Source of the DNA: a virus
Length of the DNA: 64,000 nucleotides
IMG/VR virus record: IMGVR_UViG_3300009163_003337
Location: 18,395 to 82,394 of that record
Strand: one strand, 5' to 3'
Below are positions 1-64,000 of this stretch, piece after piece. Within the stretch, counting starts at the first letter, position 1, and every line of letters begins with the position of its first letter. The position numbers and the translations under genes were made by a program. Below the pieces are notes generated by a model that saw only the letters and a program-made list of their open reading frames with translations, did not search any database and was not told the DNA's origin.

Positions 1-59
1 CTTTGCAAAGCTAGCTGAATTATCGGTTGTACTGCGTGTCGTAGGATATACTAATTAAT

Positions 60-221
60 ATGAAAGAGATAATATTTGAAGATCTAGAAGAGGTAGATTT
101 CTTAATGATTAGGAAGGTGCTTGAGGCATATAAAATAAACTTTCTAGACACATCGGCGTGCGCTCAGTTGACGTCAACTCATAAGAAAATACTAGAGATT
201 ATAAAGCAGTTAAGTGAATAA
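60..221 (+). CDS. small hypothetical protein (53 aa, MKEIIFEDLEEVDFLM...)
   Basis: ATG at 60 to TAA at 219-221 read manually; not in ORF track. Confidence 0.55.
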   Translation: MKEIIFEDLEEVDFLMIRKVLEAYKINFLDTSACAQLTSTHKKILEIIKQLSE

Positions 222-229
222 ATATATGT

Positions 230-442
230 GTGACTGCCTCAGAAAGAGCCATAGCACTCGGTGAAGAGTTTACTGAGTATATGCTTGTAGATGAGAAGCG
301 AAAAAGTATTATTATAAATATAGAGGATATTTATTTTAATATATTATACCGTGAATATAAAAGACTGGGCTTTTATATTAGACACGTAACTTATTTTAAA
401 GCAAAAAATATAATGACTTGTGTCTTCTCGGCAGATTGTTGA
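230..442 (+). CDS. hypothetical protein
   Basis: 70 aa ORF just after an AATAAATA late-promoter-like motif. Confidence 0.55.
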   Translation: MTASERAIALGEEFTEYMLVDEKRKSIIINIEDIYFNILYREYKRLGFYIRHVTYFKAKNIMTCVFSADC

Positions 443-450
443 TATAAATA
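443..450 (+). promoter_or_regulatory. T4-type late promoter TATAAATA
   Basis: exact TATAAATA directly before a structural-type gene; gp55 encoded in window. Confidence 0.7.
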
Positions 451-2067
451 ATGTATATGCAGTATCCTTTGTTTAGTATTACCCCAAAGGCAATTAATGT
501 TGTATCAAAATATGCATACTGCCCTCAGTTCGATATTGTGTGGTCTTTTGACTATGCTATAAGCGGCAATGCAGTTACAGAAGCGGGATTTACAGTTTTT
601 TTAACGCAGGATGTAAATGCCGTCGGCGGCAGCGGCGGGATCGATCTTGGTTATTCAGGTATCGGTAGAGTAATTGGACAAGGCCAAAACTACACTTATC
701 TCAATAAAGGTCTCTCGGGTGGTGTTATTGCAGTAGGCTTTGATACTACAGGCTCGTTTCCTCTAAGTACAACTAGTAGCTTTATACTGGAGCCAGGAAT
801 GACACTTCGTAATGGTATTGCAGATTCAGATCGAATATTAAATAGTGTCTCTATTAGAGCTTTGTCAAGTTTTGATTATAATGTATATAAATTTAATGTG
901 TCTATTAATGAACTCGATCCAACATTTAAGATTGTAGAGAGTGATCTTAGATATAAAACGATGAGAGTTAGATTAGGTAATATAGGTAGAACCCTATATA
1001 TTGATTACCGCTATACACCAGAAGACGTATTTCGTAATATACTTACTTATGATGTGGATTTAGGCTCAACGAGTGACACTAAGTATAAAGTTGGTGCGTC
1101 TTTCGCAACACCTATCTTTACAAACAGTATAACTCGCGTTGGAAATATTTTTATTAAGAATTTTCATACTGAGGGTAGTAGTGTATCTGGTACCATTGCG
1201 GCTGCAAGTAGTGTGTTGAATTTAGATAGCATATACAATAGTAATAATACAGCTGCTCAAAATGTTGATGAAGCTGAAACTCCGGAAATAGTAAGTACTG
1301 CTATATCGACTGAAAATATGATGGATGGTATGTCTACGATCATAAATACTTTTAATTCAGCTCAAATTATAACATTACCTGCTAATTCTATAGACGGCTA
1401 TAATTTTACATATCAGCTTCTCCTTTCAAGCGTAGGAGTACAGCCATTAAATACTGTATTGACACGAGTTGGTGTCTTTGAGTATAGGGGTGATAATTTA
1501 TATCTATTTAAAGAAAATAAGTGTACATACTGGACTCTTACTGGCTTAATAAACGGTGATCAACGTGCTGCTAACAACTCTACCAGTGTTAATAAGACGC
1601 TACCAACAAGCATTTTTACAACAACCTGTGGTACAGTTATAACTTTAACTTCTACCGCACATATAATAGTGCCTCCAATAGTGCCTCCGATACTACCTGT
1701 AATAACACCTACACCGTTTATTGTTGATTGTGGTGGTGTAGTTGAATATAGTGGTGAAAAAGGTACATATGAAGTTCTAGTTAATTTAGGCACCACAAAA
1801 GGTAGAGTCTCGTTTGATTATAATGCATATAATATTCAAGACCGGTTTCGAGTTAAGTGGAATAATGATGTGGTTATTGATACAGGCTATGTAGGTTACC
1901 CCTACGAAGAAAGTCCGCCGGATCCCCATATAGTCGGGGATGGTCAAGGCAGTACATCTTTCAATAAAATATCGGCGCTACCTTCAACTGCTTTAGTTAC
2001 AGTTGATGCACCGCTAGACGGTACGGAATGGACTTTTACAATGGGTTGCCCAGTACCTATACCGTAG
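451..2067 (+). CDS. putative virion protein with legume-lectin/ConA-like N-terminal domain and C-terminal beta domain
   Basis: GFTVFL..GGIDLGYSG..VAVGFDT lectin-like motifs, Pro-rich linker (PPIVPPILP), S/T/G-rich, late promoter. Confidence 0.55.
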   Translation: MYMQYPLFSITPKAINVVSKYAYCPQFDIVWSFDYAISGNAVTEAGFTVFLTQDVNAVGGSGGIDLGYSGIGRVIGQGQNYTYLNKGLSGGVIAVGFDTTGSFPLSTTSSFILEPGMTLRNGIADSDRILNSVSIRALSSFDYNVYKFNVSINELDPTFKIVESDLRYKTMRVRLGNIGRTLYIDYRYTPEDVFRNILTYDVDLGSTSDTKYKVGASFATPIFTNSITRVGNIFIKNFHTEGSSVSGTIAAASSVLNLDSIYNSNNTAAQNVDEAETPEIVSTAISTENMMDGMSTIINTFNSAQIITLPANSIDGYNFTYQLLLSSVGVQPLNTVLTRVGVFEYRGDNLYLFKENKCTYWTLTGLINGDQRAANNSTSVNKTLPTSIFTTTCGTVITLTSTAHIIVPPIVPPILPVITPTPFIVDCGGVVEYSGEKGTYEVLVNLGTTKGRVSFDYNAYNIQDRFRVKWNNDVVIDTGYVGYPYEESPPDPHIVGDGQGSTSFNKISALPSTALVTVDAPLDGTEWTFTMGCPVPIP

Positions 2068-2093
2068 CCGTAAGATTCGTATAATTACATCTC

Positions 2094-3086
2094 ATGATAA
2101 ATCAATCTACAGACATAAAAATTAGCCTACACGGACAGTATAAAATATCTATACAGTCTGATGATTGTATAGATTACGACTCTAACTGGTGTAATAATAC
2201 AATCTTATCAGGAGGCTTGGCGGAATTATACTCATATACATTTTTAGAAATTATGAGTCTACTAGATTTAGGAAGTAACTCAACTCTTGGTGGGTCTTCG
2301 GGTTATGGTCTATCGGGTGTAGTAAGCTCGATACTACCTTTTACTAATATCTATAATGACTTCAGGGATACCTTTATAGATAGCACCACTTCGAGAGTTT
2401 ATCACGCTTACTATACGTCGATTAAAGCGCCGTATGATATAACTGTGAGTGAGTTTGCAGTAAAACGGAAGCAAGCAGGTGTTGCTTTCGCGCGTAATGT
2501 GTTTACTGAGTCATACCAGGTGAAGAAGGGTCAACATATTAATTTTCAATATAGATTAAAGGTGAACTGGGAGTCAACCGTAGATACTAAATTACTTACA
2601 GTGAGTACAGGAACTTCATCCTTCACAGTACCTACAACATCAGCTACCTATAACATACCACATAACCGAGCTTACTATAATAATAATAAACTCGTACTTG
2701 CTAACACAGCAAATAGTATTATAGATAAATCAGCTCTGCCGCTATTTGGTGATAAATACCCCGGTGATGTATTTACTTTCGCAATTAATTCAAGTAACCA
2801 AAAATCTATTATTAACCCTATAGAGATCTCTAGAGGTCATAACGAAGGTAGAACATATAGTGTTAGTACAAGGTATAGTAATATAACGAGTCGTGCAGAT
2901 AGTGTAGCAATAAACTTTATTAATAATGCATACCTTGTTAGTGACGGTGAAATTGACATACCGTCTAATTGGTTCTATATAACTCGCTTCGCTTTTCCTA
3001 TTATAATTTATAACGAAGTAGCTGCATGTGCAGGTATAGCTACTTCAAATAAATTATCTCTCACATATAATTATACGTGGGGATAA
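2094..3086 (+). CDS. putative tail/baseplate-associated structural protein
   Basis: NTILSGGL..LDLGSNST pattern, S/T/N/Y-rich beta composition, follows structural gene. Confidence 0.45.
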   Translation: MINQSTDIKISLHGQYKISIQSDDCIDYDSNWCNNTILSGGLAELYSYTFLEIMSLLDLGSNSTLGGSSGYGLSGVVSSILPFTNIYNDFRDTFIDSTTSRVYHAYYTSIKAPYDITVSEFAVKRKQAGVAFARNVFTESYQVKKGQHINFQYRLKVNWESTVDTKLLTVSTGTSSFTVPTTSATYNIPHNRAYYNNNKLVLANTANSIIDKSALPLFGDKYPGDVFTFAINSSNQKSIINPIEISRGHNEGRTYSVSTRYSNITSRADSVAINFINNAYLVSDGEIDIPSNWFYITRFAFPIIIYNEVAACAGIATSNKLSLTYNYTWG

Positions 3087-3102
3087 ACAGCGACAGTATC
3101 AG

Positions 3103-3345
3103 TTAAATATTGCCCATCAGCGCTTCTACAGTTAAGTCATGCTTCATTGAATGAAAGCGTTCGTCAATGTACTTTTGAAACGCAAGTGGCTTAACCCACT
3201 CTATATTATCTTTACCGTATCCTAGCTCGTCACATTTATTTGAAACCTGCTCAACACCTTCAAGCAAACACACCCAGCGTGTTAACTCATCAATACCCAT
3301 ATCAACATTATTACCATTCTTAAGTTTAAATTTAAACGTTCTCAT
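3103..3345 (-). CDS. hypothetical protein
   Basis: 80 aa ORF, TATAAT close upstream of start. Confidence 0.65.
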   Translation of the reverse strand: MRTFKFKLKNGNNVDMGIDELTRWVCLLEGVEQVSNKCDELGYGKDNIEWVKPLAFQKYIDERFHSMKHDLTVEALMGNI

Positions 3346-3354
3346 TATATCTTA

Positions 3355-3771
3355 TTATATCATAGTTCCCTTCTTCTTAAGAACATCAAAAGCATTCTCA
3401 AGATTTAACGGCTCAGTTAACAAGACGGTATCGAAGGTAATATTGATGCGAAACTTACTGTTACACTTTGTACACAGCACAACATTATCTGAATTAATTA
3501 GTACTGGTATTTCTGATGTTACTTGGCCACACGGACAAGTCGTCTTTATAACCTGCGTCTGTAGAAGATTGTTAAATGCTGCTTGCGCTACATCATCATC
3601 GTTATGATGATCTTGCTTTATTTTAGATATATTGAAAATAATAACTAAAAAATGAGTGGTGATTGCAGCTGCGAATCCCTGCCAGAATCCTATTATATGT
3701 TGTAAAATAAACCCTATGGAAGTACTTACTATCAATATTAGTACTAGGGATAATAGTATTTTTTTATTCAT
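3355..3771 (-). CDS. membrane protein with C-terminal zinc ribbon
   Basis: two N-terminal hydrophobic helices; CPC...CTKC motif. Confidence 0.65.
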   Translation of the reverse strand: MNKKILLSLVLILIVSTSIGFILQHIIGFWQGFAAAITTHFLVIIFNISKIKQDHHNDDDVAQAAFNNLLQTQVIKTTCPCGQVTSEIPVLINSDNVVLCTKCNSKFRINITFDTVLLTEPLNLENAFDVLKKKGTMI

Positions 3772-4111
3772 ACCTCATTGTATGTGATAATTGTAATTTA
3801 TCAAGCAATTCTGGGATATCTTGTAAAATTTCATTACCAATATTATCAATAACATTTAAAATTGGTCTTGTAAGTCTTGTTTTCACCTGTGGATTTTTTT
3901 CTGCTGCAAGAACCATATTCCTAATATCTAAGAGATTTTTATAGAGTATACTAATTAATTCTTGCGACTTATCAAAGTCGAAGGGTAATACTTGAGGAGC
4001 AATATGTGTTGCTTTTTCATCCTTGAATTTTTGAATTTGACTTTGAGTGTTAAGATTGTTAATTGGATTAGGAGCTATACCTACACTATAAGGATTAGTT
4101 GCGATTGGCAT
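3764..4111 (-). CDS. hypothetical late protein
   Basis: 115 aa ORF; CATAAATA on minus strand just upstream. Confidence 0.65.
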   Translation of the reverse strand: MPIATNPYSVGIAPNPINNLNTQSQIQKFKDEKATHIAPQVLPFDFDKSQELISILYKNLLDIRNMVLAAEKNPQVKTRLTRPILNVIDNIGNEILQDIPELLDKLQLSHTMRYE

Positions 4112-4147
4112 TATAAATATTTATGCATTGGCATAAATATATTTATG
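4112..4147. promoter_or_regulatory. palindromic divergent late promoter pair
   Basis: ATAAATA on both strands; inverted repeat TATTTATGC-ATTG-GCATAAATA; 16-bp palindrome CATAAATATATTTATG. Confidence 0.65.
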
Positions 4148-4582
4148 ACGAAGTTTGAATCAAGATTTTTGAGAGTTTTAAGTGAGCAAGATATGGACCG
4201 TCAAGCGATGGAACAGTCACTTGATCAAGGCACGGATCCTGGTAAGTTTGATGTTAGTCCTACTAATGGCAATACAGATGCTGCGTCTCAACACCTTGCT
4301 GCTGCTGCTCAAGTTACTGCACAACAGCATGCCGAGTATGTAAAGCAAATAGAAGGTTGGTTTGCTGAAGTAAGAGAAATTTATAAGTTTCTTAATGCCT
4401 CGGATGGCGCGTCTATACTATCAGTAATATCTAATGCACCGGAAAAAACAATATTAAGCGAGGCTCTTGGTGAGAAAGCGTGTAGTCTAATAGAAAGAGC
4501 TGCAAAGGAAATTAGTGCTCTTAGCACCCTGCTAGAGTCCGCTATAAGCTCAAAGACTAAGCCTGAACTTGCAGGAGTCTAA
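4145..4582 (+). CDS. late protein with internal-protein-like N-terminus (MTKFESRFLRVLSE)
   Basis: ATG 4145 follows CATAAATA; ORF-track start 3992 overlaps opposite gene and is unlikely. Confidence 0.65.
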   Translation: MTKFESRFLRVLSEQDMDRQAMEQSLDQGTDPGKFDVSPTNGNTDAASQHLAAAAQVTAQQHAEYVKQIEGWFAEVREIYKFLNASDGASILSVISNAPEKTILSEALGEKACSLIERAAKEISALSTLLESAISSKTKPELAGV

Positions 4583-5624
4583 ATTTTTTAATCTCTGAAA
4601 GCTTAATAACCCCTTCAAGAGAATTGAAGGTGTTTTTTTGTATAAATTCTGCTGATATTTCGTCTACCTTACAATATATGGCGATATCGTTAAAGTCTTT
4701 AAATCGCTTACCGATTTTTTCAGGCCATATAAACACATTCTCACCGTTTAGTAGTAATGTCTCTGATTTCTTAAGTGAAGCATTATCAATCCACTGACTA
4801 TCAAGTACCCATATACGATCCATCCACCTTAGTGTTGTATCAACTTGTTTTTGCTGCCTTTCAGTAAACGTCGCGTTACCTCTTTCTGTAATTCCAGCTA
4901 CTGCAACACTATTTTTTGTAAAAAACGCATTAATAGGACCTTCAAAGATAAAAACACTCTTACTATCACTAGTAACCTTATCTATATTAAAGAGAGTCTT
5001 TTCAGCATTAATTCTCGAAACATATTTTGGTCGCGTCTTATTATCACTAGGTATTATTGTTCTAGATTGGTAGAATTCAATGTTACCCTGTTCACTTTTA
5101 AAAGGTAACACTAACCGATTTTTATGAACAGGATCTGTAAGTGATAGATAGAGGTTGTCAGGGCGGTTCACCGCTGTATCTAGACGTCTACCGTGAATTA
5201 ATGCTAAACAAGCGGATACAACGGGATTTGTACTGTAAAACTTAAGCTGCTGACTGTCACTCAAGTTAATAGAGTCTTTAGGTAGGGTTTCTGTCTTAGG
5301 CCTTACTAGAGGCTCATCAATAATAGGCAAAATCTCACGTTCACCAGTATAATTCTCAACTTCTGCAATAATTTCTGTATCAGTCTTACCCGATACTTCC
5401 TTAATCCACGTATAAGGCTTTCCAGACCAACCACAATTATGACAAAAGATATTGTCATTTTTTGGAATATAATAACAACGCTTTTTGTTGCCAAATGAAG
5501 AACCGCTACCCTCTCTACAAATAACACAACTTGCTTGGTAAGTATTATTAAACTTATTACGCTTAGGTCGGTGTGAATATTGAAAGAATTTTTCTACAAT
5601 ATAATCTTCTGGTAAACTAATCAT
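4557..5624 (-). CDS. gp61: DNA primase (T4 gp61-like)
   Basis: N-terminal Zn finger (CVIC...CHNC), TOPRIM FEGPINA..WVLD..KDFND. Confidence 0.9.
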   Translation of the reverse strand: MISLPEDYIVEKFFQYSHRPKRNKFNNTYQASCVICREGSGSSFGNKKRCYYIPKNDNIFCHNCGWSGKPYTWIKEVSGKTDTEIIAEVENYTGEREILPIIDEPLVRPKTETLPKDSINLSDSQQLKFYSTNPVVSACLALIHGRRLDTAVNRPDNLYLSLTDPVHKNRLVLPFKSEQGNIEFYQSRTIIPSDNKTRPKYVSRINAEKTLFNIDKVTSDSKSVFIFEGPINAFFTKNSVAVAGITERGNATFTERQQKQVDTTLRWMDRIWVLDSQWIDNASLKKSETLLLNGENVFIWPEKIGKRFKDFNDIAIYCKVDEISAEFIQKNTFNSLEGVIKLSEIKKFRLLQVQA

Positions 5625-6496
5625 ACAAACATTGATAATAGACGACTTTTTACAAAAAACAAGTTATACCAGTCTTCTCTCTTATTAAGAATAGAATTAA
5701 TATCATGCTCTTGGCATAATTCAATAAACTGTTGAAAGTTAGGCACGCAACTCAAAACAGCTGGCATTTGATTCTGATAATACATTAATTCATCACGGTT
5801 GTCAATAGATCTATATCTATCTAAGCGAAATATCTCCAAATTGCGTGTAAATATTAACTGCTCTTCTGTCGTGAGTTTAATATTGCCGTTCAGGTACTGT
5901 TGTACTCTAACCTTACCGAATTTAGGAATACCCGATACATTATCAGATTTATCACCCGTAAGACACTTAATAGTCATGAAATTAGCTTGATCATAACCTA
6001 CAAGTGTAGTAAAGTTATCTTGATTTACTTCTGTTTTACGTATTGGATCGTAAACAGCTACCTTAGCATTAACCAACTGCAAGAAGTCCTTATCAGCAGA
6101 TACAATTATCTTAGAGCCTTCAAGCGACTCAGATAAGTATGCAATAACATCATCAGCTTCTAAACTACGTGGAAAGATAGACTGTATACCTAAGGTATAA
6201 AGAAATTCTTTAATCGTTTCATTATTTTTATGCGGCGACTCATCACTAGACCTGTTACCCTTATAATCTGTTAAAAGATCTTTACGCGTATTACGTTGAT
6301 AATCCGGCTTTTCATCCCAACATGCGATGATTTTATCTGGTTTATAAGTATTAACGTAGCTTTTAATTGCATTGAGTGTAAAGTAAATATGAAAACTATC
6401 TAGTTTAGCTTGATTTTCAGTACCTGCAACATTCTTTGCCGTCCAAAAAGTGCGGTGTATTGCATTATTCATATCCATTAGGAGAGTCTTACTCAT
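5621..6496 (-). CDS. rnh: RNase H / 5'-3' exonuclease (T4 rnh-like)
   Basis: LLMDMNN, YKGNR, EADDVIA, SADKDFLQL, GDKSDNVSGI motifs. Confidence 0.92.
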   Translation of the reverse strand: MSKTLLMDMNNAIHRTFWTAKNVAGTENQAKLDSFHIYFTLNAIKSYVNTYKPDKIIACWDEKPDYQRNTRKDLLTDYKGNRSSDESPHKNNETIKEFLYTLGIQSIFPRSLEADDVIAYLSESLEGSKIIVSADKDFLQLVNAKVAVYDPIRKTEVNQDNFTTLVGYDQANFMTIKCLTGDKSDNVSGIPKFGKVRVQQYLNGNIKLTTEEQLIFTRNLEIFRLDRYRSIDNRDELMYYQNQMPAVLSCVPNFQQFIELCQEHDINSILNKREDWYNLFFVKSRLLSMFV

Positions 6497-6541
6497 ATAC
6501 CCATATTATCATAGTTCCTTATAAATTTAATAATAGCAATT

Positions 6542-6817
6542 CTATGCCTCGACAGATTCATTTTGTTCATACAACGCTAAACATACCTTAAACACGTCAT
6601 CTGGTACTGTCTCTACATATTTAAGTATATCATTACTTCTTGCAAGCTCATATGACTCAAAAGGTACATGCCTGTTCTTTTTTGTAGGTATAGCAAGAAA
6701 ATTATGAGTCGTAGATGTTGTTTTAACAAACAACATCATTTCACCAGCATATTGACCATGGTGTACAGCGTATACACTACCTATTGTCGGTATATCATGA
6801 TTGCTCATTAGTCTCAA
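6542..6817 (-). CDS. hypothetical protein
   Basis: ORF inside replication operon. Confidence 0.65.
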   Translation of the reverse strand: MRLMSNHDIPTIGSVYAVHHGQYAGEMMLFVKTTSTTHNFLAIPTKKNRHVPFESYELARSNDILKYVETVPDDVFKVCLALYEQNESVEA

Positions 6818-7121
6818 TTTGAGATATGCCGTGTGTAATTAAGCTAGTAATTATTACCTCCATTGACGATGTCTTAAGTGAGTAATTTCGTGGATATAAA
6901 CGACCACCATCATTAAACTCAAACATCATTTCACCCTTAAAATCCTTGTTTTCATAACATGTAATAAATAGTGAAGCATTACCTGGATCAACTAGAATTG
7001 TCCACTTTCTAGGGTCCGAATTAGCATAACACGTATTTATTTTCCAGGTGTTAATCTGGCAGTCTTTTAAGCGCTTTACAAAATACGATAGTGTTGTGAT
7101 TTTATTTTTAAGTATTCTCAT
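6795..7121 (-). CDS. hypothetical protein
   Basis: ORF with 4-nt overlap to gp45. Confidence 0.7.
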   Translation of the reverse strand: MRILKNKITTLSYFVKRLKDCQINTWKINTCYANSDPRKWTILVDPGNASLFITCYENKDFKGEMMFEFNDGGRLYPRNYSLKTSSMEVIITSLITHGISQIETNEQS

Positions 7122-7852
7122 TGTGTTAGTGATGTGATTATATACGTAAGTTTAATATCAGGTGATACTATACTAAAGCAACATATACCATGCTCAGTAT
7201 TAATACTTACATCAATAGTATTGTTTATCACATTTAAAAGTTTAATATTATCTAAGTTTAGAGGTAGCGGTAAAAGCTCAAAATCTACAATTCCAAGATC
7301 TAGGCAAAGTGCATCAGTGTTATGCCTAGCTCTGTCAGTAAGCTCTGCTTTAAGAGACTTACCGTCCGTATACAAATATAATTTATTTGTATCTGTTGCA
7401 AAAGTACTACCTTTTATAATATTTTGTAAAACCTCTTTCGTTATTTGAAAGTTAATATTATACTTAAACCCTTTAATTTTTTCAACATTAATAGATGGCT
7501 TACTAAGTAGTCCATCTTCATATAGATGATATTTAAATTTAAGACTATTACCTTCATATTGATAGTTATTTGAATTAACTATTAATTTAATATCCTTCGT
7601 ATTAATACTATCTAGAACTCTTATAAGCTTCTTAACATCTGGTATATTATTTGTAGCTGTAAAGTTAGTATCGATTGAAGATAGCTCTGCGGATAAAATA
7701 AGTGTATTATCCGCAGAGCAAGCTAAGCAAGAAATAGAGCCCCCACCTTCTTCATGAATATTTAAAATTGCTGACTCATTTACCTTTGATAAACTGTCTA
7801 AAAATTTTATAAATTCAGAACGCTTTTGTATCTTTAGTTCTCTTTGATCCAT
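7118..7852 (-). CDS. gp45: sliding clamp (T4 gp45-like)
   Basis: ~245 aa, FLDSLSKVNESAIL, NIPDVKKLIRVL, C-terminal YII; context next to gp32/rnh. Confidence 0.75.
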   Translation of the reverse strand: MDQRELKIQKRSEFIKFLDSLSKVNESAILNIHEEGGGSISCLACSADNTLILSAELSSIDTNFTATNNIPDVKKLIRVLDSINTKDIKLIVNSNNYQYEGNSLKFKYHLYEDGLLSKPSINVEKIKGFKYNINFQITKEVLQNIIKGSTFATDTNKLYLYTDGKSLKAELTDRARHNTDALCLDLGIVDFELLPLPLNLDNIKLLNVINNTIDVSINTEHGICCFSIVSPDIKLTYIITSLTQ

Positions 7853-8231
7853 TGTATGTCTCAAGTGTAGATGCTATATTAGCTAAGTTCAAGCTTATTG
7901 ATTGTAATACCTCCAATACTTTATCACTTACAACTACTGGCTGTACTTCAGCCATATGTACAATTGGTGTAACAACTTCATCGTATACAGGTAAATCCGG
8001 TGTATTAGGTATAGGAGAGGTAGCTAATTCAGCAGATATATAAGGTTGATCATCTGCGCGTTCACGGGTTGTTGAACGTAAAACTTCACCAAACTGCTTT
8101 TCGATACCAACACTTATTGGGTTAATATTGCCAGAGTTACTCATTACCATTTGATCTGTTTGCTTGGCTAAACCATGCATAGTACCAGCAAATGCAAGAA
8201 ACGCTTGCTTTTCTGCTTCTGTCATGTGCAT
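7815..8231 (-). CDS. hypothetical protein
   Basis: ORF between gp32 and gp45. Confidence 0.65.
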   Translation of the reverse strand: MHMTEAEKQAFLAFAGTMHGLAKQTDQMVMSNSGNINPISVGIEKQFGEVLRSTTRERADDQPYISAELATSPIPNTPDLPVYDEVVTPIVHMAEVQPVVVSDKVLEVLQSISLNLANIASTLETYNGSKRTKDTKAF

Positions 8232-8234
8232 AAA

Positions 8235-9086
8235 TTATAGATCTTTTAGAAGTTCGTCGATTTCATCATCAATTGATGTATCTTGATATTGTGGCTTTTT
8301 AAATGGTGGAGCTTCTTCCTGAATAGGGCTAGCTTTAACATAAGTCTGAGCTGGTGATACAGTAGCTTCTTCTGCTGATCTACAGTAGTAATGCTCGTCA
8401 ATCATTTGCTTTAGGTCATCGTACGATTTAAGAGTAAAGACCTTTGTAAGGTCAAAAGTATTATCATAGATTTTCTTTTGCTCATCTTCACTCAAGCTAA
8501 GCTTACCTGCTGATGTAAATCTTGAAGATACATAGGTTGGAAACTCTCCTTGATTTTCACACTTAATTTTAAAATTGACTCCTGTAGAACCAAGATCAAA
8601 GATCCGCGGACCAAACTCCTCCGCATCTTCACCTTCGATGGCTTCCATGATAATCTTATGAAGCTGCTTACCGTATCGAAGAATTTTAACCTTACCGTTA
8701 TTATCAGGATTCTGCGAATCGTCTACCACATAGACATTAACGAGATACTTCTCAATACGCTTAATAACTTTAACCTTTTCTTTATCATCTTCTGAGCCTG
8801 ACCGTAAAATTTTAAATCGCTCTTCAGCGATTGGATCACGATCACCGAACGTCATCGGAGAAAGAGCTTGTACGTACTGACCCGTTGCAAACGATGGCCA
8901 ACCGTGATTATAATAGTGGAAGAATGTGTTCTTTGGATCTTTAGCGAACGGCAGCAATCTAACTGTATAGGTATGACCTGGTGAAGTCTTCATGATTTCA
9001 TTAAAGGTAGAGTTGCTATTTTCACCCTCTGTCTTAACGAGGGCGTCTTTTATGGATTGAAACATAGATGTATTGAATGTACTCAT
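8235..9086 (-). CDS. gp32: single-stranded DNA-binding protein (T4 gp32-like)
   Basis: VRLLP, NVYVVDD..NPDNNGKVKILRYGKQL, GVNFKIK, acidic tail DDEIDELLKDL. Confidence 0.92.
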   Translation of the reverse strand: MSTFNTSMFQSIKDALVKTEGENSNSTFNEIMKTSPGHTYTVRLLPFAKDPKNTFFHYYNHGWPSFATGQYVQALSPMTFGDRDPIAEERFKILRSGSEDDKEKVKVIKRIEKYLVNVYVVDDSQNPDNNGKVKILRYGKQLHKIIMEAIEGEDAEEFGPRIFDLGSTGVNFKIKCENQGEFPTYVSSRFTSAGKLSLSEDEQKKIYDNTFDLTKVFTLKSYDDLKQMIDEHYYCRSAEEATVSPAQTYVKASPIQEEAPPFKKPQYQDTSIDDEIDELLKDL

Positions 9087-9123
9087 TGATTTGTTGGTTT
9101 ATATTTTATTGGCTTGTTATTTA

Positions 9124-9786
9124 TTATACGCTGGTAGTTTGACTTTGCAAGAGCTGAATTTCTATTATTTTAAGAGCTGCACTAATAACGTGCTTTAGTT
9201 TTTGTGATTGCGCAAGGATTAGACGCGTTTTATTTAGAATATCGTGAAAGTCTTTTATAAAGAAGTCGAGTAGGTCAGGCTCTACTAGCTTAAGTGTTTT
9301 ACTGCATTCTAATCCGTGGAGGATATAAAAATTTATCTTGTGATCTCGTAGGTGCTGCAATACAATTGGATTATTACCTAAATTGATTACTTTATATTGC
9401 GCTAAGGTTATATTATTTGCACGACAGTATCGAAGAATAAAAGTACAGCTTCTCTTGCAAGCGTTGATTGTATCTTCAGTATCGGGTAATGCTGTTTCTT
9501 TTTTGCGTATGTATGTTGTATAGCACGCTATTGCTTTTGATGTTTTAAAGAACTGTAGGTCAAAGTATGTCTCATCTTGATATACTTTATATGGTGCCGT
9601 AAAAAACTCTAACATGTTGACTTCGTTGTTTGAAGCAAACAAGAAGTTTAGCTTCTTAAGAGCAATGTAGTCTGCATCTGAGAGTTTGTCGAAGTTTTGA
9701 CGTAATTTAAAAGGTAACCCCTTAATAGTACGTTGAGCGATAAGAAAAGAATTGTATATTTTTTTTTCTACTTCTGTTAGAGGCAT
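9124..9786 (-). CDS. possible helicase loader (gp59-like) or hypothetical protein
   Basis: 220 aa basic helical protein adjacent to gp32, as gp59 is in T4; positional evidence mainly. Confidence 0.4.
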   Translation of the reverse strand: MPLTEVEKKIYNSFLIAQRTIKGLPFKLRQNFDKLSDADYIALKKLNFLFASNNEVNMLEFFTAPYKVYQDETYFDLQFFKTSKAIACYTTYIRKKETALPDTEDTINACKRSCTFILRYCRANNITLAQYKVINLGNNPIVLQHLRDHKINFYILHGLECSKTLKLVEPDLLDFFIKDFHDILNKTRLILAQSQKLKHVISAALKIIEIQLLQSQTTSV

Positions 9787-10070
9787 AATTTAGCATTGTT
9801 GTTCAAATATTTAGTTATGTACTTACTTTTGGTAATAGTAGGATCATAATCTAAAAATATTTTAACTACCTCGTAATTAGATTCAACTCCTAAAATTGCT
9901 TTGAGTATATTTCTTAAGGTTTCATCCTGTAGGGCTATAATAAACACATTTTGAAACGATAGTTTCTTGCCTTTAAGTAAAGTACAGAAAGAACAAAATG
10001 AAAGTAGAATGTGTTCACTCTCTAAGTCTATTGTCCTCTGATATGGTGTCGTTATAGGTGTTAGGTACAT
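9777..10070 (-). CDS. hypothetical protein
   Basis: overlapping ORF in operon. Confidence 0.65.
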   Translation of the reverse strand: MYLTPITTPYQRTIDLESEHILLSFCSFCTLLKGKKLSFQNVFIIALQDETLRNILKAILGVESNYEVVKIFLDYDPTITKSKYITKYLNNNAKLCL

Positions 10071-10501
10071 ATGTTTAATATCTTTGTAAAATTTAAAAAA
10101 TTAGCTGTAAATTTACCCGTTACAGATGTTGTAGTATGAGTTATAGTGTTAGCAGCACAAAAGATAGCGGCAAGCTTTAAAATGTCTATAGTGCATCTAT
10201 CTTTAATGTAAAACATTGTAAGTTCTCTTGTTAATACAGATACAATAATTACAATGTCGGCTGAATACTTTTTAAAGCCATAATCAGCTAATTCTTTATA
10301 AAAGCTATCAGCAAAGCAGCTGATGACATTGTGTGTTTTAATTTTACCTGAATAAAAGGTCGCTTGCTCAATACAATCTTTATACTTCAATAAGTATAAC
10401 TTGATATCTCTTAACTCATGAGTGTTGAAGTCTCGGTTACCGCTTCTATATGACTCTACCATGGTAGATACACTAGTATCATTAATAATATCTACGTTCA
10501 C
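10061..10501 (-). CDS. degenerate DHHA1-like domain protein
   Basis: ADIVIIV..DILKLA....GKF pattern resembles DHHA1 but lacks GGGH. Confidence 0.4.
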   Translation of the reverse strand: MNVDIINDTSVSTMVESYRSGNRDFNTHELRDIKLYLLKYKDCIEQATFYSGKIKTHNVISCFADSFYKELADYGFKKYSADIVIIVSVLTRELTMFYIKDRCTIDILKLAAIFCAANTITHTTTSVTGKFTANFLNFTKILNICT

Positions 10502-10530
10502 AGTAAATATTTAACCAAATAGTAGTAAAA

Positions 10531-11850
10531 TCAACTACTTAGCGCCTGTATTGCATTATATGAACTATCAGACTCATTTATACTAAAATCCTCCTCAGAC
10601 TGCGTAATAGTTAGGGTAGAATAATCAATTCTCATAGCTTGAGTATGGCCTCTTGGACCATATCTATTCTTCATCATACCTAGTCTAATAATACCTAATT
10701 CTCTATCTTCTGCGTTCTGATAGATAGATACAATAACATCAGCTGTAGCAGCTAAACCTACACTCTCGGAGATAGTAGCTAGGTCAGGGTTATCACTACC
10801 AAATCCTTGACGATTTAGTTGTGTAGCGCTAATTATCGGACAGTTAAATATATAGGTCATAGCGCGGACCTGCTCTGTTACGTTTTTAATTCTCTCGTAT
10901 GAATTACTACCTACCGTGGAGTGTAGTAGGTTAAGGTAATCAAGCACAATAGCATCAATCTTAATGCCTTTATCTATAATCTTCTTAATAAAAGCCTTGA
11001 GTTGGTTAGGTGTGACTGTGCTAGGAGGAAACTCCTTAATAAACATATGACCTTTACCTTCTTCCTGTTGCTCTCTTATTGCTTGCTTCAGCGATTGAGC
11101 ATTAATTGCTAATTCTTTAAGAGGTATCTTACTAACGTTGGAGCATATACGACGAGCATACAGCAATTCCGACATCTCAAGAGTAATTAATAACACATTC
11201 TTACCCTGATTAACAATATTAGTAGCTATATTACCTAAAAAGATTGACTTTCCAATATTTGTCTCACCTGCAAACACATATAATGCTCGACCATTCTCTT
11301 GAAATCCTCCATTTAATGCCTCATCAAACCAACTCCAAGTACTCGGAATAGCTTTCTGTAGGCTTGTTAGATCTTCAACAATTAAATCAATATCTCTATA
11401 TAAATCAAGACCTCTATCAGTTACAAGACTAATATTGCACGATGTCTCAAATTTATTAAGTATTTCAGAGGTATCTACCGTACCTTTAGCTATATCACCC
11501 GCAACATCGAGCATAGTATAATATACAGACTTTTCCTTAATGAATCTCTCCGTATTATCATATAATTCTGACTTGTCAATATTCTTGTCAAGGTCTTTAA
11601 ATGATTCAACAAGCTGCTTAAATGATTCTCTAAACTCATCAGTAGTAAGGTAAGCTTTAACCTCAGTAAGAGTAGGAAGTTTTTCACGCCTTGTATAGAA
11701 ATCATTAATAATTTCAAATATCTTAGCAATATTTTTTGATTTAAAATACTTCGGCTTGATATAGTCTACAATTGAAGCAAGATACGTTGAGTCAGTTAAA
11801 GATCGGTAGCATAAAATTTTTTCAAAATAATCATTATCTAAATCACTCAC
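10531..11850 (-). CDS. gp41: replicative DNA helicase (T4 gp41, DnaB family)
   Basis: AGETNIGKS Walker A, TLEMSE, IVLDYLNLL, SATQLNR, KNRYG. Confidence 0.95.
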   Translation of the reverse strand: MSDLDNDYFEKILCYRSLTDSTYLASIVDYIKPKYFKSKNIAKIFEIINDFYTRREKLPTLTEVKAYLTTDEFRESFKQLVESFKDLDKNIDKSELYDNTERFIKEKSVYYTMLDVAGDIAKGTVDTSEILNKFETSCNISLVTDRGLDLYRDIDLIVEDLTSLQKAIPSTWSWFDEALNGGFQENGRALYVFAGETNIGKSIFLGNIATNIVNQGKNVLLITLEMSELLYARRICSNVSKIPLKELAINAQSLKQAIREQQEEGKGHMFIKEFPPSTVTPNQLKAFIKKIIDKGIKIDAIVLDYLNLLHSTVGSNSYERIKNVTEQVRAMTYIFNCPIISATQLNRQGFGSDNPDLATISESVGLAATADVIVSIYQNAEDRELGIIRLGMMKNRYGPRGHTQAMRIDYSTLTITQSEEDFSINESDSSYNAIQALSS

Positions 11851-11914
11851 AAACTAATACTATAATTAAAGTTTCTATTATCAATCATTTATCCAACTCT
11901 TCTCATAATCAGTC

Positions 11915-12583
11915 TTACAGCTTACCCTTCCACTTGTTTAAAAACCACGCTTGTCCCTCTAAAAACTCCGGGGTAAATTCTCTTAGACCTGGGGAAGCGT
12001 GTGTAATCATAATATCAGATACACCTAATTTAAATCCTGCTTTATGACACTGCAAACTAAAATCTAAATCATAATGGTGAAACTTTGCTGGATTTGTTTC
12101 ATCAAATCTTACGGTTTCAAATACTCGTCGATGAATTGCTAAGAATACGCCGTCGAGTAGTACTACACGTCTTGGATAGGTTCCAAAAGCCGTCATATTT
12201 TTTTGTGTTTCCGTACCATGAGCAACAGCACCGTGTAGTTTACCACCTTCAAATCCACCTCCCATTATATGCCACAAGGCGGGCTCCTGTAATTTACATT
12301 CTGTAGTTCCAGCCACACCAACAACATCATACTCTGTATTCAATAAGCTTGGAATTTTATATATAATATCCGATTCAATGATTACATCATCATGACACAG
12401 TACGAGGTAGTCTTTCTTACCCTCGATAGCTAAATCAATTGCACGATTATAGACTTCCGGTAGTGATGAAGTATTTTTTTCTTTATATATAAATTGATTG
12501 AAGGTTGATACATTTTTATATAGGAGGGTATCTTTTCGGCTGCCTTTTGTAGCTGAGAAATATAGTGTTTTGTATTTTGACAT
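11915..12583 (-). CDS. GT-A fold glycosyltransferase-like protein
   Basis: YNRAI..VLCHDDV, LDGVFLA, FHHYDLDFS motifs. Confidence 0.8.
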   Translation of the reverse strand: MSKYKTLYFSATKGSRKDTLLYKNVSTFNQFIYKEKNTSSLPEVYNRAIDLAIEGKKDYLVLCHDDVIIESDIIYKIPSLLNTEYDVVGVAGTTECKLQEPALWHIMGGGFEGGKLHGAVAHGTETQKNMTAFGTYPRRVVLLDGVFLAIHRRVFETVRFDETNPAKFHHYDLDFSLQCHKAGFKLGVSDIMITHASPGLREFTPEFLEGQAWFLNKWKGKL

Positions 12584-12587
12584 AAGA

Positions 12588-13268
12588 TTATATAAATAAA
12601 AATGGCGATTTGGTCTCGAATGTATCAGCGATCTTCCACTCTTTAAATTCAGATAGTACCATAATCACCCCTTCTGGTAGTAATTTAAACCCTTCACCAC
12701 CAAGGGTAGAGATATCACCGGTGTCATTGTAATGAAGAATAGATCCCTGTCTTGCAATATAAACTTCATTAGTATCTGTATCTATTACACACAGCGCAAA
12801 GGTTCCTTCGAGTCTACCGAGAACCTTTTTAATAAGAGTATGAGCTAAGCACTCACCGTTACATTCTTCAGTAAAGTGTTGTAGTAAGTTAGGAATTACG
12901 GCGGTATCAACAGGATTTACATCCCAATCTACAAATTCTGCTACTAAACTCTTCGAATTAGTAAGTACACCATTGTGAACAACAGACCATGAAAGAGATT
13001 CAAAGGGGTGAGATGTATCATATGACCAGTAGCGGGCAGCTGATGTAGGTGCCTGGACGTGCCCTATATAGTAATCACATCTCTCATCTAACTGAATTTG
13101 GTTAAAATCGAGCGTACCTTGCTTTTTAATAACTTGCTGCTCGTTTCCATTGTAAAGACAAAGAACTCCACTAGCAAAATTACCGCGAGGTAGATTACCT
13201 TCATATAATACTTCAAATTTTGATACATTGTTAGATCCTATAATTGCGCAAATAATTAAGCTTCTCAC
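12588..13268 (-). CDS. class II (Ntn) glutamine amidotransferase, stand-alone
   Basis: CAIIG N-terminal motif, GHVQAPT, HPF, VVHNGVLTN, VDTAVI, LEGTFA. Confidence 0.85.
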   Translation of the reverse strand: MRSLIICAIIGSNNVSKFEVLYEGNLPRGNFASGVLCLYNGNEQQVIKKQGTLDFNQIQLDERCDYYIGHVQAPTSAARYWSYDTSHPFESLSWSVVHNGVLTNSKSLVAEFVDWDVNPVDTAVIPNLLQHFTEECNGECLAHTLIKKVLGRLEGTFALCVIDTDTNEVYIARQGSILHYNDTGDISTLGGEGFKLLPEGVIMVLSEFKEWKIADTFETKSPFLFI

Positions 13269-13325
13269 TCCTCTCTTAAAAGTATTAAAATAATAAAAAC
13301 AATAATAAGAATAGCAATCATAATA

Positions 13326-13643
13326 TTATAAATAATCTCTCCTCTCTTTTGGCATTCTCCAAAAAAAGTCAATTTGACCGGTTAAATTGTTTTTGGCTAG
13401 AGAGTATGTTGGATACTCAATACCATCAGGCATAAGATACCAGGATTTGCGTTCTTTCTTAACTTTTTCAATACCTAAATTTCTTAAAGTATTATATCCA
13501 AGACCTTTTATTTTAAAAAGATCATTGTTTGTACGGAAAGGCTGCATTGCTACAATGCGCTCAGCTACCTTCTTACCTATACCTGGCAGGTTACATATGC
13601 CTGTATAAGACATTTCATTAAAATCTTCCCAATTTAGTTGCAT
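13326..13643 (-). CDS. helix-hairpin-helix (ComEA-like) DNA-binding protein
   Basis: LPGIGKKVAERIV..PF...DLFKIKGLG. Confidence 0.85.
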   Translation of the reverse strand: MQLNWEDFNEMSYTGICNLPGIGKKVAERIVAMQPFRTNNDLFKIKGLGYNTLRNLGIEKVKKERKSWYLMPDGIEYPTYSLAKNNLTGQIDFFWRMPKERRDYL

Positions 13644-13664
13644 CTTGTATAAATATTATTATAC

Positions 13665-14753
13665 ATGAGTTCCTTTAGTAATCTACTTTCAAGGCTATCT
13701 TTTCTTAACGAGCAGTTTAAGCTAGGTAAGCCAGAGACAAAGGTGTTAAATCCAATAATTGCATCACTTAAGCATCCAACTATTTTGGATAAAAAGCCCG
13801 CGAATTCGTATTTAAAGAACTTGGTAAAAATTACTGCACTGTCGAGATTAGATCTAATAACGAATGAGCAATTTAGTATACTTAAAAGGAAAGCTGCATC
13901 TGTAACGTATATTACTAATAAGTTAAAAGAATTTGGGCTATATGATAAGTTATTTAAAGATGATGCCACAATAGATGAGGTCAATAATTTTGTTATTGAT
14001 AACGCTAGAATGCTTGTTGGTTTTGCTGCTAAGCAAATGCCTGGCGGTGGTTATGACTTACCTGATGAGGGTCTAGAGCCTGAAGAAATAGCGAGAGAGG
14101 TAGTGCAAGATTTGAGTCAAGATATAGATGACTATTCAGAGTAATTTTCAGATGCATATCAAATTGAAATTAAGTTTGCAAAGCGTACGTCAGAAATTGT
14201 TGTTACAAAGGTAGCAGAGTTGCTAAAATCTATAACATCAAACGATGATGTTATAGACATCGATGAAACAAATGGTGCTATTGATATAATTGTAGCAAAA
14301 AATACTGCATTAGATAACAGATTAGATAAAGCTGTAAAGTTAAATAATCCAACTCAAACATTTGACCAAATTGAAAGGGATATAGAGGGCTATATACACA
14401 GTAAGGCAAATATAGATGTTGTAGTTCAAGTAATGGGTCCGGACAAAGAAGCTGTATCTAATTTATCTAATAACGGTTATGAAGACGAAGAGATGTATGG
14501 TGAAGAGGAAGCTGAAGATCAAACAAATCAGGTAGGTAATTGGACAATTGAGGAGCTAGAGGGATTGGGTATAATAATGCCAAGATATACAGGTGGTAAA
14601 ACACCAATTGAAGAAAGATCAGTACTTAACTATATGTCAGAACAGAAAGTATATAATACTCCAAAGCTCGTTGTTGAATCGCAGAGCTTTAAAGACAAAT
14701 TTAAGCCAAAGACATCTAAGCAATTGGCTGAGTTAAGAAATTACGGAATGTAA
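13665..14753 (+). pseudogene. late acidic protein interrupted by one in-frame TAA (14142-14144); ORFs 13665-14144 and 14220-14753 are one frame
   Basis: both ORFs in the same frame, open on both sides of the TAA; TATAAATA at 13648-13655. Confidence 0.65.
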
Positions 14754-15559
14754 CATCCTTTAGCTTCATAAATCTCATTCAGCTTTTCTTGCTGAAGATA
14801 CTCAATAGGGTCTCTAAATCCAGCCTCAATAAAGCCAGCTAATCTCAAACTACTTGAAGGGGTAGTAGCATCAGCTAAACCATCTCCACGATTAGAATAG
14901 CATGTCCATGTGTCTTTGAAGTTTACCCCAAGCTCTACACCCTGCCTTACAATATCAGCTTTCGACATGGAGAGCAGTGGAGCTCCCACGTTAATCCTAT
15001 GTTGTCTGTTAAGTGATACTAAGCTGTTTACACTATCAACAAACTCTTGACTACCATCCCAATAACCGGCTAAAGAGTCTACTTGAGCAGCACCATACCA
15101 TACTGTATCTGCTCTAAGGCTTTCTGCATAAGCACAGCAGATCGTAATAAACATCTGATTCCTAAACGGTACATATGATACAGGTTGTGCATCACCTGCG
15201 ATTTTACTAATATCAGGGTTATCAATCTCTTCATTAGTGAGAGATGAAGTAGGTGAGATATTTTTTAAATATGTTACATCTAATGTTTTATTTGTAATAA
15301 TAACATTAGGATATTTCTCTTTAATAAGTTGATATTGAACACCCATGCACTCTAATTCCCTACTATGTCTTTGACCGTAATCAAAGGATACAGTATGGAG
15401 CTCTTTTACGCCACCTGCAGCAGCGATGTGTAATAGTAACGTTGAATCCATTCCACCTGAAAATGCCAAAACAAGCTTTTCTGGTGGTTTAGGCGCTACA
15501 TAACCGATTGATTTCTCATAGTCTGTTAAAATTTCTGATATACTTTTATCTTTATTCAT
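14741..15559 (-). CDS. queC: 7-cyano-7-deazaguanine synthase QueC (variant lacking three Zn-binding Cys)
   Basis: SGGMDS, FDYGQRH..EL, YVPFRN, SKADIV..G, TWTCY. Confidence 0.92.
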   Translation of the reverse strand: MNKDKSISEILTDYEKSIGYVAPKPPEKLVLAFSGGMDSTLLLHIAAAGGVKELHTVSFDYGQRHSRELECMGVQYQLIKEKYPNVIITNKTLDVTYLKNISPTSSLTNEEIDNPDISKIAGDAQPVSYVPFRNQMFITICCAYAESLRADTVWYGAAQVDSLAGYWDGSQEFVDSVNSLVSLNRQHRINVGAPLLSMSKADIVRQGVELGVNFKDTWTCYSNRGDGLADATTPSSSLRLAGFIEAGFRDPIEYLQQEKLNEIYEAKGCYIP

Positions 15560-16667
15560 TATCTTCTGTTGTAATTACTTCTTCTGGTACTTCATGTTCA
15601 TCGTTAGAGTATGACCACTCCTTTTTAATCTTTAACTCAAGCTTAGGAATAATAGTTTCTTCCCAAAGCTTTGTATCTTTGCGCCAGTTACGATAGTATC
15701 CTAGCTTAGTTCCGTCCTCTAGAGTATATGTAGCACCACCTTGAATGACGATACCGTGACCTACTGCAAGATCGAGTAACCCATAGTAACGATCAAGTCC
15801 TGTAGAGAATGATAAGAACATTTCACCTTCAAGATACTGTTTAATGAAGCGATTCTTACGAGTAAGAGCTCTAATAATAATACCAGAGTAGTTTTTTTGA
15901 CCTACAGCAAGTGTAGTATCAGTAGTCTTACCTCCGTCATCTTTTACTGGCTTTCGAGCTAGTTGAACTGTAACAGATGGAAGGTATACACACGCTTTGC
16001 CACCTGGCATATTTTTTTCAATCGATGGAAACATTGCTGTCGGGTCGTCATAAACGTGATTTGTCAGCAAAATCGTAGTCTGCGTTACAGATCCTAAGTT
16101 AGTGCATGTTTGCAGTAGGGTCTTCATTGCTCTAGCTTTTGAGCCCATATCTGAACTCGTACTCTCTTTACCCATTCGTGAATGCTCAAGTTCAGATTGA
16201 AGATTACCAAGTGAGTCGATGGCTACTATAAACTTACCTTGTAGTTTTTTTTCTTGTACTGTAGTTAAAAACTTATACAGAGCATTCCGTGTCTGCTCAA
16301 TACTAACACATGGAACATATTTGACTTTGGATACATCAAGACCGAGCCTTTCAGCACCGTCGCTGTCTACAGCATTTTCTGTGTCAAAAATAACAGGAAT
16401 AAGACCTTCCTTTTGTGCACTAGCAAGGATTTTTTGTACAAATAAAGATTTACCAGTCATACTCTCACCTGCCAGCATAACTACCCTACCTTTAGGTATA
16501 CCACCATATACGGATCCTGATATAATTGCATTAAGAACGTAGCTTCCCGTATCTATCCAACCTGAAACTCTACTTAGGGTATTATCACTCAGGTAAGTCG
16601 CAAATGGGTTAACTTCATCTATAGAGTCTAATGCCTTCTCAATATCCTTATCCTCAAATCTACTCAT
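15552..16667 (-). CDS. uvsX: RecA-like recombinase UvsX
   Basis: DTGSYVLN, AGESMTGKS, FDTENA, IDSLGNL, MPGGKA. Confidence 0.95.
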   Translation of the reverse strand: MSRFEDKDIEKALDSIDEVNPFATYLSDNTLSRVSGWIDTGSYVLNAIISGSVYGGIPKGRVVMLAGESMTGKSLFVQKILASAQKEGLIPVIFDTENAVDSDGAERLGLDVSKVKYVPCVSIEQTRNALYKFLTTVQEKKLQGKFIVAIDSLGNLQSELEHSRMGKESTSSDMGSKARAMKTLLQTCTNLGSVTQTTILLTNHVYDDPTAMFPSIEKNMPGGKACVYLPSVTVQLARKPVKDDGGKTTDTTLAVGQKNYSGIIIRALTRKNRFIKQYLEGEMFLSFSTGLDRYYGLLDLAVGHGIVIQGGATYTLEDGTKLGYYRNWRKDTKLWEETIIPKLELKIKKEWSYSNDEHEVPEEVITTEDNE

Positions 16668-16753
16668 ATCTATATATTATAGTAATAAACATACAAATCA
16701 ACATAAATATAATTGTAGTTCACGGAATCCTACCTCCTAACTACTCTATTGTT

Positions 16754-17488
16754 ATGAAATTAAACCAACAGCATGAACCTATTTATACACCTTATTGCTA
16801 TTTAATAGGGTGGTCAAAGCAAAACAAATTTTATTACGGTGTTAGGTATTCAAGAAAACTAAACTGTATTTACGAATATGGGTGTCATCCAGATGATCTA
16901 TGGGTATCATATTTTACTTCTTCTAAATATGTTAAAGACTATAGATTAATGTATGGAGAACCTGATATTATACAAGTAAGACGTACTTTTAAAAATATTA
17001 AAAGTGCTTTATTATGGGAGTCTAGAGTTATTAAATATGTTAAATCTAAATCTAATAATAAATGGCTAAATAAAAATTGCGGAAGTGCTGTTTATTGGGA
17101 TGATGAATTAAGACAAAGAGTTACAGGTAGAGTAGGTAGTCGGAAAAATAGAACAATGCAGGAAATGCAACCAGGTTGGGTTAATCCTGTTAAAGGTAAG
17201 ACATCGAAGGAGAGGTATAAAGGTGATTGGGTATGTTATAGAAAAGGAAAGTCAATACAGGAGATATGGGGAGATGATTATATAGATCCAAGAAGTATTC
17301 CATTTATTATTATATCTCAATTTTTAGGTGAGCTTAAATTTAATAATGTAACTGACTGCATAAGATTGACAGGTTTGGATGGTATTAGTATTATCAATCT
17401 AAAACGAACCGGTGTTCGTAAAATTCGTCGCCGATTAACTACGAAGCATATTTTTACAGAGGGGGATATACTTTACTTTAAAAAATAA
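16754..17488 (+). mobile_element. free-standing GIY-YIG (Seg-like) homing endonuclease
   Basis: PYCYLIGW..KFYYGVR, YFTSSK, WESRV, NKN; C-terminal KGK(T/S)..E repeats; likely ATG 16754 after CATAAATA. Confidence 0.8.
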
Positions 17489-17511
17489 AAATTCACTTTA
17501 AAAATCAATAT

Positions 17512-17609
17512 AAAAAAGAACCTCTCTTGGTGCGCATTATTAAGAGGCGTGGGAGGTGTTGTTTAAAAAACACCCTCGAAAGTGTGCTTAAATCAGAGGC
17601 ATCGAGGGT
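17512..17609 (-). ncRNA. tandem pair of structured RNA/terminator elements
   Basis: two ~45-nt hairpins with U-tails sharing GCCTCT..GCxCAC core and compensatory inner stem. Confidence 0.55.
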
Positions 17610-17628
17610 CTGCTAAATTTATTTATTC

Positions 17629-17976
17629 TCAGTCTTCAAAAAGTTTGATAACTTCTGCATCTCCTTGTGGAGCTTGTTGAGGTACAGGGGAATTAATGCC
17701 ATGATATTGTGTAATAATCTTGCTATCTAATTTAACACTAGTTAGCACAATAGAGGCTTTGTTGAAGGTCCAGTGATTTGCTGTTCGGGATTCAGGTGCT
17801 AGAAATTCCATAAAAATATATGGAATTGATTGAACTTGAAGTTGACCGGTTTGTTGGTTTGGCTGTACGTGTACAATTACAGGATTATCAAGTGTTAGTG
17901 TTGTCTCTGTCTGGGATACCTCAATCCCGATAACAGTACGACCGATGTGATCTACGATGGTTGTTATATTACTCAT
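17629..17976 (-). CDS. Sm-like/SH3-fold small protein
   Basis: GRTVIG....ETTLTLDNPV...GQLQVQ..PY pattern resembles Sm-like proteins of T4-like phages. Confidence 0.55.
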   Translation of the reverse strand: MSNITTIVDHIGRTVIGIEVSQTETTLTLDNPVIVHVQPNQQTGQLQVQSIPYIFMEFLAPESRTANHWTFNKASIVLTSVKLDSKIITQYHGINSPVPQQAPQGDAEVIKLFED

Positions 17977-18001
17977 AATATGATATATTATATATTAAAA
18001 A

Positions 18002-18238
18002 TTAATTTTCAACTTTCTTTTTTGACAAAGCTTTATCTACTTCTGATTTCCAATTTAAGAGTCCACGCCTCATACTCTCAATACCAGTGTGATTATTAAT
18101 ACCAGAGCCATCATCGTTTCCCATCATAATATTAGAGATAATTTCAAGTACGCTTGTAATTCCGTTATGTTTACCACGCCAGAATGCTGGATGAGCTCTT
18201 GGTGTATTATCGTGTTCAGGTTGATCTAAATATTCCAT
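18002..18238 (-). CDS. hypothetical protein
   Basis: 78 aa ORF with upstream promoter-like sequence. Confidence 0.65.
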   Translation of the reverse strand: MEYLDQPEHDNTPRAHPAFWRGKHNGITSVLEIISNIMMGNDDGSGINNHTGIESMRRGLLNWKSEVDKALSKKKVEN

Positions 18239-18293
18239 ATTAACTATAATTAGTAATATGCTTTAAAAATGCAACATATTAATAAATAATTAT

Positions 18294-18833
18294 ATGAGAA
18301 AGCAAAGTGATTGGATTTTATTAGAGCAAGCCTATGTGCAGGTACATGAAGGTGTTGCAGGGGATATGATAATTAAAGCTGGGGCTTTTCTTGTTAAAAA
18401 ATTACAAGAAGCTGATTCAAAAATGTTTAAAGAATTACAAGAGATAGTAAGTAATAAAGATGTACAAGCTTTAGATAAAATTATGAATCAACCCCAAGTA
18501 CAGCAAGCTAAAGAGTACTTTTCACAACCAATACAAGAATCAGTTTTTGGTAATGCTGGTAAAATAATTAAAAAAATATATGGTTATTTTATGAATACTT
18601 CAAAGGGTGGAGGTGTGGCTCTGTATATTTTTGGTGCGTTAAGTTTGCTAATAGCTTTATATTTAAAAAATACGGATGATTTCGCCATACGAGCAAGTGT
18701 TGAATTTACAGATGTGCTTATTAAATTTTTTACAGCAGCGGGAATTGCTGAATTAGGTCTGGGAGGTTATAGTAGATTAGATTCTAATCATTTTGACAAC
18801 AGACCAAAAGAAAATGGAAAAGTAAAGTATTAA
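18294..18833 (+). CDS. late membrane protein with internal-protein-like N-terminus
   Basis: AATAAATA at 18281; MRKQSDWILLEQAY; two hydrophobic helices near C-terminus. Confidence 0.65.
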   Translation: MRKQSDWILLEQAYVQVHEGVAGDMIIKAGAFLVKKLQEADSKMFKELQEIVSNKDVQALDKIMNQPQVQQAKEYFSQPIQESVFGNAGKIIKKIYGYFMNTSKGGGVALYIFGALSLLIALYLKNTDDFAIRASVEFTDVLIKFFTAAGIAELGLGGYSRLDSNHFDNRPKENGKVKY

Positions 18834-21555
18834 AAGCTAAATAAATCACTTAACTCGGTCTGAACATTATCGGTTGGCTTTCTTATACGCCACTTAACCG
18901 AATCGTAAAAGCGTTCTATAGAGTTAAAAAGAATTTTTTCAAACATTAGTTCGTAGTCTATCTTAAACACTGACTTAAACTCGCTTATATATTCATTCTT
19001 AAATCCAATAGACGTAATACCATATTTATTTTGCTTTTCAACATATAAATAACGTATCTTATCACCAGAAGAAATAAGATCCGCTCTACCTCCCAGTTTT
19101 TGCATAATTAAATTATGATAGTATGCAGATTTAACGTGTATCGGCATACCTCTTACTATGCTAAACTCTCTACACAGCGGAGCGTATTTTTCATAACCCT
19201 TTATACCCATAACAAACGCAATTTCTTCCGGCTGTAGACCTTTAAATATTGCAAACGTCTCATTTAACACCTTGTTCGTTGTATTCTGAGATTGTGTTAA
19301 CATCATTGTCTCAATTATCTTCTTAGCATACGGCTTAATAGCATTAGGCATAGTCGTACGAACAACCTCTACACCAGTATACTTAAATTTATCAACCTTA
19401 ATACCTTCATCATCAAGAATATGCATAACATATCTCTTTTTCTGTAAAAATAAGGCGACATCCGCAATACACTCACGCTTGAATACAAATCTACTATCTA
19501 AAGTAAGCAATTCTTTCTTAGCCCACGTAGTAATTCCTACATTTAAATAATTCTCTAGATCATTAACAGTTTCATAAAACTTATCCGAGATAACCTCACC
19601 ATTCTTTAGAGGTACCGCTGATTTAATACATTCTAATGAAAAATAACAACTATCAGTATCAGAATACACCCAGCTTTCCTCTAATATATGTTCATCGGTT
19701 ATGTTAAAGTTTGTAGTTAAGTATTTTTGTAGTAGTTTACCTGCTTGCTTAATGACAGCTTGACCAGTTAAAGTTACTGATGATGCAATATCGTCGTCAC
19801 CAATAGGGGCTTGTTTATTTCCCATATATCCGTAACAAGAATTGCAGAGAATTTTAATAACCATCTGCTTGGTATTAAGTCGCTCTACTTCAAACTTTAA
19901 GGCACGGTATTCTGTATCAGATTCCTTTAACTTACTGAGTCTTTCCTTAACTTTAAATAATTCAGCCTTAATTACTACACGCTCACTATAGTAATGATCT
20001 AGAAACTCCGGTATAATACCTTTTTTCTTCTGAGAGAACAAAAACCCTGCTTTAGTTAATGATAATTGCTCTTTTTTAATTAATAGTTTAAGCTTATCTG
20101 TAGTAAGAGCGAAGGTTTTACCTGAAACATGATGAAGATTAATAATATCACCTGTTTTATCTATACGACCAACTTTAGTCTCCGGTGAAAGATTTAAAGC
20201 TATCATTACATTAGGGTAAAGTGAGTTTGCATCGAACGACACTACATTTTCTTTAAAACCTCTTTTCGGCTCAGCTACATAGGCACCTGGATTCTTACCC
20301 TCAGCAGCAGATCGTACAAAGGTTGATAAAATTTCACCTCGTTTTCTTGCCTTAATAGCTAATGCACCATTGATAATGGAGATTGTACCCATTGCTGATT
20401 CAAGAGTGGTTAGTCCGACATAGGCCAACATTCTTAGGAGAAATATATATTGCAGTTTTTTCTCTAGTTTGATTAGTAGATTGACGTCTTAATGTTATAT
20501 TTGACGAATAGATCCCAATTTACATCAGCAAGAGTAATTATGTTAAGATCACCGTAGTCAGTCTTATGCTCACCTAGCTCTATTTCTGCTATTTCGTTAA
20601 GTTTATATGATTCACGAAGATTTAAACAAAATCGCTTGTATATATCAAGATAATCAATACAGGAGATACCACTTATGTAGTATCTTTTAACTTCACGACC
20701 GAATTTACCACGTATAAGTCTAAAATATACATTACCTACTGGTGAAAGTCTATTTACATGCTCTTGACCGAGTATTTTTTCGGTTCTATTAATAATATAA
20801 GGGAAGTCAAAACCCTCACAATGCCAACCACTTAGTATATCCGGATAGTCAGACTCAATATACTCAAGAAATTTAAGAAGTAGTGCCTTTTCATTCCTAC
20901 AGTGATGATAAATAACATTATCTTCTGTACAGGTATAAGGCGCTAACCCAAATGTATGGAACTTACAGGAGAAGTTATCATAACATGTAATAATGTTAAT
21001 TGTATGGTTTGCTTCTTCAGGATTAGGAAAGTTATTATACTTACGCTTGGTAATATATACAGAATTTTGTATTTTTACCCATATCTCCTTTTTTTCATCC
21101 CAAACCGTATGACTCTTACTAAATTTTGACAGCTCTCCTACAGTCGTAGTTGTCTCGATGTCATTTTGCTGAATTTTTACCTTATGGTTAGAGTCATAAC
21201 TAAGCGGATCATGCGTTTCTATATCTAAAAAGACTGTCTTTAGTGGATATTGCGAAAATTCAATTGTTTCATTCTCTCTCCAAAAAGTTTCAAGAAGAAA
21301 CTGCTGAGCTGTAGGCAAGTTTTCAAATAAGCGCTTATTGCCAGAGTCAGCTATAAACTTAGTTCGATCATATTGCGTATTAAAAACACGCTTTTTAAGT
21401 TTGGTTCCAAAGATAGAGGTCTTATCACCAGTAGGTGACTCTAGATAAAGAAATGGATTAAAAGAGATATCACTGGATATACGACCTCCATTTGTATCCC
21501 AGGTTAATAGCTTAACAGATTGAGTCTTGCTATTATATATTGCGTTACGGTACAC
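18830..21555 (-). CDS. gp43: family B DNA polymerase (T4 gp43-like); one gene broken by a 1-nt deletion near 20490
   Basis: ExoI DIET, ExoII GW..GFDFPY, ExoIII YNI[x]D across the break; SFDANSLYP, KILCNSCYG, YSDTDS, KKRY. Confidence 0.93.
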
Positions 21556-21592
21556 GCTTTATTATAGTCGATTAATAGTACTTATCAATATA

Positions 21593-22825
21593 TTATGGGT
21601 TATATTTTCTAAGATATTTACGTTCAGGTGAACCATAGGGGGTATTGAGTGCTTCAATATGGCATCCAATATTAGCATCATGCTCTAGGAATCTCTGCTC
21701 ACCAATACTTCTATAAAAATCTACATTTCTATAATATGCAGCTCTATTTTTAATAATAGCTTCGATTTTCATTAATAGCTCTGAACCTGTATTAAATTTT
21801 AGGTCAGCAGGTGCATCTTTATATGTTTCCATATCCTGTACGAAGCACGGCAAGCCTAAAACACAAGCTTCAATAAATTTAATATCAGATTTAGAGTTAT
21901 TAAAAGAATTATCTTGCAACGGTGCTATCATTACTTGAGCTTCAAGACTTGCGATGAAGCGTGGATACTTATTAAGTGTTTGCCATGGGTGAAATTCAAG
22001 TTTTCCTTGCTGTATTAATGGAAGTAGTGGAGGAGGAAAGGATCCAACAAATACCCACTGATATTTGTCAACTGTTTGACGGACAGCATCAAGAACATGT
22101 GAGAAGTCGTCTATACCGCCATTTTTATTATCGACGTCATAATGTGCACCCGAGCCGGTATACAGTACACGTGGTTTCTTTTTATGCTTATCATAATTAT
22201 TCCATACAATTTGCCTATTAAAGATATGACCCATCCAATGATACGGTACAAAGTTTGGCACTACAGTTATTTCTTTCTTACCAGTGCGTGTTTGATATAA
22301 TTTACGCATATAATCACACGTAACTACAACTTCATCACACATATTAATTATATCTATACAGTTTTGACGTATTTCATCCGTGTCAAAGGCAAATTTAAAT
22401 TTGTTATAATTAGGTATATCTTCTCTAAATACGACATCATCAACTTCATATATTAATTTAAATCCACATTCCGCTTGAATCGATTTAAGATATGATATAA
22501 AGCTCTTTTGATCATTAGACGCCTGCCTCTGCACCTTAATACATTTAACACCCATATACCATCGTGGGTCAAAAATCATAGCAGTTTGTGATTGACTACA
22601 ACCTATACCTTCACTATTAATGTATAATTCTGGCCACAGGATGCGCCAAAACCCACATCCAGAATAGTCCGCAAGGTAGTTTATATATCTAGGTAGTGAT
22701 AATTCCGGTGGTTGTTCATGAGCCGGTAATGAAACAATATTATTCGCGTCGTGACCTATAATTCCAACATAAGGAGATACATAAGGAGATACTACTGGAG
22801 ATGGTCTTGATGGTACATTTATCAT
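21593..22825 (-). CDS. GT-B fold glycosyltransferase
   Basis: GCGFWRI, YEVDD, VVPNF, APLQDNSFNNSKSDIKFIE; between gp46 and gp43. Confidence 0.8.
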   Translation of the reverse strand: MINVPSRPSPVVSPYVSPYVGIIGHDANNIVSLPAHEQPPELSLPRYINYLADYSGCGFWRILWPELYINSEGIGCSQSQTAMIFDPRWYMGVKCIKVQRQASNDQKSFISYLKSIQAECGFKLIYEVDDVVFREDIPNYNKFKFAFDTDEIRQNCIDIINMCDEVVVTCDYMRKLYQTRTGKKEITVVPNFVPYHWMGHIFNRQIVWNNYDKHKKKPRVLYTGSGAHYDVDNKNGGIDDFSHVLDAVRQTVDKYQWVFVGSFPPPLLPLIQQGKLEFHPWQTLNKYPRFIASLEAQVMIAPLQDNSFNNSKSDIKFIEACVLGLPCFVQDMETYKDAPADLKFNTGSELLMKIEAIIKNRAAYYRNVDFYRSIGEQRFLEHDANIGCHIEALNTPYGSPERKYLRKYNP

Positions 22826-22885
22826 GCTACATAATTTATATAAGTTTATAAAAAAGTCAATAGATAAAATATTATATATGTTGAG

Positions 22886-24703
22886 TTAACTTGTGTGTGT
22901 AAACACACGTTTCGTTATACCATTTTCCTTTTCTAGCATTATAATGTCACCTGTAGCAAACTTATATGATTCTTTTCTATGAGAAATAACAATATTACAC
23001 TCATTGATACTCTCTACTCTTTCTTGTAAAATATTAGATACAAGTTCTATACCTCTTTCGTCAAAAGATGAATCAAATAGCTCATCATATATAGCGATAT
23101 TATAACAAACGTTGCCTTGAATACGACGTAAGTCAGAAAATGCAAAAAGACATGCAAGATCTATCGCCTTCCTTTCAGCTCCTGAGAAATTAAAATATGA
23201 ACATATCTTACCTTTATCATTTACTATTTCTTCTTCAAAGAACTCATTAAAGCAGCAGGAGGAATTAGAATCAAGCTGTTCTAAGTATAGAAATAGCTTA
23301 TTATTAAGAAGTTCAAGTAATTTATTTACAATATATGACCTGACTCCTTCTTCTGATATAATAAATTTAACTATATCTAGTTTATTTAAAACTTCTGCAG
23401 AGTCGTCAAGTACAATTTTTGCAAGTGTCTGCCGCTTTTCAATATCGGCAATAGTACCATCAAGATTAGAATTAGCTGTATTAAGCTCATTAATATCTAC
23501 AGTTAACTCTTGCTGCCAGGTCTTAAGTTTAGCTATAGTATTGGATATAGTCTGTTGCTTTTGCAGCTCAAGCTGTACATTAGCTTTTTCTTTATTAATA
23601 ATTTGTATTTTAGCTTTAGTATTAGCAAGGAGTTCCTTGTTTGCAGTATTTTCTTCTATATATTTTTTGTAGTTAGAGGCTAATAATATAATTTCAGCCT
23701 TTATAGTTGATTTTTCTGCGCTTATTACGGTCATATCATGCTCATCTATAGATTTTAAGCATACCGGACACTTAGATAGGCTGGTGCCTATTAGGCCATA
23801 TTGCTCCTTTTTAGAATTAATCTCTAGTTTTGAATGTGTACTTTTTTCTAGAACCTCTACTATTTTATTTTCTAGGGTTACTATTGTCGCTTGAAGCTGG
23901 TCGTATTGATTATCTAAATGTACAGAGCATATATTAGCTTGAACATTTAGTAGATCATTCTCAAGCTGCTGAATTTCACCTAAGTTATTTTTAAATCGCT
24001 CAGTATATAAATCGATCTTGTCAATACGCTTTTTATTTTGATATTGTTGCTGCTCTGTATAGCTTGAGAGTGATGTACTAATTTCTTCATATTTTGCTGC
24101 ATTAATATCATTATTTCTTTTAATCTCGTTATATTCAGCTCTAACTGTAGCTGTCATCCGACCAAAAATCTCCATACCGAAAATATCCTCAATAAACCGT
24201 CGTTTATCTACCTTGCTTTTTGCCATAAATGGAGTTGCGTTATTTACAGTCATGATAACACAGTTTTGAAAGATAGCTGGAGATGCACTCAACACCTCAC
24301 ATATATATTTTGTTGTATTTTGTAAACTATCACGCGTTTTATCTACTCCATCTTTATATATGTAAACCTTAGTAGGTGATAGTGTACGTATTATCTTAAA
24401 ACAGTTATTACCACGAGGAGAATTAACATTAAAATCAAGTTCTACGTGTGTCTTACCACCTGTAATATTATTAACTATAAGTTCTTTTTTAATTTCACGT
24501 AATGTCTCACCAAAAATAGCGAAGTATAGACCGTCAGCTATAGTACTCTTACCTACAGCATTCTTCCTCTCAGGCTTATCAATATTTCTACCTGTTAATA
24601 TATGCAAACCTGGTTTAAACTCTATAACAACGGGTTCCTCCCCAACTGATAAAAAGTTTTGAATAGCGAGTTTATTAAAATTTACTACTTTCATAATGTG
24701 CAC
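22886..24703 (-). CDS. gp46: recombination ATPase gp46 (Rad50/SbcC)
   Basis: NFLSVG, NAVGKS, CPVC hook, FSGAE, IYDELFDSS, VISH. Confidence 0.95.
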   Translation of the reverse strand: MHIMKVVNFNKLAIQNFLSVGEEPVVIEFKPGLHILTGRNIDKPERKNAVGKSTIADGLYFAIFGETLREIKKELIVNNITGGKTHVELDFNVNSPRGNNCFKIIRTLSPTKVYIYKDGVDKTRDSLQNTTKYICEVLSASPAIFQNCVIMTVNNATPFMAKSKVDKRRFIEDIFGMEIFGRMTATVRAEYNEIKRNNDINAAKYEEISTSLSSYTEQQQYQNKKRIDKIDLYTERFKNNLGEIQQLENDLLNVQANICSVHLDNQYDQLQATIVTLENKIVEVLEKSTHSKLEINSKKEQYGLIGTSLSKCPVCLKSIDEHDMTVISAEKSTIKAEIILLASNYKKYIEENTANKELLANTKAKIQIINKEKANVQLELQKQQTISNTIAKLKTWQQELTVDINELNTANSNLDGTIADIEKRQTLAKIVLDDSAEVLNKLDIVKFIISEEGVRSYIVNKLLELLNNKLFLYLEQLDSNSSCCFNEFFEEEIVNDKGKICSYFNFSGAERKAIDLACLFAFSDLRRIQGNVCYNIAIYDELFDSSFDERGIELVSNILQERVESINECNIVISHRKESYKFATGDIIMLEKENGITKRVFTHTS

Positions 24704-25758
24704 CTATTAAAGAGATCTAGTGTGTATTCAAGTACACTTTCTGATTTCGTTGTGTTTAGTAACTTGACGAAATCTATTATTGACTGCTGGATATCAACAC
24801 TGGAAAGATTACGCTCTGCAGATGCATCAAGCATCTTACTTTGAATGTCGTAGTCAAATTGTAGACTATAGGGATTTAATTGATTTAATTTAAGAGACAA
24901 TATTTTCTGATCTTCTTTTGATATATTACAGTCTATCTTTAACCTAATTATATTATTATGAATAAGAAGCCGGATATCCTCAGTTATTGTTTCGCTTAAA
25001 GCAAGCTCTTTAAGCGATATCTTTACATGACGGGGTGATATAGTGTTAGGAAAAAATTCAAGATTGAGCTTATTAATATCAAGTATATAATAACCTTTCT
25101 CATTACCTAAATCACCTAAATCCATTTCAAATGGATTACCTACATAAAGTATACTACCGACACTATACTTTTTTTCACTTCTTAGATGAAAATGACCTGA
25201 AATAATACATGAACTTTTTTGTAAAAGATCTGTTATTTTTATACCTTCCTCACACATCTTGTATGAGTTCATTTTAAAAGTTTCAATTTCAAAATGACCT
25301 ATGACTATATCACTATTTGGTATGTTATTAATATCAGTATTCCAGGGGCATAGGCATATGCTCTTACCGAATGCATTTAATGTAGTAACACTATCATATA
25401 TAGTGACATTTCGCCTGTGTTTAAAAATAGATAAAGAATTAACGTCAGTTCTATATTTGTAATATACATCATGATTACCTGTAATAGCTATTACGTTAAA
25501 TTCTTGAAATATATCTAAGATATCGGCTGATACCTGTAAGGTATTTACAGATATTTCACTTCTATTGTGGTGCCAATCACCGCAAAATATTACATCCTTT
25601 ATTTTTTTTTGCCTGAACTCACCTGCAATCCATGTCGCCCATTCAATAGCGGTCTTATGCCAACTAGCGCTGTTAGAGTGTATACCTAGATGTAGATCTG
25701 AAATGATACCTACTTTAGGAGTCTTTATATCAATACTCATCATCACTATTTTCGTCAT
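24691..25758 (-). CDS. gp47: recombination nuclease gp47 (Mre11/SbcD)
   Basis: SDLHLG, GDWHH, GNHD, GHFE, SGHFH, YVGNP. Confidence 0.95.
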   Translation of the reverse strand: MTKIVMMSIDIKTPKVGIISDLHLGIHSNSASWHKTAIEWATWIAGEFRQKKIKDVIFCGDWHHNRSEISVNTLQVSADILDIFQEFNVIAITGNHDVYYKYRTDVNSLSIFKHRRNVTIYDSVTTLNAFGKSICLCPWNTDINNIPNSDIVIGHFEIETFKMNSYKMCEEGIKITDLLQKSSCIISGHFHLRSEKKYSVGSILYVGNPFEMDLGDLGNEKGYYILDINKLNLEFFPNTISPRHVKISLKELALSETITEDIRLLIHNNIIRLKIDCNISKEDQKILSLKLNQLNPYSLQFDYDIQSKMLDASAERNLSSVDIQQSIIDFVKLLNTTKSESVLEYTLDLFNRCTL

Positions 25759-26161
25759 CTAACGGCTTAACGTAGATAAACCCACTATGCTGTGAGGAGT
25801 CTGACATAATGTCACAATATACCTTCTCCCGATATTTTTTTTCTGCTTCGTGATGACGATTTTCCTTTTTAATTCTATTAATGAAGGCATTAAAAGCAAT
25901 TGTTGTAAAATAGGCAAACGGATTAGATTCTGTTTCAAATTTATATTTTTTACGGGATAGCGCTGAGTACATCTTAATAAGAGCATCTCCTATCATGTCA
26001 TCCTTATAGGTGTAGTTAATAAAATTACTACTAAAGCTTAAGCCGTGAGCAATTTTTTTAACATTTTCCGCTAGATCATCTGTTAGTATATCAGATGTAT
26101 AGAAGCGGTGTAGTGATTCCTTAAATTCTTTCGGACTTATATAATAGTCGGCCTTAGACAT
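25730..26161 (-). CDS. gp55: late sigma factor gp55
   Basis: NFINYTYKDDMIGDA, NPFAYFTTIAFNAFINRIKKE. Confidence 0.93.
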   Translation of the reverse strand: MSKADYYISPKEFKESLHRFYTSDILTDDLAENVKKIAHGLSFSSNFINYTYKDDMIGDALIKMYSALSRKKYKFETESNPFAYFTTIAFNAFINRIKKENRHHEAEKKYREKVYCDIMSDSSQHSGFIYVKPLDDENSDDEY

Positions 26162-26191
26162 ACCTTTATAATATACTATTAGTTTAAAATT

Positions 26192-27643
26192 TCAAGCAAT
26201 TTTTATTGGCTTAACACTATAATTAATTTGCTCCTGTTTATAAATTTCCTTGCGCATGTTACCGTGCTGCTGACTATAAAAAAACATATCATATAGATCT
26301 AATATTAATAGTTTATCCTTACTTTCGTGTAGTCTTAGTCCTCGACCTATTGATTGTACGGTTCTAATAAAAGACTTACCTCCAGCTGCAAATATAATAG
26401 TGTGTATATTCTTAATATTTACACCTGTAGAAAAAATAGCACTAATTGCAACGCATACAATATTTTTACTATTTTCCATAATTTGTTTTATCTTTTCTCT
26501 CTCATCTACACATACACTACCACGTATAAAGTAGATTTGCTTTTCTTTACACGTAGTTTGCAACAAATTATATATATTTTCACCGTGCTTGATATGATTA
26601 ACTAGTATGAGGATGTTGTTGTCTATACCAACGCATAACTTTGATATTACTTCATTACGACGAATACTATCTGCTAAAAATTCAAGCTCATTTCTATACT
26701 TATTTTGTGTTAATGTAGGTATCTTCTGTGATCCATGGTCCAATTGCAACATCTTAACTTCCACATTCGTTAGGTATTTTTCCTGTCTGAGCTCGTAACT
26801 ACTCTTTTCATATAGAACTGGACCAAATTTACCTGTTATATACCAACTATTAAACTTGCAGGGCGGTAAGGTACCAGTAAAGCCAAAGCGATTAGGTGTT
26901 TTAATCTTATTAATCACCTTGCTTATCTTATTATCAGGTTTAATACGATGAACCTCATCAACAATTAGTAAATCAACATACTTTACCCAGTCATTATTTG
27001 CAAATTGTGATAGAAGTATGCTCATATTACATATAACAATATTACAATTTGTATCAGGCACATTAGAACCTGTCCAGTAAGTCATACTATAGCTTATACC
27101 GTATAATTTAAACTCATTATATGTTTGTGATACAAGAGCCAAGTCTGGTACTATCATTAAACATTTAAAAGTTTCTTTATTATTACAATTTCTATAGTAA
27201 TTCTCTATTATTGCTGCGGTTATTAACGTTTTACCAGCTCCTGTACCTAATATGCAGGTTCCCCACCCGTTATCTACTGCCTTTTTAACGACATCAACCT
27301 GATAATTACGCAAACTTAGGTTAAGATCTGTATATAATTTATATGACCTACTTAAATTTAGCCGATTTTTAAGATTTTCAGAAATATTTACTGTATCTAG
27401 TATTTGATTTTGTATTAAGTACTGTCTAATCTCCCAATATAAGCCGAGATCACACATTCCTAGGGGTGTTATTACGTATTTACGTGTAGATATCTTAACA
27501 CTGCTTAATTTAAAGCGTTTTTGTATAAATTTAGCATCTGTATTAGCTATACTAAAGTATTCTCGTAAAGAACTATAGATTGCAGCGTCTTCACATGTAA
27601 TACTAAGTTTATTAGTGGTCTTAATATAGTCAAAAGTAATCAT
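26192..27643 (-). CDS. uvsW: SF2 helicase UvsW
   Basis: LRNYQ, GTGAGKT, VDEVH, GFTGT, STGVNI, QSIGRGLR. Confidence 0.95.
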   Translation of the reverse strand: MITFDYIKTTNKLSITCEDAAIYSSLREYFSIANTDAKFIQKRFKLSSVKISTRKYVITPLGMCDLGLYWEIRQYLIQNQILDTVNISENLKNRLNLSRSYKLYTDLNLSLRNYQVDVVKKAVDNGWGTCILGTGAGKTLITAAIIENYYRNCNNKETFKCLMIVPDLALVSQTYNEFKLYGISYSMTYWTGSNVPDTNCNIVICNMSILLSQFANNDWVKYVDLLIVDEVHRIKPDNKISKVINKIKTPNRFGFTGTLPPCKFNSWYITGKFGPVLYEKSSYELRQEKYLTNVEVKMLQLDHGSQKIPTLTQNKYRNELEFLADSIRRNEVISKLCVGIDNNILILVNHIKHGENIYNLLQTTCKEKQIYFIRGSVCVDEREKIKQIMENSKNIVCVAISAIFSTGVNIKNIHTIIFAAGGKSFIRTVQSIGRGLRLHESKDKLLILDLYDMFFYSQQHGNMRKEIYKQEQINYSVKPIKIA

Positions 27644-27666
27644 ATGAGTAATATATTGTTAATTTA

Positions 27667-28062
27667 TTACATAGTCTCCATAGCCATTATCTTAATGATA
27701 TTAGCTATATCAAATCCCATACTACTCATAATCTTTTCAACCTTTTCTAAGTACTCAATAGCAAACTCACAGTCTGTTATTTCAACTATAATTTTTTGAA
27801 TCTCTTCAGTTGTTTCAGCAGCTAAATCTGCCGTTTGTTGTGTGATTCTTACCGGTGCTTCAGTAATAATTCGAGATGCAATAGATATCTTAAGAGATTT
27901 CTTATGTTTAACTAGTCTATTAAGCTTTATCTTTAGATCTATTAGTCTGGCTGCCCAGTAATGTTTACGTGATGGCAATTTGAGTTGTACATCTTTAATA
28001 TTAAAGTCGTTTATTATAAGATCTTTCTCGATCTCTAACCGGTACTGTTCAATCAAATTCAC
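27667..28062 (-). CDS. uvsY: recombination mediator UvsY
   Basis: IEKDLII, KHYW, EYLEKV..GFDIANII; adjacent to uvsW. Confidence 0.8.
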   Translation of the reverse strand: MNLIEQYRLEIEKDLIINDFNIKDVQLKLPSRKHYWAARLIDLKIKLNRLVKHKKSLKISIASRIITEAPVRITQQTADLAAETTEEIQKIIVEITDCEFAIEYLEKVEKIMSSMGFDIANIIKIMAMETM

Positions 28063-28087
28063 ATTATCATTATAAATATAATTATCT

Positions 28088-28342
28088 ATGAAATCAACTG
28101 TAACTTTTAAAGAATATTTTGAGATTTATGTTGAAGAAATGACGGTCGGTGGTGTTATGGGTGGAAGTACAGGAGGATTCAGTCCTAGTAATCCAACTAG
28201 CTCTGACTTTTATGCACCAGGTGATGCTCGTATAGCCACACCTGATCAATATATATGTACGAGAGCAGGAGCTATAAAACGCAATAAAAAAAGAGCTAAG
28301 AAAAGAGCTAAGAGAAAAACTAAGCATAATATTAAAAAATAA
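28088..28342 (+). CDS. small late protein with basic tail (putative internal DNA-binding protein)
   Basis: TATAAATA 28071-28078; TFKEYFEIYVEE; DFYAPGDARI; KRAKKRAKRK. Confidence 0.7.
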   Translation: MKSTVTFKEYFEIYVEEMTVGGVMGGSTGGFSPSNPTSSDFYAPGDARIATPDQYICTRAGAIKRNKKRAKKRAKRKTKHNIKK

Positions 28343-28770
28343 TGAACTTAGGTCACTGGATTACCTCATTAGATACTACCGACGATGTTATACCGTACGG
28401 ATTTATATATAAGATTACATGTTTAATTAATTCTAGATCATATATCGGTAAAAAACAGTGTAAAACTATATTAAAACGTAGACCACTTAAAGGCAAACGT
28501 AATAAACGTCATGAAGAGCGTGAGACCGACTGGAAAATATACACTTCTTCATCGAGAGAACTTAATGAAGATATAGTGACATACGGTATGGAAAAATTTG
28601 TCTTTGAAATATTGCGTTTTTGTAATTCAAAATTTGAAATGTCATACTTTGAAGCTAAACTTCAATTTGAAGAGGAGGTCCTCTTAAGAGATGACTTTTA
28701 TAATGGCATTATTAACTTACGAATTGGTAGACCGAAAAACGCAAATGACTATAGAACACAGGATACCTAG
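28342..28770 (+). CDS. GIY-YIG family endonuclease
   Basis: GFIYKIT..SYIGKK, WKIYTSSS, FYNGII. Confidence 0.85.
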   Translation: MNLGHWITSLDTTDDVIPYGFIYKITCLINSRSYIGKKQCKTILKRRPLKGKRNKRHEERETDWKIYTSSSRELNEDIVTYGMEKFVFEILRFCNSKFEMSYFEAKLQFEEEVLLRDDFYNGIINLRIGRPKNANDYRTQDT

Positions 28771-29269
28771 GTATGAACTTAAATTATTAAATTTTGATTT
28801 CATTCTTAAAGAGACTTTTAGCAAATTTAATAGTGACATAACCCTATATGGTATTAGTAACAATTTCGCAAAGAAGGATACTCAAAAATTTTTCGTAAAT
28901 GCACTAATTATTACTATTTGTGAGCGGATGAAGACAGGTAAAATAGCCTTATATATTAACAGTGACACATTATATTTAAATAATAATGAAAGAGATATAA
29001 TTCTTAATATTTCCCTTAAAACTATTAGAAAATTACCTTTTCAATTTATAATTAGTAATATACCAGTTGATTTTTTCGTTGAAGAGATACATAATAATGT
29101 TGTTGAGTCGGTGGTGATGCTCGAAACGCAACTGAATTACACTCGTAATTATGATACTCTTGAATATTCACTTAGAGATCTAGTTAAATTCCTTAAGACT
29201 CACAAGTTAAGCTATCTTTATGAAGTGTATTTTAAGCAATTAACCAATAAAATCCTGATAGTTAAATAA
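28745..29269 (+). CDS. hypothetical protein
   Basis: ORF, likely start MTIEHRIP. Confidence 0.6.
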   Translation: MTIEHRIPRYELKLLNFDFILKETFSKFNSDITLYGISNNFAKKDTQKFFVNALIITICERMKTGKIALYINSDTLYLNNNERDIILNISLKTIRKLPFQFIISNIPVDFFVEEIHNNVVESVVMLETQLNYTRNYDTLEYSLRDLVKFLKTHKLSYLYEVYFKQLTNKILIVK

Positions 29270-29277
29270 ATATAAAC

Positions 29278-29661
29278 ATGAGTAAATTTCTTAATTTAGT
29301 GGAGAGTAATCTACCTCCACAAGATCTTGATAAGAATAGAGAGGTTTTACGAGACTTACAGCAGCTTTTAAGTAAATCAGGCATAACGTCTTCACTAAAA
29401 ACTTTTAAGGATGTTGTAGTTATTACCGTAAATAATAAGGTTGTTGAGTTAGAGCTTAAACATATCTCACAATCTACAGAAGAAGAGGCAGAAGATCAGA
29501 CGGCTAAAATGATAGCAGCAGTTGCTGGTTTACCAGACCAAGGTATGAAAGGATTCATTCCGGGTACGACGTCAAACAAGCTTGCACAAGCCAAAAAAAC
29601 AATGGCTGATGCAGTCGGAATAATGGCTAATAAATTTAGAGATGCAGCAAACGCGAAATAA
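29278..29661 (+). CDS. late protein with internal-protein-like N-terminus (MSKFLNLVES)
   Basis: AATAAATA upstream; F..L.E tag. Confidence 0.7.
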   Translation: MSKFLNLVESNLPPQDLDKNREVLRDLQQLLSKSGITSSLKTFKDVVVITVNNKVVELELKHISQSTEEEAEDQTAKMIAAVAGLPDQGMKGFIPGTTSNKLAQAKKTMADAVGIMANKFRDAANAK

Positions 29662-29664
29662 ATA

Positions 29665-30420
29665 ATGAATAATTTAAATAAATTATTTGAAAAGTATTAT
29701 AGAATACTTAACGAACAAGAGCCGCAAGAAGGAGATATACCTACAGCAACAGGTGATCAACAACAAGCAGTTGATACACCTGTTGATCAAGATAATCAAC
29801 AACCACCGGAGCCAGAAATTATAGTCACTCCAGGTGAGAAATATATTATAAATATTTTAATAAGTGCTTTTTGCTTTGACAAATCGAAGCTTACCAAGCC
29901 GCAATTAATAGAGGTTCGTAATTTAACTAGTAAAATTAATGACCTAAAGGGAAGTTCAATCGCTACCTCAATAGATCTAATTAAGCAGATTTTAAAATTA
30001 CAACCAAATACCGTTGTTAGGGAATTTAAAACACTTAATTTAATTAAACGTTATATACTAATAATTGATCAATCACTTGATGCTACAGATCTCAATAACT
30101 CACAACCTACTAATACAGTAGATCAACCTCTTAAAAATTTTAATAATAGACCTGAAGTGGGGGAATTGGAATTATCTAGACTTTGGCCGCAATATAGTGA
30201 TTTAATAATATCAGCAATAGAACACATACCGACAGTTAGCGATTTTTTAATATTAAGGCCAAGTATTAATAAGTTTATTGAAGAAGATCCAATAGAATTA
30301 GTTACTGTAATTAAAGACCTTCTAACATTCCGTAGCAGTGAGGTAACCGATAAACGAGACAAGTTGCCTGACCCGGATATTGATTCTCCTACCTCAGATC
30401 TGCCTTTAGATTCTCTATAA
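29665..30420 (+). CDS. late protein with internal-protein-like N-terminus and acidic linker
   Basis: AATAAATA upstream; LFEKYYRILNEQ; Q/D/P-rich linker. Confidence 0.7.
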   Translation: MNNLNKLFEKYYRILNEQEPQEGDIPTATGDQQQAVDTPVDQDNQQPPEPEIIVTPGEKYIINILISAFCFDKSKLTKPQLIEVRNLTSKINDLKGSSIATSIDLIKQILKLQPNTVVREFKTLNLIKRYILIIDQSLDATDLNNSQPTNTVDQPLKNFNNRPEVGELELSRLWPQYSDLIISAIEHIPTVSDFLILRPSINKFIEEDPIELVTVIKDLLTFRSSEVTDKRDKLPDPDIDSPTSDLPLDSL

Positions 30421-30421
30421 T

Positions 30422-30509
30422 ATGCCTAATCGTAAATTAACAACTATTTATAGCAGCTTTAGACACATCGCAAACAGATATTGAAAACGAAATAGCTAAG
30501 TATGATTAA
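30422..30509 (+). pseudogene. gene remnant: N-terminal MPNRKLTTIYS fused out of frame to C-terminal AALDTSQTDIENEIAKYD*
   Basis: both peptides resemble the termini of ORF 31855-32964; stop overlaps next ATG by 8 nt. Confidence 0.5.
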
Positions 30510-31305
30510 TTTTAAAGAATATTACCGTGTTATAGTCGAAGGAGGAAATATATTTACTGTAGATCCTACAGTACGTATTCAATTAGCATATATTAAACCA
30601 ACAGTTGATATGCTTTCAAATATTGTTAATATTAAAAATCTTGATAACTGTTTGTTGGGTAGTACTGGAAAAAGAGAGTCCTCAGGTGATTTAGATATAG
30701 CAATTGACAGTAAAAAATATACTAAAGATGAAATAACAAACTTATTAATTAAGTGGTGTGAAGATCCAGAGCGTAATTTTGTACCTAAATATTATATTGC
30801 TAGAGCCGGGGATAGTAAAAGTTGGCTCCGAGCATCTGGAGATCAGCTACACTTTAGAACACCTATAGTAGGTTTAGATGGTCAGTTTGTACAAACAGAC
30901 TTCATGTTTGTACAAGATATTAAATGGGCTAAATTTGTATTAGCTAATGATGAAGCAAGTCCTTATAACGGTAAACACAGAGGTGTAATATTATCAACTC
31001 TTGCTAAGAATATTAACTGTAAGTGGAGTGGTTTAAAGAGTATAACAAATAGAACATCAGGAGCGGTTGTTGAGGGTTCAAATCCAGATAGAGTTGCTCA
31101 AATACTACTAGGCGATAAGAATGCTAAGAAAGGTAACCTTAAGACAATTCCAAACATCCTATCATTTCTATATAAAAAATATAATGATGTAGAGGTAGTT
31201 TTAAACATATTAGTTGCCGCGCGACAGATAATACTTAAAGACGGTTTAGATATAGCTACATTACTACCACAGCAAAAATTAAAAGCAAAGGTAGAAAATG
31301 ATTAA
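30502..31305 (+). CDS. Pol-beta superfamily nucleotidyltransferase
   Basis: LLGSTGK..SSGDLDIAID plus downstream QTDFM third Asp. Confidence 0.8.
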   Translation: MINFKEYYRVIVEGGNIFTVDPTVRIQLAYIKPTVDMLSNIVNIKNLDNCLLGSTGKRESSGDLDIAIDSKKYTKDEITNLLIKWCEDPERNFVPKYYIARAGDSKSWLRASGDQLHFRTPIVGLDGQFVQTDFMFVQDIKWAKFVLANDEASPYNGKHRGVILSTLAKNINCKWSGLKSITNRTSGAVVEGSNPDRVAQILLGDKNAKKGNLKTIPNILSFLYKKYNDVEVVLNILVAARQIILKDGLDIATLLPQQKLKAKVEND

Positions 31306-31840
31306 CTTTAAACAATTTTTCGAACAGCTACAAAATGTAGAGACAATAGCTGTCTTACCAGGAGGTTTTAAACCACCTACAAAAGGACATTTTTTAGCAT
31401 TAGAAAATATTTTACAAGATGCTAATAAGGGAGTTATTTTTATAGGTAAGAGTCCTCGTGACGGTATAGATCAAGAAATGTCATATCAAATATGGTCTAT
31501 TTACAAACCCTATCTTTCAAAGCCTGTTGAAATTGTTAAGAGTGATGTTACACCTGTTAAATCTACCTATGATCTTGCTACTGAACATACTAACGTTAAT
31601 ATAATTGTTGGAGCAGGCTCAAAAGATAACGATATAATGAGATATAATTATTTTATTAAAAATACGGAGAAATATCCTCATGTTGTTGTGACTCCTATTA
31701 ACATTCAAGGAGGTAATATTAGTGGAACTAAAGTTAGAGATATGATACTTTCGAAAGATCCTAATGTAGTTAATTATTTTGTGCCAGACAATATTAAGGA
31801 AACAGATAGAGAAAGAATTAAGAATATACTTAATATATAA
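31298..31840 (+). CDS. HxGH nucleotidyltransferase (cytidylyltransferase/NMNAT/PPAT-like)
   Basis: PGGFKPPTKGH and ISGTKVR motifs. Confidence 0.85.
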   Translation: MINFKQFFEQLQNVETIAVLPGGFKPPTKGHFLALENILQDANKGVIFIGKSPRDGIDQEMSYQIWSIYKPYLSKPVEIVKSDVTPVKSTYDLATEHTNVNIIVGAGSKDNDIMRYNYFIKNTEKYPHVVVTPINIQGGNISGTKVRDMILSKDPNVVNYFVPDNIKETDRERIKNILNI

Positions 31841-31854
31841 ATATTATATTAGCA

Positions 31855-32964
31855 ATGCATAATAAACAACTATCAAATATTTATAGTAAAGGAGTCCTTG
31901 GTAATTTCATCAAGAAACCTCTATATCTACGCGTTTTAGGTGAAGCAGACGAAAAAATTAAAAAGTATAGTAAGCGTGAATTAGCGATAATTATTGCAGC
32001 TAAAGATCCAAATTTAACTGTAGGTTCTTGCAGTAAAGATACACGGGTTCAGCCAAAAGGTCCATATGATGTAACTAAATTTATTCAGACATTAGAAGAT
32101 GCTAAACTATCAATTGTTAAGATAGTTAAGCCGGGTGAGGATGGATCTACTTCTAGTCTACTTCGTACATATATTGTACAAGACGAAAACGAAAATGAAT
32201 ATCCCGTTGTATTAGGCAAGGGTAAAGGTTTTGGTACAAGGGATGAAAATTTTGTTCTAGATAATTTAAAGGAACAAATAAAATCTCTATTAATACAAGA
32301 TGATACTGATTACATTACTATTGAGATAAATGGTGAGAGTCAAAAAGTTGACGGTATTGAAACTACCCCAAAAACCCCAAAGAGTGATTTTAATTTTACT
32401 TACAAAGGTAAACCAGTATTATTTATCTCACATAAAGCAGGTAAAAAAGCCTCTGACTACCAGCAATACGGAGGAATGACATGTAAAGCAGGTAAGGATA
32501 TATGTCAACATGAAGAGATAGAGGATTTTGTTGATCAGATTAAAGAGAGATATGCAGACGGTATGCCTCCTGGTAAGTCTTTATGGAAGAGGATTAGAGA
32601 TCCTAAGCTTAAAAAACTTTCTCTTTTTGGTCCGGATTACGGTGAAAAATACGGAGAAGATAATGTTAATGGCTTGTATCAAGGTAATATAAAAATTGTT
32701 CCAGCTGATAATGATACATATAAACTTGAAGCACATCATATTATATACAATGACGATATACCAGATGGAGAATACGAGCCAGTATTATACGCAAGATATA
32801 GTGGATCAAGAGGCGGTAATCACGGAATTAAAGATTTAAGAACTGCAATTTTACCAATAGCAAAAATATCTAAAAATACACAAGATGTTAAATTAAACAA
32901 GGCTAATATTAATGCATTAGATAATACCGAGTCTAAAATAGAGGACTTATTGTTAAATAACTAG
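31855..32964 (+). CDS. PD-(D/E)xK restriction-endonuclease-like protein
   Basis: TPKSDF....FISHK...YQQYGG; TATAAATA 31836-31843. Confidence 0.7.
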   Translation: MHNKQLSNIYSKGVLGNFIKKPLYLRVLGEADEKIKKYSKRELAIIIAAKDPNLTVGSCSKDTRVQPKGPYDVTKFIQTLEDAKLSIVKIVKPGEDGSTSSLLRTYIVQDENENEYPVVLGKGKGFGTRDENFVLDNLKEQIKSLLIQDDTDYITIEINGESQKVDGIETTPKTPKSDFNFTYKGKPVLFISHKAGKKASDYQQYGGMTCKAGKDICQHEEIEDFVDQIKERYADGMPPGKSLWKRIRDPKLKKLSLFGPDYGEKYGEDNVNGLYQGNIKIVPADNDTYKLEAHHIIYNDDIPDGEYEPVLYARYSGSRGGNHGIKDLRTAILPIAKISKNTQDVKLNKANINALDNTESKIEDLLLNN

Positions 32965-32982
32965 AATAGCATAAATAGTATT

Positions 32983-33474
32983 ATGCTAAAACGTAGAGAT
33001 CAAAATTTGTTATCAGAAGCTTACGGTCAAGTAGGTGGCTGTGATCTAAGTGCTCCGAGCTTAATGGGTAAGCCTGTTATGATAACAATGGATATGCCAG
33101 GCACAGAGGTATATAATAGTCATGATCATAACCATGATCACGAGCACAATAGTGAAGAGCAGGATCCAAGCGAAATAGAAATGGCATTATCTGAGCTACA
33201 TAAGCTTGCAGAATATGCGCCAAAGTTAAAGGAGATCGTTGAGGATCTACCTTCTCTCGAAGGTTGGGTATCCTCGAAAATAACAAAAGCATCGGACTAT
33301 ATTTCATCTGTTTATCACTGGCTTGAGTACCAGCAACACGAAGGTTGCGGAGAACATAGTCAAGAAATGTTCAATACAGGTAGTGAAGACTCAGGCTGTG
33401 AATATGCGAAGCAAGGGTGTGAGTGTGGAGGATGTAGTGATTGTGGAGGATGTAGTGATTGTACCTATGATTAA
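32983..33474 (+). CDS. late protein with His-rich tract, helical domain and Cys-rich tail
   Basis: CATAAATA upstream; DQNLLSEAY; HDHNHDHEH; LEGWVSSKITKASDYI; CECGGCSDCGGCSDC. Confidence 0.75.
   Translation: MLKRRDQNLLSEAYGQVGGCDLSAPSLMGKPVMITMDMPGTEVYNSHDHNHDHEHNSEEQDPSEIEMALSELHKLAEYAPKLKEIVEDLPSLEGWVSSKITKASDYISSVYHWLEYQQHEGCGEHSQEMFNTGSEDSGCEYAKQGCECGGCSDCGGCSDCTYD
33424..33459 (+). repeat. perfect 18-bp tandem duplication TGTGGAGGATGTAGTGAT
   Basis: two exact copies encoding CGGCSD. Confidence 0.9.
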
Positions 33475-33901
33475 TTTTAAAAATTTTTTCGAAAAGACGG
33501 TTATAGGTCTCATTGAGGTAATGAGTATCGAGGGTATCGGGTCTATTAAAGTTAAAATAGATTCAGGTAACGGAGCCTATAATGTAATACACGGTGATGA
33601 TCTCACTATACAAGGTTCAAAAGTTTCTTTTACTACTATTAATGGAAAACGACTAATAAAGGATGTAGAGGATACTATAAGCATTAATGTAGGAGCTGGT
33701 CATACAGAAGAACGCCCAGTGGTTAAATTTAGAGTTAAATTTGCCGGTACAGAATTTGAAAATATACCTTTTAGTATAGGTAACAGAGAAGCTAATGAAT
33801 ATAAAGTCCTTGTTGGTAAGGATTTTATTAAGCAGCTTGATGCTTTAATTGATGTAAATTCAAACAATATTGCGAATAATCAAATTGAAGTTAAATATTA
33901 A
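33467..33901 (+). CDS. retropepsin-like aspartic protease (RimK-associated type)
   Basis: VKIDSGNG, EERPVV, FSIGNR...VLVGKDF; true start MINFK at 33467. Confidence 0.8.
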   Translation: MINFKNFFEKTVIGLIEVMSIEGIGSIKVKIDSGNGAYNVIHGDDLTIQGSKVSFTTINGKRLIKDVEDTISINVGAGHTEERPVVKFRVKFAGTEFENIPFSIGNREANEYKVLVGKDFIKQLDALIDVNSNNIANNQIEVKY

Positions 33902-34428
33902 TACCAATTAGGTTGCTCTCTTGTTGTCCAGGTAGCAAATTCTTTATCGTTTATAATATAGGAGCGATATTGATCGATAACACTTAATTGATTAAAATTA
34001 GGTAATTTACGACAATTACAATCTACACCAATAGCTACAGCATATGGTGTAAGCTCGGTTTGTGTTGTAATGATATTATGTATATTGTCCTTACACCACT
34101 TAATAAACGTTTTAGTAAAGTGCTCATTAGAATTAGGCCAGCGATACATTCGCTCATTAAACATTTCAAGCGTATGATCAGTCAACCATTCAAAATTAGC
34201 TTTTGTTTCTCTTGTCCAAATAGAGCACTGATGCTTAGCATAGCCTTTACCAGCCTTTCTTGGTTTACCGGATTGCGTTCTAGGTGTAGATGGGTGATCT
34301 AACAATTCTTGCGGAAATGCATGCGCTAACATAATAGCTCCTTCAATTTGCATTTTAGATTTTACATGCTGATCACAAAGATCCCGTGCTGCTAACACGG
34401 GATCATCGTTAGTTACAAAAATATTCAT
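33898..34428 (-). CDS. pyrimidine-dimer DNA glycosylase/endonuclease V-like protein
   Basis: MNIF..DP..AA...CDQH..KM..E...ML, HQCSIW, YRSY. Confidence 0.8.
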   Translation of the reverse strand: MNIFVTNDDPVLAARDLCDQHVKSKMQIEGAIMLAHAFPQELLDHPSTPRTQSGKPRKAGKGYAKHQCSIWTRETKANFEWLTDHTLEMFNERMYRWPNSNEHFTKTFIKWCKDNIHNIITTQTELTPYAVAIGVDCNCRKLPNFNQLSVIDQYRSYIINDKEFATWTTREQPNWY

Positions 34429-34450
34429 AACTCATAATATGTAAGTTCCT

Positions 34451-35119
34451 TTACTTTGTAGAAGCCATATCGATAAACTTATAAAGCTCGGTACGAGTCT
34501 TTTCATCGGTAAGAAAATCACCTGTAAGTTTAGATGTAATCATAAAACAACCATCATGTCTTACTCCTCTATTACACGCGCATGTATGTTGAGCTTTAAG
34601 AACTACAGCCACACCTAGATTACCTTCACAAGCTATATTGACAGCATCAGCAATTTGTTTTGTTAACATTTCTTGGATTTGAGGTCTACGAGCATAAAAC
34701 TCAACAATACGATTGAGCTTACTAAGACCGATAACCTTACCATCTAGACTCGGAATATATGCAAGATGAGCAACACCAGTAAAGGCTAAATGATGATGTG
34801 AACAAAGAGACTTTACAGGAATATTACACTGTGCAACAATCCCATCATAACCATCATTAGGAAATGCAGTTACATCAGGTTGACTATCATAACAACCGGT
34901 CGCAATATCATTAACGAATGCCTTAGCGACACGCATAGGGGTATTATCTGAATTAGGATCATTCCGCCAATCAAACCCAAGTGCATCCATATATTTTTCA
35001 TATGCTTTTGCTGCACGCTTAATAATAGCTTGCTTTTCTCTTTCTGTTCTTGGAGCGTTACCATTAGCATATGGTAATTTAACTAGGTCACCAATCTCAA
35101 CGTGTTCTAAATCTTCCAT
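34451..35119 (-). CDS. folE: GTP cyclohydrolase I
   Basis: [36 protein letters not shown]. Confidence 0.96.
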
Positions 35120-35126
35120 ATTAATG

Positions 35127-35154
35127 ATTATAAATCATAATTTATCGATTTCAA
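35127..35154 (-). promoter_or_regulatory. sigma70-like promoter of folE (TTGAAA-16-TATAAT)
   Basis: -10 box ends 7 nt before the start codon. Confidence 0.6.
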
Positions 35155-35168
35155 CTATAAATACTAAT

Positions 35169-35789
35169 ATGCGTAAGCTTTCACAAAGAGAATTATTAGA
35201 AGAAAAATGGGGCGACTATTTTAGAGGTTTTGGTAAAGCTGCTGCAAGAAAAGCTCTTGCAGCAACTAAGGGTATAATTAGAACTATTTCACCTACAGGC
35301 GCTAAAATTCTAAGTTCTGCTGCTGATGCTGTTGGCGCAACAGCTGCTAATATTCTTGGATCAAGTCCAAAAAACGCGTTAGAAACGTTTTTAAAAAGAC
35401 CAGAAAACCAACACTTATTTAAGACATATGAAATAATTAAAGAAACAAATTTACCAAACGGTGATAGATCCATAGAACTCACAGGTGAATTTATTCATCC
35501 ACAAACATTTGCTATATCAAATATTACAACAAATATTGTATTTCGTCGTGTTGATAGTGGAGGAATTAGTCCAGAGAAATGGAAGTGTATAAGTAAATTT
35601 AATAACCAAACCGGGCAATTTAGTATAGAATCAACCCCACCAGCTACAGCACCTGCTACGACAGCGACACCTACGACTGCTACGCCACCACCAGCTACGA
35701 CAGCAGCTAACGGAAGACAACTAAGCCAGACTCCAAGTGCAATAAGAAGTAGAAATGCTAGAGCAGCAGCAAGAGCAGCAGCACCTTAG
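35169..35789 (+). CDS. late protein with internal-protein-like N-terminus and A/T/P-rich tail
   Basis: TATAAATA 35156-35163; MRKLSQRELLEE. Confidence 0.7.
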   Translation: MRKLSQRELLEEKWGDYFRGFGKAAARKALAATKGIIRTISPTGAKILSSAADAVGATAANILGSSPKNALETFLKRPENQHLFKTYEIIKETNLPNGDRSIELTGEFIHPQTFAISNITTNIVFRRVDSGGISPEKWKCISKFNNQTGQFSIESTPPATAPATTATPTTATPPPATTAANGRQLSQTPSAIRSRNARAAARAAAP

Positions 35790-35805
35790 TATGTTATTTA
35801 GCGAC

Positions 35806-35833
35806 TTGCTTTTTAATATTATATTACTATAAT
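35806..35833 (+). promoter_or_regulatory. sigma70-like promoter of queD (TTGCTT-16-TATAAT)
   Basis: 8 nt upstream of ATG 35842. Confidence 0.6.
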
Positions 35834-35841
35834 GAATATAT

Positions 35842-36501
35842 ATGAAGAAAGTATTTCAATCAGCAAAAGTAATCGAGTTGGGTTCATGTGCATTTAGACA
35901 ATGGCGCGCCACTAGTCATTGTAGATTTCTACACGGATATCAGCTTAAAGCAAAATTGTGGTTTGGTTGTTCTGAGTTAGACAATAAAGGTTGGGTAGTT
36001 GACTTCGGTAGTCTTAAAGCTCTTAAAGATGAACTTAAGAGTATCTATGATCATACTACTACCGTTGCTCTTGATGATCCAGAACTTGAAACTTTTAAAA
36101 AGCTACACGAAAGCGGTATAATTCAGCTATATATTGTTAAGAAGGGAGTCGGCGTTGAACGCACGGCAGAATATGTTTTTGAAATTGCTCAAAAACACAT
36201 TGAATCTATCACAAATGGTCGCTGCTGGGTAGATAAGGTAGAAGTCTTTGAACATGATGAAAACTCTGCTATTTTTAGTAGTTTTGATCATATACCTGCT
36301 CATAAATCAGGATTTACAGGAGTAGTCAATACCGGTGTAATAGATGAAGCAGTAACACAAACAATTAACACATCTAATATAGCCCCGGTTAGCTTTACAT
36401 GTGCTCCACCAGTTGGATTTACTGGCGCAGCACATGTAGGCTCAGGTAGCGTATCAAGCGGAATGGGTAATCCGTTCGCTGGTACTAGTTGGGGTGCTTA
36501 A
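35842..36501 (+). CDS. queD: QueD-like 6-carboxytetrahydropterin synthase with C-terminal extension
   Basis: CAFRQW..SHC..LHGY, WVVDFG.LK, DHT, E.TA, VEVFEH..NSA. Confidence 0.88.
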   Translation: MKKVFQSAKVIELGSCAFRQWRATSHCRFLHGYQLKAKLWFGCSELDNKGWVVDFGSLKALKDELKSIYDHTTTVALDDPELETFKKLHESGIIQLYIVKKGVGVERTAEYVFEIAQKHIESITNGRCWVDKVEVFEHDENSAIFSSFDHIPAHKSGFTGVVNTGVIDEAVTQTINTSNIAPVSFTCAPPVGFTGAAHVGSGSVSSGMGNPFAGTSWGA

Positions 36502-37247
36502 CGCTGTTTTGCTTCTAACACCTTAACAATAAACTTAAGAATCTTACTTCTAACAATTTCAGATTCTCCAAATTCGAATGCGTGGATTCTATGATCCACG
36601 CATTCTTCTGTATTAAAACGATCATACACTTCTTTAAAACCAGATTGGTTTCCAATATCACTCTGATTTAAATCGCCACATATTACATATTTAGTGTTTT
36701 TACCAAAGCGAGTTAATATTGTTACAAGCTCACTTAAAGATAAGTTTTGCGCTTCATCTACGATAACTAATGCATCATTAAAGGTTAAGCCACGTACAAA
36801 GTTAACAGGTACAGCACGAATAATCTCATTAGACTTGAGATTATTACACGTACTAGAATCTGTAATTTCTGTTATTTTCTCTATTAATGGCATTGCATAC
36901 GGAGAAAATTTATCATCAATCTCTCCTGGTAGAGCACCAATACTGCGGGATGCAGATTCAATAACAGATCGAATGTAAATAATACTTGATATTTTCTTCT
37001 CCTTAAGCAATTCAAGACCTGCTAATACAGCAATATATGACTTAGCGGATCCAGCTGGACCTGCTACAAAAGCCATATTTGTTTCATCAGCTTTTATACT
37101 ATTATAAAATTGCTGGTGATTAGTGTTGAAGTGGAAAGGTTTCTTGATTTTAAAATCAAGTATCCAGTTTTTTTGAAAAGAAGCCTCAATTTCTGATACT
37201 TCCTCCAAACCAGCAGACTTGCGCTTGCGCGCCACTTTACGGGTCAT
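36498..37247 (-). CDS. phoH: PhoH-like ATPase
   Basis: GPAGSAKS, IGALPG, VRGLTF, DEAQN, GDLNQSD, IVRS. Confidence 0.95.
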   Translation of the reverse strand: MTRKVARKRKSAGLEEVSEIEASFQKNWILDFKIKKPFHFNTNHQQFYNSIKADETNMAFVAGPAGSAKSYIAVLAGLELLKEKKISSIIYIRSVIESASRSIGALPGEIDDKFSPYAMPLIEKITEITDSSTCNNLKSNEIIRAVPVNFVRGLTFNDALVIVDEAQNLSLSELVTILTRFGKNTKYVICGDLNQSDIGNQSGFKEVYDRFNTEECVDHRIHAFEFGESEIVRSKILKFIVKVLEAKQR

Positions 37248-37351
37248 GTTAATATTATTTAATCAAAACACTTGAAATATTATACTGTTATATAATAATA
37301 CTACTGTTCCTTTTATACAATAGAAGGTTGCTCGATTGTATAAATATTTAC

Positions 37352-38158
37352 ATGATTAAAATGTGTGAACTATATCTTGAGATTGTCAATCTCATTAATA
37401 ATGGATTATCTACTACAAAGATAGCTAAAATTATAGGTAAAAGCAATCCAACAGTACTAAAGATTGTAAGGCAGAATGATAACGAGAGTGTAATTTCTAA
37501 GCTACAATTAAATAATAACTATAGTCGAGCTGCTGGATTTCGCGCTTCAAGTGGTCATGCGAGAGGTAAAACATACGAAGAAATTTATGGAGATAAAGCT
37601 GACATAATGAGGGAAAAGCGTCGCATGTGGCTGACGACAAACAATATAAGACCTTTAGGTAATACATACGAGGAAATGTTTGGAAAAGAATTAGCAAGCC
37701 TTTTAAAACTAAAAAGAAGTGAATGGCTTAAAGGTAATAACATAAGACCTGAGGGTGCTACATATGAGGAAATGTATGGAGAGGAAATTGCTGAACGGCT
37801 TCGTAAAAAAAGAAGTGTGTGGATGAAGGAGAATCATGTATATGTTAGAGGGTTTGTTAGTAGGCTTAGCAAGCCGCAAGCTCAATTATATGATATTATT
37901 AAGGAAACTTTTGAAGATGCTGAAATTGAGTATCCTGTTAAAGTGGATACAGGTAGATATATTTGGTTAGACATTGCTATCCCTAGTAAAATGATCAACG
38001 TAGAGTATGACGGATTGTATTGGCACAATAAAGAGGAGGATGAAAAACGAGATAAGTTTTTAAGAAGTCGTGGTTGGAATGTGTATAGGATTCAATCATT
38101 TAAAAATTTAACAGAGTCGGAGTTGAAAACTGAATTTAATAATCTACAATTAATTTAA
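37352..38158 (+). mobile_element. free-standing Vsr/DUF559-like endonuclease with repeated DNA-binding motifs (putative homing endonuclease)
   Basis: HTH-like start, three G.TYEE(I/M)(Y/F)G repeats, SKPQ..LDIA..VEYDGLYWH..RD..L...GW; TATAAATA 37339-37346. Confidence 0.75.
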
Positions 38159-38160
38159 TT

Positions 38161-38922
38161 ATGAGTATCGATTGTGATAAAGAAACGATGTTTTTGTCGA
38201 ATGATTTCGTGTTTTTTACTATAGAAGGAGAGGGAGCGTTTGTTGGAAAGCCTTCGGTCTTTATGAGATTAGCAAGCTGCAACTTAACGTGTTCAGCATT
38301 TATTTCTGAAGACTCTCCACATGGCTGTGATTCATATGTTTCATGGTCGGTAAAGAATAAGATGACGTTTAATGAAATCTTTAAGCTATTTGAAGATGGA
38401 GGACATATAGCTCATTTAAAAGCTGGTGCTATCTTAAAATTAACTGGTGGTGAACCGCTTGTTTCAGGTAAGCAGCTCATTAAGTTTATCGAGGCGCTGG
38501 TTGCAAAGTATGATTTCTTACCGCAGATAGACTTTGAGACTAACGCTACTATTATGCCGGATGAACGCTGGGTCACAGAATTTAAAGCTACCTTTACAAC
38601 ATCACCTAAATTAACAACAAACGGTGATCCCGAAGAGAAAACATACAAGCCCGCAGTATTAAAGTGGCATCGTGAACACGGCTCTGGCTTTAAGTTTGTT
38701 ATAACTCGATCTGAAGATATAGATGAAATTTGGCGTAAATATGTTGATGATTATAACGGTATTAATGTACCGCTAAAACGTATATGGTTTATGCCTTGCT
38801 GTGGATCTAGAAAAGAACACGTAGAAAATGCACCTGCAGTAGTTGAGTATGCTAAGTCTATGCATGTTAACTTTAGTCCAAGGCTACATCTATTAATCTG
38901 GGATAAAGCATTATCGGTATAA
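38161..38922 (+). CDS. queE: 7-carboxy-7-deazaguanine synthase QueE (radical SAM)
   Basis: TIEGEG..GKPSVFMRL..CNLTC...CDS, TGGEP, ETN, SPK, PRLH. Confidence 0.93.
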   Translation: MSIDCDKETMFLSNDFVFFTIEGEGAFVGKPSVFMRLASCNLTCSAFISEDSPHGCDSYVSWSVKNKMTFNEIFKLFEDGGHIAHLKAGAILKLTGGEPLVSGKQLIKFIEALVAKYDFLPQIDFETNATIMPDERWVTEFKATFTTSPKLTTNGDPEEKTYKPAVLKWHREHGSGFKFVITRSEDIDEIWRKYVDDYNGINVPLKRIWFMPCCGSRKEHVENAPAVVEYAKSMHVNFSPRLHLLIWDKALSV

Positions 38923-38977
38923 GATATACATGATTATTAATTGATTTTTAAATATTTATATATAAATTAACATTAAC

Positions 38978-39712
38978 ATGAGAATCTCTATATCAGGAAC
39001 AGCCTGCACAGGTAAATCCACACTAATAAAAAATATTTTAGCTGTATGGCCTAATTATAGAACTCCAGATAAAACATATAGAGATATAATTGTAGAAGAA
39101 AACCTACCTCATTCTACCGTAACATCTGTAGATACCCAATGGAGAATTCTCAATAGTATGATTGATCAGCTTCAAACTGTTGAAAAGAGTGATAACATTA
39201 TTTTCGATAGATGCCCTCTTGATAATCTAGTATATACACTGTGGGCATATGACAATAATTTAAAAGGATTTACGGAAGAGTTTGTAGCAAATTCAATTAA
39301 ACTAACAAAAGAATCGTTAAGACATATAGACTTAATTCTCATGTTGCGTTATGATCCTGTTATTAAAATTATTAATGATGGTGTAAGAGATGTAAACATC
39401 AAATTTATTAAAGAAATAGATGATATCTTTGACTCACTATATATACAGTATAGAGAAAATTACGAAGCGGATGTATTTTTTCCAAAGGATGATTCTCCCG
39501 GTATAATAGTATTACCTACGAATCCTCAGCGACGAATTGATACTATAGCTGACTATATTGCTCCAGACGGAGGAATGTATAGTGAAGATACCTCTATATT
39601 TAATCCGTCTAATTTAGATCAACTTGAAGAACTGGTTAAACAGCAAAAATCAGCAGCAGATAGTGAGAGAGCAGAAAAAGAACTCTTCAAAAAGTTTGGA
39701 GTTAAGCAGTAA
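38978..39712 (+). CDS. P-loop nucleoside/nucleotide kinase-like ATPase
   Basis: ISGTACTGKST, FDRCPLDNLVY, DGVR. Confidence 0.75.
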   Translation: MRISISGTACTGKSTLIKNILAVWPNYRTPDKTYRDIIVEENLPHSTVTSVDTQWRILNSMIDQLQTVEKSDNIIFDRCPLDNLVYTLWAYDNNLKGFTEEFVANSIKLTKESLRHIDLILMLRYDPVIKIINDGVRDVNIKFIKEIDDIFDSLYIQYRENYEADVFFPKDDSPGIIVLPTNPQRRIDTIADYIAPDGGMYSEDTSIFNPSNLDQLEELVKQQKSAADSERAEKELFKKFGVKQ

Positions 39713-41023
39713 TTAAAATAACAAAAAGTTTCCTGACGTACCGTAGGAATGTCTATCACTATCAGCTGGCCATGTCATATATTCTTGATAATTATTAGCA
39801 TATGTCATACTGACTAGCTGTATATAATGATTACCAGGTTTAATCGTCTGATGATATGAGTTTGCAGCACTACCAGAGAGACATGTTTCTGATATTGTGA
39901 TCCCAGGTGTTTTAATTCTCATTGCTGATACCATTGGAGATGCTGCATCAAGTGAATAAGCAAAATACCAACACACAGCCGACAAAGCGGTATGTACAGA
40001 AGATATGTCTATAGTACAAGGTTCACGGTTAATAAAATTAACACGATTACCTAGACCACCAAATGGTTCGAGTGGACCATTACTAATTGCAGTAGCACCA
40101 GCGGGTGTACTACGCCAGGTGTTAAGTCCTCCACTACCAACCTTTCCCTTCTCTAATATACCAAAGGTAATTGGTACCTGATTATAAGCATTCCATAGAT
40201 AAAACGTGGGTTCACTACCACTAAGCCTGGTGGTAAAACCGTAACTAAACTTCGATTCGCCTGGTGCGACTGTCTTAATACATCCTATTAATCTCCTACT
40301 GTAATCAACAGGGTTAACAATAAACCCATCAAGATACTTTGTTGAAGCAGTAAAATCTATATCTTGTACAGGTGTTGGTTGATTGAATGTATTTAAGCTT
40401 AATACCTGCAAACTATTCCATGGAGTAAAGCTAACTACAAATTCATCGTTAACAACACTCAAATATATATCATATACCGCATCAGCGACCGTTAGATCAG
40501 TAGATAGCTTGACAGCTATTGTGGAGTTAATTTGATGTGCGACCCATCTCGATGATACCGTATTATAGAGAGCTACAGTATCTCCACGATACGGGTGAAT
40601 ATACAGAGTGTTAGCATCTGATCCGGATAAATCCATTGTAGGTACAGCCATTGTTGGATGTAATGATAGTCTAATATTTGCTAAAGGTGGGAGTGACGCT
40701 CCTGCCACTCTAAAAGTCTCAGCTATCTCTGAGTATAGTGCAGCACATAAGGATTGTATTTTTGTCTCTAAATTGGAATTTTTAACTTCTGCGTTATAAA
40801 ACTGTGCTGATAGTGTAGTAATATTTGTTTGATTTATACTAATATTCAAACTATGATCTGCTGCAAACGATGTATTTGCCGGTTCAAGAATAAAATTATC
40901 AACGTTAATAATTGATGTTTCTGTAGACGTTTCAACTATTAAGAGATCACCGCTTGTAATATAAGTTATTTCCGGGAGCTCCTTTATGTTTAAATACGTA
41001 TTTTTACCGTCTGTACATGCCAT
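39713..41023 (-). CDS. virion structural protein (tail fibre/accessory-like)
   Basis: NIKELP..I.SGDLLIVE N-terminus; RLSL..PT..TLYIHPY.G..ALY..W, RRLIG, LWNAYN; AATAAATA upstream on minus strand. Confidence 0.6.
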   Translation of the reverse strand: MACTDGKNTYLNIKELPEITYITSGDLLIVETSTETSIINVDNFILEPANTSFAADHSLNISINQTNITTLSAQFYNAEVKNSNLETKIQSLCAALYSEIAETFRVAGASLPPLANIRLSLHPTMAVPTMDLSGSDANTLYIHPYRGDTVALYNTVSSRWVAHQINSTIAVKLSTDLTVADAVYDIYLSVVNDEFVVSFTPWNSLQVLSLNTFNQPTPVQDIDFTASTKYLDGFIVNPVDYSRRLIGCIKTVAPGESKFSYGFTTRLSGSEPTFYLWNAYNQVPITFGILEKGKVGSGGLNTWRSTPAGATAISNGPLEPFGGLGNRVNFINREPCTIDISSVHTALSAVCWYFAYSLDAASPMVSAMRIKTPGITISETCLSGSAANSYHQTIKPGNHYIQLVSMTYANNYQEYMTWPADSDRHSYGTSGNFLLF

Positions 41024-41077
41024 ATATGTATTTATTACAGTTGATCTTTTATTAGAGGGTATATAATTAACAATGTA

Positions 41078-41941
41078 ATGGGTGACGAGAAATATAAAGT
41101 AGGTGTAGGCATTATAACGTGTAATCGGCCTGAATATTTGTATAACTTGTTAAATAGTATTAGACCATCGTGTGCTGTTGATGAGCTTGTAATAGTTAAC
41201 GATGGTGGAAATATTCCAGGACCTAGTTTTACATCTACCTGTCCTGTTACCTATCTCAGGAACGTAACTAATTTAGGAGTAGGCAAATCAAAAAACAGAG
41301 CTATTCAGCGTCTTTTAGATGAAAAGTGTGATTATATCTTCATTATCGAAGATGATACAATTGTGCTAGATCTTGAAATATTCGACAAATATATTGAAGC
41401 AAGTAAAGAAACAGGTATACAGCACTTTAATTTTGGACCTGGTACACCATTTAATAGAAAGCAAACGATTACTAATTATGATCTACATAATAGACATTTG
41501 TTAGATAATGAATCTAAACCTAATCCTAAGGTTACTATTGAATATCCTAATGATGTTAAGATTGATCTATATGAACACGTAGCAGGAGTATTTAGCTTTT
41601 TTACAAAAGAGATACTACAAAGTGTAGGCTTACACGATGATAGATTTTATAATGCGTGGGAACATGTTGACCATACATTTAGGATAATAAAGGCTGAAGG
41701 TCATCCACCGTTTTGGTGGTTTGCTGATATACACGATAGTGTAAAATATTTGAGTATACCATCCGATTCTATTGATAGGAGCACGACATCGAACAATCAA
41801 GAAGAATGGTTTAAAAATATAAACGCTGGAAGAGAGATATATCATAATATACACGGCTTTTATCCAAATATGTGTCCGCATACTAGTAAAGAAGATGTTA
41901 TTAAAACTCTTAAAAGTATAAAATCTAAATGGACGATCTAA
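41078..41941 (+). CDS. GT2 glycosyltransferase
   Basis: GIITCNRP, VIVNDG, GVGKSKN, IIEDD, WEHVDH. Confidence 0.85.
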   Translation: MGDEKYKVGVGIITCNRPEYLYNLLNSIRPSCAVDELVIVNDGGNIPGPSFTSTCPVTYLRNVTNLGVGKSKNRAIQRLLDEKCDYIFIIEDDTIVLDLEIFDKYIEASKETGIQHFNFGPGTPFNRKQTITNYDLHNRHLLDNESKPNPKVTIEYPNDVKIDLYEHVAGVFSFFTKEILQSVGLHDDRFYNAWEHVDHTFRIIKAEGHPPFWWFADIHDSVKYLSIPSDSIDRSTTSNNQEEWFKNINAGREIYHNIHGFYPNMCPHTSKEDVIKTLKSIKSKWTI

Positions 41942-42678
41942 CTTTAATTACCTGTTCTTATAATACACCTGATATAACACTAACAATGTTAAAGTCATGG
42001 ATGTATATTCATAATAGAACGCAGCGACTTATTATTGTTGACAACTCAACAAATAGTGATACACGAGGCTTGCTATACGATCACAAAGTTCCATACACAA
42101 CACACCCAGGAATGAGTCACGGTGATGGGGTTAATGAGGCTTTAAAGTTATGTAAAACAAAATATGCTTTACTTGTTGACACTGATGTTATATTCTTAAA
42201 AGATCACAGTTCTATTTTTCAGCAATTCAAGGATATGGATTTGTCTATTATGGGTAAGGTAGAAGGTGACCGAGGCGGTAAATCTATCTATAATAGAGTC
42301 AATCCATGGCATTGCTTTATTGATGTAGAAAAAATTAAACAACATAATATTACTTTCTTTGACGAGGAAAGAATGAAAGACAGTTTTAAGACTGATAAGA
42401 TATATGATATTGGATCTACATTTTTAGAAGATATTAAAAAGCATAACCTTAAAATTGGTAATGTAGATCTTTCAACTAGTTACTATATACACTTAGAGGG
42501 TATGAGTTGGTATAAAAATAAATTTGATGGTACTAAAGAAGATACAGGTATTGACTTTGGCGGTACACACAACAACCCTGCCTATGTAAGTGCTTATGAA
42601 CAAAAACACCAAGCTTTTCAAAACATAAAACAGCAATACGAGGGTGTTAAAATCTCAGATAAATTTATATATGAGTGA
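41929..42678 (+). CDS. GT2-like glycosyltransferase
   Basis: IIVDNS, HGDGVN, LVDTDV, YDIGS. Confidence 0.8.
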   Translation: MDDLTLITCSYNTPDITLTMLKSWMYIHNRTQRLIIVDNSTNSDTRGLLYDHKVPYTTHPGMSHGDGVNEALKLCKTKYALLVDTDVIFLKDHSSIFQQFKDMDLSIMGKVEGDRGGKSIYNRVNPWHCFIDVEKIKQHNITFFDEERMKDSFKTDKIYDIGSTFLEDIKKHNLKIGNVDLSTSYYIHLEGMSWYKNKFDGTKEDTGIDFGGTHNNPAYVSAYEQKHQAFQNIKQQYEGVKISDKFIYE

Positions 42679-43474
42679 TATAACTTTTATTATACATCTA
42701 CGTAAGGATACTGAGGAACGTGCTAAAAATGTAGATATAGTTATTGAATACTATAAAAATATACTACCTACTTGTAAATTTATAGTTATTGAAGACGATA
42801 AAATACAAAATTTTAAATACTTAAAAGTTGATACAAGGATTCAATATATTCATTTTTATAATGAAGGTCAACATAACAAATGTAAAGGTTACAATATTGG
42901 GTTAAATAGTTGTGAAACTACTATTATGTGTTTTCTTGATATTGACTGTATTGTAAGTAAGCAGAATATTGAAAAAGCCATTAACACGCTTGAGAATACA
43001 GACGGTTTATGTATAGGTTATAATGGTACTGCTATATATTTTAACTATACAGTTAAAGATAGGATAACTGATGCTACAGAATCTTTATATGACTTTTTAG
43101 AAACATTTGTTGATACTGTTAATATACGTACTGGTTATGCAAATGAGTTTTATCATGTTGCTAACACAAGAGCTGTAGGTGGTATGTTATTAGGCTACAA
43201 CCATATTTTTAAAAATATTGGAGGGTTTAATCCTAACTTTAAAGGCTGGGGATACGAAGATAATGAAATAATAGTTCGTGCAAGAAAATTAAAAATACCT
43301 ATCTACTCTATCAACACCCCCAAACCATTTTTATTTCACCTACCGCACATTAGTGATGAAAATAAAAATAAAGAAGATACACATGCGTCATATAGACTTA
43401 ATGAGCAAGAGTATTTAAAAATAACTAGATTTAGTTTAGAGCAGACGTTAGAATATATAAAATCTTGGAAATAA
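42671..43474 (+). CDS. GT2/GT7-like glycosyltransferase
   Basis: FLDIDC, GGFNPNFKGWGYED, FHLPH. Confidence 0.85.
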   Translation: MSDITFIIHLRKDTEERAKNVDIVIEYYKNILPTCKFIVIEDDKIQNFKYLKVDTRIQYIHFYNEGQHNKCKGYNIGLNSCETTIMCFLDIDCIVSKQNIEKAINTLENTDGLCIGYNGTAIYFNYTVKDRITDATESLYDFLETFVDTVNIRTGYANEFYHVANTRAVGGMLLGYNHIFKNIGGFNPNFKGWGYEDNEIIVRARKLKIPIYSINTPKPFLFHLPHISDENKNKEDTHASYRLNEQEYLKITRFSLEQTLEYIKSWK

Positions 43475-43475
43475 T

Positions 43476-44327
43476 ATGATTACAACTTTAAAAGGAATAG
43501 GCATGCCGTTTAATTATGAACACTCTTCGTGTTCAGATTTAATACCGAAAGACTTTAAATGGTCTCCCTGGTACGGTGATTATAATGTATATATTGATCA
43601 TGGTATGAAGAACCGAACACCAGATCTAAGTATAGATAAAGAAAGGCGGTTTGGATGGGTATGCGAATCTAAATTCGTAATTCCTGATGTATATAACTGG
43701 TTAGTTAAGAATCACGAAATTTTATTTGATAAGTATTTTTATAAAATTTTTACGTGTGAGCAAGAATTATTAAGTTTAAATAATAATTTTGTATATGCTT
43801 ATTCAGGAAGTAATTATCCATGGATCAAGAAAGAATTGTGGATGGTTTATCCGAAATCAAAATTATGTTCTATGTTTTGTTCACATAAAATTATAACAGA
43901 TGAGCATGTATATAGGCATAAAGTAGCAAGGTATGCAATGTCAAAAAATATAGATGTTTATGGTGGTATAGTATCAACACCGCGCTCACATCTAGCTTTA
44001 TGGGATACTAAAATTGACGGTATACGAGATTATATGTTTCATATAGTAGTTGAAAACGGTGTTACGGAGAATTATTTTACTGAAAAATTTACTGACTCCA
44101 TAGCAGCAGGTGCGATACCCGTTTATAGAGGATCATCAAAAGTTTTAGAGATATTTGATCCTAACGGTATTATTGTACTCGAACCAGGCAAAGAAGAAGA
44201 AATTATTAACAGCCTAACACCTGAACTATATAATACGAAGTTACAATTTGTACAAAAAAATCTAGACATTCTAAGAACACTAAAAACGTCAGATGATTAT
44301 TTGTTTGATTGTATTAAAGCATTATGA
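43476..44327 (+). CDS. GT10 (fucosyltransferase-like) glycosyltransferase
   Basis: YMFHIVVENG..NYFTEKF.D...GAIPVYRG. Confidence 0.82.
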   Translation: MITTLKGIGMPFNYEHSSCSDLIPKDFKWSPWYGDYNVYIDHGMKNRTPDLSIDKERRFGWVCESKFVIPDVYNWLVKNHEILFDKYFYKIFTCEQELLSLNNNFVYAYSGSNYPWIKKELWMVYPKSKLCSMFCSHKIITDEHVYRHKVARYAMSKNIDVYGGIVSTPRSHLALWDTKIDGIRDYMFHIVVENGVTENYFTEKFTDSIAAGAIPVYRGSSKVLEIFDPNGIIVLEPGKEEEIINSLTPELYNTKLQFVQKNLDILRTLKTSDDYLFDCIKAL

Positions 44328-44893
44328 AGACATTATTTACTACATTTTATTACGATTATAATGATACTATGTATTATAAAAAATCTGCTGAAGCTCTCAA
44401 ACAAACAATTGAAAAGTTAGGCGGTCAAATATTAGTACATGCACCTAAGCTTAATGGTACGTATAATGATAACTGCTTACTTAAACCATCAATTATTCTC
44501 GAGACACTTAAAACACAAAAGTGTAATATTATTTGGATAGATGCAGATTGTATAGTTAATAGTTTACCTACTGAAATGGATAATATTAATTATGATATGG
44601 CAGCTATAACGAGAATACATGATATGAAGACACCTCACAGTGCGTTAATATTTTTTAAATATAGTGATGAAGTAATCTCGTTCGTTAATGACTGGATGTT
44701 AAAATGTAATGAGAAGCAGCAAGAAGCTAAAGATGGTAAATATAAAGGAGGTGATCATCATTTATTAATTGAGACGTTACGTGAACGTAAGGATATAAAA
44801 TGTGCAATGTTACAACCAACTGTAGCCTGCTCTGTAAATAAAAATGTAAAGGTGTTTATTAATATAAGCCCGGGTGGTCAACAGGGATTTTAA
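44324..44893 (+). CDS. GT-A nucleotide-diphospho-sugar transferase
   Basis: KPSII, WIDAD DxD motif. Confidence 0.75.
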   Translation: MKTLFTTFYYDYNDTMYYKKSAEALKQTIEKLGGQILVHAPKLNGTYNDNCLLKPSIILETLKTQKCNIIWIDADCIVNSLPTEMDNINYDMAAITRIHDMKTPHSALIFFKYSDEVISFVNDWMLKCNEKQQEAKDGKYKGGDHHLLIETLRERKDIKCAMLQPTVACSVNKNVKVFINISPGGQQGF

Positions 44894-44894
44894 T

Positions 44895-45689
44895 ATGAGT
44901 GAGTTAACCATAACACATAACTCTGGCTTTTTTTCATGCTGCTCGGTTAGATTATATGATATTATAAATTTTTTTAACACACAAAAACGTCTACCGTCAA
45001 CGATAAATTCAAGCTTTCAATTTGCTTCGTACAAAATTAATCCATACGACCCTAACGAAGATTTAAATTCATTACTATTTAAAGGTACGCAATCCAATAA
45101 TATTGAGTATGTTGAAGAGATTGATTATCATCACAATCACCAATTTACAGTATACAATCAACTCGATCTTAAAAATATAACACCATTCATTTATAAGTAT
45201 TTTAGCCTGAGTGACGATATTGAAAAGTATAATAAAAAATTAGAAGAAAAATATAATATAGAATACGATAATACGGTTTCAGTCTTTTATCGTGGTAACG
45301 ATAAATCAACCGAGACAGGAATTGCATCCTATACAGAATTCTTTAATAAGTGTCAGCAAATTTACGAAAAGAATAACCAAATTAGATTTCTTATTCAAAC
45401 TGATGAAGTAGAATTTAGAGATGAATTTCAACAAAATTTCAAACATTCGTTTTTCTTTCAAGAGATGCCTTGTATAAGAAGTAATAAAAATATAGCTTTA
45501 CAACATATAATAAGCCCCGACCAAAGACATAAGTTTGCTCAGAGAATTTTAAGCTCAACAAGCATTGTATCTAAGTGTAATCACCTCGTTACACATTCAG
45601 GTAACTGTGGCATATGGGCTGTTCTCTTGAGAGGTAACACAGTTAATGTTCATCAATACTTAATGCATCCTGATCAAGGGTGGGTGTAA
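44895..45689 (+). CDS. NodZ/O-fucosyltransferase-like glycosyltransferase
   Basis: SGFFSC, VFYRGNDK..E, IQTDE, SKC..L...SGN. Confidence 0.7.
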   Translation: MSELTITHNSGFFSCCSVRLYDIINFFNTQKRLPSTINSSFQFASYKINPYDPNEDLNSLLFKGTQSNNIEYVEEIDYHHNHQFTVYNQLDLKNITPFIYKYFSLSDDIEKYNKKLEEKYNIEYDNTVSVFYRGNDKSTETGIASYTEFFNKCQQIYEKNNQIRFLIQTDEVEFRDEFQQNFKHSFFFQEMPCIRSNKNIALQHIISPDQRHKFAQRILSSTSIVSKCNHLVTHSGNCGIWAVLLRGNTVNVHQYLMHPDQGWV

Positions 45690-45690
45690 T

Positions 45691-46923
45691 ATGTTATATA
45701 TTATTAAAGACATACACTCTATAGAGTCAAAAGTTAATTTTCTTCCTATAGATGATAATGGTAGAGAGGTTAATATATACACTCTTAATTCTGTAGTATT
45801 TACTGGTTCTAATTTATACTATCCCAATATATTAGCATATTCTAAAGATACTACGCAGCTGTATGCACCTATAAATGAACAGATAATGTCGTTAAAGAGT
45901 ATTAAAACTACATCAACGATTGAATATACAGATCGAAATATACCGTTATATGACGAAGAGCCTTGCTTCTTTTTTGTATATAATACAGACAACTATTACC
46001 ATTTTGTATATGACACATTACCGTATCTAATATCGTACTTACACTTACGTAAAACGGAGCCTAGGTTAAAACTATTAATGAATTATCCTAATAGTGTTAG
46101 GACTACACAGTACAATTTTGTTACTGAATTACTTGAGATACTCAATATTAATTCTGATGACATTAAAGTAGTTCGTGATGATACTGTTTACAAAACCCTC
46201 TATATTTCAGACTCCTATACACACGGTATTGATTCTAACTTACCACCTAGATACGAAGTATACAAGCTATATAATACTATTACTGAGCAAGTACTACAAA
46301 ACAATAATAGTACAGGTATTATTAGTAATATATATGTATCGAGAAGGAGCTGGTTACATGGTAATTTATCCAATATAGGAACGGATTACACAACGAGACG
46401 GCGGTTAGTAAACGAAGATGAATTAATAAACTATCTACAAAAGAATAAGTATCAAGAAGTATTTACCGAAACTCTTACTACTATAGAAAAAATATTTTTA
46501 TTCGCTAACGCACGTTACGTTGTTGGCGCTATAGGCGGAGGATTATGTAATGTATTATATTCCAATAATAAATGTAATCTTATATCTCTAAATTCACCAG
46601 GGTTTCTCGATATTAACAAACGGTTTGAGTATTCTTTTAAGCTAGTTAACTACATACCGTTTAATAATACTTACCATGAAAGTAATGATGAATTTAAATT
46701 ATTTATGAGAGTATCAGTAGAAGATATTGTCGGTGAGATTGTTGCTATTGATAGTAATACTGTTACAATATCATATACAAAATCTGCTGTTGCAGGGTGG
46801 AATAAAAGTATCCAGTATGATACAATTACAGTACGCAAACAAGATGTTAAAAAAATAGATGAAGGATTAAACTCACCGTGGTGTATTAATATGAATAAGT
46901 TTAAGGAGATAAAGATATGTTAA
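45691..46923 (+). CDS. GT61 (DUF563)-like glycosyltransferase
   Basis: NYYHF..D.LP, IYVSRR, RRLVNE, LFANA..VVG..GGGL.N. Confidence 0.8.
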   Translation: MLYIIKDIHSIESKVNFLPIDDNGREVNIYTLNSVVFTGSNLYYPNILAYSKDTTQLYAPINEQIMSLKSIKTTSTIEYTDRNIPLYDEEPCFFFVYNTDNYYHFVYDTLPYLISYLHLRKTEPRLKLLMNYPNSVRTTQYNFVTELLEILNINSDDIKVVRDDTVYKTLYISDSYTHGIDSNLPPRYEVYKLYNTITEQVLQNNNSTGIISNIYVSRRSWLHGNLSNIGTDYTTRRRLVNEDELINYLQKNKYQEVFTETLTTIEKIFLFANARYVVGAIGGGLCNVLYSNNKCNLISLNSPGFLDINKRFEYSFKLVNYIPFNNTYHESNDEFKLFMRVSVEDIVGEIVAIDSNTVTISYTKSAVAGWNKSIQYDTITVRKQDVKKIDEGLNSPWCINMNKFKEIKIC

Positions 46924-47723
46924 ATTTTACAGTCTATAGTCATACAGACTACCTAGATATTCTCGAAATACAGACAGATCATATCTGTAATGGTGGTAAA
47001 CATACATTGTTTATTAACGAATCAACTCGTGATATAAATTATATTACTAAACATTATGATAGGGTTATATTATATAGTGATAATGACACATACGCATCGA
47101 GGCTATTGAGCTGTCTATTGAAAATTGACGATAACTATATACTCTTAACACACGATATAGATATTGTTGTTCATATGCATGAAGATTGTATATTGAAAAT
47201 AAGCAAATTAGCTCAGCAACATAATTGGGATCGTATTGACTTAAAATATGTTCCCATTAATAAAAATAGTATTTTAGCAGATGTATCATCCGACAACTCT
47301 ATAACATGGTGTAACGCAGCTACAGATAAACTTTATAATGGTAGATTGTATCTTGTTAAGCAGATAGATCCTGATAACTATATATACAACGTAAATCCAT
47401 CTATTTGGAAGAGGGAGACTCTAATACAAATACTAAGTACATTTAAGGATAAGACATACAGATCTATAGAGGGAATTGATGTTCAGCATTTTTGTAAACA
47501 ATATAATGTATACAAACTATTCTCGGGTAATGTTAAAGAATGCGGTTACTTTCAATGCGTTAGTGAATACGTATACCTTCATATAACACACGGTGGTAAG
47601 TTGATAATTCCAAATGACAAATTAACTACTGAATATGGTCAGTCGTATAAAGATGTCTCAGACAAGTACGATTATATAGTAAAAAAATATAACATAGCAA
47701 AATCAGATAAATGGAAAATATAG
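46917..47723 (+). CDS. GT-A-like protein
   Basis: YASRL, HDID, NVNPSIWK. Confidence 0.55.
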   Translation: MLNFTVYSHTDYLDILEIQTDHICNGGKHTLFINESTRDINYITKHYDRVILYSDNDTYASRLLSCLLKIDDNYILLTHDIDIVVHMHEDCILKISKLAQQHNWDRIDLKYVPINKNSILADVSSDNSITWCNAATDKLYNGRLYLVKQIDPDNYIYNVNPSIWKRETLIQILSTFKDKTYRSIEGIDVQHFCKQYNVYKLFSGNVKECGYFQCVSEYVYLHITHGGKLIIPNDKLTTEYGQSYKDVSDKYDYIVKKYNIAKSDKWKI

Positions 47724-48475
47724 ATGTAAATGATAAGATAGTCTTTATTATAGCTCACAAATATATTAGAGGACATGCGACGTATTTAAAATATTACACC
47801 GATAATATTAAAAAATATTATCCTCATGCATTAACTATAGTTGTTGATAATAACTCTAATCACGTTGATGAAATCTTTCAAACGCTCGAACAGAGTGACC
47901 GACTTGTATTGCTAACTAATAATATTGACTGTAAATTTGAAATAGGTGCATATCGTGTAGGTATGAGATATTTGATAGATAATAATATTTTAGATGACTA
48001 CAAATATATTGCATGTACGCAAGATACTTTTGTACTTAAAAATAAGTATGATTTCAACATCCTTAACACTCAAAATACGACAGCGTGTACTATTAATTCT
48101 TTTCATCAAGATGGTCTATTTCAACACGCCTCAAATGCAATTTTAGCTCAATTAGGTCTAGATAATAATCTAGATAAAATTACCTTTTGCTGGTGCAATA
48201 GCTTTATCATAGCTACTACTAAAGTTCATCAGTTAATGGGTTACTTTGAACAGCTAACCATACAGCGGAGCGTGGAGCGTGAAGTATCAGAAAGATATTT
48301 AGCAAGAATATTATGGGAATTAAACGATTATACTAATACAGATATTGATGGTAATATAAGCAACCTTGATCAGCATTATAATTGCCATACTGTAGATATT
48401 GTAAATGCTACAACACCTACTTATTTTGTAAAAAGAGCTCATCAAAGAACTGAAAATACACCTGATCAATGGTAG
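47711..48475 (+). CDS. GT2-like protein
   Basis: IVVDNNS, FEIGAY, TQDT, SERY. Confidence 0.6.
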   Translation: MENIDVNDKIVFIIAHKYIRGHATYLKYYTDNIKKYYPHALTIVVDNNSNHVDEIFQTLEQSDRLVLLTNNIDCKFEIGAYRVGMRYLIDNNILDDYKYIACTQDTFVLKNKYDFNILNTQNTTACTINSFHQDGLFQHASNAILAQLGLDNNLDKITFCWCNSFIIATTKVHQLMGYFEQLTIQRSVEREVSERYLARILWELNDYTNTDIDGNISNLDQHYNCHTVDIVNATTPTYFVKRAHQRTENTPDQW

Positions 48476-49365
48476 TTGAGCAAGTTAATAAATCCTTTAT
48501 ATTACACGATTACAATTATAATACTTTAATACAAGAATATTATAATTATAGTGTTAATTTACTTAAAGCGTGGCTAGCTACAAATAATATTTCTATTAAT
48601 ATTATAATAGGTAATTATAATCATAATTTCAACAATACAAATAAAACAATAAAAATTGACATACAGTGTGAGCATACTCTGGTCAAAACAGGTGGTCGGT
48701 CTGTACAACAATTAATATATGGAAATGTACCATGCGATAATGGAACATATCTAATACGTGTAGATAATTTTAATTACTATAACAGTCTTGATTATATTAT
48801 TGAGTATAGTTTACCTAATTTGTATAATCTGTCAACAAATGATATGTTTAGAGAATATCTAGACAAAAACATATACATATCACCATTACTCTTTGCGCCT
48901 AGTTTTATAGCTCAGGGTAGAAAAAACATTATTACGATGTTTACTGATAATTCAAACCAAAGAAGATCGGAGATATTAAATCACCTAAAACAGCTTAGGG
49001 TGGAATACACATCAATAAGTAATTGTTATACAAATAACTGTCTTTATGATGTATACAAAAATGCAAAAGTATTAGTAAATGTTCATCAAACCGATCATCA
49101 TCACACTTTTGAGGAATTAAGAGTACTACCAGCACTGCTTAGCGGTGTTATTGTAGTTAGTGAAGAAGTACCTTTAAAGGAAAAAATACCTTACAGTGAA
49201 TACATTGTATGGTCTAGTTACGATAATATCGCACAAACTGTTAAAGATGTTTCAGATAACTACGAGTACTATTTCGATAAAATCTTCTCAGACACGAAAC
49301 TTAAAGAGATTATCAAAGGTATGCAGGATTTAAATTTAAAGTGTTTTGATAAATTAATACAATGA
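48469..49365 (+). CDS. GT-B-like glycosyltransferase
   Basis: KVLVNVH....TFEELR..PALL.G..VVSE. Confidence 0.65.
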   Translation: MVVEQVNKSFILHDYNYNTLIQEYYNYSVNLLKAWLATNNISINIIIGNYNHNFNNTNKTIKIDIQCEHTLVKTGGRSVQQLIYGNVPCDNGTYLIRVDNFNYYNSLDYIIEYSLPNLYNLSTNDMFREYLDKNIYISPLLFAPSFIAQGRKNIITMFTDNSNQRRSEILNHLKQLRVEYTSISNCYTNNCLYDVYKNAKVLVNVHQTDHHHTFEELRVLPALLSGVIVVSEEVPLKEKIPYSEYIVWSSYDNIAQTVKDVSDNYEYYFDKIFSDTKLKEIIKGMQDLNLKCFDKLIQ

Positions 49366-50831
49366 AAGTCGCACTTTTAATTGCAGGTTATCTTAGAAGT
49401 TATACTATCAATGTAGAGTATATAAAGGAGAGTTTACTTAAAAAATATAGTAAGGTAGATGTTTACTTGCATCTAACTAAAGACGAAAATAGTCAGGATA
49501 AATATTTTAATCTAATTGAAGAGGAGAAAGATATTAAGCAAATAAGTGATATACTATCACCGGTATCAGTTATAATAGAATCAAATTTTCTATATACAAA
49601 TGATAAGATAGCGAATAATACAATTAATCATTGGGCTAAGTTATACAAATTAAATACGCTTAAGTTTATAAACGAGAAAACAACCGGTAAAGATTATGAT
49701 CTCGTAATTAGGTATAGACCAGATGTTTCTTTTAATAATCTCGATTTCCTTGATGACTGTAATAAAATAATTACCATTCCGTGTGATAGTAAAATAGATA
49801 GTAGTAAGCTGCTAACCCCTAAGGACCCATACTTATGCGATGCGTTTGCCTACGGTCCTTCAGGAGCCATGGATCAGTACTTTAATATATTTGAAAATAT
49901 TAAACATTTAATATCTGCTCATGGAAATATTTCAGAGACACTCTTATATCGATATCTAAACAATAAAGGTATACATTATAATCTTAAGGATATAGAATAT
50001 TCTTTCATTTTATCAAAGTGTAATACTATAGCTATTTGTGGTGACTCAGGCGCTGGTAAAAGCGTCTTAAGTGATATACTAAAAAATCTATTCTGTAATT
50101 CTGTTATACTTGAAGGCGACAGATATCATAAATGGGAAAGATCAGATGATAGCTGGAAGACCGTAACACATTTAAACCCTACTGCAAATCACATAACTAA
50201 AATGCAGAGTGATGTGTTTAACTTAAAAATGGGTAATACTATATACCAAGTAGATTACGACCATAATACTGGTAAGTTTACTTCTTCACAACCTATTAGT
50301 TCATCAGACAATTTAATCGTCTGTGGCTTGCACAGTTTGTATAATAATCAAGGTGCGTTATATGATTTAAAAATTTTTATGGATACTGAACGTACCCTTA
50401 AAACTAAATGGAAAGTTAAGAGAGATGTAAGTACAAGAGGGTATACCGCTCAGCAAGTTTTAAGTTCAATTGCTAAACGCGAGGAAGATTATTATACTCA
50501 TATACTACCACAAAAAAAATATGCTGATGTTATAATCAGATTTTTCTCTTATGATACTATTTTAGTTGATGATTTAAGTAAAGAGGAACCTGTTAGTTTA
50601 GAACTTTTAGTTGACAGAAAATATAATATAGATAATATATTAGAAGCGTTTAATAAAGTAAGATTAGAATATGAATTAGAAGCAGTAGGTAAGTTTTATA
50701 AATTTACATTCAAGGAATATCAATCGGTAGATTTTATTTTTAACAAAAATATACCCTTAACTAATTCTTATTATGATTATATTTCGTTTATTATCTTAAA
50801 CTTGCCATTACCAATAGTGAATTTAAAATAA
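49362..50831 (+). CDS. fusion: GT-like N-terminal domain + phosphoribulokinase/uridine-kinase-family kinase
   Basis: KVALLIAGYLRS, YDLVIRYRPD, DAFAYG; then GDSGAGKS, EGDRYH, LNP.AN, YDH.TG.F, RD...RG. Confidence 0.8.
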   Translation: MKVALLIAGYLRSYTINVEYIKESLLKKYSKVDVYLHLTKDENSQDKYFNLIEEEKDIKQISDILSPVSVIIESNFLYTNDKIANNTINHWAKLYKLNTLKFINEKTTGKDYDLVIRYRPDVSFNNLDFLDDCNKIITIPCDSKIDSSKLLTPKDPYLCDAFAYGPSGAMDQYFNIFENIKHLISAHGNISETLLYRYLNNKGIHYNLKDIEYSFILSKCNTIAICGDSGAGKSVLSDILKNLFCNSVILEGDRYHKWERSDDSWKTVTHLNPTANHITKMQSDVFNLKMGNTIYQVDYDHNTGKFTSSQPISSSDNLIVCGLHSLYNNQGALYDLKIFMDTERTLKTKWKVKRDVSTRGYTAQQVLSSIAKREEDYYTHILPQKKYADVIIRFFSYDTILVDDLSKEEPVSLELLVDRKYNIDNILEAFNKVRLEYELEAVGKFYKFTFKEYQSVDFIFNKNIPLTNSYYDYISFIILNLPLPIVNLK

Positions 50832-50839
50832 TAGAGACC

Positions 50840-51133
50840 ATGAAAATTATCTATGTTGATATAGACGAAACAATCTGCACAAGCCCGCCTAGCAGAAAAT
50901 ATACTGAAGCAATTCCAATAAAGGAAAATATTGAAAAAATTAATAAGCTATACGATAGAGGTAATACTATTGTTTACTGGACATCAAGAGGTAGTCGCAA
51001 ACAAATAGACTGGTACGAATTAACAAAAACACAGCTAGAGGAATGGGGTGCAAAATACAATGAATTGAGAGTAGATAAGCCATATTACGATCGCTTTATA
51101 GATGACAAAACACTAAGAATAGAAGAAGTATGA
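50840..51133 (+). CDS. minimal HAD phosphatase (capsule-biosynthesis type)
   Basis: DIDET, WTSRG, KP...FIDDK. Confidence 0.85.
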   Translation: MKIIYVDIDETICTSPPSRKYTEAIPIKENIEKINKLYDRGNTIVYWTSRGSRKQIDWYELTKTQLEEWGAKYNELRVDKPYYDRFIDDKTLRIEEV

Positions 51134-51573
51134 ATATTATATCACATAGAGGAAATATAATAGGGCCCGTTTCATCGAAGGAGAATCGCCCTTCATATAT
51201 AGACTGCGCTTTACAGCTTGGATATGACGTTGAAGTAGATGTTAGATTTTTAGATAATAGGTTCTGGCTCGGTCATGATACACCAGATTACGAAGTATCT
51301 TATACATGGATTAACTTACGTAAAGAAAAGTTATGGTTTCATTGCAAAAATATTGAAGCAGCTCACGAGTTAAAAAAACTTAATAACACAAAGTATTTTT
51401 GTCATACTGCTGATTCCTATATTATCACTAGTTCTGGGCATTTATGGGTCCACGATTTAACAGCGACGCTTAATACTAATTGCATAATTCCACTACTCAC
51501 AGAGTCTGACATGCGTGAATTTAAGTATATTAACTACGTTTACGGTGTCTGTACTGACTATGTTAAAGCATGA
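51130..51573 (+). CDS. PLC-like/glycerophosphodiester phosphodiesterase
   Basis: ISHRGN, EN, DVEVDV, LGHD, WFHCKN, GVCTDY. Confidence 0.82.
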   Translation: MNIISHRGNIIGPVSSKENRPSYIDCALQLGYDVEVDVRFLDNRFWLGHDTPDYEVSYTWINLRKEKLWFHCKNIEAAHELKKLNNTKYFCHTADSYIITSSGHLWVHDLTATLNTNCIIPLLTESDMREFKYINYVYGVCTDYVKA

Positions 51574-52547
51574 GTAATAACACAATAGATTATATTGAGT
51601 TGCCACCACATAGTAACGCTTTCTTTTTTATTAATTGGCGTTGTGTAAGTGAGGGTTACGGGTGTTTAGGTGTTACAGAAAGCTATGATGTAATACAACA
51701 TTCTAATGATTGGTCATACTTAATAGGTGATGGTAATTACCGTGATGCGGGACCGATTTTAAATCATATTAAACAAAATAATCAACATGTAGAATTTATT
51801 GATGAAGATATTATACCGTTTATAACCGCTTTTCCAGCATCTATTCATGGCTACGCAGGTGTACTTAGTATACTAACAGATTATATTAATCACCTTAATG
51901 CGTATGAAGGTAAAACAATTGCATTGTATCAAGGGGCTCAAAAAGGTATACACGATATTATCAAATACTTTCAACAAATTGACGTCATAAAGACAAAAAT
52001 TATATTTCTTGAGCATGATGTAATTTACAAATTTCGTAGTATTACTATAATACCTAATACTCTACATAGTTATTTTGAGAGTATAACGATACGTGATAGT
52101 ATATCAAAAATCTTACAGCAGTACGTATTTGATTATACCCTTTCAAATGAATATAATATTAGCGATGATGTAAGAGATATAGCTATTTTAAAACATCACG
52201 GATCTTCTATATCTTCTTCTATGGGAGCGATTAGTATTGATACAGCACGCAACTTCTGTAATAATCATAATTTAAAATTAATTGAACCTGTCGAGCTTAA
52301 TGAGATTCAACTAATCAAAATGATTAGTAGTTGTGAGAAATTGATATGTTCGTGGGGAACTACATTCATGAAGAATTTCATTTACATATCAGATAAGTGT
52401 AAAGAAGTAATTGTTTTTATTGTAGGTTCAGAGTTTACCGGTGAATATAATCATCTTGTTAATAATGGAAAAATTATTAATCAATTTAAGAATGCTAAAT
52501 TTACATATCAGATAGTAGATGCTGAATTGACGAACGCTACTTATTAA
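51570..52547 (+). CDS. GT61-like protein
   Basis: HGYAG, EIQLI...C..LI.SWGT...N. Confidence 0.5.
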   Translation: MSNNTIDYIELPPHSNAFFFINWRCVSEGYGCLGVTESYDVIQHSNDWSYLIGDGNYRDAGPILNHIKQNNQHVEFIDEDIIPFITAFPASIHGYAGVLSILTDYINHLNAYEGKTIALYQGAQKGIHDIIKYFQQIDVIKTKIIFLEHDVIYKFRSITIIPNTLHSYFESITIRDSISKILQQYVFDYTLSNEYNISDDVRDIAILKHHGSSISSSMGAISIDTARNFCNNHNLKLIEPVELNEIQLIKMISSCEKLICSWGTTFMKNFIYISDKCKEVIVFIVGSEFTGEYNHLVNNGKIINQFKNAKFTYQIVDAELTNATY

Positions 52548-52554
52548 TAATAAA

Positions 52555-53199
52555 TTAATCCTTATATATAAATGTCGCAATTTCGTAAAACTCTGGTGAA
52601 GGTACAACTTTATTAATTAATTCAAAGTTTAAATTATATTTCTCACAAATCTCACGATGTGCACGACCTTCACCCATATCATACTGTTGATCTTTTGATA
52701 AACCTGCTTGTCGCCAGCCGCCCCAGTCATCATACACTACTATAGTACCGTTGACGAGTAATTTACGCTTAACAATAAATTCAAGAGCTTCAATAGTAGA
52801 AGTATATATATCACAGTCAATATGCAATAGACCAACTTTTTTATCACCAAACTCTTCTGCAATATTATCTGTTAGCGTATCACAGAACCAACCATCCACA
52901 ATTCTTATTTCAGGCTTGTTAAGAAGCTCGGGGTTAATAGTACCATTTGTACTAAAATCTCCTGGTCCCCACACTTTATGACTTAGAGTATCAGTCGGCT
53001 CGGATGGTAATCCTTGAAATGAATCGAATCCATAAAAAGAAGATTGTATATCAAATTCTTTATATAGCTCATAATATTCAAGCATAGATGCTCCATGACA
53101 TGTACCAAATTCTAAGTATAATTTATTTTTTAAAAAATTAACATTGCTTTGAACAACATCACGACGTTGATTATGTATGACAGATAAATCTAGACTCAT
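52555..53199 (-). CDS. TylF/MycF-like O-methyltransferase
   Basis: YLEFGT..G, GFDSFQGLP, GWF.DTL, HIDCDIY.ST, VYDDW. Confidence 0.85.
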   Translation of the reverse strand: MSLDLSVIHNQRRDVVQSNVNFLKNKLYLEFGTCHGASMLEYYELYKEFDIQSSFYGFDSFQGLPSEPTDTLSHKVWGPGDFSTNGTINPELLNKPEIRIVDGWFCDTLTDNIAEEFGDKKVGLLHIDCDIYTSTIEALEFIVKRKLLVNGTIVVYDDWGGWRQAGLSKDQQYDMGEGRAHREICEKYNLNFELINKVVPSPEFYEIATFIYKD

Positions 53200-53259
53200 G
53201 TATTTACTTATACTACTTTTAGTTGATTTATACCCTAATTTAGATTATTATTGTAAAAG

Positions 53260-54839
53260 ATGCTAAGAAATATTCAACTAGTAATACCTATGTCAGGTAT
53301 AGGTAAGCGTTTTATTGAAGCAGGTTACGCCGATCCAAAGCCGCTCATACAAATTAATGATAAACCAATTATTGACTATGTAGTAAATTTATTTCCTAAT
53401 GTTAATAGTATTTTATTTATATGTAATGAAGAGCATATTAAAAATAATGATATTGAATTTAAATTGCGTAATATTGTACCTGACTGTATAATTGTAACCG
53501 TATCTACTGATAATCGAAAAGGACCTGTCGACGCTGTGTATCAAGCAAGAGAGTATATTGATGATACAGCTGAGATTATTGTAAGCTATTGTGATTATGG
53601 CACTGTTTGGGATTTTGAGAAATTTTTATCTACAGTAAAAAACCATGATGGTATGATACCGTGCTATACAGGATTTCATCCACATATGCTCGGAAGCGAT
53701 AATTATGCTTTCTGTAAAGAAGAGAACAAATTACTAATTCAGATTAAAGAAAAAGAGACATTTACTACAAATAAAATGAATGAGTATTCATCTAATGGTA
53801 CCTATTACTTTAAGAGTGGAAATATACTTAAAAAATATTTTAAAGAAGCAATGGATACAGGGCTAAGCTTAAACGGTGAATACTATGTAAGTTTAGTTTA
53901 TAATTTGCTTGTACGAGATAATCTTAAGGTAGGTATTTTTGAAATTGAAAAAATGCTACAATGGGGTACGCCGTATGATTTAGAAGTATTTCAATCATGG
54001 CTCAAATATTTTAAAGAAAGAGATATTAAACAGAAAAAGGCTATAAACCCTACTGAGACTGTATTAGTTTTGCCTATGGCAGGTCGAGGTAGTCGATTTT
54101 CAGAACAAAATTACGAAAAACCAAAACCATTACTAGATGTTGATGGTTCACCTATGGTTGTACAGGCTGTTAACTGCCTACCAAAATGTTCTTCATCTGT
54201 ATTTATTTGTCTAAAAGATCACCTTAACGAGTATAATTTGAGAGAAGAATTACATAACAATTTTACAAATACATCTATTATTGAAATTAGCGAGACAACT
54301 TCAGGTCAAGCGTGTACGTGTGAAATAGGTATCGGTGAAGCTAATATAGATAGTAATACACCGATTCAAATCTCAGCGTGCGATAATGGTGTAACGTATG
54401 ATGAAGCAGCATATCAGCAACTAGTAGATGATAAAACAGTTATGTAATTGTATGGTCATTTAGAAATAATCAGACAAGTAAAGTTAATCCGAATATGTAT
54501 TCGTGGTTGCAAGTTGATGAATTTAATAATATAACGAATGTATCATGTAAGAAGTTTGTAGGTAAAGACCCTCTTACAACGCATGCTATCATCGGTACTA
54601 TGTTTTTTAGGAAAGCAAAATACTTTTCTCATGGACTGCTTAAAAACTACAATGAAGATATCACAACCAACGGTGAGTATTACGTTGATGATGTAATTAA
54701 TCAATGTATTAAAGTAGGTCTTAATGTAAAAGTTTTTGAGGTATCTAACTATATTTGTTGGGGTACACCAGATGATTATCGAACATATAACTACTGGAAA
54801 GAATACTTTGAGAGTACTCTTGATAATTCTAATCAATAA
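53260..54839 (+). CDS. tandem two-domain sugar nucleotidyltransferase; one gene with a 1-nt deletion near 54441
   Basis: IPMSG.G.RF..PKPL and LPMAG.GSRF..PKPL; two NGEYYV..WGTP motifs; restoring one base gives TV[D]VIVWSFRNN into ORF 54495. Confidence 0.85.
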
Positions 54840-54847
54840 CATATAAT
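54820..54847 (+). promoter_or_regulatory. sigma70-like promoter (TTGATA-16-TATAAT)
   Basis: 6 nt upstream of ATG 54854. Confidence 0.6.
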
Positions 54848-54853
54848 ATCAAT

Positions 54854-55435
54854 ATGATTATTGAACATCCTATCTATAACGGTGACTTGATTCACTCTCG
54901 ATTTGCTTATCGCTTCTTTAATAAAGAAGTATCTCCATACGGTAACATTGTTGCATTTCGTGCGCCTATGTTTGTTAGTGATAATTTGATCGATCTTGAA
55001 GATTCACTAACTAAAGACTATATCTTTAGTGACGATGCTGTTAATTTCTGCTGGGAGATTCCTAATTTGTGTCCTATTGGTGCTGTAGCGTTTCAACGCT
55101 TGCTCAATACTGCTATTGCTAATATTCTATCCCGTATTATTCAAAAGCCTATTCAGATGAAAGGTGACGATCTTATGGTGCATGATACATTTCTTGGCTC
55201 TGATAAGACTGAGCGTAGGGTAGGTAAGGTAAGTGTATCAATTACCTACTCGAAAGACAATGTAGCTATTGGTCATACGGGTATTAATATTAAGGCCGGT
55301 AGTAAAGCACCAGGCTTTGCATATAGCTCAAACCTTAACGAAGATGAGATTCAAGCCTTTATCGAGCATGTGGTTAATTACTTTAATAGTGAAATTAAAG
55401 ATATCCAAATTGCAACTAGTAAGATCATTGTATGA
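54854..55435 (+). CDS. DUF366 family protein (BPL/LplA-like ligase fold)
   Basis: YNG..I...FAY, IVAFRAP, IDLED, I.SDD, FQRLL, GDDL, KVSVSI, HTGINI recalled as DUF366 motifs. Confidence 0.7.
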   Translation: MIIEHPIYNGDLIHSRFAYRFFNKEVSPYGNIVAFRAPMFVSDNLIDLEDSLTKDYIFSDDAVNFCWEIPNLCPIGAVAFQRLLNTAIANILSRIIQKPIQMKGDDLMVHDTFLGSDKTERRVGKVSVSITYSKDNVAIGHTGINIKAGSKAPGFAYSSNLNEDEIQAFIEHVVNYFNSEIKDIQIATSKIIV

Positions 55436-55809
55436 ATTTCTTCGATTTACTAAGAAAGTTAATTTTTAGTAGAAAGACTATTGCCGAAGATCTCGACAGT
55501 GAAGGTCTTCAGCAATTTACTCCCTATATGGTAAATAGATGGCTTTCGTTTTATGACGCTAGTCAAGCAGTGTTTGTAAACGAGACACTAAATCGTTTTA
55601 CCGGTCTACTAGATGATAAGAGTGAGATGTATAAGCTGTATTATAATCTAATACCAATACAAAAATTTAAGAAAATATCTTACGTAAAAAAGAAGAAAGA
55701 AACGGAGGAAAAGGAAGATACAAATATTCCTATTATTGCTCGCAACCAAATGATATCACAACGCGAGGTAAAACTATACCTTGACTTACACAATACAAAG
55801 CATAACTAA
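55432..55809 (+). CDS. gp62: clamp loader small subunit (gp62-like)
   Basis: FTPYMVNRWLS, VNE..N, K..YVKK. Confidence 0.75.
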   Translation: MNFFDLLRKLIFSRKTIAEDLDSEGLQQFTPYMVNRWLSFYDASQAVFVNETLNRFTGLLDDKSEMYKLYYNLIPIQKFKKISYVKKKKETEEKEDTNIPIIARNQMISQREVKLYLDLHNTKHN

Positions 55810-55814
55810 ATAAT

Positions 55815-56237
55815 ATGGCATCAAGAAGTATCGATACACTTGCACCGATGAAAAGTCTAATAGACCTTTCATCTCATTCCGATGGAGATTTTGGATTAGA
55901 AGACTTAGAGTTAAGTTTTATTTTTGCAGATATTCTACTTGTAGAATATATTGATCTATCGGATGACAAAGATGGTCTTATGCGTAACGGAATATATATT
56001 CCTACAAACGCACAGACAAAGGCCTGGAGAAAGGCTAAAGTAATTTTAGTAGGTCCACATGCACAATATACTAAAGTAGGTGATATCGTTGTGTTTCCTA
56101 ATAACCTCGGTGTGACAATAGCTAACATGGCTATTAAAGATCATGGCATTATTAAAAATGGTGTATTTTTGAATGAAGATAGAGTATTTGGAATTTGTAA
56201 ACCAAAAGAAAATGAAAGTATCACAATCAACGCTTGA
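55815..56237 (+). CDS. groES: GroES-like co-chaperonin
   Basis: DILLVE, GIYIP, AKVILVGP, KVGDIVVF, FLNEDRVFG. Confidence 0.82.
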   Translation: MASRSIDTLAPMKSLIDLSSHSDGDFGLEDLELSFIFADILLVEYIDLSDDKDGLMRNGIYIPTNAQTKAWRKAKVILVGPHAQYTKVGDIVVFPNNLGVTIANMAIKDHGIIKNGVFLNEDRVFGICKPKENESITINA

Positions 56238-56589
56238 GCAACTTCTTTTAGATAACGTCCTCGATATACGGTTTACTAGACGTATACAAACAAAGGATAA
56301 ATCACCATCGCGAAGGATGATATGCACTAAGTCATACGACCTACTTAAAACAACAAACGGTAGAGTTATCTTAAATTACGTACCTCCTAAAACAGCTGCT
56401 CATATAAACGAAGCTAGAGCTAATGTATGTGTCGTGTTTGATATATTAATGCAGGACTATCGGACAATATCATTAGATAATGTAGAAGTGTTGAGAGAAA
56501 TGCCTGCAGACGATACCTTCTGGAAAATATTTAACGATGAAATATATCCTATGTCCACAGAGGGAAAGATACAATTTATGAACTCATGA
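56212..56589 (+). CDS. SH3/WYL-like fold hypothetical protein
   Basis: IRFTRR..RRMICT, VFDI...YRTI. Confidence 0.55.
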   Translation: MKVSQSTLEQLLLDNVLDIRFTRRIQTKDKSPSRRMICTKSYDLLKTTNGRVILNYVPPKTAAHINEARANVCVVFDILMQDYRTISLDNVEVLREMPADDTFWKIFNDEIYPMSTEGKIQFMNS

Positions 56590-56933
56590 GTTTTGATTAC
56601 TACACCAGCATCCTGCAGCATTTCTTACAATCAACCGTTGTAATTAAATGTGAACATAAAACTCTACGTCGTGGTAAAATAACACTTTTTAATACAAAGC
56701 AATACTTTATTAAAATACATATAGAGTTAGAAAATAAAGATATTAAGATTCTCGAGCTTCCATATCCATATAGTATGGAGTACAACAAAGCGGCAAATAG
56801 CTGCATGTTAGATTATAGGTTAAGTGCGATGTGTAGCAATATTCTACCAGTTATGATGATGCTTAAAAAATGCAGTACTTCAACTGCATATAAAACGTAT
56901 AATAATACTGTTACTATAACGTCGATTAATTAA
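56586..56933 (+). CDS. hypothetical protein
   Basis: ORF with ATGA overlap. Confidence 0.65.
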   Translation: MSFDYYTSILQHFLQSTVVIKCEHKTLRRGKITLFNTKQYFIKIHIELENKDIKILELPYPYSMEYNKAANSCMLDYRLSAMCSNILPVMMMLKKCSTSTAYKTYNNTVTITSIN

Positions 56934-56957
56934 GAAACTAATATATAATTAGTTAAT

Positions 56958-58595
56958 ATGAGACTTCTTGATAGCTTTCCTAGCAACTTTAAACCGAATA
57001 AATCGCAAGTAGATCTTATAACAAGCATTGAGACAGCATTTGACGAAGGATTTAAGTTTGTTGTATGTAGTGCGCCAACTGGTTCGGGTAAATCGTTTAT
57101 TTCGAAAACTCTAGGCAATACGTCTAATCCGCCTACAGATATGTTTAAGGACTTAGTAAACTCTTACCGAATCTTTAAGCAAAACAATCTCGGCGGTTAT
57201 CAAGATGAAGAAGATGCAAATATGCAGGAACCGTTTGGAGCATTCGCACTAACGATAACTAAAGCATTGCAAGATCAATATAAAGAGCTGTTTGATGATG
57301 TTGATGTTTTAAAAGGTAAATCAAACTATCAATGTACCTACGATACAAACTTTACTGTAGAGAATGCACCGTGTGTTCATATTAAGTCTTTGAAAGAAAG
57401 TTGCTGTAAGCAGAACAGCTGCACTTATTACGCTGCAAAGAATAAAGCTATACTATCTACATTTGCAACATTAAACTATAATATGTTTTTTGCTCTACCT
57501 GATCATGTTAAGCGGAAGCAATATCTTATATGTGATGAAGCTTCTGAACTTGAAGATCAACTCGTAAAAGAGTTCTCGTGTAACATTAACTTTGAGATAC
57601 TTAAAAAAGCATCAGTTATAGTTAGACCTTTTCCAAGTGATGATAATTATGGTCATGTAGGTCGCTGGATTAATATGCTATGTCAAGATGTGGCTGAGCA
57701 AATAGAGGAAATCCGCGATATACTTACAAAGAGGCTCTCAAAACTTACGCCAGTCGTGCAAGGCGAGAAGAAGAATGAATTAAGTCTCTTACTCAATTTA
57801 CATAGTAAGTTAAGAATGATTATCGATACCTGGCATGATAGTGAGTATCTCTTTGAGCGTACCCCAAAAGGCATTAATTTAACTCCTCTTAAAGTTGATC
57901 AGCTCGCTAGCCATCTCTTTAAATGTGCTGACAGAGTAATACTAATGTCAGCTACAATAATAGACCCTTATAATTTTTGCAAGACATTAGGTATCGATAG
58001 TTATAAGTACATAGAGGCTGATTCTACGTTTGATCCTAAAAAAGCACCTATATATGTGAATACTAAAGTAAAGCTTAACTATAGTAACTTAAATACTAAC
58101 TTACCTATAATTGTTAGTCAAATTAAAAAAATATGTAACCACCATGAACATGAAAAAGGCCTTATTCATACACAAACTAACACCATCACCAAGTATTTAC
58201 AGGATAATATTACTGATGATCGTATGCTGTTTAGAGAGCCTGGCATACGTAATGAAGAACTTCTCGAAAAGCATTATAGTAGTAATAAGCCGACAGTTAT
58301 GGCTTCACCCTCTATGTCGCATGGTGTAGATTTAAAAGATGATCTCGCGAGATTTCAAATTATTATTAAAGCGCCTTATCTACCTACTAATGATAAAAGG
58401 GTAAGCCGAATGATGAAGCTTGATAGTAGCTGGTATATGAATAAAATGCTTAGTTCTTTTATTCAATCATGCGGTCGCGGCATTAGATCAGGTAAGGATC
58501 ATTGTGTAACCTATATTCTTGATGCTGCTATCGTAGAGTGTATAGTTAAGAATAAAAATAAAATTCCTAAGTATTTTCTAGATAGGTTTGTATAA
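56958..58595 (+). CDS. DinG/XPD-family helicase
   Basis: APTGSGKS, KGKSNYQC plus Cys cluster, CDEA, MSAT, GVDL, QSCGRGIR. Confidence 0.9.
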   Translation: MRLLDSFPSNFKPNKSQVDLITSIETAFDEGFKFVVCSAPTGSGKSFISKTLGNTSNPPTDMFKDLVNSYRIFKQNNLGGYQDEEDANMQEPFGAFALTITKALQDQYKELFDDVDVLKGKSNYQCTYDTNFTVENAPCVHIKSLKESCCKQNSCTYYAAKNKAILSTFATLNYNMFFALPDHVKRKQYLICDEASELEDQLVKEFSCNINFEILKKASVIVRPFPSDDNYGHVGRWINMLCQDVAEQIEEIRDILTKRLSKLTPVVQGEKKNELSLLLNLHSKLRMIIDTWHDSEYLFERTPKGINLTPLKVDQLASHLFKCADRVILMSATIIDPYNFCKTLGIDSYKYIEADSTFDPKKAPIYVNTKVKLNYSNLNTNLPIIVSQIKKICNHHEHEKGLIHTQTNTITKYLQDNITDDRMLFREPGIRNEELLEKHYSSNKPTVMASPSMSHGVDLKDDLARFQIIIKAPYLPTNDKRVSRMMKLDSSWYMNKMLSSFIQSCGRGIRSGKDHCVTYILDAAIVECIVKNKNKIPKYFLDRFV

Positions 58596-58651
58596 GTTGA
58601 ATATTTTCTGTAGTCTTATATTTATGCTTAAATATATAAAGTAATTAATAT

Positions 58652-59758
58652 ATGAAGCAATATACCTACCAATGGGAGATTCATACTCTACTAACCCAAT
58701 TTATTTGTGCATTTGATGATATCGTCATCAAACGATATGATAAAGATAAAAAAGCACTCGAGAGTATAGGTGTTAGATATGTTCTTGCTCCTAAGCAGCG
58801 CGTAATGTATGACATAGTAAATAAAGCGCAGAACTTAACACTACCAGTAGTTGCTATTAACGTTACAAGTATTTCGAGAGATAATACGCGAATATTTAAC
58901 AAACATGATAGTATATATAACTCAGGTGGTGAGAAAAATACTGACATTAAAACACCTACACCTATTAATATAGAGGTTAGTATGTCTATTCTTGCAAGAT
59001 ATATGCAAGATATGGATCAAATTCTATCAAACTTTGTGCCTTATAGTAATCCATATATTATACTAGCATGGAATGAGCCGACCAATATAGATACACAGGT
59101 AAATGAAATACGATCTGAGGTTTTATGGGGAGGAAATATAAGTCTAACTGAACCAACTGATGTAACTTATACAGATAAGTTTAGAATTATAGCTGATACC
59201 TCATTTACAATTAAAGGCTGGCTCTTTAAGAATGTAAATGACATCTCTAAGCGCATTTATTTTATTGATGCAAATCTTGTTAATACTGATAGACGAAATA
59301 TACCATTATTAGAAGATATAGATAGCATATATAATAATCTTACCTCATACAGTAGTACAGTAACTATAAGCTTATCCGCAATTCCTAAAATAGAAAACAT
59401 ATTCTATAATACAGGCGGAAAGCTTCAACATATTATATCTAACTTTACATTAAATAAACAGCTATCTAATACCAATAATTTTGTAATACATGGGCATAAC
59501 TTTAAAGAAACTCTAAATATATTGTTAAGCTCAAGTAGTAATATTACAAATAATGTAGTCAAACTATCCTCTACATATACCGGGGCAGTGTCAGGATATG
59601 CCGTTAGTTCCAATAACTATACCATTCTATCTGATAATATAATATCAGTAAGCTTACCCACACTCACAGGTTCAGGCTCATTTAATTTTATAGTCAGTAA
59701 TGAAGCAGGCTGGACCACATCTTATACAACAAATAGCTTTAAATTTATTAACCCGTGA
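58652..59758 (+). CDS. gp15: tail terminator/sheath stabiliser gp15 with Ig-like C-terminal extension
   Basis: F...FDDI.I.R, PKQR, LP, P.PINI...SI, DMDQI..F.P, FTIKGWLF. Confidence 0.82.
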   Translation: MKQYTYQWEIHTLLTQFICAFDDIVIKRYDKDKKALESIGVRYVLAPKQRVMYDIVNKAQNLTLPVVAINVTSISRDNTRIFNKHDSIYNSGGEKNTDIKTPTPINIEVSMSILARYMQDMDQILSNFVPYSNPYIILAWNEPTNIDTQVNEIRSEVLWGGNISLTEPTDVTYTDKFRIIADTSFTIKGWLFKNVNDISKRIYFIDANLVNTDRRNIPLLEDIDSIYNNLTSYSSTVTISLSAIPKIENIFYNTGGKLQHIISNFTLNKQLSNTNNFVIHGHNFKETLNILLSSSSNITNNVVKLSSTYTGAVSGYAVSSNNYTILSDNIISVSLPTLTGSGSFNFIVSNEAGWTTSYTTNSFKFINP

Positions 59759-59773
59759 ATAAATAGATGTTAG

Positions 59774-61576
59774 ATGCCTGATACTAGTTCAAATCAAAAT
59801 AAAAATTATACAGGAGACGATGGTAGAGCATCTACTTTTGGGCGAAGCTTAGCTGCCTTTATTCAGAATAAGCTTCCATATGCCAATATAATTGATACTA
59901 AGAATAATAACCTTAATCCTAAATATGGAACCTTTGCTGATGCAGGATTAAGAAGAACAGAGGCACTAGCTAAAAATTCTGTCGCTCTCTCAAACGATTT
60001 TAATAATTTACCTCTAGGCTCAATGGGTAAAGATACATCATTTGGTGATGTAATGTATGCCAACATCCAAGAAAACAAAGGTGGTAGAATAAGAGATTAT
60101 AGAGTAATAGCGGCATATTCAGAAGTAGCAGATGCACTAGATGAGCTTTGCGATGAAGCTATTAATACAGATGAAAACGGGGAAGAAGTTACTATTAAGT
60201 TTCGCAATGTAGATCTAAGCGCATCAGATAAAGAGCAGGTTGAAGAAGAGTTTTCTAAATTTATTACTTATTTTGACCTTAAAACAAAAGGCTGGCAATA
60301 TTTCAGGCAGCTACTCGTTGAGGGAGAGGTATTTTTTGAGCTTATTATACATAAAGACTACATTAGTGAAGGTGTCTTAGGTGCAATAAATTTACCCGTA
60401 GAGTTAATAGACCCTGTATATAACAATATACAGAATATGATGGTTAAGGGGTTTATCTATAGAAAGCCTGTCTTTGATATTAAGCATCCTGAAAAGCAAG
60501 ATAAAGTAGAGCATATACCACTTGATCAAAATCAAGTTATATACGTTAATTCAGGAGTAATGAATGAATCTAAAACAATCATATTACCATTTCTCGAAAA
60601 CGCGAGAAGAGCCTATCGTCAGCTATCTTTAATTGAAGATGCTATTGTCATTTATAGACTCGTACGAGCTCCAGAAAGACTTGTATTCAACGTTGATGTA
60701 GGTAATATGCCTGCACCAAAACAAGAGGCCTATATTAAGAAGCTAATTGCTAACTACTGGTCGAGTAAGACATTTGATATTGATCAAACTGATGTAGTTA
60801 AAAAATTCAATCCACAATCTATGCTAGATGCCTTCTGGTTTCCAAAAAGACAAGGTTCAGACGGCTCATCTGTAACTCAACTACCAGGTGGTGCAAATTT
60901 AGGCGAGCTAACCGATCTAATGTATTTCATTAAGAAGTTATATAGATCATTAAAAGTGTCAACCTCAAGACTCGACTCAGCCGATACCTTTAAAGATGGA
61001 TCCGAAATGTTAAGAGAAGAGCTTAAGATGGCTAGGTTCATTATAAGACAGCAACAACGATTTGCAGCGGGTATTAAACGTGGATTTATAACACACCTAC
61101 AACTCAAAGGATTTTGGGATAAGCTTGAATTTACTGATAATAATATAGAGGTTAAGTTTAATGTACCTACAAACTTTTACGAGATGCGGGAAGGTCAGCG
61201 ACTTGAGCAAAAATCCGCTAACTTTACAAATATAGCAACGAACGAGTTTGTGTCAAAAACTTTTGCGCAGAAAAAGTATTTGGGTTGGAAAGATAAGGAT
61301 GTACTTGCAAATAGAGAATTTCTACGTAAGGATGCAGAGCTAACATGGGAGCTTGGACAGATTACAACACTCGGCCCGGCATGGAGAGATCAACTAATTG
61401 CAGCTGATGTAGGTGGTGGGGAAGTATCACCTGAATTACCCGGTGGTCAAGCTGCAGGTATACCACCTGCGTTCGGTGGAGGTCCTGCAGATGCAGGTAT
61501 TACTCCTTCATCAGAACCTGCTAGCGGTACGCCTGAACCGATTAATACTGAAGGACCACCTAATACAGCTACATAA
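59774..61576 (+). CDS. gp20: portal protein gp20
   Basis: EVADALDE, LIEDAIVIYRLVRAPER.VF.VDVGNMP, FWFPKR, LPGG.NLGE. Confidence 0.97.
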   Translation: MPDTSSNQNKNYTGDDGRASTFGRSLAAFIQNKLPYANIIDTKNNNLNPKYGTFADAGLRRTEALAKNSVALSNDFNNLPLGSMGKDTSFGDVMYANIQENKGGRIRDYRVIAAYSEVADALDELCDEAINTDENGEEVTIKFRNVDLSASDKEQVEEEFSKFITYFDLKTKGWQYFRQLLVEGEVFFELIIHKDYISEGVLGAINLPVELIDPVYNNIQNMMVKGFIYRKPVFDIKHPEKQDKVEHIPLDQNQVIYVNSGVMNESKTIILPFLENARRAYRQLSLIEDAIVIYRLVRAPERLVFNVDVGNMPAPKQEAYIKKLIANYWSSKTFDIDQTDVVKKFNPQSMLDAFWFPKRQGSDGSSVTQLPGGANLGELTDLMYFIKKLYRSLKVSTSRLDSADTFKDGSEMLREELKMARFIIRQQQRFAAGIKRGFITHLQLKGFWDKLEFTDNNIEVKFNVPTNFYEMREGQRLEQKSANFTNIATNEFVSKTFAQKKYLGWKDKDVLANREFLRKDAELTWELGQITTLGPAWRDQLIAADVGGGEVSPELPGGQAAGIPPAFGGGPADAGITPSSEPASGTPEPINTEGPPNTAT

Positions 61577-61578
61577 TG

Positions 61579-61586
61579 TATAAATA
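61579..61586 (+). promoter_or_regulatory. late promoter TATAAATA
   Basis: exact motif 5 nt before gp13 ATG. Confidence 0.75.
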
Positions 61587-61591
61587 GTTAT

Positions 61592-62737
61592 ATGTCTTTA
61601 GCTTGTGAAGTTTTACCTGTCTCAGCATTTCAATCTACAAATCTTAGCAATAAGATTGAAACATTTACAAATTTAGGTGATAGAATAAAAAGATCTCTTG
61701 GATACCCGCTAATAACTCTTGAGATACATCAAGATCAACTCTTTCAAAATATTCAAATAGCGTGTGAGTATTTTTCTAAATTCGCAGGATTTACTACAGA
61801 ATATTTAATATTTAGCTCACAGCTATATGAGCATAATAAAGGAATTAGACTAGATCATTTATTTACTCTTACAAAAGCAGGCCTAACAGATGCACAAAAG
61901 ATAGCTAATGCACCGGTATGGTCAGGCTCCGACTTTACAGTGGATACGCCTAGTACAGTATATATTTCTACTTCCACAATACCATCAAGCGGGTTCGTAA
62001 ACTCTGCAAGCTTATCTTCTACCTTTAGCGAAGGTATACAAGAGTTTGAGATAATTGATTCTGCGCTATATACTGCAATTACAACACATAATAGCAGCCT
62101 ATCTAGTTTGTTCAGACAGTCAGTTTCGAAGTCTGTTGCCTTACAATCCACAAAATCAACTGCAAATCAATACTCAAATGTTTTTGATTATGATATAATG
62201 GATTATAGAAAGGTAGTTGAAGTAGTTGAGTTTGAGGAAGGTTCAAATCAAGGTATTAACTCTCTATTTACTCTTGAACAAACTCTTGCGCAGCAGACAT
62301 ACTTTAGCTATGCAATGGGTAACTATGGATTTGATCTAATATCGTGGTATTCGATGAAAGAGTGGATGGATATGAGGGAAAAGGTACTTGCTACAAGGCG
62401 GGATCTGAAATTTGACCCAAGGACACAATATTTACAAATGTATCCACAGCCAGGTACAAGTAAGTTTTATGGTGTAATATCTTGTTATTTAGAACGACCT
62501 TTGCGCGACTTAATAAAGGAGCAATGGGTATATGAATATGCATTAGCTCTAACAATGATTGTTATTGGTAGAGTACGAGGCAAATTCGGTGGAGTATCTT
62601 TACTTGGAGGTGGTACTCTAAATGCAGATATATTATCTGAAGGTACTGCTAAAAAGAAAGAATTAGAGGATCTATTAATAAATGGGGCATCTGCGGGGTA
62701 CGGAGATGCTTACCCTGCCATGTTTTTTGTAGGGTAG
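61592..62737 (+). CDS. gp13: neck protein gp13
   Basis: R.LGYP.I..E...DQ, WVYEYALA, GRVRGKFGGV.L.GG..LN, P.FFVG. Confidence 0.9.
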   Translation: MSLACEVLPVSAFQSTNLSNKIETFTNLGDRIKRSLGYPLITLEIHQDQLFQNIQIACEYFSKFAGFTTEYLIFSSQLYEHNKGIRLDHLFTLTKAGLTDAQKIANAPVWSGSDFTVDTPSTVYISTSTIPSSGFVNSASLSSTFSEGIQEFEIIDSALYTAITTHNSSLSSLFRQSVSKSVALQSTKSTANQYSNVFDYDIMDYRKVVEVVEFEEGSNQGINSLFTLEQTLAQQTYFSYAMGNYGFDLISWYSMKEWMDMREKVLATRRDLKFDPRTQYLQMYPQPGTSKFYGVISCYLERPLRDLIKEQWVYEYALALTMIVIGRVRGKFGGVSLLGGGTLNADILSEGTAKKKELEDLLINGASAGYGDAYPAMFFVG

Positions 62738-62744
62738 GATCTCT

Positions 62745-63179
62745 ATGAACTCAAAGTATAGACAAGGCATATTCAGGCCTATAAATGTAGAGAAATTTAT
62801 AGGTACAAAAGCTATATATAGATCTGGTTTAGAGTTAAAATTTATGAGATTTTGCGATAGCAACATAAACGTTATACGCTGGGGGTCAGAAAATATTATT
62901 GTACCATATATAAGTCCTTTAGACGGAAAGGTTCATAGATACTTTGTTGATAATTATGTTGTAATAAAAGAAGGGTTAAATATAACTAGATATTTAATTG
63001 AAATTAAGCCGTCGAGTCAATTAAAGATACCTGCTACGAAATATAAAAAGAAGGAACACCTTATATATGAGCAATCAATGTACGTGGTAAATCAAGCAAA
63101 GTGGGCAGCGGCTGCCGCTTATGCTTTAAAAAATAACTGTATCTTTAAAATTATAACAGAAAAGGAGCTCAATAACTAA
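62745..63179 (+). CDS. gp4: head completion nuclease gp4
   Basis: YRSGLE..FM..CD, W.SE...PY.SP.D...HRYFVD, IEIKP, NQAKW. Confidence 0.93.
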   Translation: MNSKYRQGIFRPINVEKFIGTKAIYRSGLELKFMRFCDSNINVIRWGSENIIVPYISPLDGKVHRYFVDNYVVIKEGLNITRYLIEIKPSSQLKIPATKYKKKEHLIYEQSMYVVNQAKWAAAAAYALKNNCIFKIITEKELNN

Positions 63180-63197
63180 GGTTTTAATAGCAATAGA

Positions 63198-63205
63198 TAT
63201 AAATA
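63198..63205 (+). promoter_or_regulatory. late promoter TATAAATA
   Basis: exact motif 5 nt before gp21 ATG. Confidence 0.75.
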
Positions 63206-63210
63206 CATAT

Positions 63211-63876
63211 ATGGCATTAAAGCTTAACCTATTAGTAGAGAGACCGGCATTAGGAGATCAGTTTGAATATGTTGTAGAGGAGTCAAATAGAAATGCACCT
63301 TCAACTTTATTTATAAAGGGTCCATACATGATGGCAGAAGATGTTAATAAGAATAAGCGATTATATCCTATTGATGAACTACGAAAGGAAGTGAGTCGGT
63401 ATAATGAAGAGATGATTATACCGGGTAGAGCAATGGGTGAGCTTAATCACCCTACTACAGCTGATGTCGACCTCGAGCGCGCTTGTCATATAGTTACTGA
63501 GTTGTATGAAGATAATAATATCTTTTACGGTAAGTCTAAAGTACTCTCTACACCTTGCGGGTTAATCGTAAGATCACTTGTTAATGATGGTGTTAAGGTA
63601 GGCATGTCGTCAAGAGCTCTAGGTACTCTAGAGGAGGGATCATCGCATAATATTGTAAGAAACCTTAAGCTGGTTGCTGTTGATTGTGTAGCAGACCCAT
63701 CTTTTCCTAAGGCATTTGTTAATGGTATACTTGAATCCAAACAGTGGGTTGTTGCTACTAATGGTAAATACGAAGAGGTTTATGAACATTTTGAAAGATC
63801 AATTTCCAAACTCCCAAAAAGAAATGTGGAGATTTTCTTGAGAGAACAAATCCTAAAATTTATACAATCTATATAA
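63211..63876 (+). CDS. gp21: prohead protease gp21
   Basis: NKNKRLYP, GELNHP, GMSSRALG, D.VADPS. Confidence 0.96.
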   Translation: MALKLNLLVERPALGDQFEYVVEESNRNAPSTLFIKGPYMMAEDVNKNKRLYPIDELRKEVSRYNEEMIIPGRAMGELNHPTTADVDLERACHIVTELYEDNNIFYGKSKVLSTPCGLIVRSLVNDGVKVGMSSRALGTLEEGSSHNIVRNLKLVAVDCVADPSFPKAFVNGILESKQWVVATNGKYEEVYEHFERSISKLPKRNVEIFLREQILKFIQSI

Positions 63877-63884
63877 ATAATAAT

Positions 63885-64000
63885 ATGGCAGCAAAACGAG
63901 CTAAAAAAGATTACGATAAAGATGGTAAGGTAGAATCATCTAGTGACGAATACATGGGTGCAAAACGCAGAGCAATTAAAAAAGCTAGAGGTATGAAAAA
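63885..64000 (+). CDS. partial late protein (MAAKRAKKDYDKDGKVES...)
   Basis: TATAAATA 63872-63879; runs off window end; DxDxDG motif. Confidence 0.6.
   Translation, partial: MAAKRAKKDYDKDGKVESSSDEYMGAKRRAIKKARGMK

Follow-up and report, generated by a model that had tools for sequence, protein, structure and literature searches.

We found that three unrelated enzymes encoded in one gene island of an uncultured marine T4-type phage begin with the same short peptide, and we consider it likely that this island is a late-expressed locus for proteins incorporated into the phage head in which the three enzymes carry a T4-type capsid-targeting peptide. The window analysed is the whole stretch of 64,000 nucleotides, positions 18,395 to 82,394 of IMG/VR record IMGVR_UViG_3300009163_003337; the contig's scaffold and capsid genes lie beyond its end, and the phage is known from metagenomes alone. 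The tag principle is already known from T4; what is new is the putative enzyme cargo and the conserved locus.

Table 1. Genes and late-promoter-like motifs in the window.
Feature	Position	Strand	Details
ORF, leader MTKFESRFLRVLSE	4145..4582	+	CATAAATA ends 5 nt upstream
Late-promoter ORF, leader MSSFSNLLSRLSFLNE	13665..14144	+	
Late-promoter ORF, second-class leader (MRKQSDWILLEQAY)	18294..18833	+	
TATAAATA motif	28071..28078	+	ends 9 nt before ATG 28088
84-aa protein	28088..28342	+	leader ending VEE, Gly-rich segment, polybasic tail
GIY-YIG (SegE-like) domain protein, untagged	28342..28770	+	Pfam PF19835, E 2.7e-27
Conserved protein	28772..29269	+	cluster C3, 24 loci; start uncertain, longer ORF from 28691
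AATAAATA motif	29265..29272	+	ends 5 nt before ATG 29278
127-aa protein, leader MSKFLNLVE-S (Phe4, then L-V-E)	29278..29661	+	cluster C2, 27 loci
AATAAATA motif	29657..29664	+	abuts ATG 29665
251-aa protein, leader ending RILNE, then acidic Gln/Pro-rich stretch	29665..30420	+	cluster C1, 32 loci
CTS-type tag (MINFKEYYRVIVE) + family-X-DNA-polymerase-like palm plus thumb enzyme	30502..31305	+	AF2, VIA, Foldseek
CTS-type tag (MINFKQFFE) + variable linker + HxGH (TKGH) adenylyltransferase, PPAT/NMNAT type	31298..31840	+	alignment, profile vs PDB
TATAAATA motif	31836..31843	+	ends 11 nt before ATG 31855
Two-domain protein, ~30-residue leader ending VLGE	31855..32964	+	NTase-like ~30-127; restriction-endonuclease-like fold 127-337
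CATAAATA motif	32970..32977	+	ends 5 nt before ATG 32983
163-aa protein, second-class leader (MLKRRDQNLLSE-AY), His-rich and Cys-rich C-terminal part	32983..33474	+	cluster C5, 21 loci
CTS-type tag (MINFKNFFE) + retropepsin-like aspartic protease (PF05618), DSG motif	33467..33901	+	Pfam E 3e-8, above curated cut-off
Late-promoter ORF, second-class leader (MRKLSQRELLEE)	35169..35789	+	internal Met start
gp21-type prohead core serine protease (S77)	63211..63876	+	phrog_207 E 2.3e-54; Pfam PF03420 Peptidase_S77 E 2.9e-29

A shared gene start and its likeness to T4

The ORFs and N-termini of the island were as a preliminary description had given them, including the near-identical DNA at the start of three unrelated enzymes. 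The 15-nt sequence ATGATTAAYTTTAAA opens the genes at 30502, 31298 and 33467, and the whole 82,394-bp contig holds only these three exact copies, all on the plus strand, against about 0.0085 expected from base composition. In the genes at 31298 and 33467 the opening 8 nt are ATGATTAA, which includes the TAA stop of the preceding gene, so the start/stop overlap gives a trivial cause for part of the DNA identity. The common peptide is M-I-N-F-K-x-(F/Y)-(F/Y), in which positions 4 and 7 are aromatic, and it is followed by hydrophobic-x-Glu, resembling a gp21 cleavage site. Seven similar tags had been described; three share this motif, and the other four (MKSTVTFKEYF, MSKFLNLVES, MNNLNKLFEKYY and MLKRRDQNLLSEAY) do not, being leader-like N-termini with a terminal hydrophobic-x-Glu, a pattern common enough to occur in residues 6-32 of 30 of 82 other genes.

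The criterion for enrichment was an aromatic residue at both position 4 and position 7, derived from T4 and independent of the present genome. The results showed such a start in 3/10 island genes versus 2/84 others (Fisher p 0.008), with a background of 1.3% over all Met positions. The sole non-island genes with it begin MIDYSKY and MLNFTVY, and among the contig's genes no replication or sugar-metabolism gene has a MINFK-type start. These findings indicate that the tag is real and non-random.

T4 ipI, ipII and ipIII begin MKTFKEF and MKTYQEFIAE. According to PMC9026906, mutagenesis of T4 IPIII assigns residues 4 and 7 to capsid targeting and residues 8 and 10 to processing, and gp21 cleaves after L/I-x-E. 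The aromatic positions 4 and 7 of the phage's tag coincide with the IPIII targeting positions, which agrees with the match to the T4 peptide proposed earlier. Unlike the T4 motif given there, two of the three tags read F-F-E (Phe three before Glu, where T4 has Leu/Ile) and carry their Glu at position 9 rather than 10; a gp21-type cut at F-F-E is a guess. A gp21 gene is encoded, as had been stated. Its S77 product, presumed to be the tag-removing enzyme, itself has L-V-E at residues 8-10.

The island had also been described as lying under late promoters. Of the 94 called genes, 17 have [TAC]ATAAATA in the 45 nt before them, versus 1.5% of random 45-nt windows; the distance to the ATG is 8-19 nt at 16 of these 17 sites and 39 nt at the remaining one, that of the gp32 gene. 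The motif precedes portal, gp21 and tail-fibre-region genes as well as five of the ten island genes (28088, 29278, 29665, 31855 and 32983). That much of the description stood; the three MINFK genes lack a promoter motif of their own and are located downstream in these operons, and TATAAATA is not over-represented in the whole window (21 found, 21.9 expected). The motif at 29657..29664 would drive 29665, 30502 and 31298. The island adjoins uvsY.

Tagged enzymes and their neighbours

The protein from 30502, described earlier as a Pol-beta nucleotidyltransferase, can be specified as a family-X-polymerase-like palm plus thumb. Its AF2 model has a pLDDT of 88, with residues 1-13 below 50 as a free helix; VIA gave a Z score of 9.7 for Pol beta palm-thumb and one of 8.5 for ASFV Pol X (150/176 residues aligned), and Foldseek matched Pol beta and lambda (E 1.6e-4). 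Within the family D63, D65 and D133 are invariant, and E13 is at least 90% conserved. Compared with 567-aa relatives, the protein has lost a ligase-like C-terminal half, a deletion that could be mapped. In the related locus L051 the 567-aa polymerase-ligase fusion is split, and a separate tag opens the ligase half, immediately before the homologous sequence, so that the split was accompanied by tag gain. Among 24 of the 63 homologues, all but P0023 (starting MGGNIFK) and P0049 (starting MSNNIFK) have hydrophobic-x-Glu directly ahead of a conserved GGNVFK, with leaders that range from 2 to ~130 residues.

The HxGH nucleotidyltransferase of the earlier account proved to be PPAT/NMNAT-like (profile versus PDB, PPAT 2e-6). 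Its alignment shows no variation at M1 and F4 and very little at K5, a conservation equal to that of the catalytic GH, and a linker that differs by up to 33 residues between members. The retropepsin assignment holds as PF05618 with a DSG motif, and this is the most conserved gene of the island: 895 database clusters match, the best 120 of the 895 at no less than 67% identity. The alignment to the solved homologue 9g58_A pairs chain residue 4 with residue 9 of the phage protein, within an opening segment that scores a weak 5.9 bits; since the tag Glu thus falls opposite a residue of the solved domain, a cut there would trim the domain's first strand. Pelagiphage Mosig has the retropepsin domain without a tag, as the C-terminal part of a RimK-like protein.

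For the proposed PD-(D/E)xK nuclease at 31855, the fold assignment is of moderate strength. The AF2 model (pLDDT 85; residues 1-4 and 13-32 below 50) gave VIA Z scores, over 150-163 residues, of 7.0 for HhaI, 6.8 for MspI and 6.1 for HinP1I, and the protein matches phrog_13937 (E 6e-55). Its family shows no variation at E131, P175-K176, D178 and I191-S-H-K194 and almost none at E30. The supposed shared tag is absent here, where the leader ends in VLGE in place of a MINFK start; some members of the endonuclease-like family do carry a CTS-type tag and others a long leader, with a nearly invariant terminal Glu.

The leader of the 84-aa protein from 28088 is amphipathic, and its Gly-rich segment copies the start of the mature major capsid protein gp23: BLASTP against a relative's gp23 gave E 5e-9 with 18/36 identical residues, the alignment beginning at the presumed cleavage Glu of gp23. 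The same three-part build is found in the first gene of related islands, and from its sequence the product is a candidate DNA-binding inner-head protein. The GIY-YIG gene occupies the same position in 51 related loci (cluster C0, 51 members); this constant position rules out a fresh homing-endonuclease insertion and marks it as a resident gene.

The tag in related loci and the case for packaging

Across 69 related islands the tag motif occurs in 57 of 455 distinct ORFs, 56 of them in six clusters with unrelated bodies (15/18, 17/20, 13/13, 4/8, 4/4 and 3/3 members). Relatives show starts such as MKTFKEYFEE and MKTFKQFFEK (consensus of the tag M-[K/I]-x-F-K-x-[Y/F]-[F/Y]-E), and they also tag a DUF6267 ligase-like protein, a second adenylyltransferase family and a 166-aa protein; the cargo set differs among them. 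The tag is an add-on to enzyme bodies, and cellular or solved homologues are without it, which answers a check suggested earlier. Solved PPATs are untagged, their chains beginning at profile position 14, the DUF6267 Pfam model begins at residue 20-23 of the tagged proteins, and the DUF6267 homologues of HTVC008M and, at its annotated and possibly miscalled start, S-CAM9 have no tag. AF2 models place the tag or leader outside the fold, as a detached helix with pLDDT below 50.

The shared start could be a gene-start cassette, that is, an AT-rich unstructured translation-initiation region with ATGATTAA coupling that spreads by recombination and targets nothing. The upstream stop contained in ATGATTAA would suit this, and so would the dependence of the three tagged genes, which lack own promoters, on transcription and translation from upstream; over 31 nt one tag is 90% like that of a non-homologous gene in L011, and the ligase-half deletion and a moved nuclease gene show that the locus recombines. 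We nevertheless regard it as improbable, because conservation tracks amino acids. Among distinct tag DNAs Phe4 is kept in 51/51, Lys/Arg5 in 47/51 and an aromatic at position 8 in 47/51, whereas codons vary synonymously (TTT/TTC, AAA/AAG, GAA/GAG) and positions 2, 3 and 6 are free to vary, a pattern suggesting that selection acts on the protein. Positions 2-3 alternate between Ile-Asn and Lys-Thr, and the switch to Lys-Thr abolishes the ATGATTAA overlap. Further points against a cassette are that the conserved positions are the IPIII targeting residues in the T4 mutagenesis, that the boundary Glu between tag and domain is kept across leader types, and that the contig's replication and sugar-metabolism genes do without such a start.

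By analogy, the tagged enzymes are probably packed into the particle. This reading draws on T4 and on one mass-spectrometry annotation in a distant homologue: the counterpart of the polymerase-like protein in Pseudomonas phage PA5oct, which matches 44% of the query at ~30% identity, has the annotation 'structural protein, ESI-MS/MS', in company with other virion proteins, and the neighbouring ligase-like and endonuclease-like genes of PA5oct bear no virion-protein mark. In the proposed mechanism, the tag would bind the scaffolding core during prohead assembly, as in T4, and so enclose the cargo, after which the gp21-like protease would cut behind the tag-ending Glu and free the enzyme within the head. 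Neighbours with other leaders, namely the endonuclease-like protein and the gp23-mimic with its polybasic tail, may enter by the same or a related route. We infer core binding, cleavage and presence in virions, and, more weakly, ejection with the DNA into the host, followed by a part in processing DNA ends or gaps or in attack on host DNA; the anti-defence role suggested earlier is likewise putative.

Natural fusions join adenylyltransferase to polymerase-like protein (P0032), polymerase-like protein to DUF6267 (P0025, P0048) and adenylyltransferase to nuclease-like protein (P0082), and because of these links the four enzymes probably act together. The fusions would fit a tag that serves outside the head, as an amphipathic helix for a cytoplasmic enzyme complex, a membrane or a replication factory, and so would the predicted free helix. 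A cassette of endonuclease-like, DUF6267 and adenylyltransferase genes also stands untagged beside replication genes in HTVC008M, S-CAM9, phiM12 and partly DLP_6, cyanophages included, which indicates that the enzymes can work without packaging. A non-head signal is unlikely all the same: it leaves unexplained the near-invariant boundary Glu, the near-identity to the T4 capsid-targeting peptide, the late promoters common to head genes, the retropepsin-like and 166-aa cargo outside the fused set, the neighbouring gp23-mimic and the PA5oct annotation. Also unlikely is packaging without injection, the proteins working in the head, where, for example, the aspartic protease could assist maturation, the polymerase-like enzyme and a ligase could seal nicks in packaged DNA, or the small basic protein could condense DNA; the structural look of the polybasic gp23-mimic and the strong conservation of the retropepsin-like protein, better suited to core assembly than to an arms-race effector, speak for it, but a filled head would offer nucleotide-dependent enzymes no substrates, CTS cargo in T4 is a precedent for leaving along with the DNA to act in the cell (IPI*, and CTS fusion proteins that reach the host on infection), and the variable cargo set is as for accessory functions.

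Late-promoter genes with other leaders

Outside the island, the product of 4145..4582, for which no Pfam family matched, is a candidate for further head cargo. The leader of the 163-aa island protein from 32983 resembles those of 18294 and 35169, and BLASTP gave no alignment between the 32983 and 18294 proteins. At 35169 the internal Met is probably the true start: TATAAATA ends 5 nt ahead of this Met, and relatives in clusters C18, C44 and C55 begin at the equivalent Met.

The N-terminal peptide in the island

The island beside uvsY consists of ten plus-strand ORFs, as the preliminary description gave them; genes are named here by their start positions, and coordinates are collected in the table. 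That description had also listed seven N-termini as similar short tags. Three of them contain a common motif, and the other four do not share it. A peptide of MINFK type, likened to the capsid targeting sequence (CTS) of T4, opens the genes 30502 (polymerase-like), 31298 (adenylyltransferase) and 33467 (retropepsin-like). All three proteins have Phe4 together with Tyr or Phe at position 7, an arrangement that is absent from the other seven island genes. The T4-derived rule of aromatics at positions 4 and 7 applies to 3 of 10 island genes compared with 2 of 84 others (p 0.008), and its background is 1.3% of Met positions.

The three genes start with the same 15 nt, ATGATTAAYTTTAAA, which occurs exactly three times in 82 kb, with about 0.0085 copies expected. 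Eight of these nucleotides (ATGATTAA) double as a stop/start overlap at two of the three tagged genes, so the DNA identity of the tagged starts is partly explained by translational coupling through this overlap. The peptide of 30502 ends in I-V-E (residues 11-13), immediately ahead of the start of the conserved domain, and those of 31298 and 33467 end in F-F-E (residues 7-9), where Phe stands in place of the Leu/Ile of the gp21 motif L/I-x-E. Hydrophobic-x-Glu alone is common (30/82 other genes), and the count of 12/12 against 30/82 is post hoc, as the 12 were picked partly by their leaders. CTS-type variants of the tag include MINFKQFFE, MINFKEYYRVIVE and MKTFKEYFEE; if the tag works as in T4, such natural variants could serve T4 protein-packaging technology.

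We also assessed the late-promoter-like motifs. In the whole window TATAAATA was found 21 times against 21.9 expected, which is not above chance. The motif [TAC]ATAAATA lies within 45 nt upstream of 17 of 94 genes, compared with 1.5% of random windows; the distance to the ATG is 8-19 nt in 16 of the 17 and 39 nt for the gp32 gene. The genes bearing it include portal, gp21, tail-fibre-region genes and half of the island genes (5/10), and the three MINFK genes sit downstream within operons headed by late-promoter-like motifs. Across the whole contig these motifs end 0-11 nt before start codons, indicating that late mRNAs would be leaderless or nearly so.

Similar leaders outside this finding occur in the late-promoter ORFs 4145, 13665, 18294 and 35169. 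The late-promoter genes 18294, 32983 and 35169 have a leader of another type, in which M-(R/L)-K-x-x-(D/Q)-x-x-L-L-x-E precedes an aromatic residue. The likeness of their leaders made 32983 and 18294 candidate paralogues, for which BLASTP finds no alignment, so that at most the leader is common to them. Neither PHROGs nor Pfam assigned a family to the 84-, 127-, 251- and 163-aa island proteins, or to 4145, 13665 and 35169.

Positions of the island, its neighbours and the homologous genes discussed
Feature	Locus	Position	Strand
Island of ten ORFs	window	28088-33901	+
28088, 84-aa first island gene	window	28088-28342	+
SegE-like GIY-YIG gene	window	28342-28770	+
Region of 30502 compared with L006	window	30502-31305	+
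Region of a relative compared with 30502 (island coordinates)	L006	4157-5096	
Gene with second leader type	window	18294-18833	
Gene with second leader type	window	32983-33474	+
Gene with second leader type	window	35169-35789	
QueC-like gene	window	14741-15559	
FolE-like gene	window	34451-35119	
QueD-like gene	window	35842-36501	
QueE-like gene	window	38161-38922	
gp43-type DNA polymerase, two ORFs	window	18830-20431, 20473-21555	-
Glycosyltransferase-, methyltransferase- and sugar-nucleotide-type genes	window	41078-54447	
gp4-like 'head closure' gene	window	62745-63179	
S77 (gp21-type) prohead protease	window	63211-63876	
Split polymerase-ligase fusion	L051	2539-4169	-
Major capsid protein gp23 of a relative	L091	2430-3902	-
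DUF6267 protein of DLP_6	L088	4177-5412	
Two small proteins of S-CAM9	L083	10414-10593, 10825-11169	

The tag across relatives and at domain boundaries

A search with UvsY yielded 79 viral-contig loci, and the same island was found beside uvsY in most of the about 40 loci extending more than 2.5 kb upstream. We collected 455 distinct ORFs from 69 islands and clustered them by their bodies. An aromatic-4/7 start was present in 57 ORFs, 56 of which fall in six unrelated clusters: polymerase-like (13/13 tagged), retropepsin-like (17/20), adenylyltransferase (15/18), a second adenylyltransferase family (4/4), a 166-aa family (3/3) and DUF6267 (4/8, or 8/8 with a looser pattern). Many relatives start with MKTFKEYFEE, MKTFKQFFEK or MKSFKKFFE, which are nearer still to T4 ipI. 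All 51 distinct tag DNAs encode Phe4; 47 encode Lys/Arg5, 47 an aromatic residue at position 8 and 33 Glu9. Positions 2, 3 and 6 are variable, and synonymous codons are used throughout. The conservation of Phe4 and of residues 5 and 8 amid synonymous codons indicates selection on the peptide and not on the DNA. Across the aligned adenylyltransferases, M1 and F4 never vary, as is true of the catalytic Gly-His, while the linker that follows the tag differs by up to 33 residues.

Comparisons with solved structures, family models and untagged homologues mark the tag as an addition to the conserved domains. Solved PPAT chains start at profile position 14 of the phage family, and the Pfam DUF6267 model starts at residue 20-23 of the tagged proteins. 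The DUF6267 homologue of HTVC008M lacks the tag, as does the annotated start in S-CAM9, where a tblastn match reaches upstream of a start that is possibly miscalled. In pelagiphage Mosig, the retropepsin-like domain forms the C-terminal part of a RimK-like protein. The retropepsin-like protein is represented by 895 database clusters, of which the best 120 are close phage relatives only; 9g58_A, a solved homologue of 33467, was used instead for the N-terminus. It starts three residues before the point that corresponds to residue 9 here, with a weak first segment (5.9 bits). AlphaFold models of the polymerase-like protein (pLDDT 88) and the endonuclease-like protein 31855 (pLDDT 85) show detached helices below 50 pLDDT at residues 1-13 of the former and at residues 1-4 and 13-32 of the latter.

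The boundary itself is conserved in two families. Among the 24 polymerase-like homologues examined, of 63 found, hydrophobic-x-Glu abuts a conserved GGNVFK in all except P0023 (MGGNIFK) and P0049 (MSNNIFK), and the leaders before GGNVFK range from 2 to about 130 residues, some of them resembling a T4 CTS (MRAKEFITE). We know of no counterpart of this N-terminal GGNVFK element. In the endonuclease-like family, some members have a long leader as in the window and others a CTS-type start, and the Glu that ends the leader is nearly invariant with either type. Close relatives have the polymerase-ligase fusion as one 567-aa protein; the relative L051 encodes it as two separate genes, and the ligase half there has its own tag (MIRFNHFFYLRE start) directly before the homologous sequence. 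Without an address-and-cut function, this boundary Glu and the fission with tag gain would be hard to explain. We consider it likely that the tag serves capsid targeting with trimming by the protease.

Predicted enzymes of the candidate cargo

The model of 30502 was compared with known folds. Z scores were 9.7, 9.6 and 9.4 to Pol beta, 9.0 to Thermus PolX and 8.5 to ASFV Pol X (150/176 residues), compared with at most 7.0 over about 90 residues to other nucleotidyltransferases, and the Foldseek E value was 1.6e-4. The palm has invariant G56, S61-G62-D63, D65 and D133 and is followed by a thumb; no Pfam polymerase family matched 30502. Judged by its modelled fold, 30502 is a predicted minimal family-X-polymerase-like protein of palm and thumb. 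It has the palm, thumb and invariant carboxylates of ASFV Pol X and other family X members, and its close relatives have a ligase-like partner, whereas its identity to family X is 11-16% and it lacks the 8-kDa and fingers domains. ASFV likewise pairs Pol X with a ligase.

The 30502 homologue of these close relatives continues into a fused ligase-like half, which has a KxDG-type motif and matches RNA_ligase weakly. Alignment with the relative L006 revealed that about 940 bp of this half have been lost in frame in the window relative to the 567-aa orthologues, in a deletion that spares the final 18 nt and the overlap with the following gene. The endonuclease-like gene has also moved; once upstream of the polymerase-like gene, it now lies downstream of the adenylyltransferase gene. 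A tblastn search for the missing half elsewhere in the incomplete 82-kb contig gave no credible match (best E 0.21).

The adenylyltransferase 31298 has a TKGH motif with invariant G30-H31. It scores 16 bits to PF01467 against a cut-off of 21, the adenylyltransferase of the relative L061 reaches 26.5 bits, and the family profile matches PPAT 3nd5 at E 2e-6; 31298 is thus predicted to be PPAT/NMNAT-like. Protein 31855 combines a small NTase-like domain with a restriction-endonuclease-like domain at residues 127-337, which gave Z scores of 7.0 to HhaI, 6.8 to MspI and 6.1 to HinP1I, where the tool's safe level is 8. Its best Foldseek endonuclease match is HinP1I (E 0.018), and E131, D178 and S192-H193-K194 are invariant. 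With moderate confidence, the modelled domain resembles these three endonucleases. The retropepsin-like protein 33467 matches PF05618 (34.1 bits, cut-off 27) and the solved member 9g58_A (E 7e-5), and has a DSG motif, with KIDSGNG conserved in relatives.

Natural fusions join the adenylyltransferase, polymerase-like, DUF6267 and endonuclease-like proteins, and these enzymes probably act together on nucleic acid. An Atlas search returned virus-only clusters, all unnamed.

Phage context, possible packaging and known systems

The window, the final 64 kb of an 82,394-bp viral contig, belongs to a distant T4-type myovirus. Its replication and recombination genes comprise primase, gp41-type helicase, gp32, UvsX, a split gp43 polymerase, gp46/47, UvsW and UvsY, and its expression and head genes comprise the late sigma factor gp55, gp3, portal, gp4 and the gp21-type prohead protease. 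The last of these, of the S77 type, scores 102 bits to PF03420 against a cut-off of 27 and matches phrog_207. The contig stops just past gp21, so the scaffold and capsid genes are out of view. No cultured phage in the phage collection has a portal more than about 30% identical to this one, and blastn of the island against the same collection gave no match, indicating a phage without a close cultured relative there. The two gp43 ORFs are adjacent and match phrog_262 positions 17-317 and 338-851. The Pfam TnsA-like endonuclease N-terminal domain is a further match of the gp4-like gene (E 5e-17), and the glycosyltransferase-containing run extends for 13 kb between the replication and head modules. 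The presence of QueC-, FolE-, QueD- and QueE-like genes suggests that the phage modifies its DNA with 7-deazaguanine, which could matter if a nuclease is co-packaged.

The first island gene points to the head as well. The 28088 protein aligns with the major capsid protein gp23 of the relative G001 (BLASTP E 5e-9, 18/36 identical) from the presumed maturation Glu through the first about 35 residues of the mature protein. It ends in a polybasic tail, and this build is kept in the related islands examined. From these features, the 28088 protein may be an inner-capsid, DNA-contacting protein that acts as a DNA anchor. The SegE-like GIY-YIG gene is translationally coupled to 28088 and is found at an identical place in 51 related loci; it has the look of a domesticated gene rather than a mobile one. 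No CTS-like aromatic repeat was seen by eye in the scaffold protein of G001. EST35_0231 of phage PA5oct, a distant homologue of 30502, is annotated 'structural protein, ESI-MS/MS' and lies amid other virion proteins.

The CTS principle reportedly goes back to T4 studies by Black and colleagues. According to passages of one review, IPIII needs no more than its first 10 residues to be incorporated; residues 4 and 7 chiefly govern its targeting and residues 8 and 10 its processing, and gp21 cuts after L/I-x-E (PMC9026906). A passage of a second describes the T-even internal proteins as diverse defence proteins with only the CTS in common (PMC3012670), and parts of both already suggest that T4 relatives pack varied proteins by means of a CTS (PMC9026906, PMC3012670). 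T4 ipII and ipIII start with MKTYQEFIAE and ipI with MKTFKEF, which the MKTFKE of the relatives matches over the first six residues. As here, T4 IPI, IPII and IPIII have an N-terminal peptide of about 10 residues with aromatics at 4 and 7 and a hydrophobic-x-Glu end, this peptide is the sole common feature of otherwise unrelated proteins, which are predicted to be late here too, and an S77 protease is encoded in the same genome. In contrast to the small, basic, inhibitor-type internal proteins of T4, the candidate cargo here is made up of enzymes 144-567 residues long whose folds can be recognised. The T4 ip genes lie in two separate places, whereas the tagged genes here are gathered beside uvsY in a single syntenic locus, which recurs in most of the about 40 related contigs that are long enough. 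Most tags here place the Glu at position 9, behind Phe-Phe, two or more other leader classes are present as well, and targeting here is a prediction.

T4 Alt, an ADP-ribosyltransferase, and the ejection proteins of phiKZ-like and SPN3US-like giant phages are also head-borne enzymes; according to passages of PMC9026906, a gp21-type protease cuts them behind a Glu, and they are delivered along with the DNA. The enzyme types differ from those here, where no virion RNA polymerase or inner body is evident, and the giant phages have the cleavage motif S/A-x-E without a defined short portable tag.

Homologous endonuclease-like, DUF6267 and 'cytitidyltransferase' genes occur in the same order in cyanomyophages, pelagiphage HTVC008M and Stenotrophomonas phage DLP_6, in a cassette that lies beside replication genes and is mostly untagged; the enzymes work without a tag there. 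It is possible, and less probable than the targeting itself, that in a widespread marine T4-type lineage a DNA-processing enzyme set, cytoplasmic in other T4-type phages, has been re-addressed to the capsid by an added T4-type peptide. A ready-made kit would enter the cell with the genome, the phage's own 7-deazaguanine-type modification could shield its DNA from the co-packaged nuclease, and each polypeptide would need its own tag, as the gene fission with tag gain suggests. Equally tentatively, the re-addressed set might consist of an adenylyltransferase, a nuclease of restriction-endonuclease-like type and a minimal family-X-like polymerase that has or lacks a ligase, and in this phage an aspartic protease would be added to them.

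The features that distinguish this system are the enzyme cargo, the conserved locus and the fission with tag gain. In the literature searched ('capsid targeting sequence' with 'cyanophage'), the CTS was linked to marine phages nowhere except in one T4 review; DUF6267 was unmentioned, and, among the papers listed, nothing relevant tied 'cytitidyltransferase' to virions or mass spectrometry. If the tag works as in T4, gaining a peptide of 9-10 residues would be enough to shift whole enzymes (polymerase-like, nuclease-like, protease) from cytoplasmic to packaged, which would give a testable handle on what phages deliver besides DNA. If each polypeptide needs its own tag, sequence could reveal which proteins uncultured phages package; should the tag work as in T4, sequence alone would predict what the capsids of this abundant, uncultured marine phage group contain.

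In phiM12, the endonuclease-like homologue was the only member of the cassette seen. Exceptions to the untagged state, with CTS-like starts, occur in two cultured phages: the DUF6267 protein of DLP_6 starts with MMKFTQFLAE, and in S-CAM9 two small proteins near the cassette start with MKTF(K/R)QF.
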